This document shows positions 1 to 64,000 of a stretch of 64,000 bases of DNA, one piece after another. Under the pieces are notes generated by a model, which was given only the letters and a program-made list of their open reading frames with translations, had not been told where the DNA came from and made no database searches. The first letter of the stretch is position 1. Each line of letters starts with the position of its first letter. Where the stretch lies: positions 1,208 to 65,207 of the forward strand of contig DAOTVT010000071.1 in assembly GCA_034436295.1 (NCBI GenBank). Direction: 5' to 3'. The position numbers were made by a program, and so were the translations under genes. This DNA is from Anaerolineae bacterium (GTDB lineage: Bacteria > Chloroflexota > Anaerolineae > DTLA01).

Positions 1-986
1 CCTCCATGAGCATTCAGTACTCGCGGGGGTGCCCGTTCAACTGCGATTTCTGCAACATCACGGCCCTGCTGGGCCACGTGCCCCGCGTGAAGACGCCGGC
101 GCAGATCATCGCCGAACTGGACGGCCTCTACCGCCTGGGGTGGCGCGGGCCGGTCTTCTTCGTGGACGACAACTTCATCGGCAACAAGAAGAGCCTGAAG
201 GCAGAACTGTTGCCGGCGCTCATAGAGTGGCGCAAGGGGAAGCGAGGCATCCCCTTCAACACCGAGGCGTCCATCAACCTGGCCGATGACGAGCCGCTGA
301 TGCACCTGATGGCGGAGGCGGGCTTTGACACGGTCTTCATCGGGATTGAGACGCCCGACGACGACAGCCTGGCCGAGTGCAGCAAGAAGCAGAATCGGAA
401 CCGCGACCTGGTGGCCGACGTGAAGCGCATCCAGCGCGCGGGGCTGCAGGTGCAGGGGGGCTTCATCGTGGGCTTTGACAGCGACGGCCCTTCCATCTTT
501 CAACGACAGGTTGATTTCATCCAGAAGAGCGGCATCGTAACGGCCATGGTGGGGCTGCTGCAAGCGCCGCTGGGCACGCGGCTCTACGAGCGCCTGAAGG
601 GCGAGGGGCGCATCCTCGCGTCCATGTCGGGCGACAACGTGGACGGCACGACGAACATCGTCCCCAAGATGCCCCTGGAAGCCTTGCGGGAGGGATACCG
701 GCACATCCTGTCGCAAATCTACTCGCCCGAACCGTACTACCGGCGGGTCAGGACGTTCCTGCGCGAGTACAAGGCGCCGCGGGTTTCGGTGCCTCTGGAC
801 AGGGAGTACATCCTAGCCCTATTCCGGGCCATCTACCGGTTGGGCGTGGCAGGGAAGGAGCGGCTGCAATACTGGCGGCTGATGGGGTGGACGCTGTTGC
901 GGCGGCCGCGGCTATTCCCGCTGGCCGTTACCCTGTCCATCTACGGGTACCATTTCCGCCGGGTGTGCGAGTTGCACGTGCTGTAA
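1..986 (+). CDS. B12-binding-domain-type radical SAM protein, 5' end truncated by window edge
   Basis: CxxxCxxC radical-SAM cluster motif ([11 protein letters not shown]) at the window start followed by a radical-SAM core; ORF is open to position 1. Confidence 0.7.
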
Positions 987-1002
987 CGGTTGCACCGGCA
1001 CC

Positions 1003-1458
1003 TCACCGTTTCCGCGCCTGCCATGCCGCCAGCACGGCCGCGCCTGCGACGATGCACACGTCGGCCAGGTTGAAGGCGGGCAGCGGGCCGATGCGAATGA
1101 AATCCACGGCGCCGCCGAGCCGCACGCGGTCCAGCAGATTGCCCGCCGCGCCGCCGACGATGAGGCCCAGCGCCGCGGCCATCGGCGCTGCCATCGTCGG
1201 CCGCCGCAGGTACAGCCCCACGATGCACACGATGGCGAGGACCGCCGCCCATACAAAAACCGCCCCGGCCCCCTGAAACAGGCCGAAGGCGGCTCCCGTG
1301 TTCGCCCCGACGCGCAGGTTCAGCCACGCCTCCGCATGCGGAAACGGCGCCCAGACCGCGGCGTCCGGCAGCGCATGGCGCAGCAGGACCTTACTCCCCT
1401 GGTCGGCGGCAAGCGCCAAAACCGAGCACAAGGGCAGTACCCATCTGTGTTTCGTCAA
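1003..1458 (-). CDS. lspA: lipoprotein signal peptidase II
   Basis: LspA-like motifs (DQGSK, NTGAAFGLF, GGAAGNLLDR, VDFI...FNLADV) in the 1003..1605 ORF. Start placed at an in-frame TTG near 1458, just downstream of the dksA-like gene; start position is uncertain. Confidence 0.75.
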   Translation of the reverse strand: MTKHRWVLPLCSVLALAADQGSKVLLRHALPDAAVWAPFPHAEAWLNLRVGANTGAAFGLFQGAGAVFVWAAVLAIVCIVGLYLRRPTMAAPMAAALGLIVGGAAGNLLDRVRLGGAVDFIRIGPLPAFNLADVCIVAGAAVLAAWQARKR

Positions 1459-1483
1459 AGGTGCCAACCTGTTGGCGCGCGGC

Positions 1484-1828
1484 CTACCGTGTTTCCTGCC
1501 GCCGCTGGCAGTGCATGCACAAGGCCGCCTGCGGATGCGCCTCCAGGCGCGCCCACTCAATCTTTTCCCCACACCGCAGGCAGAGGCCGTACGTGCCCTG
1601 CTCAAAGCGGTTCAGCGCCGCCTCCACCTCTTCCAGATTGCGCCACAGACTCTGCAGCAAGGAAACATTCGCCGCCTGGTCAAAAACGTCCGTCGCGTCA
1701 TCTGCCGCGTGATTGCCATATCCGGCGGGAGTGCGTTCCATAACCGGATGCTGCGCAATCGCCGCTTTGAGCCGCTGCTGCTCTTTCAACAACATCGTGC
1801 GCAGTTGCTCGTAACTTCGGACTACCAT
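1484..1828 (-). CDS. DksA/TraR family C4-type zinc-finger regulator
   Basis: 114 aa with a C-terminal CLRCGEKI...CMHC four-cysteine zinc finger and an N-terminal coiled coil typical of DksA/TraR. Confidence 0.8.
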   Translation of the reverse strand: MVVRSYEQLRTMLLKEQQRLKAAIAQHPVMERTPAGYGNHAADDATDVFDQAANVSLLQSLWRNLEEVEAALNRFEQGTYGLCLRCGEKIEWARLEAHPQAALCMHCQRRQETR

Positions 1829-2117
1829 TGTCGTCTCCCCTGATTCTCAGGGCAGGCATCCTGCCTGACTGGCAGGCCCAGGGCCTTCCAGAGGTCGGTG
1901 CCCCCCGACTGGCACGCCTGCTGGCCCGCTTCAGCCGGCGGCCCCGACGTACCCGGCCCCGCAGGCGCAAGCCCCGACGGACGCGATTCAACCGGGCTTC
2001 GCGCCTCCGATAGCCTGGGACTAGGGTTGTTGCGTTGTTCCTGCATGGTTCGCTTCCGCGCGACTTCCCTCCTCTGGATGACCGCCCTTCCCTCTGTCGG
2101 TTGTCGTGTACAGCCTT

Positions 2118-5100
2118 CTACCCTTCTATCCTCAGCAACCCCAAGACCAGGGGTTCGCCGTCCAGGTTGTGCTCCTGCAGGTGGGCGCCCTGTGGGGCGT
2201 CGCCCTCTGCCAGTTCGTCGGCCAGCGTCTCCTGCCGGATGTAGTCGCCGAACTCCGCGAACACCGCCTGCAGCCCCGCGCCGCAGCGGTAGAAAACCCG
2301 AATGTGGTCCTCAATGCGGAAGCCGGCGTCCTTGCGCTGCGTCTGGATGCGGCGCACGACTTCTCGCGCCATTCCTTCGCGCACCAGCGCCTCGGTGAGG
2401 GCCGTGCTCACTGCCACCACCAGGCCGTTCTCCTCGGCGACCGAGAAGCCTTCCTTGCTGTGGACGCGCACCTCCACTTCCTCAGGGAGGAGTTCCACCT
2501 CCTCGCCGTCCACCGAGACGCGCACGCTTCTGCCCGCCTGCAATTCGCGGGCCAGGTGGGCCGCAGGCAGCGCCGCGACCGCCGCGCGGAGTTTCGGGAA
2601 CCGCGCACCGTGCTTCTTGCCCAACACGTTGGGAAGCAGGCCGATCTCGTAGCGCACCAGGTCGTCGGCCTGGGCCACGACCTCCATCGCCTTGACGTTC
2701 AGTTCGTCGGTGATGACCGCCGCCATCCGCTCCACGATGGCCCGTGCGTCGTCATCTCTGGGCTTCACGATGACCTTCGCCAGCGGCTGGCGCACCTTGA
2801 GGTTCGCGGCGTTGCGGGCCGCGTGCCCCAGGCTCACCACCTGCCGCACCAATTGTACATCGGCCACCAGGGTGTTGTCAATTGCGGCGCGGTCGGCGAC
2901 GGGGAAGTCGCACAGGTGCACGCTCAACGGCGCGTTGGGGTCCACGCTCCGCACCAGGTTCTGGTACATCTCCTCGGACAGGAACGGCGTGAAGGGGGCC
3001 ATCAACTTGGCCAGGGTTACCAGGCACTCGTAGAGCGTGAGGTAGGCCGCGACCTTGTCCGTGTCCTCGCCGCTCTTCCAGAATCGGCGGCGGCTACGGC
3101 GGACGTACCAGTTGCTCAGCCCGTCCACGAATGCCTCAATGGCGCGGGTGGCGCCCGTTACGTCGTATGCGTTCAGGGACGCATCCACTCGCTCCACGAG
3201 CAGGTTCAACTCGGCCAGCACCCAGCGGTCCAGTTCCGACCGCTTGTCCAGCGGCATGGTGTGCTCCATCGGGTTGAAGCGGTCAATGCGTGCGTAGGTT
3301 ACGAAGAACGAGTAGGTGTTCCACACCGTGAGCAGGAAGCGGCGCAGGGTCTCGCGCACCAGTTCATTGCCGAAGCGGCGCGGATACCAGGGGGCCGCCA
3401 CCGAGTAGGTGTACCAGCGCAGCGCGTCGGCCCCTTGCTCGTTGAGGATGGGCCACGGGTCCACCACGTTGCCCACGTGCTTGCTCATCTTGGCGCCCTT
3501 CTCGTCGGTGCCGAACTCGGTAACCAGGCAGTTCTTGAACGCCGGGCTGTTGAACAACATGGTGGCCACGGCGTGGAGCGTGTAGAACCAGCCGCGGGTC
3601 TGGTCAATGGCCTCGCAAATGAAGTCGGCCGGGAACTGCTCCTTGAAGATATCCTGGTTCTCAAACGGGTAGTGCCATTGGGCGACGGGCATGGAGCCGG
3701 AGTCAAACCAGGCGTCGGCGACCTCGGGGATGCGGCGCATTTGCCCGCCGCACTCGGGGCACTTGAGGACGACGGCGTCCACGAACGGGCGGTGCGGGTC
3801 CAGGTCCGACAGGTCGCGCCCGGCCATCTGCCCCAACTCGGCCAGACTGCCGACGCAGATGCGGTGGCCGCAGTCCTGGCATTCCCAGATGGGCAGGGGC
3901 GTGCCCCAATAGCGCTCGCGGCCCAGCGCCCAGTCCACATTGGTCTCCAGCCAGTTGCCGAAGCGCCCGTGCTTGATGTGCTCGGGGTACCAGTTGATCT
4001 GCTCGTTGGTCGCCAGCATCTGGTCGCGGACCTTGGTGGTCTCAATGTACCAGGTGGTCTTGGCGTAGTAGAGCAGGGGCTGGTGGCAGCGCCAGCAGAA
4101 GGGATACGAGTGCTCGTACTTGGCCGCGCGGTACAGCAGGCCGCGGGTCTTCAGGTCGTCGGTGATGAGCGGGTCGGCGTCCTTGACGAACATGCCGCGC
4201 CAGGGCGTTACCTCGTTCACGAAGCGCCCGCGCAGGTCCACCGTCATGAGCACGGGCAGGTTGTACTCCTTGCCCACGTCCAGGTCGTCGGCCCCGAAGG
4301 CCGGCGCGATGTGGACGATGCCTGTGCCCTCCTCGGTGTTCACGAAGTCCGCGCCCACCACGTAGGCGTAGTCCTTGTCCACGGGCAGGAAGGTGTAGAG
4401 GGGGCGGTAGTGCTTGCCGATGAGTTCCTTCGCCTTCACCGAACGCAGGACCTGATACTCGCCGCGCAGGGCGTATTCCAGCAGCGCCTTGGCGAGGATG
4501 AGTTTGTCGTCGCCCTGCTGCACCAGGACGTACTCCACATGCGGGTGCACCGCCAACGCCACGTTCCCAGGGAGCGTCCACGGCGTCGTCGTCCACACCA
4601 GGAAATACGTCCCCGGCTCATCGCGCAGGGGGAACTTGACGAATACCGACGGGTCCTGCACGTCGCGGTAGCCCTGGGAGACCTCGTGGCTGGAGAGGGA
4701 CGTGCCGCAGCGAGCGCAGTAGGGCACGACCTTGTACCCCTGGTAGATGAGCCCCTTGTCCCAGAGTTGCTTGAGAATCCACCAGAGCGATTCCACATAC
4801 TCGGTCTTGTAGGTGATGTAGGCGTTCTCCAGGTCAATCCAGAACGCGATGCGCTCCGTCAGTTGCTCCCACTCTTTCACGTAGCGCCACACGCTCTCGC
4901 GGCACTTCTCGTTGAACGCCTCCACGCCATAGGCTTCAATCTCGGCCTTGCTGTTGATCCTGAGTTCCTTCTCCACTTCCAGTTCAACGGGAAGGCCCTG
5001 GGTGTCCCATCCGCCCTTGCGCAGGACGTAGTATCCCTTCATGGTGCGGTAGCGCGGGAAGAGGTCCTTGAGGACGCGCGGCAGGACGTGCCCGGCGTGC

Positions 5101-5261
5101 GGACGGCCGTTGGCCGTGGGCGGGCCTTCGTAGAAGACCCAACGCGGGGCGTCCTTGCGCAGTTCCAGGCTCTTGGCGAAGACGTTGTGCGCCCGCCAGA
5201 ACTCCAAGATGCCCTCTTCCATCTTCGGGAAGTTGACCTGTGGCGAAACCTCACGAAACAT
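2118..5261 (-). CDS. ileS: isoleucine--tRNA ligase
   Basis: 1047 aa with class I aaRS signatures (PPTANGRPHAGH, GWDTQGLPVE, KMSKHVGN) and typical IleS architecture and length. ATG at 5261 is preceded by a GGAGGGG RBS. Confidence 0.95.
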   Translation of the reverse strand: MFREVSPQVNFPKMEEGILEFWRAHNVFAKSLELRKDAPRWVFYEGPPTANGRPHAGHVLPRVLKDLFPRYRTMKGYYVLRKGGWDTQGLPVELEVEKELRINSKAEIEAYGVEAFNEKCRESVWRYVKEWEQLTERIAFWIDLENAYITYKTEYVESLWWILKQLWDKGLIYQGYKVVPYCARCGTSLSSHEVSQGYRDVQDPSVFVKFPLRDEPGTYFLVWTTTPWTLPGNVALAVHPHVEYVLVQQGDDKLILAKALLEYALRGEYQVLRSVKAKELIGKHYRPLYTFLPVDKDYAYVVGADFVNTEEGTGIVHIAPAFGADDLDVGKEYNLPVLMTVDLRGRFVNEVTPWRGMFVKDADPLITDDLKTRGLLYRAAKYEHSYPFCWRCHQPLLYYAKTTWYIETTKVRDQMLATNEQINWYPEHIKHGRFGNWLETNVDWALGRERYWGTPLPIWECQDCGHRICVGSLAELGQMAGRDLSDLDPHRPFVDAVVLKCPECGGQMRRIPEVADAWFDSGSMPVAQWHYPFENQDIFKEQFPADFICEAIDQTRGWFYTLHAVATMLFNSPAFKNCLVTEFGTDEKGAKMSKHVGNVVDPWPILNEQGADALRWYTYSVAAPWYPRRFGNELVRETLRRFLLTVWNTYSFFVTYARIDRFNPMEHTMPLDKRSELDRWVLAELNLLVERVDASLNAYDVTGATRAIEAFVDGLSNWYVRRSRRRFWKSGEDTDKVAAYLTLYECLVTLAKLMAPFTPFLSEEMYQNLVRSVDPNAPLSVHLCDFPVADRAAIDNTLVADVQLVRQVVSLGHAARNAANLKVRQPLAKVIVKPRDDDARAIVERMAAVITDELNVKAMEVVAQADDLVRYEIGLLPNVLGKKHGARFPKLRAAVAALPAAHLARELQAGRSVRVSVDGEEVELLPEEVEVRVHSKEGFSVAEENGLVVAVSTALTEALVREGMAREVVRRIQTQRKDAGFRIEDHIRVFYRCGAGLQAVFAEFGDYIRQETLADELAEGDAPQGAHLQEHNLDGEPLVLGLLRIEG

Positions 5262-5662
5262 GCGACCCCTCCGAGAAAGCCTTTAGCCGTTGGCCGATAG
5301 CCTCTAGCGAGCAGCGGTCAGCGGTCGGCGGACACGGGATTGCCTCGGCGTGCCGACGGCAGACCGCAGTATGCGAACCGCTGCAACAAAAAACTCCCGC
5401 CCCATAGGGACGAGAGCGATCTCCCGCGGTACCACCCTGCTTGACAGGCGAGCCTGTCCACTCTGTGGGTACGTGTTCATACCCCCGCCGCTGTAACGGG
5501 CGCGCCCCGGCCAAGTCTACTGGGAGTTGCCTCCGTTCGGTTGGCGGCTCCGGAAGGATTTTCGTCGGGGTTCGCGCATCCGGCTCCCACCGGCCCCGGA
5601 CTCGCTGGGCGTCTCCGCCCGACTACTCGTTTCCATCACAGCCTTTGGTTGGCGTATTCGGT
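5262..5662 (-). promoter_or_regulatory. T-box riboswitch leader of ileS
   Basis: On the minus-strand transcript: stem-III hairpin GACAGGCUCGCCUGUC followed by the canonical T-box sequence AAGCAGGGUGGUACCGCGGGAG (plus-strand reverse complement at about 5422..5443). This is followed by a 10-bp hairpin (CUCUCGUCCC/GGGGCGGGAG) and a U6 tract ending about 30 nt before the ileS ATG. A candidate Ile specifier (AUC) lies within GAAAAUCC; specifier assignment is tentative. Confidence 0.7.
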
Positions 5663-5669
5663 TGTCCAT

Positions 5670-5698
5670 ATTTTACCACAGGCATGGGTCTATGTCAA
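5670..5698 (-). promoter_or_regulatory. sigma70-like promoter driving the ileS T-box leader
   Basis: Minus-strand TTGACA, 17-nt spacer, TAAAAT (reverse complement of plus-strand 5693-5698 and 5670-5675). Confidence 0.55.
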
Positions 5699-6030
5699 AA
5701 GCAGGCGGGGACCCCCTCACCCTGGCCCTCTCGCCGCAAGGCGGGGCGAGGGGATTGGGCCCCTCACCCTAGCCCTCTCCCCGCGAGCGGGGCGAGGGGA
5801 AGTATTCCCAAGGTGCAACGCACTTCCGGAAGTGCGTTGCACCTTGGCGTGCCCCCGGCTTCGGCGGCTGTGGAAAGCCGCCCTACGTGTCTGCATCCAT
5901 TCTGCCTTCGCGTGGATTCGTGTTATTCGTGGATAGCGGTTAGCGAGCGTAGGGCAGGTTTCCATACCTGCCCCCGGCTTCGGCGGCTGTGGAAAGCCGC
6001 CCTACGTGTCTGCGGACAGCGGGTCTCGGA
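5690..6030. repeat. composite cluster of dispersed MITE-like repeats (families A,B,C,D)
   Basis: Family A is two units of CCCCTCACCCTNGCCCTCTCCCCGCNAGCGGGGCGAGGGGA. Family B is the perfect 40-bp palindrome CCAAGGTGCAACGCACTTCCGGAAGTGCGTTGCACCTTGG. Family C is two copies of CCCCCGGCTTCGGCGGCTGTGGAAAGCCGCCCTACGTGTCTGC. Family D is ATTCGTGTTATTCGTGGATAGCGGTTAGCGAGCGTAGGGCAGGTTTCCATACCTG. The same units recur elsewhere in the window. Confidence 0.85.
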
Positions 6031-6151
6031 TACCCTTGGGGTCTTGGCGTTGCCCCCGAACCGAAATGCAGCGAGCCGGCGGGGCTGTTGCGCTTGGACC
6101 GAAAGCGCGCTATACTGCATTTGTGCGATGATGCACGATCGGCGATGAGGC

Positions 6152-8158
6152 ATGGGAGTGGAACGGATGGCAGAATCGGGGCTTCCGAGTATGAGCCTGG
6201 CCTATTTCGTCTCGGGGTTGGCGTTTTTCGCGCTGGGCCTGGCTGTGGTGTTGCAGATGGGCCGCGCTCAGGATTACCCTTATGGCCGGCCCCTGGCGCT
6301 GTTGGCGGCGGCGGCATTCCTGCGCGCGCTGAAGAAGTGGCTGGATGTGGCGGCGCTTGACCGACTATCGCCCGGGGCGCCGGCGGCCGAGAGCACGGGC
6401 GTGCCGCAACTGGCGCTGCTCGCGGGCGCGTGCCTGTTGCTTGCGGCCTACGGGCTGGTGGTGTGGCGACAGGTGGAGCCGCAGCGCGACAAGCGGCGGT
6501 GGATTCTGCCCGGGCTGACGGCGTTGTGGCTGGTGGGGGCAGTCGTCATGCGCCTGGCCCTGGCGGACACGGGGACCTGGACGCGGGCTGCCGATGTGTG
6601 GGCGCGCTACACGCTGGGATTGCCCGCGGGCGCGCTGGTGGCCTATGCGTTCTGGTTGCAGCGGCGAAAGATGGCCCCCAAACTGGGTGCCGCGTTCGGG
6701 AAGTACATGCTCATTGCCGCCTGGGCGGCCATCTGGTTTGCCATCCTGGACGGCATTACAGGCCCGCGCAGCGTGCTGTGGCCCGCCTCGGTGGTCAACG
6801 AGGTGTGGTTCGTGGGTGTGCTGGGCCTTCCGGTTCAGTACCTGCGGGCGGCGGCGCTCGCCGCGGAGGCATATGGCATCGTCCGCGCGCTGGGGGTGGT
6901 TGAACAGGCCGAACGCCAGGCACTGCGGGACGCGCAATTGGTGGTGCTGCGCGCCGAAGAAGCGCGGCGACGGGAGGCCGAAGAGCACAGCGTCCAGTTG
7001 TCGCGCCTGGCGAGGGAACTGTCGGCCCTGCTGGAGACCACGCGCGTGGTGGCGTCTCACCTGGACATGGACGCGCTCGCAAAGGAAGCGATTGAGCGGA
7101 TTGTGGCGCTGTTTGACGGCGTGGAGTGCGGGTGCATCCTGGTGCTGAATCCATCCACCGGCAAACTGGCGGTCAAGGCGTGCACGGGCATAGATACGCC
7201 CTGCCTGCGGGCGCTGGAAATGGCCGATAGCGTCATGCGGTCGGGGCGGGGCGTTACAACGGGGGGCGAGGAACTCCCCAGCCTGATCTGTGTGCCGTTG
7301 CGCTCCGAGAATTGGGTGCTTGGGGTCATGAGCCTGTCCAACCCGCACGAGGCAGGGCGGTTCACGGATCGGGAACTGCAACAGGCGCAGGCGCTGGCCA
7401 ATCAGGTGGCGGTCGGGATGGAGAAGGCCTGGCTGTACCGCGAGGTGCAGCGCCGCGAGCAGATGCTCCGTCGGTTGCTGGAGCGGGTCGTCGCGGCGCA
7501 GGAGGAGGAGCGGCGGCGCATCGCACGCGAGTTGCACGATGAGATGGGCCAGGCGCTGACCGCGCTGGTTACGGGCATGAGCGCGCTGGAAACCATCGTC
7601 GTGTCGGATCCGCGCCTGGCCGAGCAGCGGCTCAAGGATTTGCTCCGCGTGGGGTTGCAGGCCATGGACGAGATTGACCGGCTCATCGCGGACCTGCGGC
7701 CGACGCTGTTGGACGACCTGGGGCTGGTGGCGGCGCTGCGCTGGCTGGTGGAATCCAACAAGGACCGCCTGCCGCCGGTGGATTTGAACCTTGCGCTGGG
7801 AAAGACGCGCCTTCCCCCTCATCTGGAAGTGGAACTGTTCCGAATCGCGCAGGAATCGGTCAAAAACATCATCCGCCATGCCAATGCCAAGCGCGTTCAC
7901 ATCTCGTTGCGGAGCGAGTACGGGCGGGTGATCCTTGAGGTTCAGGATGATGGCGCGGGGTTTGATCCGGAGGCGGCGATGGATCCGCTGTCGCCGCGAC
8001 CGGCTTGGGGGCTTCTCGGGATGAAGGAGCGCGCCGAGGGGCTGGGCGGGACGATGCTCATTGACTCGCGCCCGGGCGCAGGCACGCGCATCCTGGTGGA
8101 AGTGCCCTTCGCGCAGGAGGTGGGCCATGAGCCCGATACGCATTCTTTTGGTGGATGA
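6152..8158 (+). CDS. sensor histidine kinase, NarL-class (membrane domain + GAF + HisKA_3 + HATPase_c)
   Basis: N-terminal multi-TM region, central GAF-like region, H-box EEERRRIARELHDEMGQ, and C-terminal ATPase motifs (ILEVQDDGAGFD, GLLGMKERAEGLGG). Confidence 0.85.
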   Translation: MGVERMAESGLPSMSLAYFVSGLAFFALGLAVVLQMGRAQDYPYGRPLALLAAAAFLRALKKWLDVAALDRLSPGAPAAESTGVPQLALLAGACLLLAAYGLVVWRQVEPQRDKRRWILPGLTALWLVGAVVMRLALADTGTWTRAADVWARYTLGLPAGALVAYAFWLQRRKMAPKLGAAFGKYMLIAAWAAIWFAILDGITGPRSVLWPASVVNEVWFVGVLGLPVQYLRAAALAAEAYGIVRALGVVEQAERQALRDAQLVVLRAEEARRREAEEHSVQLSRLARELSALLETTRVVASHLDMDALAKEAIERIVALFDGVECGCILVLNPSTGKLAVKACTGIDTPCLRALEMADSVMRSGRGVTTGGEELPSLICVPLRSENWVLGVMSLSNPHEAGRFTDRELQQAQALANQVAVGMEKAWLYREVQRREQMLRRLLERVVAAQEEERRRIARELHDEMGQALTALVTGMSALETIVVSDPRLAEQRLKDLLRVGLQAMDEIDRLIADLRPTLLDDLGLVAALRWLVESNKDRLPPVDLNLALGKTRLPPHLEVELFRIAQESVKNIIRHANAKRVHISLRSEYGRVILEVQDDGAGFDPEAAMDPLSPRPAWGLLGMKERAEGLGGTMLIDSRPGAGTRILVEVPFAQEVGHEPDTHSFGG

Positions 8159-8780
8159 TCACGCCATTGTCCGCGCGGGCGTGCGCATGTTGCTGGAGAC
8201 CGACCCGGAACTCCAGATCGTAGGCGAGGCTGGCGACGGACGCGAGGCGGTGCGTCTGGCCGACGAACTGAAGCCCGACGTGGTGGTGATGGACATCGTG
8301 ATGCCCGACATGGATGGGTTTGAGGCCACGCGGCAGATCAAGAAGAAGCACCCGGAATGCAACATCCTGGTGCTGAGCATGTACGACAACGAGCAGTACT
8401 TCTTTGAGATATTGAGCGCGGGCGCGTCGGGCTATGTGCCCAAGAAGGCCGCGCCCATGGCCCTGGCCGAAGCCGTCCGCGCGGTGCAGAGCGGCGGGGT
8501 GTACCTGTATCCCACGGTGGCGCGCTCGCTGGTGGAAGACTACATGCGGCGCGTGCGCGAAGGGGGCGAGCAGGAGACCTACGACGGCCTGACGGAGCGA
8601 GAGCGCGAGGTGCTCACCCTCATCGCCGAAGGGTACACGACGCAGGAGATCGCCCTGGAACTCCACATCAGCACCAAGACGGTGGAGCGCCATCGCTCCA
8701 ACATCATGGAGAAACTCAACCTGCACAACCGCATTGAGTTGACGAAATACGCCATCCGCAAGGGGCTGATTGAGCCGTAG
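8127..8780 (+). CDS. LuxR/NarL-family response regulator
   Basis: REC domain (ILLVDDH...VVMDIVMPDMDG) plus C-terminal LuxR HTH (LTEREREVLTLIAEGYTTQEIALELHISTKTVERHRSNIM). Overlaps the kinase 3' end, indicating translational coupling. Confidence 0.9.
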   Translation: MSPIRILLVDDHAIVRAGVRMLLETDPELQIVGEAGDGREAVRLADELKPDVVVMDIVMPDMDGFEATRQIKKKHPECNILVLSMYDNEQYFFEILSAGASGYVPKKAAPMALAEAVRAVQSGGVYLYPTVARSLVEDYMRRVREGGEQETYDGLTEREREVLTLIAEGYTTQEIALELHISTKTVERHRSNIMEKLNLHNRIELTKYAIRKGLIEP

Positions 8781-8807
8781 TCCGCGGGGCGTGTGGTTGG
8801 GGCAGCA

Positions 8808-8850
8808 GGAGGAGCGGCGCCGTGTTCGGAGCGCCGCTCCTCGCGCTTTC
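8808..8850. terminator. bidirectional intrinsic terminator between convergent genes
   Basis: GGAGGAGCGGCGC / GCGCCGCTCCTC stem with a 10-nt loop, between the response regulator (+) and the 8853..9293 gene (-). Confidence 0.45.
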
Positions 8851-8852
8851 CG

Positions 8853-9293
8853 TCAGGGCGTCTCGGGGATGATCTGAATCTGCGTGGCGGTCATCGTGTC
8901 GCCCTGGGTCTGGCCGCCGATGATGATGCGGTCGCCCACCTTGAGGTCCGAGAGACTGCCCCGGGTGGTCATCGTGATGCGGGTGTCGGCGGTAACCTGC
9001 ACCTTGAGTTCCTGCTGGGCGGTGCTCACGACGAGGGTGTTGCCGTTGATGGCCTTGATGGTGCCGGTTGCGCCGCGCCCGGGGACGCCGGTGCGACCGG
9101 CCCCGCCCTGGAACATGGCGCCGGGCGTGCCCTGGGCGGCCGGCCCCGTCGCGCCGAACCGCTCGGCGATGAACCGCTCGCGGACGCTGGCCGCCTGGGC
9201 TTTGCCCTGCTCCACGCCGAAGAGGTAGCCGCCCACGCCCGCGCCCACGATCAAGACCACGGCCAATACGATCCACAGGATGTTCTTCTTCAT
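8853..9293 (-). CDS. hypothetical membrane-anchored secreted protein
   Basis: N-terminal signal-anchor (MKKNILWIVLAVVLIVGAGVGGYLF), Gly/Ala-rich linker and a beta-rich C-terminal domain; no confident family assignment. Confidence 0.5.
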   Translation of the reverse strand: MKKNILWIVLAVVLIVGAGVGGYLFGVEQGKAQAASVRERFIAERFGATGPAAQGTPGAMFQGGAGRTGVPGRGATGTIKAINGNTLVVSTAQQELKVQVTADTRITMTTRGSLSDLKVGDRIIIGGQTQGDTMTATQIQIIPETP

Positions 9294-9299
9294 GTGTCC

Positions 9300-9420
9300 T
9301 CCTCGCGCTCCAGCGGTCAGCGGTCAGCGATCAGCAGTCAGTCCCGATCGCTGCCCGCTGCCCGCTGATTGCTGTTCGCTGTTTGCTGATTGCTGATCGC
9401 TGTTTGCTGACTGCTCGCCA
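9300..9420. repeat. inverted array of heptanucleotide repeats (long imperfect hairpin)
   Basis: GGTCAGC/GATCAGC heptamers on the left arm and their complements CTGATTG/CTGATCG/CTGACTG on the right arm. Same family as 51285..51470 and 56826..56975. Confidence 0.7.
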
Positions 9421-9424
9421 TCGG

Positions 9425-10669
9425 CTACTCGTACCTCAACGCCTCAATGGGGTTCAACTCGGCGGCGCGCTGGGCCGGGAAAATCCCGAAGAACAGCCCC
9501 ACCGCCACCGAGAAGAGCGTCGCCAGGAGCACCGAGTCCAGGCCCACGACGGCGCTAATCTGCGTGTTGCCCAGGTTGATGCCCGTGATGAACCGCGAGA
9601 TGCCGTACCCGACGAGGATGCCACCCACGCCGCCAGCCACGCTCAACAGGGTGGCCTCGGTCAGGAACTGCGCCAGGATGTCGCGCTTGCGGGCGCCGAC
9701 GGCCTTGCGGATGCCGATCTCGCGGGTGCGTTCGGTAACGGAGACCAGCATGATGTTCATGATGCCGATGCCGCCGACCAGCAGCGAGATGGCCGCGATG
9801 CCGCCCAGGAACACCGTCAGGATGCCCGTGATCTGGTTCGCGGCCTCAATGGTATCCTTCTGGCTCGTGATGGTGAAATCATCCTGGTAGAGGATGTTGT
9901 GGCGCTCGCGCAGGATGGCGCTGATCTCCTCAACCGCCTGGTCGGTTACCTTCTCGCTGACCACCTGCACGTTGATGGTCTGGATGGTGTTGCCGCCACG
10001 GAACCGCCCGCTGGACGCCAAACGGCTTTGCAGCGTCGTGAGGGGCACCAGGATTCGGTCGTCCACCACGCCGAAGCCGGTGCCGCCTTTGGCTTTCAGG
10101 ACGCCGATGACGCGAAAGTTCTGCCCGTTGATGCGAATGGTCTTATCCAGCGGGTCTTCGCCGTTGAACAGTTCGGCGGCGACGTTGGCGCCGATGACGG
10201 CAACCGGGCTGCGCGCGGCGACATGCTGCGCCGTGATGAAGGAGCCGCTCTCCACCGGCATGTTGCGCACCTGCTCGTACTCGGGCGTAACGCCTGTAAT
10301 CTGGGTGTTGATGTTGTTAGACAGGTACACCACCTGGCCGAAGGCCGACGCCTCGGGCGCAACGGCGGCCACCGAGGGGGCGCGCACGGGGTCGGCCAGG
10401 GCCAGCGCGTCCTCGTAGGTCAGCGTCGCCGCCGATCCCTGCGCCATGCGGACGCCCCCCTGGCTGGCGGCGCCGGGGCGCACGAAGAGCAGGTTGGTGC
10501 CCATGCTGGTAATCTGGCTGGTGATGGCTGCCTGGGCGCCGCGCCCAATGGAGAGCATGGCGATGACGGCGGCCACGCCGATGATGATGCCCAGCATGGT
10601 CAGGAACGACCGCAGTTTGTTGGCCGACAGGCTGGTGATGGCCGTGCGGAGACTCTCTTGCACGTTCAT
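9425..10669 (-). CDS. ABC transporter permease, MacB/FtsX family
   Basis: MacB-type permease with N-terminal TM, large periplasmic domain and C-terminal FtsX 3-TM bundle. Start placed at MNVQESL, preceded by AGGAGGAAG. Confidence 0.85.
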   Translation of the reverse strand: MNVQESLRTAITSLSANKLRSFLTMLGIIIGVAAVIAMLSIGRGAQAAITSQITSMGTNLLFVRPGAASQGGVRMAQGSAATLTYEDALALADPVRAPSVAAVAPEASAFGQVVYLSNNINTQITGVTPEYEQVRNMPVESGSFITAQHVAARSPVAVIGANVAAELFNGEDPLDKTIRINGQNFRVIGVLKAKGGTGFGVVDDRILVPLTTLQSRLASSGRFRGGNTIQTINVQVVSEKVTDQAVEEISAILRERHNILYQDDFTITSQKDTIEAANQITGILTVFLGGIAAISLLVGGIGIMNIMLVSVTERTREIGIRKAVGARKRDILAQFLTEATLLSVAGGVGGILVGYGISRFITGINLGNTQISAVVGLDSVLLATLFSVAVGLFFGIFPAQRAAELNPIEALRYE

Positions 10670-10700
10670 GCGGCTTCCTCCTGTGTGCCGTCGCTGTGTA
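10661..10700. repeat. 32-bp direct repeat, copy 1 (at permease start/RBS)
   Basis: CGTTCATGCGGCTTCCTCCTGTGTGCCGTCGC is identical to 13654..13685. Confidence 0.8.
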
Positions 10701-10761
10701 CCAGCGGGGCGCTGTGCGACTTCAAGTGGCAAGGGTTCATCTGAAACTCCTCGTCATGGGA

Positions 10762-13566
10762 CTAATCCACAATGGTGATTTGCCCGACAACGGCTTGGTC
10801 ATCGGGCAGACGTTCGCCTGAAACCGTCCGCGCGTCCAGGCGCTCCAAATCGTGTGGCTCGTACATGCCTACGGCGATACGGTAGTTGCCGGGCGCGCTC
10901 CCCGCTGGTACCTGGAGGGTGTGCGTGTCGGCCACTACCTCTCCCGTAATCCAGCCCGTAGTTGGGCGTGTCCAGTTGGCGGGGGCAGCATCGCTCTGCG
11001 ACACGATCTTCCCATCGGCGTCAATAAGATGAACGAAAACCTTGTATTCGGCATGGATTATGGTCAGCGCGCGCCAGTAGAGGGTCAACGAAGCCGGCTC
11101 GCCGGCAGACAACACTTCCTTGTCCAGGTCGTAGCCCAACAACTCAATCTGGTTCCCCAGGCGGAACGGTTGGGCCAAAGGATGGCTCATGGGCGGCGGG
11201 GTCATCATCCGTGTAACGCCGGCGATGCGAACCGACCCAAGGGAGACCGCATTGGCCTGCCCAGGCAAGGTCATCATCAACGTGTACACGCCTTCAGCGA
11301 TGTCGGCGGGAAGGCGAAGCAAATAGCGTTGGCGAACCACTTCGCCGACTGCCCAGCCCGCGGCTGGATAGTCCACGGCCAACGGATACTCCCAGGACGC
11401 AGGTACATCCCCCGCCGAGTCAGCCAGCCAGAGACGCGCCGACGTGCGCGAGGTGGTGGGTTGGACGGCTTGCCAATCCACTTCCACGAGAACCGTCTCA
11501 CCAGGGCGCCTCTCCGCGTCTGCCAGCGTCCATCTGGGCACACGCACAGCGCCCAGTGATGGCGCAGAGGCTTGGATCGGCTGTAGCCAACGCTGGCCGA
11601 CGGCGATGGCAACCTCCCCTGCGTCCACATAAACACCCCTCATTGCTCCCTGCGCGTCCCGCACGGGGAGCGGTATGGCATGGTCTCCGGACAGAATCAG
11701 GCGGGCCATGTACGTGCCAGGCGCCAGCCAGAGGTCCAGCGGCACGTCTAGCCACTGCCACACGTGGTCGCCGGGCTGCCACTCGCTTGGCAGGTAACCA
11801 ATCTCATCCGTCTGCGCCCAGAGCAGGTCCTGCGCATCCACGAGATGAACGGCGAAATTCCGCGCGCCACTGGCCGGTTTCAGCACCTCCCACTCTATGC
11901 CCACCCGCAGGGGCTCTCCGCGAGTCGCCTTGCGCGGCACCTGCAGACCCCAGAGTCTGACTTCATCGCCCAGCGTGGCGACCGGGGAGTCGGGATGTTC
12001 TGCGGCTGGCGGCCTGCAGATGCGGTACAGCACCACACCCACGTCTCCGACCCTGTTTCGGAATTCCTCCTTGGAGCATGCGACTCTCTCAATGACCTGC
12101 AACGCAGGCGTGATGGGGTTGGCATGGGCCACCGGCACGAAGTAGTCAATTTCGCGCCCATCCCATGCGGGCAAGACCGCCAGTTTCTTGCCAACCAGCC
12201 ATTTTGCATTGACGGTAACAGGCTCGGTGAAGACTGAGGAAGGATGTTTGTAGTGCTCGGACGCGATGATTACGGTGTGCCCGGCGGTCATTTCCGCTTT
12301 GGCCAGGTGCGCAATCTGGACGTAATCGCTGTGGAACCCGTAGTACACGGTGCGGCTCGGTGCCCAGATGGTGAAGTAGTGGATGCCGTTCCAAATGCCC
12401 TCGGCGGCCAGGATCACCCCCGCGCATAGCGCGGCCGCTTTCCACCACTGGATGTGCGCTTTCAGCCACCCTAGCAGGACTAACATGCCTACTGCTGCGA
12501 GTCCGTAGATGGCGGGAATCACGCCAAACATGCGCTGGCCCACGGGCATGGGCTCGGCCGTCAGAATCGGCGGGAGGCTCATGCCCAGCCACCACAACAA
12601 CAGTATCCCGTATGGTTGCTGTCTCCACCGCCACAGCGCCACGGCCACACCCAGCAGGAAGAATGGCCCGATCAGAATGTCAAAGACCGGCTTGCCTTGC
12701 AGGCTGTAACGGGTACTCATGTTGAGGTGCGGCAGGTAGGTGATGCCCATGTGGTAGATGTTCTCAGCGATGATGGACAACGGGCTACGCTCACCCGCCT
12801 TCGCCCAGACGCCGACTTGATTCGCGCGCTCCCAGAAGTCGTGAGAGTTCCTCAGGTAGTAGATGCCCAGGGGCGCGAAAGTGAGCGCCGCGGATGCCAC
12901 GGCCAGGGTGATGCCCTTCCATTGCGCCCGGAAGCGCTGCCGATCCACGATGAACAGGTACAGCAGGATCAGGAGCATCGTGAGCGGGAAGAAGCGCGCC
13001 GCCAGGTATATGTAGAGCGTGCTTCCGGTAGCGATGCCGCCCAGGATGAACAGCCACTTCTTGCCTTCGTGGTAGCCGCGCCATAGGAAGTAGATCGCCA
13101 TAGTCTCCACAAGCGGCATCAACGTCCAGCAGAAGCCGGTGCGCGTTACGTTGAAGTGCCAATAGGCGGTGGCCGTGATGAAGGCGCCGACAAGTGCCAC
13201 CCAACGGCCGAACATCTGGCGGAATGCCAGGTAGGTTATGGGCACGGTCAACGTCCCAATGAGCGCAGAGGCGAGCCGCAATCCGAACGTGTTGGGCCCG
13301 GTGAACAGATAGACGAGGGCCACCAGATACATATAGAATGGCTCGCGCCCTGTGTACGACTTGAAGAAGATGGGAAAACTACCCCGGTAGATTTCTTCGG
13401 CCTGCAGGCCGTAAACCGCCTCGTCAAAATGGACGCCGGGTGGGAAGACACGCAGCAGGTACGTCCGAAGGAAGGCAGCAACAAGGGTAATGGCTGCCAG
13501 CGCAGCCCATTCCCAACGGGCCCATCTTTTGGGCGTATCCGACGAGGTGGTGAAATCCTGCCGCAT
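10762..13566 (-). CDS. glycosyltransferase family 39 (PMT_2/ArnT-like) membrane protein with large C-terminal repeat domain
   Basis: N-terminal ~450 aa multi-TM domain with an ArnT/PMT-like signature (FHFDEAVYG, YTGREPFYMY). C-terminal ~480 aa extracytoplasmic region with internal W/Y-rich repeats. Confidence 0.8.
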   Translation of the reverse strand: MRQDFTTSSDTPKRWARWEWAALAAITLVAAFLRTYLLRVFPPGVHFDEAVYGLQAEEIYRGSFPIFFKSYTGREPFYMYLVALVYLFTGPNTFGLRLASALIGTLTVPITYLAFRQMFGRWVALVGAFITATAYWHFNVTRTGFCWTLMPLVETMAIYFLWRGYHEGKKWLFILGGIATGSTLYIYLAARFFPLTMLLILLYLFIVDRQRFRAQWKGITLAVASAALTFAPLGIYYLRNSHDFWERANQVGVWAKAGERSPLSIIAENIYHMGITYLPHLNMSTRYSLQGKPVFDILIGPFFLLGVAVALWRWRQQPYGILLLWWLGMSLPPILTAEPMPVGQRMFGVIPAIYGLAAVGMLVLLGWLKAHIQWWKAAALCAGVILAAEGIWNGIHYFTIWAPSRTVYYGFHSDYVQIAHLAKAEMTAGHTVIIASEHYKHPSSVFTEPVTVNAKWLVGKKLAVLPAWDGREIDYFVPVAHANPITPALQVIERVACSKEEFRNRVGDVGVVLYRICRPPAAEHPDSPVATLGDEVRLWGLQVPRKATRGEPLRVGIEWEVLKPASGARNFAVHLVDAQDLLWAQTDEIGYLPSEWQPGDHVWQWLDVPLDLWLAPGTYMARLILSGDHAIPLPVRDAQGAMRGVYVDAGEVAIAVGQRWLQPIQASAPSLGAVRVPRWTLADAERRPGETVLVEVDWQAVQPTTSRTSARLWLADSAGDVPASWEYPLAVDYPAAGWAVGEVVRQRYLLRLPADIAEGVYTLMMTLPGQANAVSLGSVRIAGVTRMMTPPPMSHPLAQPFRLGNQIELLGYDLDKEVLSAGEPASLTLYWRALTIIHAEYKVFVHLIDADGKIVSQSDAAPANWTRPTTGWITGEVVADTHTLQVPAGSAPGNYRIAVGMYEPHDLERLDARTVSGERLPDDQAVVGQITIVD

Positions 13567-13657
13567 AGCGAGTGCACTCCCTGCTAGAGATCGGGCCGAC
13601 GCACGTCCGGATACATTCTACGGGATGAACCTTTCTCCGCCAATCTGGGGTGTGCGT

Positions 13658-14350
<693 letters not shown>

Positions 14351-14399
14351 AGGGCTTTCTCCCGTCGGGCCGCCAGAAGCGGCGCGATGATGCGATCAC

Positions 14400-15806
14400 C
14401 TAAAAAGGCCCCATGGGGCCGCCGACGATGCCGCCCACGCCCGGGATACGGCCGCTGGTGGTTGTGGTGGTGGACACTACCACCGTATCCCCTTCTCGCA
14501 GGCCCGTCCCCGTAACTTCGGTCATGGTGCCGTTGCTCAGTCCGATGGTAACCGGCAACTGGATGATCTGCCCCTCCACCATGACCTCCACGTAGTAGCC
14601 CTGGTTGCGGCCCAGGGAACGGATGGCGCGGTTGGGCACCATGAGCACGTTCTTCCGCTCGTCCACGATGATGTTGATGCTGGCGGTCATCCCGGGCTTC
14701 ACCGGCAGGTCGGTGGGGTCAAGGTTGATGGTTACCGGATAGTTCACCACCCCCTGGGTAACGGTGCCGATGAGGGCGATTTTGGTAACCTGGCCGCTTA
14801 TGGTCTGCGTGGAGATGGCGTCCAGGGTGATTTGTGCGCGCTGGCCCACCTTGACCTGCACGGCGTCCACTTCGGGCAGGTTGGCCTGAATCTGGAGATG
14901 ATCCAGGTCGGCGATGGACATGGCGACGGTGTTCGCTGCCACCGTCTGGCCCGTGATGATGTTGATGGCGGTAATGGTGCCGTCAAAGGGGGCCTTGAGT
15001 GTGGCGCTGTCCAGATTCTTGCGCGCGGTGTCCAGCGCCAGTTTCGCCTGGGTTACCTGGGCCTCGGCGCTGAGGAGTTCCTCCTCGGTGGGCCCCGCCA
15101 TCAACTTGTCATAGGCGTCCTGGGCCTGGAGCATCTGGGCGTAGGCGCTCTTGATGGGCGCGTCGCTCACGCTGGCCATGGCAATGCGGTAGTTGTCCAG
15201 CGCGGTCTGGTAGGCTTCGGTGGCCTGCTGGAGTTGGGTGGCCTGGGGGAGCATGGCGATATTGGGGCGCCACGAGACGGCGTCGTAGGCCGCCTGGGCT
15301 TCCTGGAGCGTCTTGCGGGCCTTCTCCAGGGCGGCCTCGGCCTGGGCGATCTGCCATTCCACTGGCTTGGCCTTGGCGGCCTCGTAGGCGGCCTTGGCGC
15401 TGGCGAGGGCCGCTTCGGCCTGGGCGATTTCCGTCTTCGTGGGCGGGGACTTCAGGTCCGCCAGGTTCTTCTCGGCGAGGCGCAGCGACAGTTCGGCGCT
15501 GGCGACCTGCGCCTCCAGCGTCGTGGTGTCCAGGCGGGCCAGCGGTTGCCCTGCCGTAACCTTGTCGCCCTCGGCCACCAGAATTTCCACCACCGTGCCG
15601 GCGATGCCGAAGGTGAGGTCCATGGACTGGGCCGCGCGCACCGTGCCGGAAGTGCCCACGATGGCCTGCAGGTCTCCGCGTTGCACCGTGGATGTCTGCG
15701 GCGCGGCGCTGCTGGCCTTGCGGGATGCGTTCCAGCGGCTGAATCCGAAGATGGCCGCAGCCACCAACACAATGACCAGGATGATCCAGATGGTTCTCTT
15801 CTGCAT
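14400..15806 (-). CDS. efflux periplasmic adaptor, HlyD/MacA family
   Basis: N-terminal TM anchor, long coiled-coil hairpin (Ala/Gln/Glu-rich), and beta-barrel and membrane-proximal domains typical of MFP adaptors. Start placed at MQKRTIWIIL. Confidence 0.8.
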   Translation of the reverse strand: MQKRTIWIILVIVLVAAAIFGFSRWNASRKASSAAPQTSTVQRGDLQAIVGTSGTVRAAQSMDLTFGIAGTVVEILVAEGDKVTAGQPLARLDTTTLEAQVASAELSLRLAEKNLADLKSPPTKTEIAQAEAALASAKAAYEAAKAKPVEWQIAQAEAALEKARKTLQEAQAAYDAVSWRPNIAMLPQATQLQQATEAYQTALDNYRIAMASVSDAPIKSAYAQMLQAQDAYDKLMAGPTEEELLSAEAQVTQAKLALDTARKNLDSATLKAPFDGTITAINIITGQTVAANTVAMSIADLDHLQIQANLPEVDAVQVKVGQRAQITLDAISTQTISGQVTKIALIGTVTQGVVNYPVTINLDPTDLPVKPGMTASINIIVDERKNVLMVPNRAIRSLGRNQGYYVEVMVEGQIIQLPVTIGLSNGTMTEVTGTGLREGDTVVVSTTTTTSGRIPGVGGIVGGPMGPF

Positions 15807-16005
15807 GCCGCCCTCCATCTCAATCTGGCGCGGGGTTGCTCCCTGCGGCAACACCGCAGCGCGAACTGCTATTATTGTATCATGAATGAGGCGCGGCTAC
15901 ATGAAAGGCAGATTAGAGGCCTGTGGTGAAAGTGTAAAATCCACGCGAAACGGGCGGACAGCCTTTCGTGGGGGCCGTCCGCCCGCAGGAGGGGAAGGTG
16001 GCAAC

Positions 16006-17331
16006 CTAGTGCGTCTCGTGCGCGCCCTCTTCGGGGAAGACGGGCAGGTATTTCGCCGCCAGGTAGAAGGCCAGCACGCCGAACCCCAAGAGGGTAACGG
16101 TTACGACCAGTTCCATCCACGAGGGGCTGTAGATGTTGCCGGTGTACGAGAGCAGGCCGAGCCACGAAACGTTGAGGCGGTTGAGCGCCACGCCGAACAG
16201 AACCACGAGCCACGCCGCGCCGTACAGCACCTTCGGGTTGCGGCGCAGCGATGGCACGGCGAACAGGATCATGGGGGCGATCACGCCCAACGCCATCTCC
16301 ACCCAGAACGTCGCGGCCTGCAGCGTCGGCTCAAAGGCGCGGGGCCACGCGCCGCGCGCCGTGATGTCCACAAACCGCGCCGCCAGGTACACCGCCAGGA
16401 CTACCGAGGCAATCTGTCCCAGTTCGGCCAGCAGGTGCTGCTCCAGTCCGCGCTTGAAGGCGCGGGAACTCAGGTTGGACTCCACGATGGTCATGGCGAA
16501 CCCGACCGCCACCGCCGACAGCCAGAAGAAGACCGGCAGGTACAGCGAGTACCACAGCGGGTGGAGTTTCTGCGGGACGATGACCCACAGGGAGCCGAGC
16601 GACGACTGGTGGAGCGTGGACAGCACCACGCCCAGGATGATGAACACGATGGACACTTTCTTGAGCCAGCGATAGAGGGGCACGGTGGGCAAGCGTCGGG
16701 TAACGGCCTCAATCTGGTTCACGCGCTCCAGGATGACGGGCAGGAACTCCACGAACAGGACGACGGTGTACGTGGCGACGCAGATGCCCACTTCCCAGAG
16801 CACCGAGTGGTACTGCCAGTGCACCAGAGGCCGCCAGACGTTGTAGGGCCGGCCCAAGTCTACCAGGAGCGCGGCGATGACCAGCAGGTAGCCCAGGAAG
16901 GCCGTGAGGATGGCCGGGCGCACCAGTGGCTCAAAGCGGCGGATGCGGAAGATGTGCACCGTGGCGGCCATGACGAACCCGCCCGCCGCCAGCGCCACGC
17001 CGCTCATCACGTCAAACCCGATCCAGAACCCCAGCGCGAAACGGTCGCTGAGGTTGGTTACGGCGCCGAGGCCGAACATGAACCGCACCAGGATGATGGC
17101 GGTGCCGGTGGCCATGACGCCGATGAGCGCCAGGTCGCGCAGCACCTTCCAGGGCGAGCGCACGCGGGGCACCGTGATGACGATGCGCTCGGCAGCGGCG
17201 GTGGCTGCGCCCTGGGAACGCCCTGCCAGGCGCAGGGCCAGGAACCGCGCGCCGACGAGGAACGCCACCGGAATGCCGATGCTCAACGCGGCCACGATCC
17301 AGAACGCGGGGTAGGCAACGATTTCGCCCAT
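16006..17331 (-). CDS. NrfD/PsrC-family quinol-interacting membrane subunit
   Basis: 441 aa with ~10 TM helices and the NrfD/polysulfide-reductase-type fold; directly downstream of the FeS subunit. Confidence 0.8.
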   Translation of the reverse strand: MGEIVAYPAFWIVAALSIGIPVAFLVGARFLALRLAGRSQGAATAAAERIVITVPRVRSPWKVLRDLALIGVMATGTAIILVRFMFGLGAVTNLSDRFALGFWIGFDVMSGVALAAGGFVMAATVHIFRIRRFEPLVRPAILTAFLGYLLVIAALLVDLGRPYNVWRPLVHWQYHSVLWEVGICVATYTVVLFVEFLPVILERVNQIEAVTRRLPTVPLYRWLKKVSIVFIILGVVLSTLHQSSLGSLWVIVPQKLHPLWYSLYLPVFFWLSAVAVGFAMTIVESNLSSRAFKRGLEQHLLAELGQIASVVLAVYLAARFVDITARGAWPRAFEPTLQAATFWVEMALGVIAPMILFAVPSLRRNPKVLYGAAWLVVLFGVALNRLNVSWLGLLSYTGNIYSPSWMELVVTVTLLGFGVLAFYLAAKYLPVFPEEGAHETH

Positions 17332-17334
17332 GGG

Positions 17335-18266
17335 CTACTCCTCCTTGTCCGGGGCATCGGTCGCGGCGTCGGCTTCCACGGGCACGGCAACCGCGGGCTT
17401 CCGATGGGTGTAGAGCGCCGTGCCGGTCATGAACGCGGCCATGCCGAAGATCACGTAGGGGAGTTTGTACAGAATCTTCTCGGTCTGCTTGGGCGGCGCA
17501 ACCAACGGCAGATTCGCCGGAAAGCCGAGCCGATCAAAGGGCACGTCGGAGAGGTAGAGCACCGAGGTGCCACCGACCTCGGATTCTCCGAAGACGTGAT
17601 CCACATAGCGGTCGGGGTGCGAAGCGATGCGGGCATGGGCCTGGGCCAGCAGGTCGTCGCGCCTGCCGAAGCGGATAGCGCCCGTGGGGCAGGCCGCCAC
17701 GCAGGCAGGCTCCTCGCCCTCCTTGAGCCGCTCGTAGCACATCCAGCACTTGTTGATGGTGGGCGTGATGCTGTTGTCCCAGTTGAAGCGCGGGATGGCG
17801 AACGGGCAGGCGACCTCGCAGTAGCGGCATCCCAGGCAGCGGCTGGCGCGGTAGATGACGGGGCCTTCGCCGCTGCTGTGCATGGCGGCGGCAGGACAGG
17901 CCGACACGCACGCGGCTTCCAGGCAGTGCATGCACTGTCGCTTGACATAACGGGTAACGATCTCCCCGCGCAGGTTGGCCACCTGGAACGCCTCCACGAA
18001 GGTGTAGGTGTCGGCTTCCAGGGCGGCGGGCACCTTCCCCGGTATCTGCGGCAGGCCGTTGGCTTCCTTGCACGCCAGCGCGCACGAGTTACAGCCGGTG
18101 CAGCGGGTGAGGTCAATCAGCATGCCCCAGGTGGGGCCTGCGGGCGCTTCGGCGGCCAGCGCGGTGGTCTCGGGCAGCAAGGACGCCGCCGCAGCCGCAG
18201 CCGCGCCCAACCCCAGACTCTTCAGAAAGTCGCGGCGGGAGATTCGGGCTTTGTCTAGATCGTCCA
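17335..18266 (-). CDS. 4Fe-4S ferredoxin-type subunit (NrfC/HybA-like) with Tat signal
   Basis: Starts MDDLDKARISRRDFLKSLG (twin-arginine motif). Contains multiple CxxCxxCxxxCP ferredoxin motifs (CTGCNSCALAC, CMHCLEAACVSACP, CLGCRYCEVACP, CWMC...CVAACP). The 5' part of the longer ORF is antisense noise. Confidence 0.8.
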
Positions 18267-19187
18267 TGGCTTGCCTCTCCTCTGGGCAATGTAGCCAATC
18301 AGCAGGATGGCAACGACACCCAGTACCCCGCCGATGCCCAGGCCCACGCCCAGCGTTACAATCGCTAGGTTGCGCAGGGTGCCGTTGGCGCGCTCCGCGG
18401 CCTCCAGTTGGTCGGCCAGGACTTTGGCGGGATCGGCCTGGGCCGCCGTGCCCGACGTGGTGGGCACGGTGCCTTTGGCATGGCAGCCGACGCAGGATTC
18501 GGCCGGCGGGGCGAAACTGTGGTCGGGCGCGTTGCCCCCGCCTTTGGTGCTCACCAGGCTCACCCCTGCCTCGCGCGAGCGGCCGACGGGGACGTGGCAG
18601 ACCGTGCACGCAATGCCCAGGCTGTCGTGCTCGGTGTGGGGGAACGATTCCAGTTTGGCGCGGTGGCACGACGTGCAGAGTTGCTCTGCCGGCAGCCGCA
18701 GGGCCTGCGAATGGGCGTTGTGGCACCCGATGCACTGGACGTTCATCTGGGCATGGGGCGTGGTTTCCCACTGGTCGTAGGTCTTCGCGTGGCACTCCTG
18801 GCACGCGGCGGAGTCGGTGGGAAGTTTCATCAACGCGCTGCGCGGGTGGCCCTCCACATAGGGCCCGTGGCAGGCTTCGCACTCCACGTCTTTGTAAGCG
18901 CACGTGCCGTCGGATGCGTTGAAGGCGGTGGTGTGGCACCGCAGGCAGGCGCGGTCAGCATCGGGCGGGACGGACGACGTGGCCTTGGCGTGGGTAGAGT
19001 TCTGCCAGGCTCGCGCCTCGGCCGAGTGACATGCGGCGCACTGGTCGGGCCCCTTGTACGTCGGGGCGGGTTCCTGGGCCAGCGCCGCCTGCGAGAGCGC
19101 CAACAGCATGGCCAGAGCAAGGACGCAGCCGACGATCAGCCCATTGAGCAGGGCATGGCTGCGGTACGGATGACAACGAGTGTTCAT
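18255..19187 (-). CDS. multiheme c-type cytochrome with C-terminal membrane anchor
   Basis: Eight CxxCH motifs (CAACH, CLRCH, CEACH, CQECH, CIGCH, CTSCH, CTVCH, CVGCH), an N-terminal signal peptide and a C-terminal TM helix; stop overlaps the FeS gene start. Confidence 0.8.
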   Translation of the reverse strand: MNTRCHPYRSHALLNGLIVGCVLALAMLLALSQAALAQEPAPTYKGPDQCAACHSAEARAWQNSTHAKATSSVPPDADRACLRCHTTAFNASDGTCAYKDVECEACHGPYVEGHPRSALMKLPTDSAACQECHAKTYDQWETTPHAQMNVQCIGCHNAHSQALRLPAEQLCTSCHRAKLESFPHTEHDSLGIACTVCHVPVGRSREAGVSLVSTKGGGNAPDHSFAPPAESCVGCHAKGTVPTTSGTAAQADPAKVLADQLEAAERANGTLRNLAIVTLGVGLGIGGVLGVVAILLIGYIAQRRGKPWTI

Positions 19188-19258
19188 GCAATTCCTCCAT
19201 GTGCAGAATGTAGTGGGTGAGGCCCTTCGCGCTCAAGACCTCGCGGCGCGACTCCCGA

Positions 19259-19381
19259 CTATGCCGGCGAGCGGTCCACGCGATTGAGCAGCACCGCCGC
19301 CAACGCCAGCATCAGGATGGGAACGCCCAAGCGCACGAGCATCATTCCCAAAATCACCAAATCGTCCATTATGGTCATCAT
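19259..19381 (-). CDS. small hydrophobic peptide (40 aa) upstream of cytochrome operon
   Basis: ATG preceded by GGAGGTG. Product MMTIMDDLVILGMMLVRLGVPILMLALAAVLLNRVDRSPA is a single TM helix. Shares the LRLGVPI motif with the N-terminus of the divergent 19681..20031 product. Below the ORF-track size cutoff. Confidence 0.4.
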   Translation of the reverse strand: MMTIMDDLVILGMMLVRLGVPILMLALAAVLLNRVDRSPA

Positions 19382-19680
19382 CTTCCACCTCCTATATGGT
19401 GTGAGGGATCGGTGTCCCTCTTTCTCCACTTCTAGCGTATCACAGCGAACCGTGGAATTCCATACGGAATTGCGTCCATTTTGCAGTGGGAAAACCCCCC
19501 ATTGGTCCTCCCTGTACGCGGGAACTGCCGACGCAGGGCATGGGGAGTTCTGCTCATTGGAGAATGGACATAAGACCCGATAGCCTTTCGCGGCTGCATC
19601 GGGTATCCTATAGGTGGAACAGAAGATTGTAGGCCGTGTAGTGCCCCCTCGGGGGCGGTGAAAGATTAAGGAGGTCGGCG

Positions 19681-20031
19681 ATGGAAACAGTACTTGCGGT
19701 AATCGGGTTGTTTGTGTTGCGGTTGGGGGTGCCCATCGTGGTGATGGTGCTCCTGTCGTGGGGCGTGAGCGCCTACGTGCAACGCGAGGAAGCCCGCGCC
19801 CTGGAGGCCGAGAAGAGGGAGGCCCTGGCCCGCGCGGTGGCCGAGGCTGCAGTGCCCCAGGCGTGCTGGGATGTCAAGGGGTGCAGCGCCGAGGACAAGG
19901 CCGACTGCCCGGCTGTGCGGCGGCCCGACCTGCCCTGCTGGCTCGCCAAGCAACTGGCTGTCGGCAGGCTGTCTCCCGCCTGCGAGGCGTGCCCGATGTA
20001 CCAGAGGAGCCTTGCCGCAGCCCGCGCCTGA
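19681..20031 (+). CDS. hypothetical membrane protein with Cys-rich C-terminal domain
   Basis: AAGGAGG RBS 7 nt upstream; N-terminal TM (VIGLFVLRLGVPIVVMVLL); C-terminal CWDVKGCSAEDKADCP...PCW...CEACP cysteine cluster. Confidence 0.55.
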   Translation: METVLAVIGLFVLRLGVPIVVMVLLSWGVSAYVQREEARALEAEKREALARAVAEAAVPQACWDVKGCSAEDKADCPAVRRPDLPCWLAKQLAVGRLSPACEACPMYQRSLAAARA

Positions 20032-20068
20032 CCTCCTGTTTGGCCATAGCAGTTTGGGCGATGCGCGA

Positions 20069-20104
20069 AAGCAGCCCCGATGCTGGGGGCTGCTTTTGTT
20101 TTGT
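20069..20104 (+). terminator. intrinsic terminator
   Basis: AAGCAGCCCC-loop-GGGGGCTGCTT followed by TTGTTTTG. Confidence 0.6.
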
Positions 20105-20112
20105 CCGGGCAC

Positions 20113-20141
20113 TTGACGATGCTCCCGTCGGGTGGTATAAG
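20113..20141 (+). promoter_or_regulatory. sigma70-like promoter upstream of dppA-family gene
   Basis: TTGACG, 17-nt spacer, TATAAG. Confidence 0.45.
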
Positions 20142-20221
20142 AGAGTTGTGTCGCCGCGAGCGCGGGAACGTTCGCGGGTTCCCGATGGCTTGCGAGTCCC
20201 AACCCTGGGGAGTTGTGTACG

Positions 20222-21034
20222 ATGAACGTTCTGATCTCGGTGGACATGGAAGGCATCTCCGGCGTGGTTACGACCGATCACGTTACCGCCACCCACAAGG
20301 AGTACGACCGCTTCCGCAAGTTGATGACCGCCGACGCCAATGCCGCCGTTGAGGGGGCGCTCGCGGGCGGGGCCACACGCGTGGTGGTCAACGACAGCCA
20401 CGGGGGCATGGCCAACATCTTGCTGGAGGAGTTGAACCCCGCCGCCGAACTCATCTCGGGAAGCCCCAAGCCGTTGAGCATGATGGAGGGCATCGGCCCG
20501 AATGTGGACGCGGTGTTCTTCGTGGGCTACCATTCGCGCATGGGCACGGGCGGGGGTGTCCTGGCCCATACCTACGCAGGGAGCATCGTTACCGAGTTGC
20601 GCCTGAACGGGCAGGCCGTCGGCGAGACGGGGCTGAACGCCGCCGTGGCCGGGGCCTACGGCGTGCCGGTGGTGCTGGTAACCGGCGACCGTGCGGTTAC
20701 CGAGGAGGCCCGCGCGCTGCTCGGCGACATAGAGACGGTCGCCGTCAAGGAGGGCGTGGGGTGGAAAGCCGCGCGCTGCCTGCACCCCGATGTGGCGCAT
20801 CGGCAGATACGGGAAGCCGCCGAGCGCGCCATGCGCAAGAGGGTGGCGCCGTTTGTGGTGGCGACGCCCGTGGAGGTGCGGGCCGTGTTCCAGCGCCTGG
20901 CCCAGGCCGATATGGCCGCGCTGATTCCCGGCAGCCGCCGAACCGACGGCCTGACCCTGGAGTTCACAGCGCCGGACATGGAGACCGCGTACAGGACGTT
21001 CCGCGCGATGGTGGCTCTGGCCGGCACGGTGTGA
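20222..21034 (+). CDS. D-aminopeptidase DppA family (peptidase M55)
   Basis: MNVLISVDMEGISGV...NDSHGGM signature of the M55 D-aminopeptidase family; ~270 aa. Confidence 0.85.
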   Translation: MNVLISVDMEGISGVVTTDHVTATHKEYDRFRKLMTADANAAVEGALAGGATRVVVNDSHGGMANILLEELNPAAELISGSPKPLSMMEGIGPNVDAVFFVGYHSRMGTGGGVLAHTYAGSIVTELRLNGQAVGETGLNAAVAGAYGVPVVLVTGDRAVTEEARALLGDIETVAVKEGVGWKAARCLHPDVAHRQIREAAERAMRKRVAPFVVATPVEVRAVFQRLAQADMAALIPGSRRTDGLTLEFTAPDMETAYRTFRAMVALAGTV

Positions 21035-21088
21035 AGTACGGACAGAGTAGGGATGAAGTCAAGACTTGAAGAGACCGAGGGGAGAGAG

Positions 21089-22090
21089 ATGAAAGGATTA
21101 GCAAAAAAGAAAGCACAGCCACAACCGTCGGCAGAGCAGGAAGAACCCAAGAAATCCAAGCGCCGCGCCCCAAGGGTGGTCGTGGACCCACGCGTGATGG
21201 AACGGTCGCTGGCGCACGTCCACCGCGTGCTGGAGGAAAGGGCTCCCGAGACTCCGGAGGAAGCGCAGGCCATTCTGGACGAGTTGATGGCATCTGGCGA
21301 GATTCCTCAGGTCCCCCCGCGGAGCCCGCTGGAGCAAGCGCAGGAGATCATGTACGACGCGTGGGAGGCGAGGGGCGCCAAGCGGGCCAAACTGGCGCGC
21401 GAAGCCCTGAAAGTCTCGCCCGACTGCGCCGATGCCTACGTGCTTCTTGCGGAGGAAACCGCACGTACCGCGCAGGAAGCGCATGACCTGTTTGAGCAAG
21501 GGGTGAAAGCCGGGGAGCGGGTGCTTGGAGCCCGCATGTTCCAGGAGGAGGCGGGGAACTTCTGGGGGATTCTGGAGACCCGGCCGTACATGCGAGCGCG
21601 CGCCGGCCTTGCCTGGAGCCTGTGGGCGATGGGGAAGCGCCAGGAGGCTATAGATCATCTTTGGGACTTGCTCCGCTTGAACCCCAACGACAACCAGGGG
21701 AACCGTTACGCGCTCATGGCCTGGCTGTTGGCCACGGGGGACGATGCAGGGGCGCGGAGGCTGCTGGATCAGTATGCCGACGACCCCTCGGCTGGCTGGG
21801 CCTACAACCGCGCGATTCTGCTGTTCCGCAAGGTTGGCGACACGGCCAAATCCAGCCGCGCTCTGGACAAGGCGCTGGGCATGAACCCCTTTGTGCCGTT
21901 GTACCTGATTGGGGTGAAGGCGATGCCCTCGCGCATGCCTGGGTTCGTACAACCGGGCGGTGAAAGCGAGGCCATAGAGTATGTGGGCATAACATGGGAG
22001 GTGTGGTTCGAGACCCCAGGCGCGCTGGACTGGCTTGTGAACGCGCTTGACCGCAAGATAGCGGCATTGGAAGCCAAGGTACGCCGTTGA
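21089..22090 (+). CDS. hypothetical helical-repeat (TPR-like) protein
   Basis: GAGGGGAGAG RBS before ATG; lysine-rich N-terminus then alpha-helical repeat region; no confident family. Confidence 0.5.
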   Translation: MKGLAKKKAQPQPSAEQEEPKKSKRRAPRVVVDPRVMERSLAHVHRVLEERAPETPEEAQAILDELMASGEIPQVPPRSPLEQAQEIMYDAWEARGAKRAKLAREALKVSPDCADAYVLLAEETARTAQEAHDLFEQGVKAGERVLGARMFQEEAGNFWGILETRPYMRARAGLAWSLWAMGKRQEAIDHLWDLLRLNPNDNQGNRYALMAWLLATGDDAGARRLLDQYADDPSAGWAYNRAILLFRKVGDTAKSSRALDKALGMNPFVPLYLIGVKAMPSRMPGFVQPGGESEAIEYVGITWEVWFETPGALDWLVNALDRKIAALEAKVRR

Positions 22091-22311
22091 GCAGACGCCT
22101 GGTAGCGCGCCTGGCCGCCTGACCTGCGCGCCCTTGTGCGCGGCTGCGTGGCGGGGCGTGCGCGCGTTGACAATCGGCCCCTCCGCACATATACTTGTGC
22201 CTGACGGGTAGGTGCCTCCTCACGTTGCGCGACGTACCTGGCAGGAATCTGCGGCGTCGTCGTTTGCCCCAGGAGCGCCGATACCCCGCGTGGACCTGTG
22301 CGGAGGGCAGA

Positions 22312-25300
22312 TTGCGTCTCAAGCGGCTGGAACTTCAGGGATACAAGACGTTCGCGTCCAAGACCGAATTCGTGTTCAACGATGGCATCACCGCCATCGT
22401 TGGCCCCAACGGCAGCGGCAAGAGCAACATCGCCGATGCCGTCCGTTGGGTTCTCGGCGAGCAATCCTATCGTCTCCTCCGCGCCAAGCGCACCGAAGAC
22501 ATGATCTTCCACGGCAGTTCCCAGCGCGCCCGCGTCGGCATGGCCCAGGTCAGCATGACGCTGGACAACTCCGATGGCTGGCTTCCTCTGGATTTCAGCG
22601 AGGTTACGATTACCCACCGCGCCTATCGCTCGGGCGAGAACGAGTACACCATCAACGGCAGCCGCGTGCGCCTGAAGGACGTTACGGAACTCCTCGCCAA
22701 GAGCGGCCTGACCAAGCGCAACTCCATCGTCATCGGGCAGGGGCACATAGACGCGGCCCTCTCGCTGCGTCCCGAGGAGCGGCGGACGCTCTTTGAGGAA
22801 GCCGCCAATATCACGCTCTATCAGTCCAAGCGCGACGCCGCCCTGGCCAAACTGGAGGCGACCGAGCAGAACCTGGTGCGCGTGCGGGACATCCTGGCCG
22901 AGATTGAGCCGCGCCTGAAGACCCTGCGCCGCCAGGCGCAGCAGGCCGAGGCGTACCATGCGCTGAACCGAGAACTGGAGGAATTGCTGCGCGTCTGGTA
23001 CGGCTACCGCTGGCGGAAGGCGAGCCGTGCGCTGCAACAGGCCCGCGAAACGCTGAACCAGGCGCGGCAGGCCCTGCAGCAGGCCCAGACGCGGCTAGAA
23101 CGCCTGGAAGCGCAGGCGGCGTCGGCCCGCGCGGATCAGAACGCCCTTCGCCAGCAACTGGCCCAATGGCATCGGGACAGCGCCGAACTGCACACGCGCG
23201 CCGAGGCCGTGCAGCGCGATTGGGCCGTGCGCCAGGAGCGCCTGCGCCTGGTGGGCAGGTTGCTCACGGAAGCGCAGGAGGAGATGGCCCCGCTGGAAGC
23301 CAGCCGCGCCGCCCAGGCCGAACGCCTCCGCGCCGCCGAGTTGCACCTCCAGGCCCTTGTGGCCGAATGGGAGGGTGCGATCGCTGCCCTGCGCCGCGTG
23401 GAGGCCGAGCACGAGTCCCAGCAGCGCGCGCGGCAGGAAATCCTGTCGCAGATCACCGCGCTGCAGAACGAATTGTTTGAGATCGCGACGCAGGCCGCCG
23501 ACCGCCGCAACCGCCTGACACAACTCGCGGAGCGGCGCAAGGAGCAACTCGCCGAGAAGGGGAGCCACGAAGCCGCCATGGCCGCGCAGCAGGGCGAACT
23601 GACGGCGGCGCGCGCCGAGCAGCAGGCGCTGCAGCAGGCGCTGGCCGAGTTGGAGCAGGAAGCCGCCCGCGTGCGCGACGCCGTGGCGCAGGCCCAGCAG
23701 CGCATCCAGGCCGCCCAGGCCCAGGCCCGCCAGGCCGAACAGGACATGGCACGGGTGCGGGAAGAGGCCGCCACCGCCCAGGCGCGGCTGGACATGCTCC
23801 GCCGCATGCAGGACGAGGGCGCGGGGCTGTACGCTGGAACGCGGGCCGTGCTCGCTGCCGCGCGCGAGGGCCATCTGCGTGGCGCGCTGGGCGTGGTGGC
23901 CGACCAGATTCAGGCGCCGCCTGAGTTGGAGAAGGCCATAGAGACGGCCCTGGGCGCTCACGTCCAGGACATCATCACCGAGACATGGGCCGACGCGGAG
24001 CAGGCCATCCAGTACCTGCGCCGCGAATCGGCGGGGCGCGCCACGTTCCTGCCGCTGGAGACGCTGCGCCCGCCTTCGCCCGTGAAGCCGCCCGAATTGC
24101 CGGGCGTGCTGGGCGTTGCGGCGCGCCTGGTGCAGGCGCCGGCGCGGTTGGCTCCCGTGCTGGATTTGCTGCTGGGCCACACCGTGGTGGTGGACGACAT
24201 GAAGGCCGCGCGCGCATTGTACCGCCAGATGCGCGGCGCGTTCCAAATCGTAACCTTGGACGGCGAACTCATCCGCTCCACGGGGGCCATCACTGGCGGG
24301 GCCGAAGCCCGCAAGGCGCCGGGGCTCCTGTCGCGGCAGCGGGAGCGCGCCGAACTGGAGACCGCCCTGCGCGACCTGGGCCGGCGGCGCGAGGCGCTCC
24401 AGTCGGCGCTGCAATCCGCGGCACAGGCCGAGCAGGCCGCCCGCGACCAACTGGCGCAGGCCCAGCGCCAGGTGGACGCCCTCGCCGCCAGGCAGGCGCA
24501 GGCGCGCGCTTCGCTGGCCGCGCTTCAGCGCCAGGCCGACAAGAAGGCCCAGGAAGTGGAATGGCGGCAGGCCCTTGTTCACCAACTGGATCAGAACCTG
24601 GAAGCCCTGGCGGACAAGGAAGCCCAGGCCCACGCCGACCTGGCGCAACTGGCCCAGCGCGAGACCGATGCGCGGGGCCGCCTGGCCCAACTTCAGGCGT
24701 CGCTGGACGCCATGCCCGACTCGTTGGCCGTGCCGCTGGCCGAGGCCAGGGCTGCCGTGTCGCTGGCCGAGCAGAACGTGGAGAACCACAAGGCGATCGT
24801 GCGCGGCCATCAGCAGTCGCTGGCGCAACTGGACGGGCAACTGCACAGTCGCCGCGACCGGTTGCAGGCGTTGCAGACGGAGCGCGACGAACTGGAAGCC
24901 GCCGAGCGCGACCTGCGCGCGCGGGCCGAGGCGCTGGCGGCCCAACTGGAATCCCTCGCGGCGCAGATTGCCCCGGCCGAGGCGCGCCTGGGCGAGATGG
25001 AAGCCGCGCAGATGGATTTGGAAGCGCGCATCCAGAAGGAACGCGCCGCCCTGCGCGAGGCCGAACAAGCCCACAACCAGGCGCTGCTGGAGATGGAGCG
25101 CCGCCGCGACGAATTGGCCGCCCTCAAGCGCCAGATGGAGAGCGACCTCGGCCTGATTGATGTGGAGATCGCCGAGGGGCTGCCCGCCCAGCCCCCGCTG
25201 CCGCTCCGCCCCATCGTGAGTTCGCTGCCCGAGGTGGAGGCCCTGCCCGACGGCCTGGAGGAGCAGATTCAGCAGGTGCGCGGGCAGATTCGCAGGCTCG

Positions 25301-25908
25301 GCGCCATCAATCCCACCGCGCCCACCGAATACGCCGAAACGCTGGAACGCTACAATTTCCTGACCGCGCAGTCCGAGGACCTCCAAGAGGCCGACAAGTC
25401 GCTGCGGGCGGCCATTGCCGAACTGGACCGCATGATGAACGACGAGTTCATCCGCACCTTTGAGGCCGTGGCCGAGCAGTTCACGGTCTATTTCACCCAA
25501 CTCTTTGGCGGGGGCACGGCGCGGCTGACGCTGACCGACCCCGACAACCCGATGGCTTCGGGGGTGGACATCGTGGCGCGGCCGCCGGGCAAGCGCACGC
25601 AGAGCCTGGCGCTCCTGTCGGGGGGCGAGCGCGCCCTGACCGCCGCGGCCCTTATCTTCGCCATCCTGAAGGTCAGCCCCGCCCCGTTCTGCATCCTGGA
25701 CGAGGTGGACGCCATGCTGGACGAGTCCAACGTGCGGCGGTTCCGCGCCGTGCTGGAGGAACTGGCCCGCGAAACGCAGTTCATCGTCATCACCCACAAC
25801 CGCGGGACAATTGAGGCGGCCAGCACCATCTACGGGGTCTCCATGGGCGCCGACAGCGTGTCGCGGGTGCTTTCGCTGCGCCTGGATCAGGTGGAGGCGA
25901 AGGCGTAG
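22312..25908 (+). CDS. smc: chromosome segregation protein SMC
   Basis: N-terminal Walker [11 protein letters not shown], long coiled coils, central hinge, C-terminal [10 protein letters not shown] signature and DEVDAMLDE. Start placed at TTG ([14 protein letters not shown]) with GGAGGG RBS. Confidence 0.9.
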
Positions 25909-26009
25909 CGGGCGGCCGAGTTTCTGACCCGCTGCGCGCGGCCTACTCCACCGCTCGGGCGTTTGACGTTTCCCGTCGGGTTCGCTAGACTTGGCGCAGG
26001 AGGTAGGCG

Positions 26010-26546
26010 ATGGAATTGCCTGCGTACATGCGCATCCCCTCCCGTTTCGGGGCGCTGGGCCTGGTGTGGTTGGGCACTCCGAATGGCCCTCGCGTCCTCC
26101 GCATCTACCTGCCCAACGAATTGCCCCGCGGATTGCCGGCCGTCAAGGCCCCATCCGATTCCCCCATTGCGGAACTGGCCGCTCGCATAAAGGCGTATTT
26201 GGCGGGCGAGCCGGTCGTCTTTGACCTGAGCCTGCTCCTTTTGGAGCAGTGCGCGGAGTTCCAGCGCAAGGTGCTGGTGGCCGAGTGCGGCATTCCGCGC
26301 GGGTGGGTAAGCACCTACGCCCGCATCGCCGCGCATCTGCAAGCGCCACGGGCGGAGCGGGCGGTTGGCACGGCCCTGGCCCGCAATCCCTTTCCCATCG
26401 TCATCCCCTGCCACCGCGCCGTGCGCTCCGACGGGAGCCTGGGCGGCTACCGCGGCGGCCTGCCCATGAAGCGGGCGTTGTTGGAGATGGAGGGCGTGCC
26501 TTTTGAGGACGGGGGGCGCGTGCGGATGGACAAGGTCTGGTACTAG
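26010..26546 (+). CDS. ogt: methylated-DNA--protein-cysteine methyltransferase
   Basis: Active-site PCHRAV motif and a GGYRGG helix region in the C-terminal domain. Confidence 0.8.
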   Translation: MELPAYMRIPSRFGALGLVWLGTPNGPRVLRIYLPNELPRGLPAVKAPSDSPIAELAARIKAYLAGEPVVFDLSLLLLEQCAEFQRKVLVAECGIPRGWVSTYARIAAHLQAPRAERAVGTALARNPFPIVIPCHRAVRSDGSLGGYRGGLPMKRALLEMEGVPFEDGGRVRMDKVWY

Positions 26547-26676
26547 CGCCGGCCCCTGGCCTTGAGTTGGGCCTGTTCGCGCCTTCGCTGTGGCGGCATG
26601 ATGTTGTCCTGTGCCGGTCGGCGCACGCCAGCGCCGCAACCGACGGATTCTTGCAAAGGAGGCAAAGGAGGGAGAG

Positions 26677-28401
26677 ATGGGCGCTATCATGGGTGCTGAT
26701 GTCCTGGTCAAATGCCTGATTCAGGAGAACGTGCGGTTTGTGTTCGGCATCCCGGGCGGGCAGTTGTGTCCCATTCTGGACGCCATACGCCGCTTCGGGG
26801 GCGACGCGGGCCTGCAGTTCATCATGACGCGGCACGAGCAGGCCGCCGCGCACATGGCCGACGCCTACGCCCGCGTTACGGGCGAGCCGGGCGTGTGCAT
26901 GGGCACGGTGGGGCCTGGGGCCGCGGACCTGGTGCCCGGGGTGTACGCCGCCTGGGCCGACTCCATCCCGATGGTGGTGCTCACGGCTCAGAACCAGACG
27001 TGGAAGTCGTATCCGGAGCGCGGCTCCATGCAGTCGCTGGACCAAATCGGCCTGTTCCAGCCCATCACCAAATGGAGCGCGCGGGTGGCCCACTGGAAAC
27101 GAATCCCCGAACTGGTGCACGCGGCCTTCCGCGCGGCGGTGTCGGGGCGGCCCAGGCCAGTGCACCTGGATTTGCACGTGGACGTGATGGTGGGGACCGG
27201 CGACGAGGAGTCGCTGGACATCTCCCCGCCGACCCGCTACCGCGCCGACCGGGGGCCCGTGGCCCAGGCCGATTTGATTGAGCAGGCGGCGCGGATGCTG
27301 GTGGAAGCCGAGCGCCCGCTGATTCATCCGGGCGGCGGCGCGCTCCGTTCGGGCGCGTGGGACGAGGTGCGCGAACTAGCCGAGTATCTGTCGGCGCCCG
27401 TTACCACCAGCCAGGGCGCGTGCGGCGTCATCCCCGAGGATCATCCCCTGTGCCTGATTCCGGGCGGGTTCGGCGCGCTGGGGGCGCAGGCGATGGCCGA
27501 CGTGGTGCTGCTGGTCGGCGGGAGGCTGGGCGATGTGGACTTCTGGGGCCAGCCGCCCTACTGGGGCGAGCCCGACGCGCAGAAACTGATTCAGATTGAC
27601 ATTGAGCCGCAGGTGGTGGGCTTGAACCGTCCGGTGGATTTGGCCCTCATCGGCGATGCCAAGGCGACCCTGCGCGCGCTGATTGACGCGGTCAAGCGCC
27701 TCACGAAGCCCATCCCCGAACGCCCCGACATGGCCGAGTATCGCGCTACGCAGGATGCCTGGCTGTCGCAGTTCGCCGCGGATGCTGCGTCGGACAAGAC
27801 GCCGATACACCCGCTGCGCCTGATGCGCGACGTGCGGGCCTTTTTCCCGCGCGACGCCATCACGGTGGTGGACGGGGGCAATACGAACGTGTGGGCGCAC
27901 TACCTGAACCGCGTGTACGCGCCGAGGTCGTTCCTGTGGGCCGCCGACTCGGGCCAACTGGGCACGGGGCTGCCCTTCGCCATCGGGGCGAAACTGGCCG
28001 CGCCCGACCGCCCGGTCTATGCCATCTGCGGCGACGGGGCCTTCGGCCTCAACATCCAGGAGTTGGAGACAGCGGCGCGGCTGAAGTTGCCGTTCGTCGT
28101 GGTCGTCGTCAACGATGGGCAGTGGGGGATGATCAAGGGCGCGCAGATGGCGGCCTACGACGCGCGCTACATCGGCGTGGACTTTGACGATGTGCGCTAC
28201 GACCTGGTGGCGCGGGCGATGGGCTGCCACGGCGAGCGGGTGGAGGAGCCGTCGCAGATCATGCCGGCGCTGGAGCGCGCCGTCAAATCGGGCAGGCCCG
28301 CCGTGGTGGATGTGGTCGTGGACAAGTGGGCCAACCTGACGCCACCCGACCTGGAGAACCTGGACGCCGTGTGGATGGAGGGCTGCGAACTCCCGTGGTG
28401 A
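26677..28401 (+). CDS. thiamine pyrophosphate-dependent enzyme (acetolactate synthase-like family)
   Basis: TPP_enzyme N, central and C domains (GIPGG...; GDGAF...NDGQWGMI TPP-binding motif). Start placed at MGAIMGADV after an AAGGAGG RBS. Confidence 0.8.
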   Translation: MGAIMGADVLVKCLIQENVRFVFGIPGGQLCPILDAIRRFGGDAGLQFIMTRHEQAAAHMADAYARVTGEPGVCMGTVGPGAADLVPGVYAAWADSIPMVVLTAQNQTWKSYPERGSMQSLDQIGLFQPITKWSARVAHWKRIPELVHAAFRAAVSGRPRPVHLDLHVDVMVGTGDEESLDISPPTRYRADRGPVAQADLIEQAARMLVEAERPLIHPGGGALRSGAWDEVRELAEYLSAPVTTSQGACGVIPEDHPLCLIPGGFGALGAQAMADVVLLVGGRLGDVDFWGQPPYWGEPDAQKLIQIDIEPQVVGLNRPVDLALIGDAKATLRALIDAVKRLTKPIPERPDMAEYRATQDAWLSQFAADAASDKTPIHPLRLMRDVRAFFPRDAITVVDGGNTNVWAHYLNRVYAPRSFLWAADSGQLGTGLPFAIGAKLAAPDRPVYAICGDGAFGLNIQELETAARLKLPFVVVVVNDGQWGMIKGAQMAAYDARYIGVDFDDVRYDLVARAMGCHGERVEEPSQIMPALERAVKSGRPAVVDVVVDKWANLTPPDLENLDAVWMEGCELPW

Positions 28402-28555
28402 GACGCGGAGGCGCAGCAGGCGCACGGGGCGAGAGGGGTTCGGCGCTGTGAGGCGTGGCCCTCGCATCCCGCCTTGCGCGCCGGGTTTTGACGGGTTTGG
28501 CGCTCGCCGCTAGAATAAGTTATCACGGATCGCGCCCGACGCGCCAGGAGCGGCC

Positions 28556-31156
28556 ATGTCCACACCCGTTCGGCGACAGTATCTCGCCATCAAGAAACGA
28601 TTTCCGAATACCATCGTCTTCTTCCGCCTGGGCGACTTCTACGAGACGTTTGACGAAGACGCGAAGACCGTCGCCCAGGTCTGCGACATCGTGCTGACCT
28701 CGCGGCCTGTGGGCAAAGACCAGCGCGTGCCCCTGGCGGGCGTCCCGTATCACGCGGTGGATGGCTATCTGGCGAAACTGATCGGGGCCGGCTACAAGGT
28801 CGCCATCGTGGAGCAGGTGAGCGACCCCAAGGAGAGCAAGGGGCTGGTGGCGCGCGAAGTCGTGCGGGTGGTAACGCCCGGCACCGTGGTGGAGCCGACG
28901 CTGCTGGACGAGCGGCGCAACAACTTCCTGGCGGCGCTGACGCTGGAGGACCGGCGCGCCGGCCTCGCCTACGTGGACATCACAACGGGCGAGTTTGCGA
29001 CGACGCAATTCTCGGGCGACGACGCGGCGCAGGAGGCGCTGCAAGAACTGGCGCGCCTGCAGCCCGCCGAATGCCTCATCCCCGCCCGCCCCGACGCGCC
29101 CGAGCGGGCGGCCCTTCGCGGCGTGGAGTGCCCCATAACGGAATGGGACGCCTGGCGCTTTGACGTGCAGACGGCGCGGGAGGCGCTGCTCCAGCATTTC
29201 GGCGTGGGCACGCTGGCCGGCTTTGGCTGCGAGGGACTCCCCCAGGCCATCCGCGCCGCGGGCGCCATCGTCCAGTACCTGCAGGAAACGCAGAAGGCGG
29301 CGTTGGCGCATCTGGACTCCCTGACGACCTACAGCACCTCGCGCTTTATGACGCTGGACGCTTCCACGCGGCGCAATCTGGAACTGGTGGCGACGATCCG
29401 CACCGGCGCGGTGAAGGGGTCGCTGCTGGGCGTGCTGGACCTGACGCGCACGTCCATGGGCGGGCGCATGTTGCGGCAGTGGCTGCTTCAGCCGCTGGTG
29501 GAGAAGGCGGCCATTGAGCGGCGACTGGACGCGGTGGAGGCGCTGTATAACGCCACGCCGCAGCGCATGAAGATTCGCGAACTGCTGGGCGGGGTGGGGG
29601 ATTTGGAGCGGCTGACCAACCGTCTGGCGCAGGGGATTGCCACGCCGCGCGACTTGCTGGGCCTGGCGCGGGCGCTGCGCCGCGTGCCCGACGTGGCCGC
29701 CGCGCTGGATGCGATTCTGGCGGGGTTGCCCGGCGGCCACCCGCTGGCGGCGCTGCGCGACAGGCTCAACCCATGCCAGGCCGAGGCCGACCTCATTGAG
29801 GCCGCCATCGCCGAGGACGCGCCGGCCACGCTGGCCAACGGCGGGGTGATTCGCCCGGGCTACTCCGACGAGTTGGACGCCATCGCCAGGGCCTCGCGGG
29901 ACGCCAAGCAGTGGGTCGCGGGGCTGGAGCAGCGCGAGCGCCAGCGCACCGGCATCAAGTCGCTGAAGGTGGGCTACAACAAGGTCTTCGGCTACTATAT
30001 TGAGGTCAGCAAGGCCAACATGGACCGCGTGCCGCCCGACTACGTGCGCAAGCAGACGCTGGTCAACGGCGAGCGGTTCATCACGCCGGAGTTGAAGGAG
30101 TACGAGTCGCTCATCCTGAACGCGCAGGAGCGGCGGCTGGAGTTGGAGACGCGCCTGTACAAGGAACTGTGCGAGCGGCTGGCGACGGCGCGGGGGCGCA
30201 TGCTGGACACCGGGCGCGCCCTGGCCGAGTTGGACGTGCTGGCGTCGCTGGCCGAGGTGGCGGTTCGCAACCGCTACACGCGCCCCGAAGTCGCCGAGGA
30301 CGGCATCATTGACATCCGCGAAGGCCGGCATCCCGTCGTGGAACTCACCCAGAAGGACGAGCCGTTCGTGCCCAACGACGTGCGGCTGGTCCCTGGCGAA
30401 GGCGAGATCATCATCCTGACCGGCCCCAACATGGCGGGCAAGAGCACGTTTTTGCGGCAGGTGGCGCTGATTGTGCTCATGGCGCAGGTGGGGAGTTTCG
30501 TCCCCGCCCAGCGCGCGCACATCGGCATCGTGGACCGCATCTTCACGCGCATCGGCGCGCAGGACGAGATCGCCGCCGGCCAGTCCACGTTCATGGTGGA
30601 GATGGTGGAGGTGGCGAACATCCTGCACCACGCCACGTCGGCCAGCCTGCTCATTCTGGACGAGGTGGGGCGCGGCACCAGCACCTATGATGGCATCTCC
30701 ATCGCGTGGGCGGTGGTGGAGCACATCCACAATCACCCGCGCCTGCGCGCCAAGACGCTGTTCGCGACGCACTACCACGAGTTGACGGACCTGGCGGGGA
30801 CGCTGCCGCGGGTGCGGAATTTCAGCATGGCGGTGGCCGAGGAGGGCGACCGGGTCATCTTCCTGCGCAAGGTCATCCCGGGCGGGGCCGACCGCAGTTA
30901 CGGTATCCACGTGGCGCAACTGGCCGGGTTGCCGAAGTCGGTGATCCATCGGGCCGAGGAGTTGCTGCGCGAGTTGGAGTCGGGGCAGAACGGGGCGGCG
31001 ATCAAGCCCAGGGCGCCGCGGGCGAAGCAGTTGAGTTTTCTCACGGAGTCGGACCCGGTGCTGCAGGAGTTGCGCGACCTGGACATCAGCGCCATGACGC
31101 CGCTGGAGGCCATCAACAAGTTGTACGAATTCCAGCGGAGGGTGGGGAAGGGGTAG
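28556..31156 (+). CDS. mutS: DNA mismatch repair protein MutS
   Basis: Mismatch-binding domain (FYETFDEDA), connector/core/clamp domains, Walker A GPNMAGKST, ABC signature, and 866 aa length. Confidence 0.95.
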   Translation: MSTPVRRQYLAIKKRFPNTIVFFRLGDFYETFDEDAKTVAQVCDIVLTSRPVGKDQRVPLAGVPYHAVDGYLAKLIGAGYKVAIVEQVSDPKESKGLVAREVVRVVTPGTVVEPTLLDERRNNFLAALTLEDRRAGLAYVDITTGEFATTQFSGDDAAQEALQELARLQPAECLIPARPDAPERAALRGVECPITEWDAWRFDVQTAREALLQHFGVGTLAGFGCEGLPQAIRAAGAIVQYLQETQKAALAHLDSLTTYSTSRFMTLDASTRRNLELVATIRTGAVKGSLLGVLDLTRTSMGGRMLRQWLLQPLVEKAAIERRLDAVEALYNATPQRMKIRELLGGVGDLERLTNRLAQGIATPRDLLGLARALRRVPDVAAALDAILAGLPGGHPLAALRDRLNPCQAEADLIEAAIAEDAPATLANGGVIRPGYSDELDAIARASRDAKQWVAGLEQRERQRTGIKSLKVGYNKVFGYYIEVSKANMDRVPPDYVRKQTLVNGERFITPELKEYESLILNAQERRLELETRLYKELCERLATARGRMLDTGRALAELDVLASLAEVAVRNRYTRPEVAEDGIIDIREGRHPVVELTQKDEPFVPNDVRLVPGEGEIIILTGPNMAGKSTFLRQVALIVLMAQVGSFVPAQRAHIGIVDRIFTRIGAQDEIAAGQSTFMVEMVEVANILHHATSASLLILDEVGRGTSTYDGISIAWAVVEHIHNHPRLRAKTLFATHYHELTDLAGTLPRVRNFSMAVAEEGDRVIFLRKVIPGGADRSYGIHVAQLAGLPKSVIHRAEELLRELESGQNGAAIKPRAPRAKQLSFLTESDPVLQELRDLDISAMTPLEAINKLYEFQRRVGKG

Positions 31157-31175
31157 GACGCCCCCGGACTGACTA

Positions 31176-31528
31176 GAATTCTCACACAAAGACACAAAGA
31201 CACGGGGAAAAACCTTTGTGTCTTGGTGCCTTTGTGAGGGGTTTTCATTCTCACACAAAGACACAAAGACACGGAGGAAAGAACTTTGTGTCTCCGTGTC
31301 TTTGTGTGCGGATTGATTCTCACACAAAGACACAAAGACACGGAGAAAAACCTTTGTGTCTCCGTGTCTTTGTGTGCGGATTGATTCTCACACAAAGACA
31401 CGAAGACACGGAGGAAAAAACTCTGTGTCTCCGTGTCTTTGTGTGCGGTTTCATTCTCACACAAAGACACAAAGACACGGAGAGAATTCTTTGTGTCTTG
31501 GTGTCTCTGTGTGCGGATTGATTCTCAC
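31176..31528. repeat. tandem array (~5 units) of ~68-bp hairpin repeats
   Basis: Unit GATTCTCACACAAAGACACAAAGACACGGAG-AAAAACC-TTTGTGTCTCCGTGTCTTTGTGTGCGGATT. Each unit is a ~25-bp near-perfect palindrome. Confidence 0.9.
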
Positions 31529-31535
31529 AGGCTGT

Positions 31536-31919
31536 CTATTCTATCGTGCCATTGATGATCCGGTAGATGCCGCCCTTCATTGTGGCTGCGCCAAAGTTGA
31601 GCAGGTAGCCCAATTTCATGCCTGTCAGTTTCAGGTAAGTGAGCACCTGCTTCTGGTGGGCTGGGTGAACCGTCTCAACTGACTTGAGTTCAACGAGCAC
31701 CTTGTCTTCCACCACGAGATCGGCGCGGAAACCCTCATCAAATGTCATCCCGTCGTACTCTATGGGAATCCCGACCTGGCGCTGGACTCGCAGCCCTGCT
31801 TTGCGCAACTCGTGCGCGAGCAGCGTTTCATATACGCTCTCTAGCAACCCAGGTCCCAGCGCCACGTGCAGGCGTACCGCGGAGTCCACGATGATCTTGC
31901 CGATTTCATTTTCGTTCAT
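31536..31919 (-). CDS. GxxExxY family protein (PD-(D/E)XK-like)
   Basis: MNENEIGKIIVDSAVRLHVALGPGLLESVYETLLAHEL carries the GxxExxY motif (GLLESVY) and matches the family in length (~127 aa). The N-terminal extension of the track ORF is repeat-derived. Confidence 0.8.
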   Translation of the reverse strand: MNENEIGKIIVDSAVRLHVALGPGLLESVYETLLAHELRKAGLRVQRQVGIPIEYDGMTFDEGFRADLVVEDKVLVELKSVETVHPAHQKQVLTYLKLTGMKLGYLLNFGAATMKGGIYRIINGTIE

Positions 31920-31931
31920 AGCGGCATGCGC

Positions 31932-32205
31932 TTTCTCACACAGAGGCACAAAGGCACAGGGGAAAACCCTTTGTGTCTTGGTGTCTTTGTGTGCGGATTG
32001 ATTCTCACACGAAGACACAAAGACACAGAGAAAATTCTTTGTGTCTTGGTGTCTTTGTGTGCGGATTGATTCTCACACAGAGGCACAAAGGCACAGGGAA
32101 AACCCCTTTGTGTCTTGGTGTCTTTGTGTGCGGATTGATTCTCACACCAAGACACAAAGACACGGAGAAAATTCTTTGTGTCTCCGTGTCTTTGTGTGGC
32201 CTCCC
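31932..32205. repeat. second tandem array (~4 units) of the same ~68-bp hairpin repeat
   Basis: Same unit family as 31176..31528 with minor variants (CACAGAGGCACAAAGGCACAGGG). Confidence 0.9.
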
Positions 32206-32208
32206 GCT

Positions 32209-33390
32209 CTACGCCTTGAGCCGGAGGAAGCGGCGCTTGCCCACCTGGAGAATGGCCTCGCGCGGCTCCACCAGGCGGTCCACGCTGTCCACCGTGGCAT
32301 CGTCCAGCCGCACGCCGCCTTGCTGGATGAGCCGCCGCGCCTCGCTCTTGCTGCCGGCCACCCCGGCCTGCACCATCAGGTCCACGATGTTGATTCCGCC
32401 CGCGGGCACGGCGAACTCCGGCATGTCCGTCGGCAGTTCGCGGCGCTGGAACACGCGCACGAATTCCTCCTCGGCGCGGGCGGCGGCCTCCGGCGAGTGG
32501 ATGTAGCCCACTACCTCGCGGGCCAGGCGCATCTTCACGTCGCGCGGGTTGACCGTCCCCGCGCGCAGGTCGGTGGCGATCTGCTCCAGTTCCTCGTCCG
32601 GGATGTCCGTAACCAGCGTCAGGTAGTCCATCAGCATCTCGTCGGAGATGGACATGAGTTTGCCGTACATCTGATCGGGCGGCATGCTCAGGTCCACGGT
32701 GTTGCCGAAGGTCTTGCTCATCTTGCGGCCGTCGGTGCCGGGGAGCAGGGGCACCAGGAACACATCCTGGGGCCGCTGGCCGAGCATGGCCTGGAGTTCG
32801 CGCCCGGCCAGGATGTTGAACTTCTGGTCGGTGCCCCCGAACTCCACGTCGGCCTCAATGGCGATGGAATCGTAGGCCTGGAGAAGCGGGTACATGAGTT
32901 CCATGAGCGTCAGCGGCGACCCGCTCTCCCAGCGCTTGCGGAACGTCTCGTGGGCCATCATCTGGGCCAGCGTGAAGCGGCTGGTGAGGTTGAACACGTC
33001 GGCCAGGGTGAACTTGCCAAACCACTCGCTCTGCCAGCGCACCTCGGTGCGGCGACGATCCACGATTTTGAAGAACTGATCCATGTAGGTCTGGGCGTTG
33101 GTTCGCACCTCTTGGGGCGTGAGCATGGTGCGCGACTCGTCGCGGCCCGATGGGTCGCCGATTTGGGCCGTCCAGTCGCCGACGATGAGGATGACCTGAT
33201 GCCCCAGGTCCTGGAGTTGGCGGAGTTTGCGCAGGCCCACGGCGTGGCCGATGTGCAGGTCGGGCTTGCTGGGGTCAAACCCCTGCTTCAGGCGCAGCGG
33301 CCTGCCCGAGCGCAGTTTCTGCAGCAGTTCCTCCTTGACGATGATTTCTGCGACGCCGCGTGTGAGGATCCATTCCAGATTGTCGCGCAT
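32209..33390 (-). CDS. tyrS: tyrosine--tRNA ligase
   Basis: HIGH motif (PDLHIGHAVG), KMSKT motif, and a C-terminal S4 domain. Start placed at MRDNLEWIL. Confidence 0.9.
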   Translation of the reverse strand: MRDNLEWILTRGVAEIIVKEELLQKLRSGRPLRLKQGFDPSKPDLHIGHAVGLRKLRQLQDLGHQVILIVGDWTAQIGDPSGRDESRTMLTPQEVRTNAQTYMDQFFKIVDRRRTEVRWQSEWFGKFTLADVFNLTSRFTLAQMMAHETFRKRWESGSPLTLMELMYPLLQAYDSIAIEADVEFGGTDQKFNILAGRELQAMLGQRPQDVFLVPLLPGTDGRKMSKTFGNTVDLSMPPDQMYGKLMSISDEMLMDYLTLVTDIPDEELEQIATDLRAGTVNPRDVKMRLAREVVGYIHSPEAAARAEEEFVRVFQRRELPTDMPEFAVPAGGINIVDLMVQAGVAGSKSEARRLIQQGGVRLDDATVDSVDRLVEPREAILQVGKRRFLRLKA

Positions 33391-33574
33391 GGTTCCATCT
33401 CCTCGCCAGGGTTGGGTTCGGCAGGACGGCAACGCGCCAGCCCGATGGCTTCATTATAACGACGGGCGCGGGTTTGAGCAAGAGGCCGTCCTCCGCGCTT
33501 GTGATCTGTTCGCGGGTGCGGTATAATACGTATGGTCGGAATTGTCCTTTGCATTGAAACGTCGGGAGGAGAGC

Positions 33575-34627
33575 GTGTCCAAAGATGACATTTTGGCGCA
33601 GAGGCGGCCGGTAACCATCAAAGATGTGGCGCGCCTCGCGGGGGTTTCCCCCAAGACCGTGTCCAACGTGGTGAACAATCGCCCCGTGGTGAAGCCCGCA
33701 ACCCGCCAGCGGGTGCTGGATGCGATTCGCGCGCTGGACTACCATCCGAGCGCCCTGGCGCGGGGGATGGTAACCCGTAGCCGTCGCCTCATCGGCCTGG
33801 TGCTGGCCGACATCACCAACCCCGCATATCCCGAAATGGTGGAAGGGGTGGCGAGTCTGGCGCGCCAGGCCGGCTTCATGGTCATGCTGTGCAACACGGG
33901 GCGCGATCCGGATGAGGAGCAGCGCTACGTGCACCTGCTCATTGAGCAGCGGGTGGATGGGGTGATAATCGCCAGCAGCCGCATGGACAGCCAGGCCGCC
34001 GAGATGCTGACATCGGCGGGCATCAAGGTGGTGCTGTTCAACCGCCACCCGCAGCAATACTCGGTGAGTTTCGTGGGCGTGGACAACGAGGGCGGCGGCT
34101 ATCTGGCGACGCGGCATCTGCTGGACCTGGGCCATCGGCGGATTGCCTTCATTCGCGGGACGCGCGGGGCGTCCACGAGCATTGAGCGGGAGCAGGGCTA
34201 TCGTCGGGCGCTGGCCGAGTACGGGATTGAGCCGGATCCGGAACTCATCGGCTGGGGCGACTATCACCCCGAGGTGGCCCGGACCGCCGCCGACCTGCTG
34301 CTGCGGATGAAGAATCGGCCGACGGCGGTGTTTGCGGCCAACGACGTGATGGCGCTGAGCGTGATTGATGCGGCCACGTCGCTGGGCCTTCGCGTGCCCG
34401 AGGACCTGGCCGTGATGGGGTTTGACGACATTGCCATCGCGTCGCACCGGCTCATCGGCCTGTCCACCATCCACGGCGACCTGGGCCAGTTGTCGCGCGA
34501 GGCGACGACGCTGCTGCTGGAGGCCATCAACGGCAACCTGACCGAGCCGGTGCGCAAAATCCTGCCAGTGTATCTGGTGGTGCGGCGGACCTGCGGGGCG
34601 CAGAGGCTAACCGCTATCCACGAATAA
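33575..34627 (+). CDS. LacI-family transcriptional regulator
   Basis: N-terminal HTH (VTIKDVARLAGVSPKTVSNVVN) plus periplasmic-binding-protein-like sugar-binding core. Start placed at GTG after a GGGAGGAG RBS. Confidence 0.85.
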   Translation: MSKDDILAQRRPVTIKDVARLAGVSPKTVSNVVNNRPVVKPATRQRVLDAIRALDYHPSALARGMVTRSRRLIGLVLADITNPAYPEMVEGVASLARQAGFMVMLCNTGRDPDEEQRYVHLLIEQRVDGVIIASSRMDSQAAEMLTSAGIKVVLFNRHPQQYSVSFVGVDNEGGGYLATRHLLDLGHRRIAFIRGTRGASTSIEREQGYRRALAEYGIEPDPELIGWGDYHPEVARTAADLLLRMKNRPTAVFAANDVMALSVIDAATSLGLRVPEDLAVMGFDDIAIASHRLIGLSTIHGDLGQLSREATTLLLEAINGNLTEPVRKILPVYLVVRRTCGAQRLTAIHE

Positions 34628-34690
34628 CACGAATCCACACGAATGGGGAATAGTAGTAGGGCGGCTTTCCATAGCCGCCGACGGCAAGAG
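34605..34690. repeat. dispersed repeat units (families D and C, inverted orientation)
   Basis: GCTAACCGCTATCCACGAATAACACGAATCCACACGAATGG and GGGCGGCTTTCCATAGCCGCC. Confidence 0.7.
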
Positions 34691-34696
34691 GATGCC

Positions 34697-35674
34697 ATGA
34701 GGGCCACCGCAACCGCAGGCTCCAACATCGCCATCGTCAAATACTGGGGCGCACGGGATTTGGCGCTGAACCTGCCCGCCAACGGCAGCATCTCGCTGAC
34801 ACTGGACGCGGCCCGAACGACGACAACCGTGGATTTCGCCCCCGCCTACGAGGCCGACGCGCTCGTCCTCAACGGGCGCGAGGTGGGCGGCACGGCGCTG
34901 GCCCGCGTCTCGGCCCACTTGGACCGCCTGCGCGCGCTGGCCGGGGTCAACCTGCGCGCGCGGGTGGAGACCGCCAACACCTTCCCCGAAGGGTCGGGCA
35001 TCGCCTCGTCGGCGTCGGGGTTTGCGGCCCTCACGGTCGCCGCGGCTGCCGCGCTGGGCCTGCGCCTGTCGGAGCGGGAACTGAGCCGATTGGCGCGGCT
35101 TGGGTCGGGGTCGGCCTGCCGCTCCATCATCGGCGGGTGGGCCGAGTGGCTGGCGGGCACCTGCGACGAGGACTCGTATGCCGTGCAGGTCGCGCCGCCG
35201 GAGCATTGGAATGTGCGCGATCTGGTGGCAGTCATCAGCGCCGAGCCGAAGGCGGTGCCCTCGGCGAAGGGGCACGAGCGGGCCGCGTCCAGCCCGCTGT
35301 TTGAGGCGCGGCTACGCCAGGTGGAGGAGGCGTTGCCGGCCGTCCGCCGCGCCATCCTGGAGCGCGACTTCCACGCGCTGGGCGTCCTGGCCGAAGCCGA
35401 CGCCCTGTCCATGCACGCGATTATGCTCACTTCGGCGCCGCCCCTGCTCTACTGGCTGCCTGCCACGGTGGAACTCATCCGCCAGGTGTGGCAGTGGCGG
35501 TTGGAGGGGCTGCCGTGCTACTTCACCATAGACGCCGGCCCGAATGTGCACGTTCTGACCCTGCCGCAGGCCGTCGCGCACGTGGCGGAGCGGCTGCGGG
35601 CGCTGCCGTTTGTGCGGCAGGTTATCCCCTGCGGGCCAGGGCCGGCCCCGCGCGTCATCCCTAGCGGTGCCTGA
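34697..35674 (+). CDS. diphosphomevalonate (or phosphomevalonate) decarboxylase, GHMP kinase family
   Basis: NIAIVKYWG motif, the GHMP ATP-binding loop PEGSGIASSASG, and ~325 aa length. Confidence 0.8.
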   Translation: MRATATAGSNIAIVKYWGARDLALNLPANGSISLTLDAARTTTTVDFAPAYEADALVLNGREVGGTALARVSAHLDRLRALAGVNLRARVETANTFPEGSGIASSASGFAALTVAAAAALGLRLSERELSRLARLGSGSACRSIIGGWAEWLAGTCDEDSYAVQVAPPEHWNVRDLVAVISAEPKAVPSAKGHERAASSPLFEARLRQVEEALPAVRRAILERDFHALGVLAEADALSMHAIMLTSAPPLLYWLPATVELIRQVWQWRLEGLPCYFTIDAGPNVHVLTLPQAVAHVAERLRALPFVRQVIPCGPGPAPRVIPSGA

Positions 35675-36809
35675 ACTGGTACGCGCGCCCCTTCCACACC
35701 GTGCCCGCGCCGAACAGCGACGACGCGATGGAGTTGAGGCAGAACAGCGCCGCCATGATGACGGTTAGCCCCACCAGCATGGCGTAGCGCCGAGGAATCG
35801 CGAACCGCCCGTCTATGAACCACATGGCCACCCACGCGAGGATGATCTGCGTGAGGGGGAGCGAGAAGTGCGCCAGGTCGGTCAGCCCGGTGCGCCAGGC
35901 CTGGTACACCAGCGCGTAGGGCCACAGGAACAGCGCCAAGAAGGCGGTGATGGCGGCCAGCGTGCCCACGAGCGAGTAGTCAAGGGCGGCGAAGGCGCTC
36001 TTGCTCAGCCCGTTCCACGTCTCGCGGAAGCCGTTGTAGAAATCCACGCGCAGGGTGTCCACGCCGTCGGCTAGGGCGATGCGCCCGCCCACGCGCTTGA
36101 CCCAGCGCGCGATGAACACGTCTTCCACGATGTCGCTGCGCACCGCCTCGTGGCCGCCGAAACGCTCGTAGGTCTCGCGGCGGAACAGCATGAACGGCCC
36201 GATGGCCCCCGCCAGGACGGGCTGGCGCGTCCGAGTGAACACGAAGTGCGGCACGCACCCCACGAACACCAGGGGAATCACCGACATCATCACCCGCTCC
36301 CAGAACCCCTTGAGGCCCATGTCGGGGATGAGGCTCAGGAGGTCCAGGTTGCGCCCGCGCACCATCGCCAGCGCCGACGAGACCGAGTCGGGGCGATGGC
36401 GGGTGTCGGCGTCGGCGAACAGGAGCCACTGGCCGCGCGCCGCCTGGGCCAACTGGTGGCAGGCCCACGCCTTGCCGTGCCAGCCGGGTTGCAGGGGCTG
36501 GCCGCGCAGGAGCCGAATGCGCCCGTCCCTTCGCGCCATTGTCTCCACGATGGCCGCCGTCGCGTCGGACGAATCGTCGTCCAGCACCAGTATCTCCAGG
36601 TTGGGGTAGTCCTGGGCCGCGAGGGATGCCAGGCACGCGCCGATGTTCCGCTCCTCGTTCCGCGCCGGCACCAGCACCGATACCAGCGGCGCGGGTTCGG
36701 GCAGCGGATCATCGCCAGGGAGGCGCGGCATGTAGCGCAGGTTGTACAGCGTGGTCAACAGGATGTAGAGCATGACGACGCTGGCGAACGCCTGATACCA
36801 CAGGAACAT
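35661..36809 (-). CDS. glycosyltransferase family 2 membrane protein
   Basis: VSVLVPARNEERNIG...LVLDDDSSD...FADADT GT2 signatures with a C-terminal TM region. Paralog of 61064..62221. Confidence 0.75.
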   Translation of the reverse strand: MFLWYQAFASVVMLYILLTTLYNLRYMPRLPGDDPLPEPAPLVSVLVPARNEERNIGACLASLAAQDYPNLEILVLDDDSSDATAAIVETMARRDGRIRLLRGQPLQPGWHGKAWACHQLAQAARGQWLLFADADTRHRPDSVSSALAMVRGRNLDLLSLIPDMGLKGFWERVMMSVIPLVFVGCVPHFVFTRTRQPVLAGAIGPFMLFRRETYERFGGHEAVRSDIVEDVFIARWVKRVGGRIALADGVDTLRVDFYNGFRETWNGLSKSAFAALDYSLVGTLAAITAFLALFLWPYALVYQAWRTGLTDLAHFSLPLTQIILAWVAMWFIDGRFAIPRRYAMLVGLTVIMAALFCLNSIASSLFGAGTVWKGRAYQFRHR

Positions 36810-36820
36810 GGCCGGGTCTC

Positions 36821-37459
36821 CTATCCGCGTCGTGCATGCTGGTTGCGCCGCTCGCGCACATGATCCAGCCCCTCAATCCACCCGCTCTTGGCGCGGATGG
36901 CTCGCTCGTGGGGCAGGTCTATGACCTTCTTGAGGCCGGCGATGCCCAGGAACAGCACGATGAACAGCAGCCCCTGGAGATTGTTGCCTTCCAGGAACGT
37001 GAGGATGGGGAGCGCGACCCCCGCCACGGTGAACGCCAGGTTGAAGTCGGGGATGAAGAAGCGGGCCACCAGGAACACGGCCCCCGCGCCCAGCACCGAG
37101 TAGGGCCACATCTGCAAGAGGAAGCCCGCCGCGGCTGCCAGACCCTTGCCCCCGCGCCATCCAAGCCACACGGGGAACCCATGCCCGAACATGACGGCGA
37201 ACCCCGTCAGGTAGAGCGCCATGTCGCTGGAGCCGAAGCGTCGCGCCACCCAATAGGCTGCCGCGCCCTTGGCCGCGTCCAGGAACCCCACCAGGAACCC
37301 GGGCCCGCGCCCTACGACGTACATCACGTTGCGCGACCCTACGTTCCCCTCGCCCTCATAGCGAATGTCCTTGCCCGTGAGGGCGCGCGTAACCAGATAG
37401 GCGAACGGGATGGAGCCGAGGAGATAGCCCGCGGCGATGACCAGGAGATCCGTCCACAT
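36821..37459 (-). CDS. PlsY-family acyl-phosphate:glycerol-3-phosphate acyltransferase-like protein
   Basis: LLGSIPFAYLV, GEGNVGSRN and FKGGKG-like (WRGGKGLA) motifs of PlsY/DUF205. Confidence 0.8.
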   Translation of the reverse strand: MWTDLLVIAAGYLLGSIPFAYLVTRALTGKDIRYEGEGNVGSRNVMYVVGRGPGFLVGFLDAAKGAAAYWVARRFGSSDMALYLTGFAVMFGHGFPVWLGWRGGKGLAAAAGFLLQMWPYSVLGAGAVFLVARFFIPDFNLAFTVAGVALPILTFLEGNNLQGLLFIVLFLGIAGLKKVIDLPHERAIRAKSGWIEGLDHVRERRNQHARRG

Positions 37460-37600
37460 GATTCCGTCCCTCCGCTGATGAGTTTGGCCTGGCGACTGTG
37501 GCTCTCAATATAGCAACACCGCGGAATAAGGCAAGTTGCGCCTGGGTGGAATCGCGCGCTGGCCCCGCGCAACCCGCCAGGCCGCTTCGGGGATTCGCGC

Positions 37601-38257
37601 CTAGGGCTTCTCCAACTCGCGGATTACATCGGCGGCGATCCAGCGCGCGGGTTTGGCGTCCATCTGGCCGATCTCGCGGGCGGTGTCCAGGGCGGCGCGG
37701 CGCAGGTTGGCGTTGCGCTTGCCCGCCTGCCGCAGCGCCCATGAGACCGCCTTCTTCACGAAGTTACGGCCATCGGTCGCGCCCGCCTTGATGACGGGGA
37801 ACAAGCGGATGAACGCCTCGTCGGGGGCCGCCTTGTCGTGCCAGGCCAGGCAGGCGATAAGGGCAAACGCGGCTCGGCGCACGAATTCCTCGTCGCGCCG
37901 CGCCCACTCGCCCACCTTCTGCCAGGCCAGGGGGCTTTTGTCAAACAGGTTCATGCACACCTGGTCGCACACATCCCACGAGTTGAAATCGGCGACCCAG
38001 GCTTCCATCTGGCTGTCGGTCAGTTGGGCGGGGTCGTCCACCATGGACGCGAGGATGCGGGCCTCGGGAATGCCCGTCTCCCACAGGGCCAGGGCGAGCG
38101 CATGATCCCTGCCGACAGTCTTGGCGATGCGGCGCATGTCGGGGACCGACACGCCCATGCGGGCGTCGGGCGTCATGCCGAAGCGGGCCATGCCCTCCAC
38201 GTTGTCGGGGTGGGCGTGGGACTGGAGCATGTGGAGCACGTCATGGACAGACGCCAT
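37601..38257 (-). CDS. DNA alkylation repair enzyme (AlkD-like HEAT-repeat glycosylase family)
   Basis: All-helical protein with the W/D-rich DNA-alkylation-repair signature (WVADFNSWDVCDQVC). Start placed at MASVHDVL. Confidence 0.7.
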   Translation of the reverse strand: MASVHDVLHMLQSHAHPDNVEGMARFGMTPDARMGVSVPDMRRIAKTVGRDHALALALWETGIPEARILASMVDDPAQLTDSQMEAWVADFNSWDVCDQVCMNLFDKSPLAWQKVGEWARRDEEFVRRAAFALIACLAWHDKAAPDEAFIRLFPVIKAGATDGRNFVKKAVSWALRQAGKRNANLRRAALDTAREIGQMDAKPARWIAADVIRELEKP

Positions 38258-38304
38258 GGTGGCCTCCTTCGGGGGCTGCGCGCGGGTCGCCCGCTGCGCC
38301 CCTC

Positions 38305-38664
38305 TCACGATTGCATCTCACGGAACAGGAACCACTGCCCCTTGCGGTCGTCCGGACCGCCAGGAGCGCGGTCGTAGTACAGGTCAAAGATGCGGCCCGC
38401 GTCGGTGCGCACGCGGAAGTAGAATCGGCCCACGCCCCAGGAGCCTCGCGCCGTGGCGGTGGCTGCGTGGCGCGGGCTCATGTTGCGGGCCATGCGTCCG
38501 CGGCGGGTGTAGTCGTGCCAGGCGGCGAGTTCCTCCGCGACGCGGTAGGATTCGCCGCGCCACACGAACCCTCTGGGGCAGTCGGGTTTCTTCTCTAGCG
38601 CGGGCGGCTCGTCAAAGACGACTTCTATCGGTTCGCCGATGAACCGCAGCGGTTTGACATCCAT
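38305..38664 (-). CDS. conserved hypothetical protein
   Basis: 120 aa; no assignable domain; coding periodicity and conservation-like composition. Confidence 0.5.
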   Translation of the reverse strand: MDVKPLRFIGEPIEVVFDEPPALEKKPDCPRGFVWRGESYRVAEELAAWHDYTRRGRMARNMSPRHAATATARGSWGVGRFYFRVRTDAGRIFDLYYDRAPGGPDDRKGQWFLFREMQS

Positions 38665-38754
38665 AAGCGCCTCACCGCCAAAGGGCACGCGCTCGGGCGC
38701 GGGTGCAGGTCACAGCAGGCTGCGGCCTTGTAGGCGCGGCGGGGCTGGCTGCGC

Positions 38755-39306
38755 TCACGCCTCGGCGACCACCGCGTTCATCTTCTCGTAGCACTCGCCG
38801 CAGATGCCGTGGGAAATGGCCGGCAGGCTGCGTCGTTGGAAAAGCCGCAGCCGTTGGATGGCTTCCTCTACCTCCACCCATTCGCCGCCCACGAAGAACT
38901 TCTTGCACCAGCCGCATGAGCGCAGCAATTCGTCGGACCGGTCGGCCTGGGGGTCTAGCAACAAAGGCGCTGGCCGCTCCTGTTCCAGGAGCGTGCGGGT
39001 GCGGAACTCCACCGCGCCGCCTTTCTGGCCGACGATGATCATCTCCAGAAACCGCCGTCGCCAGGGGGCGTCGCAGCGGAAGGTGAATTGGATGACGCGG
39101 CCCGCACGGGCCTTTTGCAAGAGCAGCCGATAGATTTCCTGCGTGGACAGGTCCGTGATGAAGTCCCAAAGTGGGCGATGGAGAACCTGTTCGGAAACGA
39201 CGCTCTCCCCGCCATTGGCTGTGGCGAACTGGTCCCAGTCTTCGCTCACGAAGACAATCTCGTCGTTCTCGTTGACCCTGTAGACGAGGTCTGGCGTTTC
39301 GGACAT
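38755..39306 (-). CDS. PAS-like sensor protein with C-terminal CxxC...SHGICxxC zinc-ribbon-like module
   Basis: GGGGAGGGG RBS; N-terminal PAS-like fold; C-terminus CGWCKK...EWVEVEEA...SHGICGEC shares its motif with the 44849..45484 product. Confidence 0.6.
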   Translation of the reverse strand: MSETPDLVYRVNENDEIVFVSEDWDQFATANGGESVVSEQVLHRPLWDFITDLSTQEIYRLLLQKARAGRVIQFTFRCDAPWRRRFLEMIIVGQKGGAVEFRTRTLLEQERPAPLLLDPQADRSDELLRSCGWCKKFFVGGEWVEVEEAIQRLRLFQRRSLPAISHGICGECYEKMNAVVAEA

Positions 39307-39514
39307 TGTCCCCTCCCCAAATGGAAATGCGCCACGGCCGGGCGGAAACGCATGACCATACCGCGTGGCTAGCATGTGCATTATACGTGTCGCCGACGCC
39401 CCCGGCAAGAAGGCTGGCCGCAAGGTTCGGGTTCGTCTTGCATCGGCGACGCGAGGTGCGACGCACCTTCCACAGTGCGCCGCACCTATCACGCGCACAG
39501 CGCCAGAGCGCCCG

Positions 39515-40159
39515 CTACCGCAGTTGTTTCCACACTTCCTGGACGAACAGGGGTTCGGGGTAGGCGCCCTCCACCGCGATGGTCTCGTTGATGACGGAGC
39601 GCGGCACGCCCTGCACCTGGTACTTGATGGCCAGGTCGGGGAACTCCATCGCCTCCACCATGTCGGCGCGGACGCGGTCGCTCTCCAGCGCCATCTGGAA
39701 CGCGAGCAGCACGGCTCGCGGGCAGTACGGTCAGGTGGGGGTTACGAACACCTGGATGTGCAGGTCTTGCTTCAGTTCCGCCAGGGCCTTCTTGGTGGCG
39801 TCCTTCAGCCCGCTCTCGCGCCGCGATACCATCATGATGCTTTCCACCAGCGACGAGAACTCGTACCCCGACGGGATGCCGTAGAAGCGGATGCCGTAGT
39901 CCTTCTCGCCGATGACCGCGATGGCGGGGATTCGCGCGATGTTGTACGGCGCGATCTTGTCCTTGTCGGCGACGAAGTCGTACACCTCAGCGGTGATCTT
40001 GTCCGAGAGTTCGGCCAGTTCCTCCACGATCTCGCGGGTTTCCTTGCAGAAGTCGCATTCAAAGTCCTGGGTTACCATGATGAGTTTCACGGGATGTACC
40101 AGTTTGGCCGCGAACTCCTTTTGCAGGTACTCGCGGTCTTTGGGTTGAATCATCGGCAT
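39515..40159 (-). CDS. thioredoxin-fold (glutaredoxin-like, two-domain) candidate selenoprotein with in-frame UGA at 39731..39733
   Basis: Track ORFs 39731..40159 and 39515..39712 are in the same frame, separated only by TGA. Reading through gives ...HIQVFVTPT-U-PYCPRAVLLA..., i.e. UxxC at the CxxC position of the second Trx-like half. The first half has CDFC. GAGGAGGG RBS sits before the ATG at 40159. A 7-bp hairpin (CGCGAGC-CGUGCU-GCUCGCG) lies 10 nt downstream of the UGA. Confidence 0.6.
39701..39720 (-). promoter_or_regulatory. candidate bacterial SECIS hairpin
   Basis: Perfect 7-bp stem with a 6-nt loop starting 10 nt 3' of the in-frame UGA. Confidence 0.35.
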
Positions 40160-40238
40160 GTGTTGCCCTCCTCACAGAATGTTGTGGGCGCAGAAACACG
40201 GGGAGTTGGAGATTCCCCGTGTTCCTGCGCGGGTTGCG

Positions 40239-40652
40239 TCATTTGGTCGCGATGCTAATCTTGCGCGGCTTGAGTTCCGGCGCCTTGGGCAGGGTGATCT
40301 TCAGGATGCCGTCCTCGTAGTGGGCCTCAATGTTCTGGGCGTCCACCTCCATGGGGATTTGGATGACACGGCGGTAGGTGCCGCTGGTGCGTTCGCAGCA
40401 CAGGTAGTCGGCCTCCTCGGGATACGCCTTGCGCTCGGCGCGCAGGGTGAGGGTGTCGCCCTCCAGCGTAACGTCAATGGAGTCGCGGTCCACGCCGGGG
40501 AGGTCCGCGTAGATGACCAGTCGGTCGCCCAGGTCAAAGATGTCCACCGGCGGCGCCCAGGTGCGCTCCTCGGGTTCTTCGCCCCAGGGTTCGCCGAACT
40601 CGCCCCAGGGGCCTCGCCGCGCCCATCGCGGTCGGAACAACGGGTACCACAT
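40239..40652 (-). CDS. Hsp20/alpha-crystallin family small heat shock protein
   Basis: Alpha-crystallin domain (PPVDIFDLGDRLVIYADLPGV...AHYEDGILKITLPK). Confidence 0.9.
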   Translation of the reverse strand: MWYPLFRPRWARRGPWGEFGEPWGEEPEERTWAPPVDIFDLGDRLVIYADLPGVDRDSIDVTLEGDTLTLRAERKAYPEEADYLCCERTSGTYRRVIQIPMEVDAQNIEAHYEDGILKITLPKAPELKPRKISIATK

Positions 40653-40882
40653 ACAACCACCTCCTGCATGTAATCCCAGCGTTGCGCAGCGCGCAGGCGC
40701 TGGAGAGTATTCTGAAATTTAGATGCAGGAGGGAGCGAAAGGATTCAGGAGGCGGACACAGAACGAACCACAAATGGACGCGAATCTTCGCGAAGATTGA
40801 TCCACGAATAACACGAATCTGACAAATGCTCCTGGTCGTGCGCCTGGCGCTTCGCAACTGCGGCCGGTGGCAGCGATCCCTG

Positions 40883-41629
40883 CTAGATCACGCACTCGGC
40901 TCGCTCCACCTCGCGCTCGTACAGTCGGATCAGCGCCTCGTAGTCCAGGAACTGCATTCTGTCCCTGATGGGCTCAAAGGCGCTGCGCCGCTTCTTGTCT
41001 TCAAACTCGCGCCTGCGCCTTGCGTCTGCGACGATCACCATCCGCACGTGAAAGTCCTGCAATTCGTAGAACTTGAGCATGGCATTCTGCATGTCCGTGG
41101 AATGCTCCACCTCAAAGAGGCTGTGCGGCATCTGTCGCGAATTGAGCCAGACAACATCTATCGTCTCGCAGTAGTGCATCAGGTGATCGTAGGTAAACCG
41201 CGGGAGCGTTTGGAGCGTCGGCACTTCTCCGAGGCGCTTGTTGAGGAACGGCTTGTTCCTGTCCTGCTGCGGGATGTACGTGCCCAGGTTGCGGAGATTG
41301 CCGATGGTGGCGAGGATTCCCTGGTAGTAGGCGTGGCCCTGCTCATCGGGTGCGATTTCCCTGGCCTTCCCGTACTCCGTCAGGCCCAGTCTCTGCTGGT
41401 ACGCGCGAAGCGCCCAGAGACCCGGGCGCACCTTGAAGATCTCGGGGCGGGTCTGAACAATGCGGCGGATGGAGGCGAAGGGGGTCTTTGTGCCCCAGAC
41501 GCACCCTTCCAATTTCATAACCTCTCGGTACAACTGCTCCAGGGTGGCCTGTCCGCCAAGCCGCTCCAGCGCGAGGATCACGGCCTCGTATTGCTTCATG
41601 CTCTCATCCCCGTGGTGTTCTGCCATCAT
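40883..41629 (-). CDS. hypothetical protein with N-terminal winged-helix and C-terminal PD-(D/E)XK-like (restriction-endonuclease-like) region
   Basis: wHTH-like N-terminus (YEAVILALERLGGQATLEQLYREV) and C-terminal EVEHS...K motif; flanked on both sides by dispersed repeats; start uncertain. Confidence 0.45.
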   Translation of the reverse strand: MMAEHHGDESMKQYEAVILALERLGGQATLEQLYREVMKLEGCVWGTKTPFASIRRIVQTRPEIFKVRPGLWALRAYQQRLGLTEYGKAREIAPDEQGHAYYQGILATIGNLRNLGTYIPQQDRNKPFLNKRLGEVPTLQTLPRFTYDHLMHYCETIDVVWLNSRQMPHSLFEVEHSTDMQNAMLKFYELQDFHVRMVIVADARRRREFEDKKRRSAFEPIRDRMQFLDYEALIRLYEREVERAECVI

Positions 41630-41659
41630 TATACACCCGCCCCGCCTGTTGTCCAAGCC

Positions 41660-42065
41660 CCCGCCGCGTATGGATTCGGTTCCGCCTCGTGTTGGCGTGC
41701 CCCCTGGCTTCGGCGGCTACGGAAAGCCGCCCCACGTGTCTACTGTAACCGCGAATCCACGCGAATCCACGCGAATGGAGAACAGCCCCTATCCTCCATT
41801 CGTGTGAATTCGTGTTATTCGTGGATAGCGTTTAGCGAGCGTGGGGCGGGTTCCCATACGTGCCCCCTTCGTCCGGCGGCTATGGAGAGCCGCCCTACGT
41901 GTCTACTGTAACCGCGAATCCACGCGAATCCACGCGAATGGAGAACAGCCCCTATTCGTGTGAATTCGTGTTATTCGTGGATAGCGTTTAGCGAGCGTGG
42001 GGCGGGTTCCCATACGTGCCCCCTTCGTCCGGCGGCTACGGAAAGCCGCCCTACGTGTTTGGGTC
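41660..42065. repeat. tandemly duplicated composite repeat (families E, C, D; two ~185-bp copies)
   Basis: CCCCCTGGCTTCGGCGGCTACGGAAAGCCGCCCCACGTGTCTACTGTAACCGCGAATCCACGCGAATCCACGCGAATGGAGAACAGCCCCTAT...ATTCGTGTTATTCGTGGATAGCGTTTAGCGAGCGTGGGGCGGGTTCCCATACGTGCC is repeated twice. Confidence 0.85.
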
Positions 42066-42132
42066 AAGCCCGCTTGACACGCCGCCCCGCCGCCCGTACA
42101 ATGCCGGCGAAGAATCCCGTCGGAGAGGCGCA

Positions 42133-42945
42133 GTGAAATCCCCGCGAACGCATATCCTCACCGTGGCGGCGTGGCTGGCGCTGGGCGCGGCCCTGGCGCC
42201 CTGGGTCGGCCCCTTCGGCCGAACGATGCAGGGCGCGCTCGGCAAGGTCTCGTGGGACTTCACCCTGTGGGCCACGCCGGTGTGGGCGCTGGCGGTGGCG
42301 GCGTGCGCGGCGCTGGGCACCCATGAGGTCATCGCGGCCCACCCCAAGGCGCGCCGCGGCGAGTTGAGCCACACCGCCCACTACTGGCCCACCCCTGCCC
42401 TGGTGGCGGCTGCTGCGGTCGTCCATGCGGCGCGGCTGCGGTCGGGGGCGGCTGTGGAGGGGCTGGCCGTCGGCGTCGGCGCGGCCGTGGCCGGCGTCCT
42501 GTGGCTGGAGTGGGCCACGGTGGACGCCGCCGAGCGGCCTTATGCCCGCGCGCGCTGGGCGCTGAACGTGGCCGACTACGCGGCGGCACTGGCGGCGTTC
42601 ACGGCGGCGCTCACCGGCAACCCGACGCCCGCGCAGGCCGGCGCGTTGTGCGGGGTGGCGGCGGGACTCGGGACGCTGGACCTGCTGCGACTGCCCGACC
42701 GCACGCCCGACTCGGTGGCTCTCTACGCGCCCCTCGTGGGGGCCATCGTTGGGGGCGGGGCGAGTCGGATGGCGCAAGGGGGGCTTTCCCCGACGGGCGC
42801 GGCGCTCATCTTGCTCCTCGTGGCCTATGCGCTCACGGGCATCCTCCAGCACCACCTTCGCCAGCAGTTGACATGGCGGGTGCGGCTGGAGTACTTCGGG
42901 CTTCTCGTGCTGGGGACGCTGGCGCTGCTGCGCTGGGTGGCGTGA
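42133..42945 (+). CDS. hypothetical polytopic membrane protein
   Basis: ~270 aa, Ala/Leu-rich with ~8 predicted TM segments; GTG start inferred. Confidence 0.5.
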   Translation: MKSPRTHILTVAAWLALGAALAPWVGPFGRTMQGALGKVSWDFTLWATPVWALAVAACAALGTHEVIAAHPKARRGELSHTAHYWPTPALVAAAAVVHAARLRSGAAVEGLAVGVGAAVAGVLWLEWATVDAAERPYARARWALNVADYAAALAAFTAALTGNPTPAQAGALCGVAAGLGTLDLLRLPDRTPDSVALYAPLVGAIVGGGASRMAQGGLSPTGAALILLLVAYALTGILQHHLRQQLTWRVRLEYFGLLVLGTLALLRWVA

Positions 42946-42951
42946 ACGGCG

Positions 42952-43983
42952 CTACGGCAACCGCCGCGCCGCCCCGATGTTGGCGCGCAGAAACGGCTCC
43001 TCGGCGCGCAGGTCGCCGTAGCACACCTCGGCGGCGGCCTTGCACCCGCCCTGGCATGTGTCGCGCAGGGGGCACGGCTGGCAGAACGCCGGAGTCGCCG
43101 CCGCGAAGGCTGCCATCGCCTCGCCGCCGATGATGTCCGCGAAAGGGCGCTCCCACACATTACCCAGCACCGTCGCGCTGTGGTTGCACGGGCGGACGTG
43201 GCCGGCGCGGTCCAGGGTGTAGTAGGCGCGCTCCGTGCCGGCAGCGCAGAAGCCGAAGTTCAGGTGGGGATAGGCATCCAGGGCCACCAGGCACGGCTGG
43301 ATGGGGATGGAGACCGCCACCGAGAGGCCCAATTCGGCGGCCAGGGCATCGGCGACGGCGAGGGCATCCCGCACCTGCTCCAGCGTGGGGAGCAGGTCCA
43401 GGTGGGCCGCGCCGCGCCCGCCTGGGTTGAAGCGGTTGAACTGCACGCCCCGCGCGCCAAAGGCGAAAGCCAGCCGTAGGGTATCGCGCAGGTCGGCGAT
43501 GTTGAGGCGGGTGGCAACGAAGGCGACGGCGGCGGCGCCGCGATGGGCGCGGATGTGGGCCAGAGCGGCCAGCGCGGCGTCAAAAGCGCCCGCAGCGCCG
43601 CACAGGGCGTCGTGCGTCTCGCGGCGATGGCTGAGCAGGGGCACGGCGAACAGGCTCACGCCGCGCTGGATGAGTTCGGCGGCGCGGGCGTCCGTCAGGC
43701 GGTGGCCGTTGGTGATGACGTTGACGCGCACGCCCCGCCGCGCAAGGAAGCCCACCGTTTCTTCCAGGTCCTCGCACAGGAGCGGCTCGCCGCCCGTGAG
43801 GGTTACGTGGCCGCAGTCCACCTGGGCCAGCACATGGGCCAGGAGCGCGGTCGCGTCGGGTTGGGGTCGAGCGGGAGCGGGCCGCGCGCCTGGATGCCGC
43901 CACGGGTTGTAGCAATACAGGCACGCATGGTCGCAGTCCTGGGTCATTTCCAGGATAAGGGTCTGAAGGCGGGGTCTGCCCAT
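42952..43983 (-). CDS. radical SAM/SPASM-domain maturase
   Basis: N-terminal CDHACLYCYNPW (CxxxCxxC) radical-SAM cluster motif. C-terminal auxiliary cluster cysteines (CAAGTERAYY...PCNH...CQPCPLRDTCQGGCKAAA) typical of the SPASM/twitch domain. Confidence 0.85.
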   Translation of the reverse strand: MGRPRLQTLILEMTQDCDHACLYCYNPWRHPGARPAPARPQPDATALLAHVLAQVDCGHVTLTGGEPLLCEDLEETVGFLARRGVRVNVITNGHRLTDARAAELIQRGVSLFAVPLLSHRRETHDALCGAAGAFDAALAALAHIRAHRGAAAVAFVATRLNIADLRDTLRLAFAFGARGVQFNRFNPGGRGAAHLDLLPTLEQVRDALAVADALAAELGLSVAVSIPIQPCLVALDAYPHLNFGFCAAGTERAYYTLDRAGHVRPCNHSATVLGNVWERPFADIIGGEAMAAFAAATPAFCQPCPLRDTCQGGCKAAAEVCYGDLRAEEPFLRANIGAARRLP

Positions 43984-43988
43984 GCGCG

Positions 43989-44633
43989 CTACTTCTTGCC
44001 CAGCAGAATGTCCACCAGCAGGCTCGCCGCATCTACGGCTTCGGGCGGGATGTCCAGTTGGAGTTCTTGCAGCGGGGGGTACTGGCCGCTTTCGCCCGCA
44101 CTCTGGCGCAGGGCTTCAATGAGCGCCTTCTCGTCCTCGTCGGTCAGCGACAGGATGGCCATGTCGCGCTGGATGGAGGTCTGGGCCAGGGCGACGGTGG
44201 CGGGGTCAATGGCGCTGCGCTGGGCCATCTCGGCCAGGATGTCGGCCTGGTGGGCCAGGTCGCTGGCGCCCATGATGCGATACTGCGGGTAGGGCGCGGG
44301 GACGTAGCACGTGATGGGGGCGTTGGCGCGCCAGACGTGCTGGGCCGCTGCCTGGAAGGCCACGTGGATGTCCTCGGCCTGGGCCGCGCCGATAAGCCCC
44401 GCGCGCACCAGATTATCCAGCGCGGCCAGGTGGTCGGCGACGAGTTGATCGCGGGTTTTCTGGCCGCGATCCAGGTCCTTGGCGTCCTGGGCCAGGCGGT
44501 CCAGGCCGTACCAGGCGTCGCGGACGCGGTCCCAGTCGTCTTTCTGGGCGGCGGGCGGTCTGCACCGCGACAGCACAACCGATGCCAGGGCGATGCCCAG
44601 CCCCTCCAGGAATTTCCGTCGGTTCCACTGCAT
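43989..44633 (-). CDS. Tat-signal protein of unknown function, co-operonic with radical SAM/SPASM gene
   Basis: AAGGGGAGG RBS; N-terminus MQWNRRKFLEGLGIALASVVLS carries a twin-arginine motif; 214 aa mature helical protein; its stop is 5 nt upstream of the SPASM gene start. Confidence 0.6.
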   Translation of the reverse strand: MQWNRRKFLEGLGIALASVVLSRCRPPAAQKDDWDRVRDAWYGLDRLAQDAKDLDRGQKTRDQLVADHLAALDNLVRAGLIGAAQAEDIHVAFQAAAQHVWRANAPITCYVPAPYPQYRIMGASDLAHQADILAEMAQRSAIDPATVALAQTSIQRDMAILSLTDEDEKALIEALRQSAGESGQYPPLQELQLDIPPEAVDAASLLVDILLGKK

Positions 44634-44792
44634 GTTCGTCCTCCCCTTGCGGGCCTTTGCGCGGAGCGCGCATGATCGCCGCATGTGGAATGATAGCCAA
44701 TTTCGCGCCGCCTGTCCAATGGCGGTGCGCGAGGCATCGGCTGTACGCGGTTGCCAACACAAAATGAAACCGAGGCGAATGAAAACGAATAT

Positions 44793-44821
44793 TTGACTTC
44801 AGGAGCATAAGTGCACATAAT
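44793..44821 (+). promoter_or_regulatory. sigma70-like promoter for PAS gene
   Basis: TTGACT, 17-nt spacer, CATAAT. Confidence 0.5.
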
Positions 44822-44848
44822 ACGGCGCGCCATTTCGCTTGAGAAAGG

Positions 44849-45484
44849 TTGTCCATGGAACAAAACCAACTCCAGGTGAATGACTATGTCCGCACCGTTC
44901 TGGATGCCATTCCGGCGGCAGTGTTCGTCGTGGACAGGCGCGTGCAGATCTTGGATTGCAACGCGGCCGGTCTGGAAATGCTGGGCACGTCGGGGAAGGA
45001 CAGCCTTCCCAAACTCTGCGGGAACGCGTTGCAGTGCGTCCACGCGCTGGAAAGTGCGGGGGGATGCGGTACGAGTCCGTTCTGCGCCAACTGCGCCCTG
45101 CGCAATGCGGTCAGGGAAGCCATGGAGGGCGACCGCGTGATTCGGCGCAAGACCGAGATGCTGCTGGTGCGACAGGGCCAGCCGCAGGAGTTTCACCTGC
45201 TCATCAGCACGGCGCCGTTTGAGTACAAGGGGCGGCGGCTCGTCCTGGCGACGTTGGAGGACATCACCGAACTGGAAGCGTTGCGCCGCATTGTGCCCAT
45301 CTGCGCCAACTGCAAGCGCGTGCGCACCGATGAGGAGTACTGGGAGAGTGTGGAAGCCTACGTCGCCAAGCACTCCAACCTGGATTTCAGCCACGGCATT
45401 TGCCCCGACTGCGCCAGGATGCTGTATCCCGACCTGTTCCTCGGCGAGGACGATCGGCCGCCGGATCCTGCCCATTCGCAATAG
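44849..45484 (+). CDS. PAS-domain sensor protein with C-terminal CxxC...SHGICxxC zinc-ribbon-like module
   Basis: PAS fold (LDAIPAAVFVVDRRVQILDCNAA...) followed by ICANCKRVRTDEEYWESVEAYVAKHSNLDFSHGICPDCARML. Paralog of 38755..39306. Confidence 0.65.
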   Translation: MSMEQNQLQVNDYVRTVLDAIPAAVFVVDRRVQILDCNAAGLEMLGTSGKDSLPKLCGNALQCVHALESAGGCGTSPFCANCALRNAVREAMEGDRVIRRKTEMLLVRQGQPQEFHLLISTAPFEYKGRRLVLATLEDITELEALRRIVPICANCKRVRTDEEYWESVEAYVAKHSNLDFSHGICPDCARMLYPDLFLGEDDRPPDPAHSQ

Positions 45485-45514
45485 CCCCCTGCGCGGCCAA
45501 AGCCCCGCACGGCG

Positions 45515-45870
45515 GAGGGCTGGCAGTAGGGCGGCTCTCCGTAGCCGCCGAAACCGGGGGCACGCCCAGGTGCGACGCACTTCCCAAAGTGCGTCGCACC
45601 TGGGCGCCAACACAAGACGGAGCCGAATCCTGCCGCCCCGTATGCTTTTGACAGCCGCCATAGCCGGGTGGCAGGTACGGAAACCTGCCCTACACTCGCT
45701 AACCGCTATCCACGAATAACACGAATCCACACGAATGGAGAATAGACCCCCAACGGTCTCCGAGGCCCGTTGTCCGCAGACACGTAGGGCGGCTCTCCGT
45801 AGCCGCCGGACGAAGGGGGCAGGTATGGAAACCTGCCCTACACTCTGCTGCCGGACTTGCGCCAATTTCC
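45515..45870. repeat. composite dispersed-repeat cluster (families C, B, E, D, C)
   Basis: GGGCGGCTCTCCGTAGCCGCC; palindrome CCAGGTGCGACGCACTTCCCAAAGTGCGTCGCACCTGG; ACACAAGACGGAGCCGAATCC; CGCTAACCGCTATCCACGAATAACACGAATCCACACGAATGG. Confidence 0.85.
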
Positions 45871-45972
45871 GATTCTCGGCCTGTGATCTCTGCGCGCTGC
45901 ATGACCGAAAGCGCCCAGACGCGGCGTTTTGCATACGGCCGCGCGCGGGTATAATACAGGCGAGGTGAGCGC

Positions 45973-46965
45973 ATGACCGAAGGCCCATCGCCAACGGTTT
46001 CTGTCATCATTCCGGCCCGCAACGCGGCGGCCACGCTGCGTGCCTGCCTGGACGCCTTGCGCGGCCAGGTGGGAGGCCCGCCGGACTTTGAGGTCATCGT
46101 GGTGGACGATGGCTCCACCGACGACACGGCCGCCATCGCCGAGGCGGCAGGGGCGCGGGTGGAGCGCACGGCGCACGGGGGCGCTGCCGCCGCCCGCAAT
46201 CGCGGGGTGGCCGTGGCGCGCGGGTCGCTGCTGCTGTTCACCGACGCGGACTGCGAGCCCACCCCCAACTGGATGGCGCGCATGGTCGCGCCCTTTGCGG
46301 ATGCGTCGGTCGCGGGGGCGCGGGGCGTGTACCGCACGCGCCAACGGTCGCTCGTGGCGCGCTTCGTCCAACTGGAGTACGAGGACAAATATCGGCTGCT
46401 GAAGCCGCTTCAGGACATTGACTTTGTGGACACCTACTCGGCCGCCTACCGCCGCGACGTGTTCGTGCAGGGCGGCGGGTTTGACCCCTCCGTGCGGTTC
46501 GTGGAGGATCAGGATTTCTCGTTCCGCCTGGCCAATCGGGGATACCGCCTGGTGTTCGTTCCCGATGCCATCGTCTATCACCGCCACGCCGACTCGCTGC
46601 GCGCCTATGCGCGGAAGAAGTATCACATCGGGTTCTGGAAGGCGCGGATTGTACAGACCCACCCCAACAAACTCGCCCGCGACACCCACACGCCGCCATC
46701 CCAGCGCGCCCAGGTGGCGCTGTTCTACCTGGCGTTGGCGTTGTGCGTGCCTGCGGCGGCGGGGCTGGTGTCTTTCTGGTGGCCTGGGGCGGCGGCCCTG
46801 GCGCTGACGGCCACGACCCTGCCGTTCGCGTGGTGGGCGGCTCGCAAGGACTTCCCCGTGGCTGTGGCGTCGCCGGCGCTCCTCTGGGTGCGCACGGCGG
46901 CGCTGGGCGTGGGGCTGGCCGTGGGCATGGCGCGATTCCTGCCAGGGAGGCTGCGGCGGAGATGA
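45973..46965 (+). CDS. glycosyltransferase family 2
   Basis: VSVIIPARNAA...VVDDGSTDDT...FTDADC GT2 motifs with a C-terminal TM segment. Confidence 0.85.
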   Translation: MTEGPSPTVSVIIPARNAAATLRACLDALRGQVGGPPDFEVIVVDDGSTDDTAAIAEAAGARVERTAHGGAAAARNRGVAVARGSLLLFTDADCEPTPNWMARMVAPFADASVAGARGVYRTRQRSLVARFVQLEYEDKYRLLKPLQDIDFVDTYSAAYRRDVFVQGGGFDPSVRFVEDQDFSFRLANRGYRLVFVPDAIVYHRHADSLRAYARKKYHIGFWKARIVQTHPNKLARDTHTPPSQRAQVALFYLALALCVPAAAGLVSFWWPGAAALALTATTLPFAWWAARKDFPVAVASPALLWVRTAALGVGLAVGMARFLPGRLRRR

Positions 46966-48491
46966 GACGCGGCTCCGGCGGCCTATCCTCACCCCGTGGC
47001 GCGCGCGCGGCGGAGATGCTGGTCTTCGCGGCTCCGCTGGCCGTGTATGTGGCCACGCTGCCGGCGGGATTGACGTGGGCGCACGAGGGCGCCGACGGCG
47101 GAGACCTGGTCGCCGCGGCCCGCACGCTGGGCATTCCCCATCCGCCTGGGTATCCGCTGTACACGCTCCTGGCGCGGCTGTTCCTGCTGATGGGCTGGAG
47201 CACGCCTGCGCACCGCGTGGCGCTCCTGTCGGCGGTGGCGGGCGCGGGGGCGGCCTGGGCGCTGTTCCGGTTGTGCCTGGCGCTGGTCGGCCGGTCGCGT
47301 TGGCCGCTGGCCCTGTCGGCCTCGCTGATGTGGGCCTTCGCGCCCATTCCGTGGGGCCAGGCGGTGATCGCCGAGGTGTACGCCCTGGGTGCGCTGTTGG
47401 CCGTGGCGTTTCTGGCCGCGTTGCTCCATTGGCGCAACACGGCGAGCAGGAGAGCATGGCGGGCCGCGTGGCTGCTGTTCGGGTTGGGCATGGCCCACCA
47501 TCCGCTCATCGCCGCATGCCTGGTTCCCGCGGGCGTGTGGGCGTGGCAGCAACGCCGCCGCGCCGACAGGCGAAGTTGGGGCGAGGCGGTCGGGCTGGTG
47601 GCGCTGGGCCTGGCCTTCTACATCTACCTCCCGCTGCGGGCGGCGGCGTCTCCGCCCATCAACTGGGGCGAGCCGCGCACCCTGGCGGGGTTCTGGTGGG
47701 TGGTGTCGGCCGCGCCGTATCGGCCGTATGTGTTCGGCCTGCCGCTCGGGGAGTGGCCGTCCCGCCTGGGCGCGTGGGCCGCGCTCCTGCTGGGCCAGTT
47801 CAAGGTGTGGGGCGTCGCGCTGGGGCTTTGGGGGGCGCTGGCCCTTCACGAGCGGGACAGGGCCGCGTCGTGGGGGCTGCTGGGTCTGTTCGGCCTCATC
47901 ACGGTGTACGCCATCGGGTACGATACGACGGACTCCTTTGTGTATCTGCTGCCGGCGCTGGCCGTGTTTGCCGCCTGGATCGCGACGGGCCTGGGGGACA
48001 TCGCGGATCGCGTCGCGGCGCGAAGGGCGGGGCTGACCCGCGCGGCGCAGGTGGGCCTCGTGGTCGCGCTGGTGGCGCTGCCTGCGCTCTCCCTCGGCAT
48101 GGACTGGGCGGCGTGCGACCTGCGCGGCGACCGCGAAGCCCAGGCGTATGTGGATGCGTCGCTGGCGGCGCTGCCCGCAGACGCCCTCGTCCTGGCCGAC
48201 GGCGACCGCCAGACCTTCGCCCTGTGGTACGCCCGCTGGGCGCTGGATGGCGCATTCCACGGCGAGGTTCTGTCCATCCCGCTGTTGCGGTTGGACTGGT
48301 ACCGGGCGCAGGTGCTGCGTCGCAACCCCCATCTGGTTCTGCCCGACGCGAACCTGCCCCAGGAAGCGTTCCTGGCCCAACTCATCGGCGGGAACGTGGA
48401 TGACCGCCCGATTTTCGTTACCGCGGAGTACCTTGCGCCTGGGGGCTGGAAGGTGGAGCCTGCCGGGCCTCTGTTGAGGGTGAGCCGATGA
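46963..48491 (+). CDS. DUF2723-family membrane protein (TMEM260-like putative glycosyltransferase)
   Basis: Multi-TM protein with the characteristic GIPHPPGYPLY motif; ATGA overlap with the upstream GT2. Confidence 0.75.
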
Positions 48492-50356
48492 ACGTTGACG
48501 CCACGCCGCGCCGTTTCTATCGCGCGCCGCTGTTCTGGATCGTCGCGGCCCTGCTGGCGGGGCTGCTGGTTGCCTTTGGGCCGCGGGTCGCGCGCCTGCC
48601 GGGACTGATTCGCCAGGCGCGGGCCGAGGCGGCCTACTGGAGCGCCGTGCGTAGCGGCGGGCTTCGGGCGTTGAGCCGTGCCGGCGCTGCCGACGAACTG
48701 GGGGCGCATCTGGACGCCGCCCGCCGCCTGGTGGCCTCGGCGCGCCGCGATTGGGGGTTCGCCGTGGAGGCGGCGGCGTGGTTCGGCTGGGTTCCCGGCA
48801 TCGGGGGCGACCTGGCGGCGCTGCCCCACCTGGCGAACGCGGCCCAGAACGCGCTGGACGGCGGCGCGCTCCTGTACGGTGAGGTGAAGCTGGCGGTGGC
48901 GGCGCTGCCCGATGGCGCGGGGGCGATGCTGGCCGCGCTGGCGACGCGCACGCCGGGCGACCCGCAGGCCCTGCGGCAGGCGGAAGAGGCGCTGCGGCGG
49001 GCGTCGGAGGCGTGGGGCAGGGTGGACACGCGCCGCTTGTCGCCCAGGCTGGCGCGGTTCGTCCCGCTGGTGAATCGGGCGCTCCCCGTTTTGGCCGCCG
49101 CGCCCGACCTGCTGCGGGCGGCGCCGGAATTGCTGGGGGCCGACGGCCCGCGCCGGTATCTCATCCTGGCGCAGAATAGCGATGAAATCCGCGCCACGGG
49201 TGGGTTCATCAGCGGCGTGGGCATCGTGGAGGTCAATCGCGGCGAGATCACGTCCGTTACCTTCGCCGACAGTTACTCGGTGATGGATTTGACCAAGCCG
49301 CATCCCATCCCGCCCGTCGCGCTGGAGACCCACATGTGGGCGCAGATTCTCCTGCTGCGCGACGCCAACTGGTGGGCCGACTTCCCCACGTCGGCGCGCA
49401 AGGCCTGGGAACTGTACGAGCAGGACACCGGCAAGAAGGTGCACGGGGTTGTCGCCATAGACACGCCCGCGCTGCAACTGCTGGTCGCGGCGGCAGACCC
49501 CATCCGCCTGGAAGAGTACAACGACACCATCACCGCCGACAACCTGCTGGAGCGCATCCAGCACTACTGGGCGTCGCCGGTGGGCGGGCCTGACATCGCC
49601 AGCAACGACCCGCAATGGTGGAAACTCCGCAAGAACTTCATGGGCGTCCTGGCGAAGTCGGTCATAGAGCGCCTGATGAAGCACACGGGCGACTTGGACA
49701 TGGCGGAAGTGGCGCAGACGACGCTGCGCCTGTTGAACGAGCGCCACCTGCTGCTGTTCCTGCCGCCTGTGCAGGACGCGCTCCATCGGCAGAAGTGGGA
49801 TGGCGCCATCGTGCCGGCGCAGGGCGATTACCTGTTCGTGGTGGACAGCAACGTGGGGTTCAACAAGGTGAACCCCATGATCCGCCAGAGCATCACGTAC
49901 ACGGTCAACCTGGCCGACGCCACGGCGCTGTTGCAGATCGGCTACGCCCACGGGTCGCAGGCCCGCCTGGACGTGTGCGTGCACGAATCGCGCTACGGGG
50001 ACACATACCAGGACATGATGGATCGCTGCTACTGGGACTATGTGCGGGTGTTCGCGCCGGCGGGGGCCGAGTTGCTGGCCCGCGAGGGGCTGGAGGACGG
50101 CGATCTGGCCGAATCGGAGGCGGGCCTGGCGGTGTGGGACGGGCTGCTGGTGCTGAAGCCGGGCGAGGCGCAGGAAGTTACGTTCCGCTATCGGTTGCCG
50201 GCGTCGGTGGCGCAGAGCGCGTACCGCCTGTACGTGCAGAAGCAGCCGGGGACGTGGGGCATCCCGCTGCGGGTCGTCATCAGGGGTGGGGGCGGCCAGG
50301 TGCGCGAGTTCCAGACCGACCTGGCCGAGGATCGGGAGTTCGTCGTCGGCCCGTAG
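48488..50356 (+). CDS. DUF4012-domain protein
   Basis: N-terminal TM anchor and a large extracytoplasmic domain with the DANWWADFP signature; ATGA overlap with the upstream gene. Confidence 0.7.
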   Translation: MNVDATPRRFYRAPLFWIVAALLAGLLVAFGPRVARLPGLIRQARAEAAYWSAVRSGGLRALSRAGAADELGAHLDAARRLVASARRDWGFAVEAAAWFGWVPGIGGDLAALPHLANAAQNALDGGALLYGEVKLAVAALPDGAGAMLAALATRTPGDPQALRQAEEALRRASEAWGRVDTRRLSPRLARFVPLVNRALPVLAAAPDLLRAAPELLGADGPRRYLILAQNSDEIRATGGFISGVGIVEVNRGEITSVTFADSYSVMDLTKPHPIPPVALETHMWAQILLLRDANWWADFPTSARKAWELYEQDTGKKVHGVVAIDTPALQLLVAAADPIRLEEYNDTITADNLLERIQHYWASPVGGPDIASNDPQWWKLRKNFMGVLAKSVIERLMKHTGDLDMAEVAQTTLRLLNERHLLLFLPPVQDALHRQKWDGAIVPAQGDYLFVVDSNVGFNKVNPMIRQSITYTVNLADATALLQIGYAHGSQARLDVCVHESRYGDTYQDMMDRCYWDYVRVFAPAGAELLAREGLEDGDLAESEAGLAVWDGLLVLKPGEAQEVTFRYRLPASVAQSAYRLYVQKQPGTWGIPLRVVIRGGGGQVREFQTDLAEDREFVVGP

Positions 50357-50434
50357 CGGCGGGAAACGGCAAGTCCGTGCGATTGCTTGCGCTGACCCAG
50401 AGGCATATCCCCAAGGGCACAGCACGCTGTACCC

Positions 50435-51268
50435 CTAAGGCACCTCGGTGGGGGTGAAGTTCGTGATGACCAGGGCGCGCTCCAGGCTGCCGAAGTCCAC
50501 CGTCGGCTGCACCTCGGCCTCTTGGTACAGCCCCACCTCGTCGCGGATGACTTTGGACACCTGCCCGATGATGAGCGCCTTGGGGAACATGCCTCCCAGG
50601 CCCGACGTGATGACCACATCGCCCTCGGCCACGCTGCTGTCGTGGGGGATGCGGGTCATGACGAGTTTGCCGCCGGGGCGTCCCTCCACCAGGCCGGTAA
50701 CGCGGTTGCGCTGGATCATGGCGTTCACCGAACTGCGCGCGTCCACGATGAGCAGCACGCGGCACGCGTTGGGGTACACGTCCAGCACGCGGCCCACCAG
50801 CCCGCGCTCGGTTACGACGGGCATGTTGCGGCGGATGCCGTCGCGCGCGCCCACGTTCAGCACCAGGTCGGGGAACAGGTTGGACGCGCCGCTGCCGACG
50901 ACGTAGCCCACCACCTCTGCGCCCTTGAACTGATAGGCCGGATACGTCTGGGTGAAGTTGAGCAGCGCCCGCAGGTGCTCAATCTCCTTGTTAGCCTCTT
51001 CCAACTGGAGCAGTTGCACCGACAGGCGGTCCACCTGGGCGCGCAGGTCGCGGTTCTCCTCGCGCAGCGCCACCATGTCGCGCCCGCCCTGTATCCAGTC
51101 GCTCACGGTGCGGCTCAGGCGGGAGAACTGATCCTGCACCGGCGCGAGCAGCGTCGTCGCCAGGTCGCGCACGGGGCGAAACAGGCCCGTCTGGGAGACC
51201 AGAAAGGCCACGATGAGGACGATGATGGCGACGATAAGGGCAGTGGGTGTGTCCGTCCGCGAATGCAT
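50435..51268 (-). CDS. mreC: rod shape-determining protein MreC
   Basis: N-terminal TM, coiled coil (LREENRDLRAQVDRLSVQLLQLEE) and beta-rich MreC domains. Confidence 0.9.
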   Translation of the reverse strand: MHSRTDTPTALIVAIIVLIVAFLVSQTGLFRPVRDLATTLLAPVQDQFSRLSRTVSDWIQGGRDMVALREENRDLRAQVDRLSVQLLQLEEANKEIEHLRALLNFTQTYPAYQFKGAEVVGYVVGSGASNLFPDLVLNVGARDGIRRNMPVVTERGLVGRVLDVYPNACRVLLIVDARSSVNAMIQRNRVTGLVEGRPGGKLVMTRIPHDSSVAEGDVVITSGLGGMFPKALIIGQVSKVIRDEVGLYQEAEVQPTVDFGSLERALVITNFTPTEVP

Positions 51269-51284
51269 GGGAATCTCGCTTTGG

Positions 51285-51470
51285 GCTAGTAGCCTTTAGC
51301 CTACAGCCTTTAGCCTATAGCCTTTGGCCTTGGTGCGATGGCACTGCCCAACGCCTCCCAACCCAGGCGAATGGCCCGCTGCCAGAGGCTAAAGGCTATA
51401 GGCCAATGGCTAATGGCTACAGGCTAATGGCTAGCGGCTAACGGCTAACGGCCAAACACCAATGGTTTCT
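51285..51470. repeat. inverted arrays of heptanucleotide repeats forming a long hairpin between mreC and mreB
   Basis: Left arm TAGCCTT/TAGCCTA heptamers; right arm GGCTAAA/GGCTATA/GGCTAAT/GGCTAAC heptamers (reverse complements), in total ~20 heptads. Confidence 0.8.
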
Positions 51471-52529
51471 CTACCGCTTTCTTGGCCGGCGGCTATCGGC
51501 CAGGACTTTGCGCAAGGAATCCAGGTTTTCCAGCACCTTGCCGGCCCCCAGCGCCACGCACCACATGGGGTTTTCGGCCACATAGACGCGCATGTGGGTT
51601 TCCTCGCTCAGGCGCGTGGCCATTCCTTGCAGCAGCGCGCCGCCCCCGGCCAGCGCGATGCCGTTCTCCATCAGGTCGGCCACCAACTCGGGCGGGGTGT
51701 CGTCCAGCGCCTCTTTCACGGTGTTGACGATGGTGGCGACGGACCCCGCGAGGGCCTCGCGAATCTCAATGCTGGAGACTTCCACCTCTTCGGGGAGGCC
51801 CGTAACCAGGTTGCGGCCCCGCAGGGTCATGGTCTTCTCTTCGGGCAGCGGGTATGCCGATCCGATGGCGATCTTCACCCGCTCGGCCATGCGCTCGCCG
51901 ATGAGGAGGTTGTACTTCTGGCGCGCGTAGTTGATGATGTCCTCGTCCATCTCGTCGCCGGCGACGCGGATGGAGCGGCTGACCACGACGCCGCCCAGCG
52001 AGAGCACCGCCACCTCGGTGGTGCCGCCGCCGATGTCCACGATCATGCTGCCGACGGACTCGGTGATGGGGAGGCCCGCGCCGATGGCCGCCGCCTTGGG
52101 TTCTTCAATGAGGAACGCCTCGCGCGCGCCCGCGCTCAGGCAGGCGTCGGACACGGCGCGCTTTTCCACCTCGGTAACGCCGCTGGGAATTCCCACGACG
52201 ACGCGCGGCCGCGGCACGCTGAAGACCATCTTCTCGTGGGCCTTGCGGATGAAGTAGTGAAGCATCCGCTCGGTAACGACGAAATCGGAGATGACGCCGT
52301 CGCGCAGGGGGCGAATGGCGATGATGTTGGCGGGCGTGCGCCCGACCATGTCCTTCGCCTCGCTGCCGATGGCCAGCACCTGCTTCGTTCTCTTGTCCAC
52401 AGCCACCCAGGACGGCTCGTTGATGATGATGCCCTTGCCTTTGACGTAAACCAGCGTGTTGGCCGTTCCCAGGTCAATGCCGATGTCCAGGGAGAATAGC
52501 CCCAGGAAGGCGGCGATTGGGTTGAACAT
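51471..52529 (-). CDS. mreB: rod shape-determining protein MreB
   Basis: Actin-fold motifs (IGIDLGTANTLVY, GVVVSRSIRVAGDEMDE, ALAGGGALL); start placed at MFNPIAAFLG. Confidence 0.95.
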   Translation of the reverse strand: MFNPIAAFLGLFSLDIGIDLGTANTLVYVKGKGIIINEPSWVAVDKRTKQVLAIGSEAKDMVGRTPANIIAIRPLRDGVISDFVVTERMLHYFIRKAHEKMVFSVPRPRVVVGIPSGVTEVEKRAVSDACLSAGAREAFLIEEPKAAAIGAGLPITESVGSMIVDIGGGTTEVAVLSLGGVVVSRSIRVAGDEMDEDIINYARQKYNLLIGERMAERVKIAIGSAYPLPEEKTMTLRGRNLVTGLPEEVEVSSIEIREALAGSVATIVNTVKEALDDTPPELVADLMENGIALAGGGALLQGMATRLSEETHMRVYVAENPMWCVALGAGKVLENLDSLRKVLADSRRPRKR

Positions 52530-52710
52530 GGACCTCTCCTCGTGCTTGGTGTGGCTTGGAGCCGCGCCCATTATAGCACAGCGGGTGAAATTGGCAATTT
52601 GCAACGCCGGAGGGCGCGCCTGGACGCGGTGCAAGAGCGGGTTGGCGCTTTTCAGGAATCGTGGTATAGTGCGGTGAGAATGCAGTTCATGGCTAGGGAA
52701 GGAGGCTGCA

Positions 52711-53451
52711 ATGGCCCCACAAGTTGTGTCTTACGGCAAATGCTTCTTGTGCGGCGGGACATTCGCCAAGAACACCATGACTCGCCACCTCAAGGCCTGC
52801 GTGCGGAAGCATGAGACGGCACAAAAGGGGAGGCCCGTTCGGCTCTTTCACCTGCGGGTTGAGGGGAAGTATGCCCCCGAGTACTGGTTGCACTTGGAAA
52901 TCCCCGCCAGCGCCACCCTTGCCGCGCTGGATGACTTCCTGCGCGCCATCTGGCTGGAATGCTGCGACCACATGAGCGCCTTCACGATCCGGGGCGTCGA
53001 TTACGAGAGGGATACGGGCGCGGAGCATGCCATGTGGACGGGTTTCTTTGGCTCGCCCCTGCCAACGGAGAGCATGAGTCGCAAACTTTATTCGGTACTC
53101 TCCCCGGGCGTCGTTTTCGTTCACGAGTACGACTTTGGCACGACGACAACGCTGACACTGAAAGTCGTCGGCGAGCGGCAGGGCAGCGTGCCAGAGGAAA
53201 AGATTCGGGTCCTGGCGCGCAACTACGCCCCGGCCATCCCGTGCGCGCTATGCGACAAGCAGGCCGATTGGATCTACACGTTTGAATTCCCCCCCACACC
53301 CTATTGCGCGGCCCACGCGGAGGAGCACGAGGATTGGGAGGAAGGCTTCCTGCCCGTCGTAAACTCGCCGCGCGTGGGACAATGTGGCTACACCGGGGCC
53401 GGGGATAAAAGATTGGTATTTGAGGAGCAAGCGCCAGCGGTTCAGGATTAG
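52711..53451 (+). CDS. hypothetical protein, possibly pRiA4b ORF-3-like family with N-terminal zinc finger
   Basis: N-terminal CFLCGG...C zinc ribbon and a C-terminal region with a VHEYDFGTTT motif resembling plasmid pRiA4b ORF-3 family; weak assignment. Confidence 0.5.
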   Translation: MAPQVVSYGKCFLCGGTFAKNTMTRHLKACVRKHETAQKGRPVRLFHLRVEGKYAPEYWLHLEIPASATLAALDDFLRAIWLECCDHMSAFTIRGVDYERDTGAEHAMWTGFFGSPLPTESMSRKLYSVLSPGVVFVHEYDFGTTTTLTLKVVGERQGSVPEEKIRVLARNYAPAIPCALCDKQADWIYTFEFPPTPYCAAHAEEHEDWEEGFLPVVNSPRVGQCGYTGAGDKRLVFEEQAPAVQD

Positions 53452-53564
53452 CCCGGGCCTGTGTCCTCATGGGGCCGGGCCAGTCGGGAAGCGCGCCCGT
53501 TCAGCGTCTGGCATGGGCGTGGTTGCCCCGGCCGCTTTGGCGTCAATCGTGTGTGTTTGTGGTG

Positions 53565-53602
53565 CAAGACCGCGAGACTCCTCGCGGTCTTGTGCTTCTT
53601 GG
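53565..53602 (+). terminator. intrinsic terminator
   Basis: CAAGACCGCGAG-ACTC-CTCGCGGTCTTG followed by a T-rich tail. Confidence 0.6.
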
Positions 53603-53655
53603 GCCTGTGCGCGGGCGCCACGTCGCCCGATTGAGGCGGCCGAGGCCGCGCCGCC

Positions 53656-53684
53656 TTGACGTCCGCGGGGCGTTGCGCTACACT
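53656..53684 (+). promoter_or_regulatory. sigma70-like promoter
   Basis: TTGACG, 17-nt spacer, TACACT upstream of the creatininase-family gene. Confidence 0.5.
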
Positions 53685-53725
53685 GGCCCCGCTCGTTCGC
53701 TGCCATCTTTTCCGAGGAGGTGCGT

Positions 53726-54649
53726 ATGGCCGGAACCGTTTACCGCTACGCCGAACTGACCCAACCCCAACTGCTGGCCCTGGATAGAAGCCGCACGCTG
53801 GCCGTCATGGCGCTGAGTCCGCTGGAGACGCACGGCCCTCATCTGCCGCTGGGCACCGATGTATTCGTGGCCGAGGCGCTGCGCGACCGTGTGATACGCA
53901 AACTCCAGTCGGCCATGCCCGAACTGGACTATCTGGTCTTTCCCAGCGTCGCGCTGGGCGCGGACCCGATTCCGGCGCCCGGGTCTGTGAAGATTGACAG
54001 CAGGGCCATCCACCTGCTGCTGGTCTCCACGGCGGCCAGCCTTGCCGGTCTCGGGTTCAAGTGGATGCTGGTAACCGACAATCACGGCGGGGCGCGCCAC
54101 CAGGCGGCCATTGAGAAGGCGGTGCGCAAGGCTTGGAAGAAGCACCGCTTTGCGCTCATCTGCCCGTTTCTCAACTTCTACCGCCGCATGGTGGAACACG
54201 ACCCGGCCCTGCTAGAGGCGACCGGCACAGCCCCGCGCTCGTGCGGCGACATTGACGACGCGCACGCCGGCACCAACGAGACTTCGCTCATGCTGGCCAT
54301 CGCCCCCGACCGCGTCGCGCCCGATTGGCGGCAGGTGCCGCCCGCGACCATCAACCGCGACAACCGTTTGTACCGCGTGCTGTCGCTGCTGGGCAGCGTC
54401 ATCGGGCTGCTGGGCGCCGACACGCTGGGGCGCGACCTGGAGTACATGGGGTCGGGGCTGTCGTGGCAGAATGCCAACCCGATGCCGCCCTATATGGGCG
54501 CGCCGGCCGAGGCCGACCCCGATCGCGGGCGGCGCATGTTGGATGCGCACGCGGACGAGGCCGTGGCCCAGGTGCGGCGCGCGCTGGAAGGCCAGCCGCC
54601 TTTCAGCACGCCGCTCCTCTGGGGGCTGCGCTTCGCCGAGCCCAGTTAG
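53726..54649 (+). CDS. creatininase-family amidohydrolase
   Basis: SPLETHGPHLPLGTD metal-binding signature of the creatinine amidohydrolase family. Confidence 0.8.
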   Translation: MAGTVYRYAELTQPQLLALDRSRTLAVMALSPLETHGPHLPLGTDVFVAEALRDRVIRKLQSAMPELDYLVFPSVALGADPIPAPGSVKIDSRAIHLLLVSTAASLAGLGFKWMLVTDNHGGARHQAAIEKAVRKAWKKHRFALICPFLNFYRRMVEHDPALLEATGTAPRSCGDIDDAHAGTNETSLMLAIAPDRVAPDWRQVPPATINRDNRLYRVLSLLGSVIGLLGADTLGRDLEYMGSGLSWQNANPMPPYMGAPAEADPDRGRRMLDAHADEAVAQVRRALEGQPPFSTPLLWGLRFAEPS

Positions 54650-54747
54650 CGCGCAAGTGGGACTTTTGTTACAGCCACGCGCGGGGTCTTCGCCTATAAT
54701 CAGCGCCGCTGAACGATGGAACGACGTTATCTTTTGTGGAGGGGGTC

Positions 54748-55953
54748 ATGAGCGAACTGTTCGGCAATCAGAAGGAAATGTTGAAGCAACTCATCAAGGC
54801 GCTGCACCTAGGGGCGGATCCCGAGATGCTCAAGAGCCGATTCCGGACGCTCCTGGGCGAAATCGGCCCCGCCGACATCGCCAGGGCCGAGCAGGAACTC
54901 ATCGCCGAGGGGATGCCGGCGGAGGAGATTCACCGCCTGTGCGATGTCCATCTGGCCGTGCTGCGCGAGGCGGTGGAGAAGGAGAAGCCAGGCGAAGGCC
55001 CTGGGCATCCAATCCACATCCTGCTCAAGGAGCACGAATACGTCAAGGGCGACGCGCGCGATCTGGCCGAGGTCATCGGACTCCTGGAGCGGGCGACGGA
55101 TTGGAGCGCCGTGGAAGGGGAACTGGAGCGCCTGGATGCGCTGCTCCGCGACTTCCAGGAGTACAACAAGCACAAGGTCCGCGAGGAGAACTGCTTGTTT
55201 CCGGTGCTGGAGAAACACGGGGTAACCGGCCCGCCGTCCATCATGTGGATGGAGCACGACCAGCAGCGCGCTGCCGTCAAGGCGGCTGCCGAGGCGCTGG
55301 CGCAGCGGGGGACGCGCGCCTTCGCCGAGTTCAAGGCGGCCATCCTGCCCCATCTGCGCGCGCTGGCAGAGGGCGTGCCCAGCCACTTCTACAAGGAAGA
55401 GAATATCCTGTTCCCCACCGCCCTGCGCCTGATTTCTGACGAGGAGTTCAAGGCGATCAAGGCGTCCATGGACGATTTGGGCTACTGCTATTTCACGCCG
55501 CCGGAGGTCATCGGCGCGCGCGAAGAATTGGAGGCGCAGGTCGGCGAGGGCGAGATTCGCCTGCCGTCGGGCGCGCTGACGCCTGCCGAACTGGAGGCGG
55601 TGCTCAACACGCTGCCCGTGGACATCACGTTTGTGGGCGCGGACGACACGGTGCGCTATTTCAGCATGGGCCGCGAGCGAATTTTCCCCCGCACGCCCGC
55701 TATCATCGGCCGCTCCGTCCAATTGTGCCACCCCCAGAAGAGCGTCCACGTGGTCAACCGCATCCTGGAGGATTTCAAGGCGGGGCGGCGCGAGGTGGCC
55801 GAGTTCTGGATTCAGATGAACGGGCGTCTGATTCACATCCGCTACTTCCCCGTGCGGGGCAAGGATGGGCGCTACCTGGGCACGCTGGAGGTAACCCAGG
55901 ACATCACGGACATCCAGAAGATCACGGGGCAGAAGCGGCTGCTGGACGACTGA
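54748..55953 (+). CDS. DUF438-domain protein with hemerythrin-like and PAS regions
   Basis: Hemerythrin HHE-like helices (EHEYVKGD, HKVREENCLFP) followed by a DUF438/PAS-like C-terminal half (VDITFVGADDTVRYFS). Confidence 0.7.
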   Translation: MSELFGNQKEMLKQLIKALHLGADPEMLKSRFRTLLGEIGPADIARAEQELIAEGMPAEEIHRLCDVHLAVLREAVEKEKPGEGPGHPIHILLKEHEYVKGDARDLAEVIGLLERATDWSAVEGELERLDALLRDFQEYNKHKVREENCLFPVLEKHGVTGPPSIMWMEHDQQRAAVKAAAEALAQRGTRAFAEFKAAILPHLRALAEGVPSHFYKEENILFPTALRLISDEEFKAIKASMDDLGYCYFTPPEVIGAREELEAQVGEGEIRLPSGALTPAELEAVLNTLPVDITFVGADDTVRYFSMGRERIFPRTPAIIGRSVQLCHPQKSVHVVNRILEDFKAGRREVAEFWIQMNGRLIHIRYFPVRGKDGRYLGTLEVTQDITDIQKITGQKRLLDD

Positions 55954-55979
55954 GGCGGCGCCGGGGCGCACCCGAAAGA

Positions 55980-56050
55980 ATGGATTCGGTTCCGTCTTGT
56001 GTGGACGACCAAAGTGCGACGGACTTCCGAGAGTGCGCCGCACCAACAAA
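55980..56050. repeat. dispersed repeat units (families E and B)
   Basis: ATGGATTCGGTTCCGTCTTGTGT followed by the imperfect palindrome GTGCGACGGACTTCCGAGAGTGCGCCGCAC. Confidence 0.7.
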
Positions 56051-56078
56051 CTTTGGACCGAGTCAAGAGCGCGCCAAA

Positions 56079-56107
56079 TTGACAGGCGTCTGCTCTGTTC
56101 ATATACT
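56079..56107 (+). promoter_or_regulatory. sigma70-like promoter upstream of hicB
   Basis: TTGACA, 17-nt spacer, TATACT. Confidence 0.55.
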
Positions 56108-56158
56108 GGAAGCGGCTGCGGTATTCGTGGGGAGTAGGCAAACGCCGGAGGAATCTCC

Positions 56159-56365
56159 ATGAAGTTCTACGTTACGCTGGAACGCGACGAAGACGGCATC
56201 TGGGTGGCCGAGTGTCCCGCGATCCCTGGCTGTGTGAGCCAGGGAAAGACGCGAGAAGAGGCGCTGACCCACATCAAAGAAGCCATCCGACTTTGCCTGG
56301 AAGTGCGCGCTGAGAAGGGCTTGCCGCTAACCGTTGAAATGCACCAGGTAGAGGTCTTGGCGTGA
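56159..56365 (+). CDS. hicB: HicB-family antitoxin (UPF0150)
   Basis: MKFYVTLERDEDGIWVAECPAIPGCVSQGKTREEALTHIKEAIRLCLE is a typical HicB/UPF0150 RNase-H-like fold. Confidence 0.8.
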   Translation: MKFYVTLERDEDGIWVAECPAIPGCVSQGKTREEALTHIKEAIRLCLEVRAEKGLPLTVEMHQVEVLA

Positions 56366-56583
56366 CGCGCGTGGTTCCTGTGCTCAGCAGCAGGCAGGTG
56401 GTGAAGGCGTTTGAGCGACTTGGGTCGGCTGACGTAGCGACGGATCCAGGAAGGCAAGCATCATCCGCGCGTCGGGTTCGGAAGGAGGTGGTGCGCGGGA
56501 TTACGCAAACGGCGGGTTCATCGGGGAGAGTAGCGCCTGGACTGGGCGGTGAGGGCCACTTCATGAGCCGCCTGCCCAGTTGA
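56362..56583 (+). pseudogene. probable decayed HicA-family toxin gene
   Basis: First ~20 codons (PVLSSRQVVKAFERLG) match HicA. The continuation lacks the GSH/VPxH motifs, and a GKHH-like fragment appears only in the +1 frame. The 3' end overlaps the glmS ribozyme P1. Confidence 0.35.
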
Positions 56584-56770
56584 CGAGGACGGAGGTTCCT
56601 CACCTCGCGGTGAGGCTAACCGGCACGCGCCGGGAAAATCGGAAGATCGGCGGAAGCCTCCGGGGGCGATCCCGCCCCCACAACTCCCCTCCAAAACGAG
56701 CGCGTCCCCAAATCCGCGCGGGCGACCGCCGGGACAAAGGGCCGCGCAGGGATCGGGCGAGACTCATCGT
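56530..56770 (+). ncRNA. glmS ribozyme (glucosamine-6-phosphate-activated)
   Basis: Cleavage-site sequence UAGCGCC at 56531-56537. P1 is CUGGGCGG...CCGCCUGCCCAG. Core GACGAGGACGGAGGUU and AUCGGCGGAAGCCUCCGGGGGCGA match the conserved GACGAGGAUGGAGGUU and UCGGCGGAUGCCUCCCGG elements. Located upstream of glmS. Confidence 0.6.
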
Positions 56771-56825
56771 CCCGCGAAGTATCCGCATGGAGGGGCCTCG
56801 CGCGCTCTTGTTGCGCATGCCCCAT

Positions 56826-56975
56826 GGTTAGCGGTCAGCGAGCAGCAGTCAGCCGTCAGCGGTCTGCGATCAGCGAGCGACGGATGCCGCTAACGGCTAA
56901 CGGCTAACGGCTGACCGCTAAAGGCTAGAGGCTAACGGCTGACGGCTAAAGGCCAACGGCCAACGGCTATCATCA
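56826..56975. repeat. inverted arrays of heptanucleotide repeats (long hairpin) between ribozyme and glmS start
   Basis: Left arm GGTCAGC-type heptamers; right arm (GGCTAAC)n with variants GGCTGAC/GGCTAAA/GGCCAAC, ~11 heptads. Confidence 0.8.
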
Positions 56976-56989
56976 CTGGAGGAACGCTT

Positions 56990-58825
56990 ATGTGCGGGAT
57001 TGTGGGATACATCGGCCCCCGCGACGCGACGCAAATCATCATGGACGGCCTGCGCCGTCTGGAGTACCGCGGCTACGACTCGGCCGGCATCGCCGTGCTA
57101 CAGGAGGGGCGCCTGGTCGTCCGCCGCGACGCCGGCAAACTGGCCAACCTCGCCGCCATCCTGGAGCGCGAGCCGGTGCACGGCCCCGTCGGCATCGGCC
57201 ACACGCGCTGGGCCACCCACGGCCGGCCCAGCCAGCGCAACGCCCATCCCCACACCGATTGCACGGGCGAGATCGTGGTCATCCACAACGGCATCGTGGA
57301 GAACTTCATGGCGTTGAAGGCGGAACTGCAGGCCGAAGGGCACCGATTCCGCTCGGATACCGACACGGAAGTAATCGTGCATCTTGTGGAGAAGTACTAC
57401 CAGGGCGACATCGCCGAGGCGGCGCGGGCGGCCTTCCAGCGGCTGCGCGGCGCCCACGCCATTGTCGTCATGACGTCGCGCGAACCCGACCGACTTGTGG
57501 CGACGCGCATCGGCAACGCGGGAGGCGTAACGGTGGGCCTGGGCGACGACGAGATGTTCCTGGCCTCGGATATCCCTGCGATTCTGGAGCACACGCGCCG
57601 CATGGTCTTTCTGGAAGACCGCGAGATGGCCGTCGTAACGCGCAGCGGCGCGCAGTACTACCGCCTGACGGGCGAGCCGGTGTCCAAGACGCCCCACACC
57701 GTGCCCTACGATCCGGTGGCGGCGGCCAAGGGCGAGTACAAGCACTTTATGCAGAAGGAAATCTACGAGCAGCCCCGCGCCGTAACCGACACCATTCGCG
57801 GGCGCATGGACTTTGAGACCGGCGAGGCGATCCTGGCGGACGTAGGCATCGGGGAGGACGAGGCGCGCGCCCTGGATCGGGTCGTCATCGTGGCGTGCGG
57901 CACGTCGGCCTACGCGGGCCTGGTGGGCAAGTTCATGCTGGAATCGCTGGCGGGCCTGCCGGTGGAGGTGGACTACGGCTCCGAGTTTCGCTACCGCGAC
58001 CCTCACATCACCCCGCGGACGCTGGTGGTGGCCATCACCCAGTCGGGCGAGACGGTGGACACGCTGGCGGCCATGGACGAGGCGCGGCGCAAGGGGGCCA
58101 GGATCGTGAGCATCGTCAACGCGGTGGGGAGCATGGCAGCGCGCGTGTCCGACGGCGTTATCTACATGCAGGCAGGCCCCGAAATCGGCGTGGCATCCAC
58201 TAAGGCGTTCACCACATCGCTGGTGGATTTGTACCTGCTGGGCACGTACCTGGGGCAGAAGCGCGGGCGGCTGGACAGGGAGCGGTCGCTGGCGCTGGCC
58301 CAGGATTTGGCCGAACTGCCCAATCTGATGGGGAGCGTGCTGGCCAACGGCCACGAGTACGAGGCGCTGGCGCAGTTGTACTACGAGAAGGCCGACTTCC
58401 TGTACCTGGGGCGGGGCATCAACTACCCCATCGCCCTAGAGGGCGCGCTGAAACTCAAGGAAATCTCGTACATCCACGCCGAAGGCTATCCGGCGGGCGA
58501 GATGAAGCATGGTCCCATCGCCCTGATTGACGACCACATGCCGGTCATGATCATCGCCATCCGCGACCGCGTGTACGAGAAGATCATGGGCAACGTGGAG
58601 GAGGTCAAGGCGCGCAACGGGATCGTGCTGGCGCTGGGCACGCAGGGCGACGCGCACCTGGCCGAGAAGGCCGATCATGTGATTTATGTGCCCCCGCTGC
58701 CGGAACTCCTGTCGCCGGTGGTTACGGTCATCCCGCTGCAACTGTTCGCGTACCACATGGCGGTGCGCCGCGGGTGCGATGTGGATCAGCCGCGCAACCT
58801 GGCGAAGAGCGTAACGGTGGAGTGA
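56990..58825 (+). CDS. glmS: glutamine--fructose-6-phosphate aminotransferase (isomerizing)
   Basis: N-terminal MCGIVGY Ntn-amidotransferase start, two SIS domains, 611 aa. Confidence 0.95.
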   Translation: MCGIVGYIGPRDATQIIMDGLRRLEYRGYDSAGIAVLQEGRLVVRRDAGKLANLAAILEREPVHGPVGIGHTRWATHGRPSQRNAHPHTDCTGEIVVIHNGIVENFMALKAELQAEGHRFRSDTDTEVIVHLVEKYYQGDIAEAARAAFQRLRGAHAIVVMTSREPDRLVATRIGNAGGVTVGLGDDEMFLASDIPAILEHTRRMVFLEDREMAVVTRSGAQYYRLTGEPVSKTPHTVPYDPVAAAKGEYKHFMQKEIYEQPRAVTDTIRGRMDFETGEAILADVGIGEDEARALDRVVIVACGTSAYAGLVGKFMLESLAGLPVEVDYGSEFRYRDPHITPRTLVVAITQSGETVDTLAAMDEARRKGARIVSIVNAVGSMAARVSDGVIYMQAGPEIGVASTKAFTTSLVDLYLLGTYLGQKRGRLDRERSLALAQDLAELPNLMGSVLANGHEYEALAQLYYEKADFLYLGRGINYPIALEGALKLKEISYIHAEGYPAGEMKHGPIALIDDHMPVMIIAIRDRVYEKIMGNVEEVKARNGIVLALGTQGDAHLAEKADHVIYVPPLPELLSPVVTVIPLQLFAYHMAVRRGCDVDQPRNLAKSVTVE

Positions 58826-58835
58826 TGCGCCCATC

Positions 58836-59010
58836 GGGTGGGGCCCCTCACCCTGGCCCTCTCCCCGCAAGGCGGGGCGAGGGGATTGCCCCCCTCACCC
58901 TAGCCCTCTCCCCGCGAGCGGGGCGAGGGGATTGCCCCCCTCACCCTAGCCCTCTCCCCGCAAGGTGGGGCGAGGGGATTGCACTACGGTTCTGGCCGCG
59001 AGCGGGGCGA
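58836..59010. repeat. four tandem units of dispersed repeat family A
   Basis: CCCCTCACCCTNGCCCTCTCCCCGCNAGNGGGGCGAGGGGATTGC x4, same family as 5697..5800. Confidence 0.85.
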
Positions 59011-59100
59011 GGGGACGGGCTTCGCTTTGGCAATACCCAGGGGCTGGCATATACTGTATCCATCGTGCGTTCTCTCACAAGGCAGACTTCGGGAGGCAAA

Positions 59101-59538
59101 ATGACGAACAATGCAGACGCCGTGGTGGAACATGCCCGACAGGTTTTTCTCTCGTGCCATCACTGATCCGAGACGATTGTGATCGCCGTGGGCGATTACT
59201 ACTTCGGCAAGGCGCCCGAGATTCTCATCCGCGCCGCGTGTCCGCTGGCCGGCGGCGCGGGGTGCTCGTACCAGGAAATGTGCGGGCTGCTCAGCGGCGG
59301 GCTGATGGTGATGGGCGCGCTGCTGGGCCGCGTCTCCATCTCGGAGAGCGACGAGGCGGTGCAGGCGCTGGGCCGCGAGTTTCGGGAGCGGTTTCGCGCG
59401 CTGGCCGGACACACGCAATGCCAGGCCATCCGCGACAGCCTTCCGGAAAAGGACAAGCGGTGCGAGCCGATTGTCGTGGGCACGGTGCGCATCCTGTTGG
59501 AACTGCTGGCGACGCAGGGCGTGGCGCCCAGGGCGTGA
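59101..59538 (+). CDS. C_GCAxxG_C_C-family putative redox protein, candidate selenoprotein with in-frame UGA at 59164..59166
   Basis: ATG at 59101 preceded by GGGAGG. A 21-codon N-terminus (MTNNADAVVEHARQVFLSCHH) ends at TGA, then continues in the same frame into track ORF 59179..59538. The read-through FLSCHH-U-SETIVIAV aligns to the family motif nCAESVL with U at the conserved first Cys. Downstream CPLAGGAGC...EMCG completes the GCAxxG_C_C pattern. Total ~145 aa matches the family size. Confidence 0.6.
59179..59199 (+). promoter_or_regulatory. candidate SECIS-like hairpin
   Basis: GUGAUCGCC-GUG-GGCGAUUAC: 9-bp stem (one G.U), 12 nt 3' of the UGA. Confidence 0.3.
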
Positions 59539-59556
59539 TGCGCGACGACGCGCCGC

Positions 59557-60549
59557 CTAGCCCAGCAGTCGCCTGCGCATCCAGACGTACATCGCAGCGG
59601 GCAGCAGCACCATAAGCGCAAGGGTCAGCAGGAACGCCGGATTGTCCGTCCAGGGGGCAAGACCGGTGGCGACAGGCCCAAAGAAGTTCATGCCGAAGAA
59701 ACTGGCGATGAACGAGATGGGCATGAACAACGTGGTGATGAGGGTCAGGGTTTTCATCACGTCGTTCAGGCGATTGTTGACGACGGACAGGTAGGTATCC
59801 AGCACGCCGCTGACCAGGTCGCGCATGGATTCGTTGATGTCGTGCAGGCGCACCAGGTGGTCGTACACGTCGCGGAAGTAGAGGCGGCCGCGGGCATCTA
59901 CCACCTCGTAGTCGTCGCGGGCCAGTTTGTTGAGCACCTCGCGCTGGGGCGCGATGATGCGTCGCAGGTTGAGGAGCGCCCTCTTGAGCGCCAGGAGCCG
60001 CTCCAGCGTGGCCGTGCGCAGCGACCCCGCCAGCACCTGGTCTTCCAGTTGGTCTATGGCGACGTCAATCTCCTCAAAGACCGGCATGTAGCCCGCGACG
60101 ATCTCGTCGGCGATGCGGTAGGCGAGGTAGGGGGCGCCTCGCGTCGTGTGGCGTTCGTCGCGCTGGCACGACGTCCACACGCGGTCCAGGGCCGGCACGG
60201 GCATGTCGCGATGGGTTACGACGTAGGTCTTGCCCAGGAAGACATCCACCTCTAGCGTGTCCACGTGTTCGCCGCCGTCGGTGTCAAAGGCCACAGCGTG
60301 CAGGACGATGTAGAGATAATCGCCCCAGTCATCCAGTTTGGGCACGTGGGACTCTTGCAGCGCGTCGTCCACAGCCAGCGGATCAAAGCGGAAGACGTTG
60401 CGCAGGATAGGCTCGCAGTCTTCGGGCTTTTCGCCGACGAAATCGGCCCAGAGCAGGCCGCCGCCGTCGGCGAGAATTGCGGCGAATTCCTCTGGGCGCA
60501 CGTCGGTGCGCAGTTGGCCGTCGCGCGGACGGTAGAGTGTTCGGATCAT
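59557..60549 (-). CDS. corA: magnesium/cobalt transporter CorA
   Basis: Cytoplasmic funnel domain plus two C-terminal TM helices and the GMNF signature (FGMNFF). Confidence 0.9.
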   Translation of the reverse strand: MIRTLYRPRDGQLRTDVRPEEFAAILADGGGLLWADFVGEKPEDCEPILRNVFRFDPLAVDDALQESHVPKLDDWGDYLYIVLHAVAFDTDGGEHVDTLEVDVFLGKTYVVTHRDMPVPALDRVWTSCQRDERHTTRGAPYLAYRIADEIVAGYMPVFEEIDVAIDQLEDQVLAGSLRTATLERLLALKRALLNLRRIIAPQREVLNKLARDDYEVVDARGRLYFRDVYDHLVRLHDINESMRDLVSGVLDTYLSVVNNRLNDVMKTLTLITTLFMPISFIASFFGMNFFGPVATGLAPWTDNPAFLLTLALMVLLPAAMYVWMRRRLLG

Positions 60550-60624
60550 GGCGCCTCCTGAGCGATAGGGGAGATGCGGGGGAAGTTTACCACAAGCAAG
60601 CGGGAAGTTCAATTTGCGCGCCGG

Positions 60625-60675
60625 CCGTACATCCAAGGCGCGGCGCACTTCCGAAAAGTGCGTCGCATCTATGCT
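60625..60675. repeat. dispersed repeat family B (imperfect palindrome)
   Basis: GGCGCGGCGCACTTCCGAAAAGTGCGTCGCATC. Confidence 0.6.
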
Positions 60676-60810
60676 CGTGGCGCGGCCAACAACCCTGGAA
60701 CCGAGGCCTGGCCGTAGTACCTTATTCCTATTGCGGGGGCCGGTATATCCTCGTATAATGGCGGTAGATTATCGGAGTAACCACCATTTAGTTTGAAAGG
60801 AGATGTCAAG

Positions 60811-60957
60811 ATGTTCTACTTGCCGCGGGAGAAAGGCCAGGGGTTGGTTGAGTACGCTCTGATCCTCGTGCTGGTGGCCGTGGTCGTGATCGCTGTGCTG
60901 TTGCTGCTTGGCCCGGCGGTCGGCAACGTGTTCAGCCAGATCATCTCCAACCTGTAG
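60811..60957 (+). CDS. flp: Flp/Fap-family type IVb pilin
   Basis: 48 aa. AAAGGAGATG RBS. The GQGLVEYALILVLVAVVVIAV processing/TM motif (G/xxxxEY) is typical of Flp prepilins. Below the ORF-track cutoff. Confidence 0.75.
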   Translation: MFYLPREKGQGLVEYALILVLVAVVVIAVLLLLGPAVGNVFSQIISNL

Positions 60958-61002
60958 GTCGCGACACTCGGAAACCCACCTCTACAACTGAATAGCCGAG
61001 GA

Positions 61003-61033
61003 GGCCCCGCTGTGGAAGCGGGGCTTTCTTTTG
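61003..61033 (+). terminator. intrinsic terminator after flp
   Basis: GGCCCCGC-TGTGGAA-GCGGGGC followed by TTTCTTTTG. Confidence 0.65.
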
Positions 61034-61063
61034 CGCTTGGGCGGCAGGACAGGCCCCGAGGCG

Positions 61064-62221
61064 CTACCCGCCGCCAGGCGCGCGAGCAACCCTGCGCCCC
61101 TTCCACTCGGCGCCGCCGCGGCGCGCCAGCACCAGCGATCGGACGGCAATGGCGAACGCGATGGGGATGGACACGGGATAGAGCAGGGCGACATACAGGG
61201 GGAACTTGAAGCGGGCGCACGCGATGGCCCAGGTGGCGAGCATCTCGGCCACGACGACAATGGCGGGGCCAGGGGCGAATGCGGGAGGCAGCATGCCGAG
61301 GCCCGCAGCCACCAGCACGAGGATGGGCTCCCACGCCAACACCAGCAGGTAGGTCCAGACGAACAGGAGCAGGGCCGTGTTGTAGCGGAACGCGGCGTAC
61401 AGATTCTTGCTGAAGCCGGTCCAGGCTTCGCGGAAGTTGCGGTACATCCGACATTGAACGCGGTCCGTCCCATCCGCGAGCCGCAGCCGCAGGCCAGCCG
61501 CCTTGATTCGCGCGGCGAGAGCCAAGTCGTCCACCACATTGTCGCGGATGGCGGCGTGCCCGCCGATGGCCTCGTAGGCTGCGCGGCGGAACAGCATGTA
61601 CTGGCCTATCGCCACCGAAAGATCGGGCGCAAGCCGACTGTGCGCCAAGGGGACCGAGAGGTACGAGTGGATGCTCCAGTACATGACCGGCACCACCAGC
61701 CGCTCGCCCCAGGTAACCGCCTGCTCTTGCGGGAACACCGAGAGCAGATCGGCGCCGGTCGTCTGCATCGTGGCCACGGCCTCGCGCAGCGCGCTCGGGT
61801 GATGGCGGGTGTCGGCGTCGGTGAACAGGAGGAGCGACCCCTCGGCGGCCTGTGCCAGTTGGGCGCAGGCCCAGTGCTTTCCGATCCAGCCGTCGGGGCG
61901 CGGTTCGCCCTTGAGCACGCGAAGCCGTGGGGATTCGGCTGCCAACGCCTGCAGGCAAGCCAGCGTCCCGTCGGTGGACTCGTCGTCCAGGACCAGCACC
62001 TCAAAGTCGGGGTAGTCCTGCGCCAGGAGGTCGCGGACGCACGGGCCGATGTTGTGCTCCTCGTTGCGGGCGGGGACGAGCACGGAGACCCGCGGGGCCG
62101 TGCCGACCAGGGGGTATTGGCCGATCTTGCGCAGCGCCCACAGGTTGCCCAGGGCGTTCAGCAGGATGATGGCCAGGAAAACCGTCAGGCTATACTGGTG
62201 CTGGGGCCAGAACCCGTTCAT
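61064..62221 (-). CDS. glycosyltransferase family 2 membrane protein (paralog of 35661..36809)
   Basis: VSVLVPARNEEHNIG...VLVLDDESTDGT...FTDADTRH and a C-terminal TM region. Start at MNGFWPQ; its ATG overlaps the TGA of the upstream PlsY-like gene. Confidence 0.75.
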   Translation of the reverse strand: MNGFWPQHQYSLTVFLAIILLNALGNLWALRKIGQYPLVGTAPRVSVLVPARNEEHNIGPCVRDLLAQDYPDFEVLVLDDESTDGTLACLQALAAESPRLRVLKGEPRPDGWIGKHWACAQLAQAAEGSLLLFTDADTRHHPSALREAVATMQTTGADLLSVFPQEQAVTWGERLVVPVMYWSIHSYLSVPLAHSRLAPDLSVAIGQYMLFRRAAYEAIGGHAAIRDNVVDDLALAARIKAAGLRLRLADGTDRVQCRMYRNFREAWTGFSKNLYAAFRYNTALLLFVWTYLLVLAWEPILVLVAAGLGMLPPAFAPGPAIVVVAEMLATWAIACARFKFPLYVALLYPVSIPIAFAIAVRSLVLARRGGAEWKGRRVARAPGGG

Positions 62222-62805
62222 CGCGAGCCTCGCAGCCGCCGTTGCAGCCAGGGGCGGAACCGAATGGGCTGCCGAAGGTCCGCGCGGTGCTTCCAGGCGA
62301 GGATGGCGGTGTTGCCAGCCCAGACCGCCAGGAGCACAGGCGGATGCCCGCGCAGCAGGAGATGCGCCAGCAAGCCCGCCATCCCCAGCATGGCCGACCA
62401 GGCGTCCACCGCGATCGTGAAGTAGAACACCCCGAGCAGCGCGCCGAGGATGATGGGCACTTCGCCCACGGTAAGCCCCGTCCAGATGCCGAAGGTTACG
62501 GCCACCGCCTTTCCCCCGCGGAAGCGCAGGAAGGGCGAGAAGGCGTGTCCCAGAACCGGCGCTAGCGCCGCGGCAACGAGCGCGGGGCCGTCCATGCCCA
62601 GACGGAAATAGGCGAAGCCTACAGGGATTGCGCCCTTGAGGTAGTCCAGCAGGCCCGCCAGCAGGCCCACGGGCCAGCCGCCGGCGCGCCAGGCGTTGGC
62701 CGCGCCTGGGTTCCCATCGCCGTAGCGGCGGATGTCGGCGCGCAGCAGGAGGCGGCCGATCCAAACGGAGAACGGAATGGAACCTGACAGGAAGCCGACT
62801 GCCAT
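62218..62805 (-). CDS. PlsY-family (DUF205) acyltransferase-like membrane protein
   Basis: FLSGSIPFSVWIG, GDGNPGAAN and FRGGKAVA motifs. Second GT2 + PlsY-like pair in the window. Confidence 0.7.
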   Translation of the reverse strand: MAVGFLSGSIPFSVWIGRLLLRADIRRYGDGNPGAANAWRAGGWPVGLLAGLLDYLKGAIPVGFAYFRLGMDGPALVAAALAPVLGHAFSPFLRFRGGKAVAVTFGIWTGLTVGEVPIILGALLGVFYFTIAVDAWSAMLGMAGLLAHLLLRGHPPVLLAVWAGNTAILAWKHRADLRQPIRFRPWLQRRLRGSR

Positions 62806-63111
62806 CCAGAAGAGTGTACCCACACGCCGCCTCTGACGGGCGCATCGTACCGAGAGTGCCGCGGTTGCCCGAATTCGGGGCCAGTATAGCAGAGTTGCCG
62901 CCACGCGCAAGATTGTCCCCGCGGCTCGGTTCTATCGCGCTGGTGCAAGGCGCGACACGCTTCTACAAGCGCGTCGCTCCTGTGCCCATGCCGCGACGGA
63001 CACTATCCGAAACCGTGTCGTCCCGCCATCCCCCTTGACGCCGCGCGGGACCTGGCTACAATTGCGCTGCGTCGGCACTTCGGCGCGCAAACGAAAAGGG
63101 GAGGTGGCAAG

Positions 63112-63555
63112 ATGCTCAAAGAGTTCAAGGAATTCGCGATGCGGGGCAACGTGGTGGACATGGCGGTGGGCATCATCATCGGGGCGGCCTTCGGGAAGAT
63201 CATTACGTCGCTGGTGAACGACATCATCATGCCGCCCATCGGGTTGCTGCTCGGCGGCGTGGACTTCTCCAACCTGTACCTGAACCTGTCGGGCGGGTCG
63301 TATGCTTCGCTGGCCGAGGCCAAGGCCGCGGGCGCAGCCACCATCAACTACGGCGCGTTTCTCAACACCGTGATTGACTTCATCATCGTGGCCTTTGCCA
63401 TCTTTCTGGTGGTGCGCGCTATCAACCGCATGAAGCGTCAGCCCGCGCCCGCCGAGCCGACGACGAAGGAATGCCCGTTCTGCCTGTCCAAGATTCCGGT
63501 CAAGGCGACGCGTTGCCCGTTCTGCACCTCGGAGTTGGGTCGCCAAGGCGCATGA
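63112..63555 (+). CDS. mscL: large-conductance mechanosensitive channel MscL with C-terminal zinc-ribbon extension
   Basis: [31 protein letters not shown]...[14 protein letters not shown] canonical MscL plus a C-terminal CPFC...CPFC extension. Confidence 0.9.
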
Positions 63556-64000
63556 AAAGGCTGAGAGCCATCTGGCGGGATTTGCGGATCGTCGTCCGCG
63601 CCGTGTCGGGCAACCTGGCGCTGTTCGCGGCGCTCCTGGTTGGCGCGGCGGTCGTGATGCGCCTGGCCGGTTCGTACCCGCACGAGAGCCTGCTGGATCT
63701 CATCGTGCGCGCGTTTCACATGGCCTATCTGGAGGCGGTGGTGGAGCCAGGGGATGGGTGGCTGCCCGACGCGCTGGCGTTCGTTGTCCCCGCGCTGACC
63801 TTTCTTATCCTGGGCGAGGGGGCTTTGCGCGTGGTCGCCGTCTATGTGCGGCGCGATGAGTACCGAGAGGAGTGGGATCGGTTGGTTGCGAGAACATTCT
63901 CCGGACATACCATCATCTGCGGTGTCGGCGAACTGGGGCGCGCGATGTGTCGCAAACTGCTCGCGGTGAACCCTGATGCGCCCATCGTGCTGGTGGACGT
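63552..64000 (+). CDS. ion-channel protein with RCK/TrkA-N domain (potassium channel family), 3' truncated by window end
   Basis: ATG overlaps the mscL stop (ATGA). N-terminal TM/pore-like segment followed by [17 protein letters not shown], a Rossmann GxGxxG of the TrkA-N/RCK domain. Open to the window end. Confidence 0.55.

Follow-up and report, generated by a model that had tools for sequence, protein, structure and literature searches.

Inverted arrays of heptanucleotide repeats in intergenic spacers of an Anaerolineae genome

The window analyzed here, a 64,000-nt stretch of DNA from an Anaerolineae bacterium (Chloroflexota), contains four loci with tandem arrays of 7-nt units, three of which consist of two arrays facing each other. 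These arrays belong to a known kind of repeat, for which both the phylum and the unit family are new. With a rough probability of 0.6, they can be explained as hypermutable STRR-type long heptanucleotide SSRs; on this view, they grew by slippage along both arms of hairpins located in transcribed spacers, are tolerated there, and do not act as terminators.

Heptanucleotide arrays in the window

An earlier note on this DNA described three inverted heptamer loci, and their existence and location were confirmed by Tandem Repeats Finder, an inverted-repeat search, and comparisons with shuffled sequences. Tandem Repeats Finder placed the period-7 arrays at positions 9311-9341 and 9349-9415, 51290-51331 and 51386-51456, and 56826-56875 and 56889-56969, with period 7 in every arm and additional higher-order periods of 14, 21, and 28 nt. 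A three-unit GGCTAAN pattern with no more than 2 mismatches had 19 matches in the window versus 0 in 100 shuffles, and a six-unit pattern with GCT every 7 nt had 10 matches versus 0 in shuffles.

In the spacer between the permease and DUF5666 genes, arm A (9311..9338) consists of 4 units (CAGCGGT, CAGCGGT, CAGCGAT, and CAGCAGT) and arm B (9349..9415) of approximately 9.5 units (CGCTGCC, CGCTGCC, CGCTGAT, TGCTGTT, CGCTGTT, TGCTGAT, TGCTGAT, CGCTGTT, and TGCTGAC), which on the + strand can be written as (CAGCGGT)x4, a center of ∼10 nt, and (YGCTGNN)x9.5. The mreB-mreC spacer reads (TAGCCTN)x6, a 55-nt center, and (NGGCTAA)x10 on the same strand: the 6 units of arm A (51289..51330; GTAGCCT, TTAGCCT, ACAGCCT, TTAGCCT, ATAGCCT, and TTGGCCT) are complements of the GGCTAAN type, and arm B (51386..51455) comprises the 10 units AGGCTAA, AGGCTAT, AGGCCAA, TGGCTAA, TGGCTAC, AGGCTAA, TGGCTAG, CGGCTAA, CGGCTAA, and CGGCCAA. 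The center of this hairpin (51331..51385) is non-repeat sequence that is near-constant between strains and partly folded itself. The glmS leader, (GGTCAGC-like)x8, ∼6 nt, and (GGCTAAC-like)x12 on the + strand, has 8 units in arm A (56826..56881; GGTTAGC, GGTCAGC, GAGCAGC, AGTCAGC, CGTCAGC, GGTCTGC, GATCAGC, and GAGCGAC) and 12 in arm B (56888..56971; CGCTAAC, GGCTAAC, GGCTAAC, GGCTGAC, CGCTAAA, GGCTAGA, GGCTAAC, GGCTGAC, GGCTAAA, GGCCAAC, GGCCAAC, and GGCTATC), the last base of which lies 19 nt 5' of the ATG.

The arms are shorter than had been proposed. They contain 4 to 12 units instead of ∼10 to 20, and the paired parts span 30 to 46 nt (46 nt at 80%, 35 nt at 80%, and 30 nt at 83% complementarity in the inverted-repeat search), not 50 to 70 bp. 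According to the same search and the unit listing, the facing arrays are 6 to 55 nt apart.

The window has a fourth locus of the same family that the earlier note had missed. Upstream of ileS (5279..5334), 8 units form one direct array without a facing partner, on the + strand GCCTTTA, GCCGTTG, GCCGATA, GCCTCTA, GCGAGCA, GCGGTCA, GCGGTCG, and GCGGACA. In this one array, GGCTAAN and GCTGACC variants adjoin each other and therefore belong to one family; the unit family common to all four loci of the window is NGCTRAN (GGCTAAC, GGCTGAC, and their complements). Runs of three or more G residues are absent from every unit at the four loci.

Folding of the three paired spacers, also suggested earlier, put both strands beyond the shuffled controls (z scores from -3.6 to -5.7), except for the sense strand of the glmS locus when wider flanks were included (z score of -1.8). 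In every allele, the hairpins are stable on either strand, from -55 to -114 kcal/mol. A comparison of sense and antisense folding, made to look for selection on the mRNA, favored neither strand consistently: the window loci fold slightly better in the antisense orientation, and other alleles and relatives (L001 and L256) show the reverse. A search of the array loci against Rfam 15 at a permissive threshold returned only sub-threshold hits, namely generic miRNA-precursor hairpins (27 and 20 bits versus gathering scores of 80 and 70) and the cow-rumen-3 sRNA model (14 bits versus 86.7), none of them near any gathering score.

Taken together, the loci are heptanucleotide long SSRs, or STRR-like repeats in the broad sense: their tandem 7-nt units exceed chance, are non-coding, vary between strains by whole units, and share a unit family at several loci, four in 64 kb. 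The STRR-like label used in the earlier note is thus a fair one for tandem 7-nt intergenic units that form one family at several loci and differ in number among strains.

Gene context and probable read-through

All four array loci are non-coding and lie between genes and leaders supported by Pfam or Rfam matches. On the minus strand, a strong predicted sigma-70-like promoter (52570..52597; TTGCCA-16-TATAAT, 11/12, with TG) is followed by mreB (51471..52529; 352 aa; Pfam MreB_Mbl, 1.3e-143), which has the same gene model in L001 to L009, and, beyond the paired arrays, by mreC (50435..51268; 277 aa; Pfam MreC, 2.3e-44). On the plus strand, the glmS ribozyme (56521..56757; Rfam RF00234, 42.3 bits versus a gathering score of 37) and the start of glmS (56990..58825; 611 aa; Pfam SIS and GATase domains) enclose another pair, as the earlier note had recognized. 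It had likewise correctly placed a pair by the end of an ABC permease operon, between a MacB/FtsX permease gene (9425..10732, minus strand; Pfam) and the DUF5666 gene located 3' of it (8853..9293, minus strand; Pfam). The single array separates a T-box leader (5403..5648, minus strand; Rfam RF00230, 105 bits) from ileS, which encodes a class I tRNA synthetase (2118..5261, minus strand; 1,047 aa; Pfam). At 4 of 4 loci, the array stops 17 to 20 nt short of the next start codon, which puts its end at the border of the ribosome-binding region.

Transcription has to pass through the arrays of glmS and ileS, which sit between the ribozyme or T-box and the start codon under its control. Scans of the regions around the three inverted loci found no terminator-like site, that is, a stem followed by a run of T residues; nor were there any promoter-like sites in the three spacers, and none was found that would serve mreC alone. 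The lack of a T-run, together with the presence of a riboswitch-type leader upstream at two loci, indicates that the arrays are read through and are not terminators. The suggestion of the earlier note that they could be intrinsic terminators or attenuators is therefore extremely unlikely to be correct: such a role would fit long G+C-containing intergenic stem-loops, and at the mreB-mreC site of one relative, L254, a plain hairpin precedes TTTCC, but the scans, the position of the glmS and ileS arrays past the ribozyme or T-box terminator yet ahead of the start codon, and the absence of a promoter-like site dedicated to mreC all speak against it.

Variation among strains of one species

The exact MreC sequence of the window is encoded on at least 10 further metagenome contigs from ENA, JGI, and Logan, which provide a strain set for this species. 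In ten independent assemblies, the flanks are 97 to 99.9% identical to the window. The mreB-mreC spacers in this set measure 188, 195, 202, and 209 nt, which are one-unit steps, and 208 nt. The 202-nt spacer, identical to that of the window, is present in four contigs. The 208-nt allele, found in three contigs, is one base off the 7-nt series; its 5' arm is down to 5 units and its 3' arm is up to 11, versus 10 and 6 in the window. The spacers of the glmS leader are 189, 175, and 140 nt long, differing by steps of 2 and 5 units. At the permease-DUF5666 locus, the allele is identical in the single other contig that covers positions 9311-9415.

The arms gain and lose units independently, and the center of the hairpin hardly changes. 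All strain alleles still fold as long hairpins, and at the mreB-mreC and glmS loci the shorter arm has at least 5 units in every one of them. The arrays are thus genuine variable-number tandem repeats, with each arm changing separately.

Short-read assemblers may collapse or expand tandem repeats, and several of the arrays in other genomes are located at contig ends. However, the window's own alleles of 202 and 189 nt were recovered exactly in 3 to 4 independent assemblies from ENA, JGI, and Logan, variant alleles are common to several samples, and ten independent assemblies reproduce the arrays. Since the same alleles appear in independent assemblies, the arrays are not assembly artefacts of low-complexity sequence, an explanation raised in the earlier note whose probability can be considered negligible.

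The mreB-mreC site in relatives

Comparison of this site in related genomes suggests a stepwise history. In the Anaerolineae genome L257 (46% MreC identity), the genes are adjacent, with a spacer of 3 nt, and in L255 (78%) the 24-nt spacer holds only a mini-palindrome, GGCC-GTT-GGCC. The 84-nt spacer of L254 (72%) has a plain 10-bp hairpin before the TTTCC, without heptamers. Paired arrays are present in L256 (90%; 106 nt), where (GTCAGCG)7 and (ATGCTGA)4 arrays, of the GTCAGCG/GCTGAAT type, abut each other; in L252 (81%; 119 nt), with GCCATTA and GGCTAAA arrays; and in L251 (92%; 140 nt), with GGTCGGC and GCTGACC arrays.

As the earlier note had assumed, mreB and mreC are normally adjacent, which the short spacers of two relatives support. 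The 3- and 24-nt spacers also show that the mreBC operon works without a hairpin. One lineage has gained a hairpin at this site, which has lengthened by heptamer units; the sequence of the unit turns over, and the architecture is kept.

Gene order downstream of mreC differs among these genomes. In the window species, the next gene after mreC is a convergent DUF4012 gene, with mreD and the PBP2 gene not adjacent (48488-51268). In L254 and L257, mreD comes directly after mreC, with PBP2 next in L257; in L252, mreD and PBP2 are found ∼2.7 kb downstream, past two opposite-strand genes.

Arrays in other genomes and arm polarity

A scan of one genome per species with the pattern GGCTAACGGCTAACGGCYRA yielded at least 120 loci; the source genome was not among the matches listed. 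Among those matches, (GGCTAAC)n arrays come from Gemmatimonadota, Acidobacteriota, Chloroflexota, Planctomycetota, Armatimonadota, Bacteroidota, Myxococcota, Pseudomonadota, and other phyla, and many of the matches listed show the facing-array architecture in intergenic DNA. In 821 kb of flanking DNA, limited to flanks more than 400 nt from the seeded match, there were 104 arrays of period 7 versus 20, 19, 12, and 11 arrays of periods 5, 6, 8, and 9, respectively. Only ∼17 of the 104 have GGCTAAC-like units, and the heptamers are very diverse, so the property that these arrays have in common is the 7-nt period and not the GGCTAAC unit.

The two arms show a strong polarity. Among the matches listed, which cover many phyla, (GTTAGCC)n is the 5' arm in 19 of 22 facing pairs and the 3' arm in 3, with 0 to 1 in controls; it is also the 5' arm in all three pairs of the window and in L252 and L256. 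Because a 5'-X...rc(X)-3' pair reads the same on both strands, this polarity is a feature of the duplex. Among 19 pairs from other heptamer families, G-C skew was higher in the 5' arm than in the 3' arm in 18, and A-T skew in 16. In GGCTAAC-like pairs, by contrast, the 5' arm is T-richer (22 versus 6) and G-C skew is neutral, and one compositional rule for arm polarity does not fit both groups. For single (GGCTAAC)n arrays in other genomes, orientation relative to start codons was 8 versus 5, based on crude GC3-based gene calls. Viral contigs gave 0 matches to either pair polarity (two units per side, gap of 0 to 30 nt), and the matches listed for the loose GCT-every-7 pattern in viral contigs were mostly unrelated repeats.

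The loops and flanks of GGCTAAC hairpins in L131 to L250 (e.g., L143, L187, L135, and L141) often contain other heptamer arrays, with units such as GGGGACT, GGGGCCA, CAGGTGA, GGGGTGT, and TGTTCAA in other phyla, and sometimes one hairpin is nested in another. In the Anaerolineae relative L257, (GATGCAA)n and (CTTGCCT)n arrays abut each other at 7050-7134.

Other repeats in the window

Several additional repeat families were found in the window. A gene of the GxxExxY family (31536-31919, minus strand; TIGR04256, 2.4e-41) is flanked by 5 (31178-31529) and 4 (31933-32198) tandem hairpin units of 68 to 69 nt, the arms of which are tandem 8-mers, ACACAAAG and CTTTGTGT. Hairpins made of short tandem units are, accordingly, not restricted to period 7 in this DNA. 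A dispersed composite repeat (5840-6013, 34600-34690, 41692-42061, and 45526-45849) combines a GGCGGCT-loop-AGCCGCC hairpin, a GGGCAGG-loop-CCTGCCC hairpin, and a short 10-mer array, CGCGAATCCA and ATTCGTGTGA. A 46-nt unit with an internal hairpin, CCCCTCACCCTAGCCCTCTCCCCGCAAGGCGGGGCGAGGGGATTGCC, occurs three times downstream of glmS (58844-58982) and twice upstream of the T-box (5710-5800). Two related perfect palindromes of 20+20 nt, CCAAGGTGCAACGCACTTCC|GGAAGTGCGTTGCACCTTGG and its variant, are located at 5808-5847 and 45563-45606, and each of them adjoins a copy of the composite repeat.

In the strain contig L002, segment 14931-15253 is joined to 15217-18805 in such a way that the sequence beside window position 45526 runs on as the window sequence from 5969 upwards. 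This junction points to an inversion of 39.5 kb with oppositely oriented copies of the composite repeat at its two ends. It is the sole large strain rearrangement seen, and its breakpoints have no heptamer arrays. The proposal that the heptamer loci are recombination hotspots thus holds for the gain and loss of units but not for large rearrangements, as the L002 breakpoints fall in another repeat family.

Comparison with known repeats

Intercistronic palindromes of enterobacteria, the REP or BIME elements, were reportedly described by Newbury et al. in 1987. REPs are transcribed intercistronic hairpins without a T-run that can shield the upstream mRNA from 3' exonucleases; they are dispersed copies of a conserved palindrome of ∼35 nt that are mobilized by RAYT transposases. 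The hairpins of the window resemble them in being intercistronic, free of T-runs, and probably transcribed, but differ in having arms that are tandem arrays and vary locus by locus.

The classical cyanobacterial repeats STRR1 to STRR3, as defined by Mazel et al. in 1990, are said to have the units CCCCAGT, TTGGTCA, and CAACAGT. The arrays described here are not STRRs in that strict sense: their units are GGCTAAC and GGCTGAC, and the closest named proteins come from MAGs labeled "Chloroflexi bacterium" and "Anaerolineae bacterium." What they do have in common with cyanobacterial STRRs are tandem 7-nt units at many intergenic or intercistronic loci with the capacity to form hairpins; the differences are the host, a member of Chloroflexota and not a heterocyst-forming cyanobacterium, and the NGCTRAN unit. 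In filamentous cyanobacteria, it is common ("not unusual") for the hupS-hupL spacer to contain hairpin-forming 7-bp STRRs, which have been proposed to stabilize the transcript or to couple translation (PMC2670836). STRRs reportedly also occur in the RNase P RNA gene (Vioque 1997).

A close parallel to the paired arrangement is provided by Xanthomonas, in which each genome carries 70 to 75 convergent pairs of GGGAATC arrays, most of them transcribed, that keep their position and vary in length between species (Rehm et al. 2015, PMC4692102). In both cases, two arrays lie close together on opposite strands and their position is kept while their length has changed in relatives (here, at the mreB-mreC site of L251, L252, and L256), but the Xanthomonas units contain G-tracts and form G-quadruplexes, and those of the window have no G-tract. 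Given these 70 to 75 facing pairs per genome (PMC4692102) and the "not unusual" STRR hairpins between hupS and hupL (PMC2670836), the inverted organization cannot be called unusual, as it had been in the earlier note.

Individual features of the arrays have other precedents. In the 5' untranslated region of Haemophilus influenzae hmw1A, an (ATCTTTC)n array forms a hairpin that is cut by RNase III (Rapun-Araiz et al. 2025, PMC12721329), and a change in unit number requires both RNase III and transcription (PMC12721329). As in the window, a heptamer SSR of variable unit number in a transcribed 5' leader makes up an arm of a long hairpin; however, the second arm in hmw1A is non-repeat and G-rich, the gene encodes a phase-variable adhesin, and the mechanism was shown experimentally, whereas in the window each arm is an array and housekeeping genes are involved. 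Among the long SSRs of prokaryotes, with units of 5 to 11 nt, heptanucleotides were the most abundant, were located outside coding regions, and were attributed to polymerase slippage (Mrazek et al. 2007, as summarized in PMC4679880 and PMC4692102). The same excess of period 7 was seen in the flanks scanned here; in those summaries, however, arrays are treated singly and no paired, polar arrangement is mentioned. Direct TAACTGA repeats 5' of start codons are known from marine Beggiatoaceae, cyanobacteria, and Bacteroidetes (MacGregor 2015, PMC4679880). Like the arrays of the window, they are found a few nucleotides 5' of the start codons of unrelated, often essential genes and have a patchy spread across phyla, but nearly all of them are direct, in 2 to 6 copies (169 direct sets and one indirect), whereas 3 of the 4 loci here are inverted pairs. 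A literature search for (GGCTAAC)2-type strings of units and for Chloroflexi heptamer repeats yielded no specific report.

Origin of the arrays

Unit number is likely to change through strand slippage during DNA synthesis. Heptamers appear to be the unit length most prone to slippage in many bacteria, hairpin formation may add to this, and the periods of 14, 21, and 28 nt mark multi-unit steps. The arrays are expected to be transcribed as parts of the mreBC, ribozyme-glmS, T-box-ileS, and permease-DUF5666 RNAs and to fold in them as long imperfect stem-loops that end 17 to 20 nt before the next start codon. By folding on itself, an insert of any length could keep the ribosome-binding site close to the stop codon, ribozyme, or T-box that precedes it. 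In our view, the inverted arrangement may be favored because a slippage-prone spacer does the least harm when it grows as a self-folding insert. The effects of the arrays, if any, may involve mRNA processing or stability or translational coupling, as has been proposed for the STRR hairpins of cyanobacteria, and unit number would provide small strain-to-strain tuning at most. Of the options offered in the earlier note, RNA stability elements are a plausible one. The functional importance of the arrays is probably small.

Certain observations do not fit this scheme easily. The 208-nt allele cannot be reached from the others in whole units, which is a point against pure unit slippage. Plain slippage predicts no arm polarity, and slippage alone does not account for the facing-pair arrangement or for the strong polarity of the arms; fold-back copying and selection on the first-transcribed arm are possible causes of the latter. 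The persistence of a hairpin at the mreB-mreC site, from 72% to 100% MreC identity, could instead mean a selected function.

Alternative explanations

Such a function is the essence of the main rival to the slippage model. The hairpins might be selected RNA elements, affecting stability, RNase III processing, or translational coupling, in which an RNase III site or a barrier to 3' exonucleases uncouples the amounts of MreB and MreC and sets the stability of the glmS and ileS mRNAs, with unit number as the tuning knob. Besides the retention of the hairpin at the mreB-mreC site through replacement of its sequence and unit family, this proposal draws on the shorter arm never falling below 5 units in any allele, on the 17- to 20-nt spacing to the start codon that the four loci have in common, on the RNase III-cut (ATCTTTC)n hairpin that sets hmw1A expression (PMC12721329), and on the suggested stabilizing or coupling role of STRR hairpins (PMC2670836). 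It has to contend with relatives in which the mreB-mreC gap is just 3 or 24 nt and the operon functions hairpin-free, with arms that are merely 80 to 83% complementary and change independently, with the absence of a consistently better-folding RNA strand that would indicate selection on the sense RNA, and with the housekeeping nature of the genes concerned. In its full form, the proposal is rather unlikely, and a modest role is possible.

Arm polarity bears on further proposals. It is doubtful, but conceivable, that 5'-(GTTAGCC)n-loop-(GGCTAAC)n-3' constitutes a cross-phylum polarity-constrained element instead of a result of passive slippage, owing either to directional making, e.g., fold-back copying by a nascent strand fresh from one kind of array, or to a conserved factor acting on the first-transcribed arm. 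More generally, the arrays could be binding sites for a heptamer-recognizing DNA or RNA factor or the product of a dedicated mechanism such as fold-back copying. This would explain why unit and arm polarity are shared across phyla, with (GGCTAAC)n present in Gemmatimonadota, Acidobacteriota, Chloroflexota, and others among the matches listed and with the 19-to-3 bias among those matches, which the three window pairs follow; a heptamer-binding regulator has been proposed for the TAACTGA repeats as well (MacGregor 2015, PMC4679880). The explanation is nevertheless quite unlikely: heptamers are very diverse in the genomes that carry these arrays, any unit would look widespread in a set of 185,579 genomes, single arrays have no clear orientation to start codons, no candidate protein was identified, and unit families replace one another at one site. 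Inverted arms of fixed polarity are also what a transposable hairpin element would have, and other dispersed hairpin repeats are abundant in the window, so that MITE- or REP-like mobile elements with heptamer arrays as terminal inverted repeats were considered. This origin is very unlikely, as the centers of the three window loci (55, ∼10, and ∼6 nt) are unrelated and the copies have no common internal sequence or fixed ends, the arms vary in length from locus to locus, target-site duplications are not evident, the ileS array has no facing partner, and growth at one site was gradual across relatives. Slippage-grown, tolerated arrays in transcribed spacers remain the preferred explanation.

Implications

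These data extend heptanucleotide repeat hairpins from cyanobacteria and Xanthomonas to Chloroflexota of the thermophilic (hot-spring) type and show them in a glmS ribozyme leader, a T-box leader, and an mreBC operon. Metagenomes give a population-level view of their unit-by-unit change, and relatives supply a stepwise series at one site, from a 3-nt spacer to a 200-nt hairpin. In genome annotation, such arrays should not be named terminators; they also explain contig breaks. A polarity-constrained element, if it is real, would also explain why the 5' arm is nearly always purine- and G-rich in other heptamer families, and the polarity, should it hold genome-wide, would point to a directional mechanism behind very common but neglected bacterial repeats.

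Follow-up and report, generated by a model that had tools for sequence, protein, structure and literature searches.

Whether a toxin–antitoxin cassette lying directly upstream of a self-cleaving glmS riboswitch has decayed against the ribozyme itself, and what its arrival has meant for transcription of the essential gene that follows, is the question raised by one locus of the window (the whole 64,000-nucleotide stretch of Anaerolineae DNA analysed here). From the nucleotide letters, the original prediction had described a glmS ribozyme, an extra GC-rich hairpin, a heptamer inverted repeat before glmS, and an abutting hicB with a degenerate hicA-like open reading frame (ORF); that description proves accurate, while the interpretation attached to it is borne out in part only. 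The explanation that we consider probable combines a Chloroflexota-type ribozyme, a tolerated heptamer hairpin, a decayed hicBA cassette and a common hicB–ribozyme–glmS transcript.

The ribozyme (56532–56757, forward strand, as are all features below unless stated otherwise) is identified by its Rfam match, core pairings and pair counts. Covariance model searching (cmscan, Rfam 15) aligned positions 56521–56757 with the full glmS model (Rfam accession: RF00234, model positions 1–167) at 42.3 bits (gathering score, 37; E = 1.6e-6 over the whole window and 2.7e-8 over a 1-kb region), so that the predicted identity holds, and at a permissive threshold glmS was the sole credible Rfam match within 56000–57050. 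Two matches exceeded curated thresholds in the Rfam 15 scan of the whole window, the glmS ribozyme and a T-box at 5403–5648 (reverse strand). Downstream lies glmS (56990–58825; 611 aa, with Pfam GATase_6/7 and two SIS domains), whose ATG (56990–56992) is preceded by a Shine–Dalgarno (SD) sequence GGAGGA (56978–56983). Cleavage is predicted between A56532 and G56533, on the coding strand and 457 nt 5′ of the glmS ATG, matching the distance of ∼460 nt first proposed.

The motifs named in the original prediction were found in place: the A/GCGCC cleavage motif at 56532–56537, GACGAGGACGGAGGUU at 56582–56597 and UCGGCGGAAGCCUCCGGG at 56647–56664. Core pairings in the window were assigned from those given in PMC7125110, where P2.2 joins C2–C5 with GGCG, leaving nucleotide 6 bulged, and P2.1 joins CGA with UCG. 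By this assignment P2.2 pairs 56534–56537 with 56649–56652; P1 pairs 56540–56547 with 56574–56581; P2.1 pairs 56584–56586 (the CGA of GACGAGG) with 56639–56641 (UCG); P2 pairs 56591–56595 with 56657–56661 (GGAGG with CCUCC); P3 pairs 56662–56667 with 56674–56679; P3.1 pairs 56668–56673 with 56749–56754 (GAUCCC:GGGAUC); P4 pairs 56700–56704 with 56743–56747; and P4.1 (56714–56732) is closed by a GCGA tetraloop. The cleavage motif, P2.2 pairing and bulge at position 6 are all present (56532–56538 and 56649–56652), and every core motif and pairing is intact.

Compared with the glmS ribozymes of Bacillus subtilis, B. anthracis and Thermoanaerobacter tengcongensis, the window ribozyme shares A/GCGCC, a double-pseudoknot core (P1–P2–P2.1–P2.2) whose catalytic-core sequences are identical, P3/P3.1, P4/P4.1 capped by a GNRA loop, and placement on the coding strand within the glmS 5′ leader; it differs in a two-hairpin insertion of ∼40 nt between P2 and P2.1, a P3–P4 junction that is 13 nt longer and bears a C/U tract, a 230-nt structured spacer before the SD, and the lack of a promoter of its own. 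glmS ribozymes have already been reported in Chloroflexi. The segment 56532–56757 is a genuine but ordinary glmS self-cleaving riboswitch that in itself adds nothing new, a functional-looking ribozyme of Chloroflexota type in the glmS 5′ leader. In Bacillus, glmS is regulated by cleavage followed by RNase J1 decay (PMC10810187); by analogy, GlcN6P would trigger self-cleavage at the A56532/G56533 junction, and the glmS fragment released 3′ of it, with a 5′-OH end, would then be degraded.

All comparison loci are metagenome assemblies. GlmS of the window groups with Chloroflexota (metagenome-assembled genomes labelled Anaerolineae or Caldilineae), with 62–96% identity to 80 Chloroflexota genomes; the relatives are graded, from near-identical metagenome contigs (L001–L006) through L007 (96% GlmS identity), L008 (92%) and L024 (86%) to others at ≤71%. 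Anchoring on the invariant core motifs located the ribozyme in 49 of 87 sequences. A formal count over 29 Chloroflexota sequences found 90.7% of cells paired, against 72.7% in shuffled alignments and 34–46% with slid partners, with a covariation score of 0.483 versus 0.170. Within this set P1 (eight pairs, 94.8% paired) carries compensatory changes at six pairs, as does P3 at all six of its pairs, and P2 is 100% paired with one pair alternating between A-U (16 sequences) and C-G (13 sequences). P2.1 is invariant (98.9% paired) and thus carries no covariation information; three P2.2 pairs are likewise invariant, the fourth being C-G in ten sequences and A.A in 19, a pair known to be poorly conserved (PMC7125110). 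Lack of variation in P2.1 and P2.2 is expected of a catalytic core and is no argument against either helix. P3.1 reads GGCCAC:GUGGC or UCCAC:GUGGA in other relatives, against GAUCCC:GGGAUC here, and P4 and P4.1 are 100% paired in the window clade with the GCGA loop retained. The proposed P1 pairing is thus one that covaries, and of the P2 and P2.1 helices, P2 covaries and P2.1 is intact without variation.

The GC-rich hairpin described as an extra insertion does exist, as two hairpins (56598–56615 and 56620–56633; CCUCACC-UCGC-GGUGAGG and CCGGC-ACGC-GCCGG, joined by CUAA), which lie in the P2 loop, after the 5′ strand of P2 and before the 3′ strand of P2.1, and it is not peculiar to this locus. 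Spacing from GACGAGG to GCGGAAGCCUCC is 69 nt in the window against ∼29 nt in the Rfam consensus, and the distance from GACGAGG to GCGGAWGCCUCC ranges from 52 to 125 nt in all 45 distinct loci surveyed. Since every one of the 45 Chloroflexota relatives surveyed has the insertion and it covaries (compensatory changes at seven of seven pairs of the first hairpin in the 29 sequences), it is a trait of the lineage.

A second site of expansion is the P1 loop. The span from cleavage site to GACGAGG is normally 24–50 nt (49 nt in the window) and reaches 85 nt in L008, 112 nt in L009 with heptamer-type repeats, 118 nt in L080 with arrays of GGACGAT and ATCGTCC, 195 nt in L024 with one palindromic element, and 205 nt in L010; in L007 it is 641 nt, holding five to six tandem copies of a ∼113-nt element as in L024, a tandem repeat of ∼600 nt that may in part be an assembly artefact. 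The P1 stem is kept in every relative with a long P1 loop. Because of these insertions, relatives' ribozymes are missed by Rfam: L001, L008 and L024 score 35.6, 33.8 and 27.4 bits, below the cut-off, and an Rfam search at E ≤ 0.01 returned no ribozyme match in L007 or L087. Absence of the ribozyme from L001, L007, L008 and L024, as the gathering score would have it, was considered and rejected, these being false negatives. Repeat hairpins invade ribozyme stem-loops and leaders in this lineage, with the result that standard Rfam annotation, applied at its gathering score, overlooks the ribozymes of the closest relatives.

Upstream, hicB (56159–56365) encodes an intact 68-aa HicB-like antitoxin, now an orphan, the predicted presence of which is confirmed by a match to HicB_lk_antitox (Pfam accession: PF15919) of 35.9 bits against a cut-off of 27. 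It has 6858 homologues, and dN/dS of 0.05–0.09 relative to L007 and L087 indicates purifying selection. Like type II HicAB systems (Pfam accessions: PF15919 and PF07927), the locus has the order hicB–hicA with overlapping stop and start codons and its own promoter, and the window HicB is 85% identical to that of L089, the partner of an intact 75-aa HicA; unlike them, it has a toxin gene cut to ∼21 codons and an orphan antitoxin, which is short and consists of the N-terminal domain only, with no recognisable DNA-binding domain. The hicA remnant (56362–56424) opens with a GTG overlapping the hicB stop codon and keeps ∼21 N-terminal codons, among which VPVLSSRQVVKAF (56374–56412) is identical at 9 of 13 residues to positions 4–16 of the intact partner HicA of L089 (tblastn), where the corresponding segment is LPVLSGREAVKAF.

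The surrounding ORF (56362–56583) does reach over the 5′ end of the ribozyme, as originally proposed, and is hicA-like only in its first ∼21 codons; the portion that overlaps the ribozyme is not hicA. Neither the ORF nor its N-terminal piece gave a Pfam match, the HicA domain (PF07927) included, even at E ≤ 10. The remainder of the ORF has its homologue in the non-coding ribozyme leader where relatives lack hicA or carry it elsewhere; the ORF is therefore a read-through arising from a deletion that lost the hicA stop codon. A candidate HicA C-terminus in the ORF tail, RKEVVRGITQTAGSS, was rejected, as the underlying DNA has its homologues in the non-coding leaders of L007, L008, L024 and L087; the true hicA C-terminus of L007 lies 120 nt further upstream than the position of RKEVVRGITQTAGSS.

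Cassette-free relatives show the ancestral arrangement. In L008 and L024, the stop codon of a DUF438/hemerythrin/PAS gene is followed by ∼40 nt, a TTGACA-17-TATAAT promoter, a conserved leader and the ribozyme, the ancestral order without hicBA. In three lineages, hicB, headed by a TTGACA-17-TA(T/C)A(C/A)T promoter of its own, is placed within that ∼40-nt spacer: L087 carries hicB alone with no trace of hicA and the native glmS promoter intact; L007 carries hicB fused through a deletion to frameshifted hicA codons ∼29–75, with the native promoter kept (TTGAGC-16-TATAAT); and the window, with L001–L006, carries hicB, the first ∼21 hicA codons and no native promoter. Pairwise alignment alone hints at a possible second hicA N-terminal relic at 1845–1875 of L007. 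L007 and L024 are closest to each other (94.6% nucleotide identity in glmS) and the cassette is present in L007 only, which implies either its clean loss in L024 or recombinational transfer. In the sister strain L001 the hicB start codon has been lost (ACG for ATG) and P1 contains a G.G mismatch, so the locus is still changing. The relatives thus show that a hicB–hicA cassette with its own promoter entered the ∼40 nt that separate the DUF438/hemerythrin gene from the glmS promoter; different deletions later destroyed hicA in the three lineages, and hicB stayed under purifying selection. The proposed toxin–antitoxin insertion is upheld as an adjacent hicBA insertion with a decayed hicA, and amended in that the cassette entered 5′ of the glmS promoter and did not decay against the ribozyme.

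An important consequence of the cassette's decay, missed by the original prediction, is the removal of this promoter. The −10 box ends 67–70 nt 5′ of the cleavage site in L007, L008, L024, L010 and L016, and likewise in many more distant relatives; the TTGACA-17-TATAAT of L008 and L024 places it at 69–70 nt. Alignments with relatives and the promoter survey locate the remains of the native glmS promoter in the window at 56430–56470, where CATCAT (56459–56464) replaces the relatives' TATAAT, the −35 box is gone and the region is ∼12 nt shorter than in L007. Immediately downstream, a conserved non-coding leader 5′ of the cleavage site (56481–56531; GGAAGGAGGUGGUGCGC...GGGGAGAGU) is homologous to those of L007, L008, L024 and L087 (blastn, MAFFT), in which it lies 3′ of the promoter. 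It appears from these alignments that decay of the cassette removed the native promoter of the riboswitch in the window lineage, a deletion that would have erased the native −35 and −10 boxes together with the hicA stop codon.

What remains upstream is the promoter of hicB. A scan of 55800–57100 found one site against 0.1 expected, a TTGACA-17-TATACT with 11 of 12 matches 5′ of hicB (56079–56107); the consensus scanned for is of the E. coli type, although relatives match it near-perfectly at the expected place, the sole validation of the promoter calls, and corresponding sites lie 5′ of hicB in L007 and L087. No terminator-like site was detected in 55800–57100, and the window has no promoter-like site within 200 nt of the cleavage site. 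As the only sigma-70-like site from the upstream gene to glmS, the hicB site is the probable promoter of hicB, ribozyme and glmS alike; with the native boxes erased, ribozyme and glmS are most likely transcribed from it, and we infer from this layout that the three form one transcription unit. A single hicB–ribozyme–glmS RNA would then start at the hicB promoter, and self-cleavage would part hicB from glmS.

Between ribozyme and SD lies the heptamer-repeat hairpin (56826–56975), composed of ∼7 units of GGTCAGC and ∼12 units of the near-complement GCTAACG and ending a few nucleotides 5′ of the SD. Tandem Repeats Finder (TRF) reports arrays at 56826–56875 and 56889–56969, the inverted arms of which are 80% complementary, and the predicted fold is stable (−70.7 kcal/mol, z = −4.9, with 0 of 200 shuffles folding as well). 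A MIR8622 match on the hairpin (19 bits against a cut-off of 197, E = 0.62) was dismissed as chance. The array is shorter by 21 nt in L001 and by 49 nt in L003, and short versions occupy the same position before glmS in L007, L024, L008 and L087. Across 656 kb of loci, seven is the dominant tandem-repeat period (63 arrays, versus 24 of period 8 and 16 of period 6), the arrays often being inverted pairs with a unit that varies by lineage; other arrays in the window lie immediately before the SD of a DUF5666 gene (9294–9415), between the T-box and an isoleucyl-tRNA-synthetase-like gene (∼5262–5335, reverse strand) and in a divergent intergenic region beside mreC (51290–51456). The 150-bp inverted repeat described before the ATG is therefore present, and belongs to a period-7 class common in these genomes instead of being specific to glmS.

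The closest published analogues are TAACTGA heptamer arrays found 5′ of start codons in Beggiatoaceae, cyanobacteria and Bacteroidetes (PMC4679880). The window arrays share with these and with STRR arrays a period of seven, an intergenic position just 5′ of start codons and variable copy number; they differ from the TAACTGA arrays in that their units are GGTCAGC and GCTAACG, set in inverted arms that fold to long hairpins, and not direct TAACTGA only, and from both in that the Chloroflexota arrays have lineage-varying units and occur also inside ribozyme stem-loops. The cyanobacterial STRR sequences are themselves heptamer tandem repeats, and the window heptamers are the same kind of phenomenon as TAACTGA and STRR, not the same family. 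A literature search found no paper on heptamer repeats in Chloroflexota.

The explanation favoured here has to be set against others, of which two concern the consequences of promoter loss. The ribozyme might be a relic in decay since its promoter was lost, with glmS now regulated some other way; this would fit an Rfam score just 5 bits over the cut-off and the P1 mismatch of L001 (35.6 bits), yet in the window P2.1, P2.2, P2, the cleavage site, the GNRA loop of P4.1 and P3.1 are all intact and the low score follows from insertions common to all functional-looking relatives, so that we regard such a reading as highly improbable. Alternatively, glmS may keep its own non-consensus promoter, either between hicA remnant and cleavage site or 3′ of the ribozyme, with hicB a mere neighbour. 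CATCAT stands 67 nt from the cleavage site, as does the relatives' TATAAT, retains A2 and T6 and might still work weakly as a −10 box given an activator or a different sigma factor, and several distant relatives also have no site of at least 9 of 12 matches within 200 nt, the scan not being exhaustive; against this, no −35 box accompanies it (at best three of six matches at 16–18 nt spacing), the region is shorter by those ∼12 nt, the four nearest lineages have sites of 10–12 of 12 matches exactly there, and 55800–57100 holds no second detected site. We consider a surviving promoter unlikely, though distinctly less so than a relic ribozyme.

The third alternative concerns the hairpin, which may be a selected leader element, acting as a barrier to 5′-to-3′ exonucleases, an mRNA stabiliser or a heptamer-binding-protein array. 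Its position just 5′ of the SD is common to five lineages (GlmS identity 86–96%), other genes of the window have similar arrays immediately before their SD, heptamer arrays 5′ of start codons have been proposed as translational control sites (PMC4679880), and RNase J1 action is known to be affected by ribosomes and structure (PMC10810187). Near-identical strains nonetheless differ in copy number by 21 and 49 nt, the unit is not constant across lineages, arrays of this kind are also found within P1 loops (L009, L013 and L080), where only self-folding matters, and many ribozyme-bearing relatives have no array at all; selection for the hairpin is accordingly doubtful, if the least doubtful of these three alternatives. 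Read most simply, the array is a repeat that is prone to slippage, folds on itself and is tolerated because its flanks are not affected: elements of this kind would expand and contract, probably by slippage, and would persist where growth of a stem-loop spares what lies on either side, as in 5′ leaders and, in relatives, the P1 loop.

A further feature of the Chloroflexota ribozymes is a C/U-rich, anti-SD-like tract directly after P3, conserved among them (CUCCCCUCC in the window) and with no counterpart in the Rfam consensus. In the window it occupies 56686–56698, between P3 and P4 (CCCCUCCA plus ACG), and pairs with a G-rich box (56784–56795; CGC..UGGAGGGG, containing GGAGGGG) that lies 36 nt after P3.1, at about the SD position of relatives with short leaders. 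The duplex is predicted at −16.8 kcal/mol (z = −3.0; RNAduplex), and its 11 pairs are 96% paired, against 35–48% for slid controls, in the five sequences of the window clade, with two compensatory changes, both in L087. A role of the tract as an alternative partner for the P2 5′ strand was rejected: the tract stays CCUCC where P2 is GGCGG/CCGCC, and so does not track the A/C variation of P2.

Elsewhere in the lineage the best duplex partner of the tract ends within 8–10 nt of the glmS start codon, and is therefore the SD, in 17 of 42 genome loci and 22 of 41 independent metagenome loci, with helices of up to 12 bp whose flanks co-vary (CCUCCAAA/UUUGGAGG, CCUCCGU/ACGGAGG and CCCCUUC/GAAGGGG). 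Tracts bind the SD region of their own locus better than those of other loci (p = 0.0007 in the genome set and p = 0.004 in the metagenome set; over 77 loci combined, −12.96 versus −11.67 kcal/mol, p = 2e-5), values to which the heuristic for locating the P3 end adds noise. When SD region or tract is reversed with composition kept, the own-locus effect disappears (p = 0.09–0.13), and GC content shared within a locus was rejected as its cause. Against its own SD, the window tract comes no higher than 17th of 37. The tract would thus pair with the glmS SD in about half of the relatives and with the internal GGAGGGG box in the window, which resembles SD-sequestering translational riboswitches in the conserved pyrimidine tract complementary to the SD in about half of Chloroflexota relatives, and differs from them in that the partner of the window tract is the internal box and not the SD.

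The glmS ribozyme is not known to change conformation upon ligand binding, so that any occlusion of the SD would either be constitutive or be tied to folding or cleavage. SD pairing by a glmS ribozyme was not found described in a literature search that stopped short of the key survey papers. A broader proposal can be put forward tentatively, and with rather less confidence than the account of the locus itself: the Chloroflexota ribozymes may form a distinct subclass, with P2-loop hairpins, a tract–SD helix that takes the ribosome-binding site into the peripheral domain, a transfer of that helix to the internal box in the window clade, and a P1 loop that tolerates repeats of up to hundreds of nucleotides, its members mostly missed at the gathering score. 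If true, initiation of translation would compete with folding or cleavage of the ribozyme, adding a translational layer to a riboswitch described as acting only through mRNA decay, and the helix transfer to an internal SD-like box in the window clade would free the real SD.

For the locus, these comparisons offer a dated, stepwise natural example of a toxin–antitoxin cassette inserting before an essential riboswitch-controlled gene, its toxin lost in three ways and the cassette of one lineage apparently giving its promoter to glmS, on a transcript that the ribozyme would cut in two. Cassette insertion, three toxin decays and a probable promoter capture make a neat history, unsurprising in kind; what appears unusual is, at this locus, a cassette decay that removed a promoter and, in the lineage, a stretch of the ribozyme that pairs with the ribosome-binding site. 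Lineage-wide tract–SD pairing is the sole element potentially of interest to riboswitch specialists, and the complementarity provides a testable hypothesis, that glmS ribozymes outside the Firmicutes may couple translation to ribozyme structure.

Beyond the period-7 inverted repeat that lies between the ribozyme and the glmS Shine-Dalgarno sequence (SD), two further heptamer inverted-repeat hairpins are present in the window, at 9294-9415 (units CAGCGGT and GCTGATT; -56 to -61 kcal/mol) and at 51290-51456 (units TAGCCTT and AGGCTAA; about -95 kcal/mol). The former adjoins the SD of a minus-strand DUF5666 gene, and the latter separates mreC from an unknown gene, taking up their divergent intergenic region. 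A T-box leader on the minus strand (5403-5648; bit score 105, cut-off 93) precedes a gene for a 1047-aa class I aminoacyl-tRNA synthetase of the isoleucyl type, featuring tRNA-synt_1, Anticodon_1 and DUF5915 domains. Between this T-box and the SD, a short minus-strand heptamer array (5262-5335; units CCGCTGA, CGGCTAA and similar) is placed much as the array is in the glmS leader. Non-heptamer repeat families are found at 31178-31529, 31933-32198, 41696-42058 and 58844-58982, including 69-nt units composed of the octamers ACACAAAG and CTTTGTGT, 156-nt units composed of the decamers CGCGAATCCA and ATTCGTGTGA, and a 46-nt GC-rich repeat present in three copies directly 3' of the glmS stop codon. 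Self-complementary short-unit repeats are unusually abundant in this genome.

In Chloroflexota relatives, the P1 loop of the glmS ribozyme itself plays host to inserted repeats while the P1 stem is kept, as at loci L007 (2022-2634) and L024 (2466-2632), and also L009, L013 and L080. The L007 insert consists of tandem palindromic elements of ∼113 nt (GTCATTGCGAGCGAAGCGAAGCAATCTCGCG...CGCAATGAC) totalling up to about 610 nt, an array length that could have been inflated by assembly. The ribozyme falls below the Rfam gathering score in all of the closest relatives (the sister strain L001, L007, L008, L024 and L087), with scores of 35.6, 33.8 and 27.4 bits or otherwise no match, owing to the P1 and P2-loop insertions; glmS ribozymes of the Chloroflexota are probably under-counted by routine annotation. 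In one relative, L010, a ribozyme with a P1 span of 205 nt (169-551) lies 2.5 kb upstream of glmS, at the head of a three-gene unit (767-4839) encoding a DegT/DnrJ-type aminotransferase, a GFO/IDH/MocA oxidoreductase and GlmS.

Across 77 Chloroflexota loci drawn from L007-L086 and L090-L209, roughly half of the lineages have a glmS SD with specific complementarity to the conserved C/U tract that follows P3; in the window clade, the tract (56686-56698) is complementary instead to an internal SD-like box (56784-56795). Several long-leader relatives (L050, L058, L078, L114 and L136) share a mini-hairpin, AAGGGGCGUCCCC, downstream of the ribozyme, the 5' half of which pairs with their C/U tract (GCCCCUUC with GAAGGGGC), and which may represent a recurrent decoy for tract-SD pairing.

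The hicB cassette and leader are changing within the species: in L001, whose GlmS is identical to that of the window, hicB has ACG as its start codon (L001 2180-2190, aligned to window 56159), and ribozyme P1 carries a G.G mismatch. In the window, an ORF of 73 codons (56362-56583) opens at the hicA GTG, which overlaps the hicB stop codon and has GAGG 7 nt upstream, and its path crosses the cleavage site and P1 to end at a UGA within UUGACGAGG. If ribosomes were, hypothetically, to read this ORF through translational coupling with hicB, they would open up the core of the ribozyme for a short time.

Follow-up and report, generated by a model that had tools for sequence, protein, structure and literature searches.

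Positions 59101-59538 (+) of the window, by which we mean the whole 64-kb stretch of DNA analyzed here, very probably form a single selenocysteine-encoding gene, whose product would be a C-GCAxxG-C-C family (PF09719/TIGR01909) selenoprotein of 145 residues; we put the probability of this reading at roughly 0.88. In the proposed mechanism, the gene would be transcribed from its own promoter at 59027-59055, and the in-frame UGA at 59164-59166 would be decoded as selenocysteine (Sec) at residue 22, where Sec would replace the first of the four family cysteines. The mRNA hairpin at 59179-59199, which presents a G-U-N apical loop 21 nt past the UGA, would serve as the bacterial SECIS (bSECIS) element. 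By recruiting SelB with Sec-tRNA(Sec) to the ribosome, it would prevent the UGA from being read as a stop. The UGA is conserved among relatives and aligns with a family cysteine, and the hairpin is conserved as well; from these observations we infer SelB-dependent decoding of the codon.

Gene organization and reading frame

The gene begins at ATG 59101, 4 nt downstream of a GGGAGG ribosome-binding site (RBS) that can be read directly from the sequence. An in-frame TGA at 59164-59166 closes the first 21 sense codons, and the ORF at 59179-59538, which ends in a terminal TGA at 59536-59538, is in the same frame as the ATG. The sequence thus agrees with the arrangement of start codon, RBS, 21 codons, TGA, and in-frame downstream ORF given in a preliminary description of this DNA. 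Read-through yields a 145-aa product (...ARQVFLSCHH-U-SETIVIAVGDYYFGK...), with the junction ...FLSCHH-U-SETIVIAVGDYYF... The features of the locus are as follows.

59027-59055 (+): sigma-70-like promoter, the sole promoter-like site in 58780-59720
59091-59096 (+): RBS, GGGAGG, read directly; GGAGG-type sites also stand before the start codon in homologous loci
59101-59538 (+): coding sequence of the predicted 145-aa C-GCAxxG-C-C family selenoprotein, with Sec22, C61, C107, and C121, assigned from PF09719, TIGR01909, and alignments
59164-59166 (+): in-frame UGA, residue 22, probably read as Sec; TGA in 15 distinct loci; Cys fills this column in 84 of 88 full-length sequences
59179-59199 (+): candidate bSECIS hairpin with a 9-bp stem and a GUG loop, assigned from the bSECIS consensus and covariation

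The promoter (TTGGCA-17-TATACT) lies 46 nt 5′ of ATG 59101; one such site was observed in 58780-59720, against 0.1 expected by chance. Because it is upstream of the long form, this promoter is expected to serve the long form rather than an ORF beginning at GTG 59179. An alternative is that the UGA is a real stop, so that the locus encodes a 21-residue leader peptide and a separate 119-residue protein initiated at GTG 59179. Gene callers give this 119-aa product in every database copy. All of the public copies that were checked, for the window protein and its orthologs, are truncated 119-aa calls (e.g., MDH7490494.1, GAB4405382.1, and OGO05269.1), and these calls lack the invariant first-Cys (Sec22) residue. 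We nevertheless consider a real stop very improbable. The leader has an RBS and a promoter of its own, and its peptide sequence is conserved in frame. The supposed downstream start shows no conservation, being GTG in some loci and ATG in others at varying positions, and lying further downstream in the related locus L018. The preliminary description had remarked that the downstream fragment lacks both an RBS and the conserved N-terminal element. Both statements hold, and the fragment also falls below the TIGR01909 cutoff.

The gene's surroundings contain several recognizable elements. The spacer that separates glmS (56990-58825) from the selenoprotein gene's promoter is filled, at 58825-59019, by three to four tandem GC-rich units of ~46 nt each, which contain CCCTCTCCCCGC...GCGGGGCGAGGGGA and resemble intergenic repeats of the REP type. 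Two RNA elements scored above the Rfam gathering threshold, a glmS ribozyme at 56521-56757 (+), upstream of glmS, and a T-box leader at 5403-5648 (-). Downstream of the T-box leader, a minus-strand ORF of 1055 codons (2118-5282) presumably encodes isoleucyl-tRNA synthetase. At 16006-19232 (-), a gene for an NrfD-type membrane subunit lies near a multihaem cytochrome c gene, and this pair suggests a respiratory membrane complex.

Family membership and the first-cysteine column

Searched against PF09719, the read-through product scored 70.7 bits over profile positions 2-117 (cutoff 27), and the 119-aa fragment scored 60.4 bits over positions 12-117. Against TIGR01909, whose curated NCBIfam name is "C-GCAxxG-C-C family (seleno)protein," the read-through product scored 49.8 bits, above the cutoff of 47.4, and the fragment scored 42.2, below it. 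The window protein has the four-cysteine order of the family, C ... (G)C(G/A)xxG ... C ... C, and its length, which had been estimated beforehand at about 145 aa, fits the family domain of about 120 to 150 aa.

We used the full-length Cys ortholog P0001 as the query of an exhaustive HMMER search, which returned 607 relatives at E ≤ 0.001, and aligned the best 150 of these with 13 close homologs to give 163 sequences (P0001-P0163). The TGA of the window falls in a column that is Cys in 84 of the 88 full-length sequences of this alignment, within the motif (Y/F)-H-C-(S/A)-E. Invariance was assessed over 56 full-length representatives with a mean identity of 30%, in which only four columns were invariant: the first Cys, the Cys and Gly of the CGxLSG core, and the third Cys. 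In at least 90% of these representatives the fourth family Cys was conserved as well. The corresponding residues of the window protein are U22, C61 (in EMCGLLSGG), C107, and C121. Alignment to the TIGR01909 and PF09719 models confirmed the cysteine column, so that the UGA does stand at the conserved first Cys, as had been proposed. The core that had been proposed alongside it, ACPLAGGAGC...EMCG, survived in part: C61 of EMCGLLSGG is the conserved second Cys, whereas C47 and C55 of ACPLAGGAGC are not conserved in the family. Termination at the UGA would cost the truncated product an invariant family Cys and leave it under the TIGR01909 cutoff, both of which argue against a real stop.

Many aligned sequences share this truncation. 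Among the 163, 51 start at positions equivalent to P0001 residues 25 to 29, just past the first-Cys column; these make up 51 of the 75 truncated sequences. Where truncated representatives were checked at the DNA level, TGA was found in five of five. This pattern of starts suggests that many Sec forms are hidden in the family and that truncated annotation is widespread. Separately, P0049 and P0065 start right past the second Cys, and their starts might mark the other published Sec position. Residues 10 to 89 of the read-through product also resembled NF045501, "HUGP/GUXX-star fusion selenoprotein," though weakly (15 bits, E 0.013). The N-terminal part of that curated selenoprotein family, which likewise has U after H, may be related to this segment.

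Conservation of the UGA among relatives

Thirteen close homologs were present in a collection of 5.8 billion proteins; we fetched the DNA behind these calls and scanned genome and metagenome collections. Twelve of the 13 are called as fragments of 117 to 125 aa (most of them 119), and the remaining one, P0001, is full length at 149 aa and reads FLSCHH-C-SETMV. In all, 15 distinct loci with identities as low as about 40% have TGA at the position of the window's UGA and keep the leader in frame, which is more than chance would give. Their sources are MAGs of Anaerolineae, Caldilineae, and other Chloroflexota, along with many metagenomes. The codon is retained as TGA at 45% identity in L010, from an Anaerolineales MAG, and at about 40 to 50% identity in L018 and L021-L024, which are truncated representatives. 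In the TGA loci, the leader peptide shares the frame of the TGA and has a start codon of its own, usually together with a GGAGG-type site. Synonymous changes have accumulated under the conserved peptide (e.g., Ala GCC/GCA/GCG and Arg CGC/CGA/AGG/CGG), which indicates that the leader is translated in this frame. Elsewhere in the window, TGA acts as an ordinary stop: it ends about 17 of the 44 predicted genes, including glmS and the selenoprotein gene itself, and code reassignment is thereby excluded.

A comparison of Cys with TGA among orthologs, which the preliminary description had called for, thus gave TGA in 15 loci and TGC in one clade. In that clade (L001/P0001), an ortholog at 85% identity has TGC (Cys) at the Sec codon (positions 416-418 of L001) and joins both parts of the gene through it, as would not be expected of a leader peptide and a separate protein. 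The SECIS hairpin of L001 is still intact, as expected for a recent TGA-to-TGC change in so close an ortholog. The Cys form was found in several independent samples, and its 90% cluster has several independent 149-aa members. Two different changes of the Sec codon are seen within this one close clade, to TGC in L001 and to TGG (Trp) in L020, a Logan SRR24079444 contig in which the TGG stands after CATCAT and is followed by a frameshift. Decay of the gene copy or faulty assembly could account for L020.

The TGG and later frameshift of L020 lend some support to other readings, namely that the UGA is read through by a near-cognate tRNA (Trp, Cys, or Arg), that the gene is a decaying pseudogene, or that the TGA is a sequencing error. 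Together we rate these as even less probable than a real stop. Fifteen independent assemblies have the TGA, with purifying selection on the sequence to either side, which neither error nor pseudogene decay can explain; a sequencing error, recognized at the outset as something that would undo the selenoprotein assignment, is thereby ruled against. The hairpin described below, which is conserved and covarying and has a G-U loop spaced as in a SECIS, favors SelB-dependent decoding over near-cognate read-through. The presence in the same window of a second gene from a curated selenoprotein family also counts against these readings.

A candidate SECIS hairpin

The preliminary description had noted a 9-bp hairpin 12 nt 3′ of the UGA, and we found it at 59179-59199 as a perfect stem, GUGAUCGCC-GUG-GGCGAUUAC. 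The bSECIS consensus calls for a loop of 3 to 9 nt with G within its first two nucleotides, an upper stem of 4 to 16 bp, a UGA-loop spacing of 16 to 37 nt, and a ΔG of -7.5 kcal/mol or lower (PMC13188914). With its GUG loop, 9-bp stem, 21-nt spacing, and -11.7 kcal/mol, the hairpin falls within all four limits. No SECIS-type structure accompanies the true stop UGA at 59536-59538. The window has 66% GC, and 11% of random positions in it pass the bSECIS limits (about 2-4% at a stability of -11.7 kcal/mol), which makes the hairpin alone weaker evidence. Single-sequence folding against shuffles found the hairpin region not unusually stable (z of -0.7 and -1.55), and Rfam scans, both at the gathering threshold and at permissive settings, placed no SECIS family over the UGA site.

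Pairing was also compared across loci. Over the 15 Sec loci, 95% of stem cells are in standard pairs, compared with 26 to 65% for slid registers. Pair-preserving double changes occur from A-U to C-G in three loci and from C-G to G-U in one. The covariation score over the 15 loci (0.215) exceeded that of all 500 shuffles, and it rests on few, possibly related, events. The double changes arise through amino-acid replacements, Ile...Asp to Leu...Glu, with pairing kept. RNAalifold found no compensatory changes among the 10 closer loci; they were seen only after the five distant loci were added.

Codon usage was examined in the same region. Among the 11 closer sequences, ATC, GCC, and GGC in the stem are invariant codons, the loop codon is GTG, GTC, or GTT, and nearly all other invariant residues use two to four codons. 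Invariant codons thus number three of four in the stem and one of 26 elsewhere (Fisher p = 0.004, 11 closer sequences). Extended to all 15 sequences, the synonymous-codon test had no power because the stem residues vary at the protein level. In the Cys-form relative P0014/L025, at 58% identity, the SECIS hairpin is degraded: the corresponding segment, GUGAUUGCC-AUA-GCUGAUCAU, reaches -2.3 kcal/mol in the same fold and has no loop G. The structure proposed as a possible SECIS element is within the bSECIS consensus and is conserved with covariation over 15 loci.

Like the Escherichia coli fdhF-type SECIS and the Zhang-Gladyshev consensus bSECIS model, the window hairpin is located in the coding region just past the UGA and has a small loop that starts with G-U, at a spacing within 16 to 37 nt. 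It differs in its 3-nt loop and in an upper stem without a bulged U. It has no sequence similarity to fdhF, and no Rfam model matches the window hairpin.

A second candidate selenoprotein gene and the selenocysteine machinery

We scanned the window for in-frame TGAs flanked by coding-like sequence. A companion candidate on the minus strand was assigned two features.

39515-40159 (-): candidate gene for a 214-aa protein disulfide oxidoreductase, with UGA 39733-39731 in ...VFVTPT-U-PYCP...; assigned from TIGR02187.2
39701-39720 (-): SECIS-like hairpin, CGCGAGC-CGUGCU-GCUCGCG, within the same bSECIS limits

The companion read-through product scored 281.5 bits against TIGR02187.2, "PDO_seleno_TRX" (cutoff 185), so that the second UGA at a redox cysteine previously claimed for these 64 kb does lie in a curated selenoprotein family. 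Its U takes the opening position of the C-terminal CPYC motif, and a SECIS-like hairpin accompanies it, which begins 10 nt past the UGA with a UGA-loop spacing of 17 nt and a stability of -11.5 kcal/mol. The companion is a thioredoxin-fold CxxC oxidoreductase; its fold is unrelated to that of the 59101-59538 protein, and its chemistry is probably unrelated too. A third gene, with an O6-methylguanine-DNA methyltransferase (MGMT) domain, at 26007-26546 (+), belongs to a family with known Sec forms and was rejected as a selenoprotein candidate, since it has an ordinary PCHR cysteine here.

We also searched for the selenocysteine machinery in 179 kb, comprising the 64-kb window and 115 kb from 25 related loci, a small sample rather than the genome. 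No selA, selB, selD, or tRNA-Sec was found in these 179 kb, an absence that lends some weight to the reading of the UGA as a real stop. With ARAGORN, neither the window nor loci L001-L017 yielded a tRNA. SelA, SelB, and SelD domains were likewise absent from Pfam scans of 30 window genes and from a precomputed annotation of L017 that covers 47 to 60 kb. When E. coli SelA, SelB, and SelD were used as tblastn queries against the 179 kb, no hit had an E better than about 1. The companion gene, as a second member of a curated selenoprotein family in the window, gives indirect support for such machinery in the genome, and for Chloroflexi both selenoproteins and tRNA-Sec are on record (PMC1794560, table 2; PMC5389517).

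Structural relatives and the predicted role of residue 22

The AlphaFold2 model has a pLDDT of 95.8 and places all four Cys at helix N-termini. By sequence, the family profile finds PDB 1H21 ("A novel iron centre..."), the split-Soret cytochrome c of Desulfovibrio desulfuricans ATCC 27774, with E = 0.003. The alignment covers GGISDW-GTICGALYG...GR together with the fourth Cys, and no match to the third Cys was seen in it. When a query spliced from the split-Soret-like fragment P0164 and the aligned 1H21 stretch was used, PF09719 scored 31.2 bits on this N-terminal domain (cutoff 27), and hhalign placed the G-Y-A-C cysteine of the spliced query on the first Cys of the family with 93% probability. 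These comparisons indicate that the PF09719 domain matches the iron-centre domain of split-Soret cytochrome c. The window protein shares this domain and is not itself a split-Soret cytochrome, because it has no CXXCH motif and no extra domain. It differs from 1H21 in being a stand-alone domain that lacks the CXXCH haem part and in having Sec in place of the first Cys. A check of longer family representatives for haem fusions like that of split-Soret cytochrome turned up no CXXCH.

The iron centre of 1H21 is reportedly a [2Fe-2S] cluster bound by four cysteines of the N-terminal domain. If so, homology with that domain would make the four family residues ligands of an iron or iron-sulfur centre, and the selenium of Sec22 would be a cluster ligand rather than part of a thiol-disulfide redox residue. 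We propose tentatively, at somewhat less than even confidence, that the selenium of Sec22 directly ligates a [2Fe-2S]-type centre like that of split-Soret cytochrome c, and that the Sec form of the family is perhaps far commoner than annotated. The "redox Cys" of the preliminary description may accordingly be the wrong chemistry, given that the fold matches an iron-centre domain.

The protein could instead be a selenoprotein in which Sec22 is a redox-active selenol that forms a selenenylsulfide with another Cys and does not bind metal. This is the thiol-oxidoreductase chemistry that the name of the family and the preliminary description imply. It would suit the Pfam description of the family as "Putative redox-active protein" and the identity of the window's companion selenoprotein candidate as a CxxC oxidoreductase. 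Most bacterial selenoproteins are, moreover, thiol-type oxidoreductases (PMC1976440). We regard a selenol role as possible and hold it a little more loosely than the ligand proposal. Set directly against each other, a metal-ligand role and a selenol-redox role for Sec22 stand at roughly even odds.

Discussion

The family to which the window protein belongs, and the decoding mechanism that it would use, are already known. Zhang and Gladyshev (2007, PMC1976440) introduced the family, naming it a "putative redox protein" of the Olavius delta-1 symbiont, and gave Sec/Cys alignments and predicted SECIS elements for it. It has since been listed among selenoprotein families in two reviews (PMC9312934, PMC13188914), the later of which (PMC13188914) distinguishes forms 1 and 2, differing in Sec position. 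With the known C-GCAxxG-C-C selenoproteins, the window gene shares the domain, the size, and the four-Cys signature, as well as an in-frame UGA with a downstream stem-loop and the existence of Cys-containing homologs. Its clade differs from theirs in origin, coming from Chloroflexota (Anaerolineae/Caldilineae MAGs) and not from Deltaproteobacteria or Clostridia. What is added is thus a Chloroflexota clade member and an ordinary annotation fix, and our knowledge of the selenocysteine decoding mechanism is left unchanged.

For the family, the consequences lie in annotation and in chemistry. Because about a third of the aligned sequences are truncated in the same way, the selenoprotein content of the family is probably under-counted. 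The link to the split-Soret iron centre offers a testable idea for the role of the family's four Cys/Sec residues, and, if it is true, the window protein would be a small stand-alone iron-sulfur protein with a selenium ligand. For the organism, of Anaerolineae/Caldilineae type, two predicted selenoprotein genes in 64 kb indicate selenium use.
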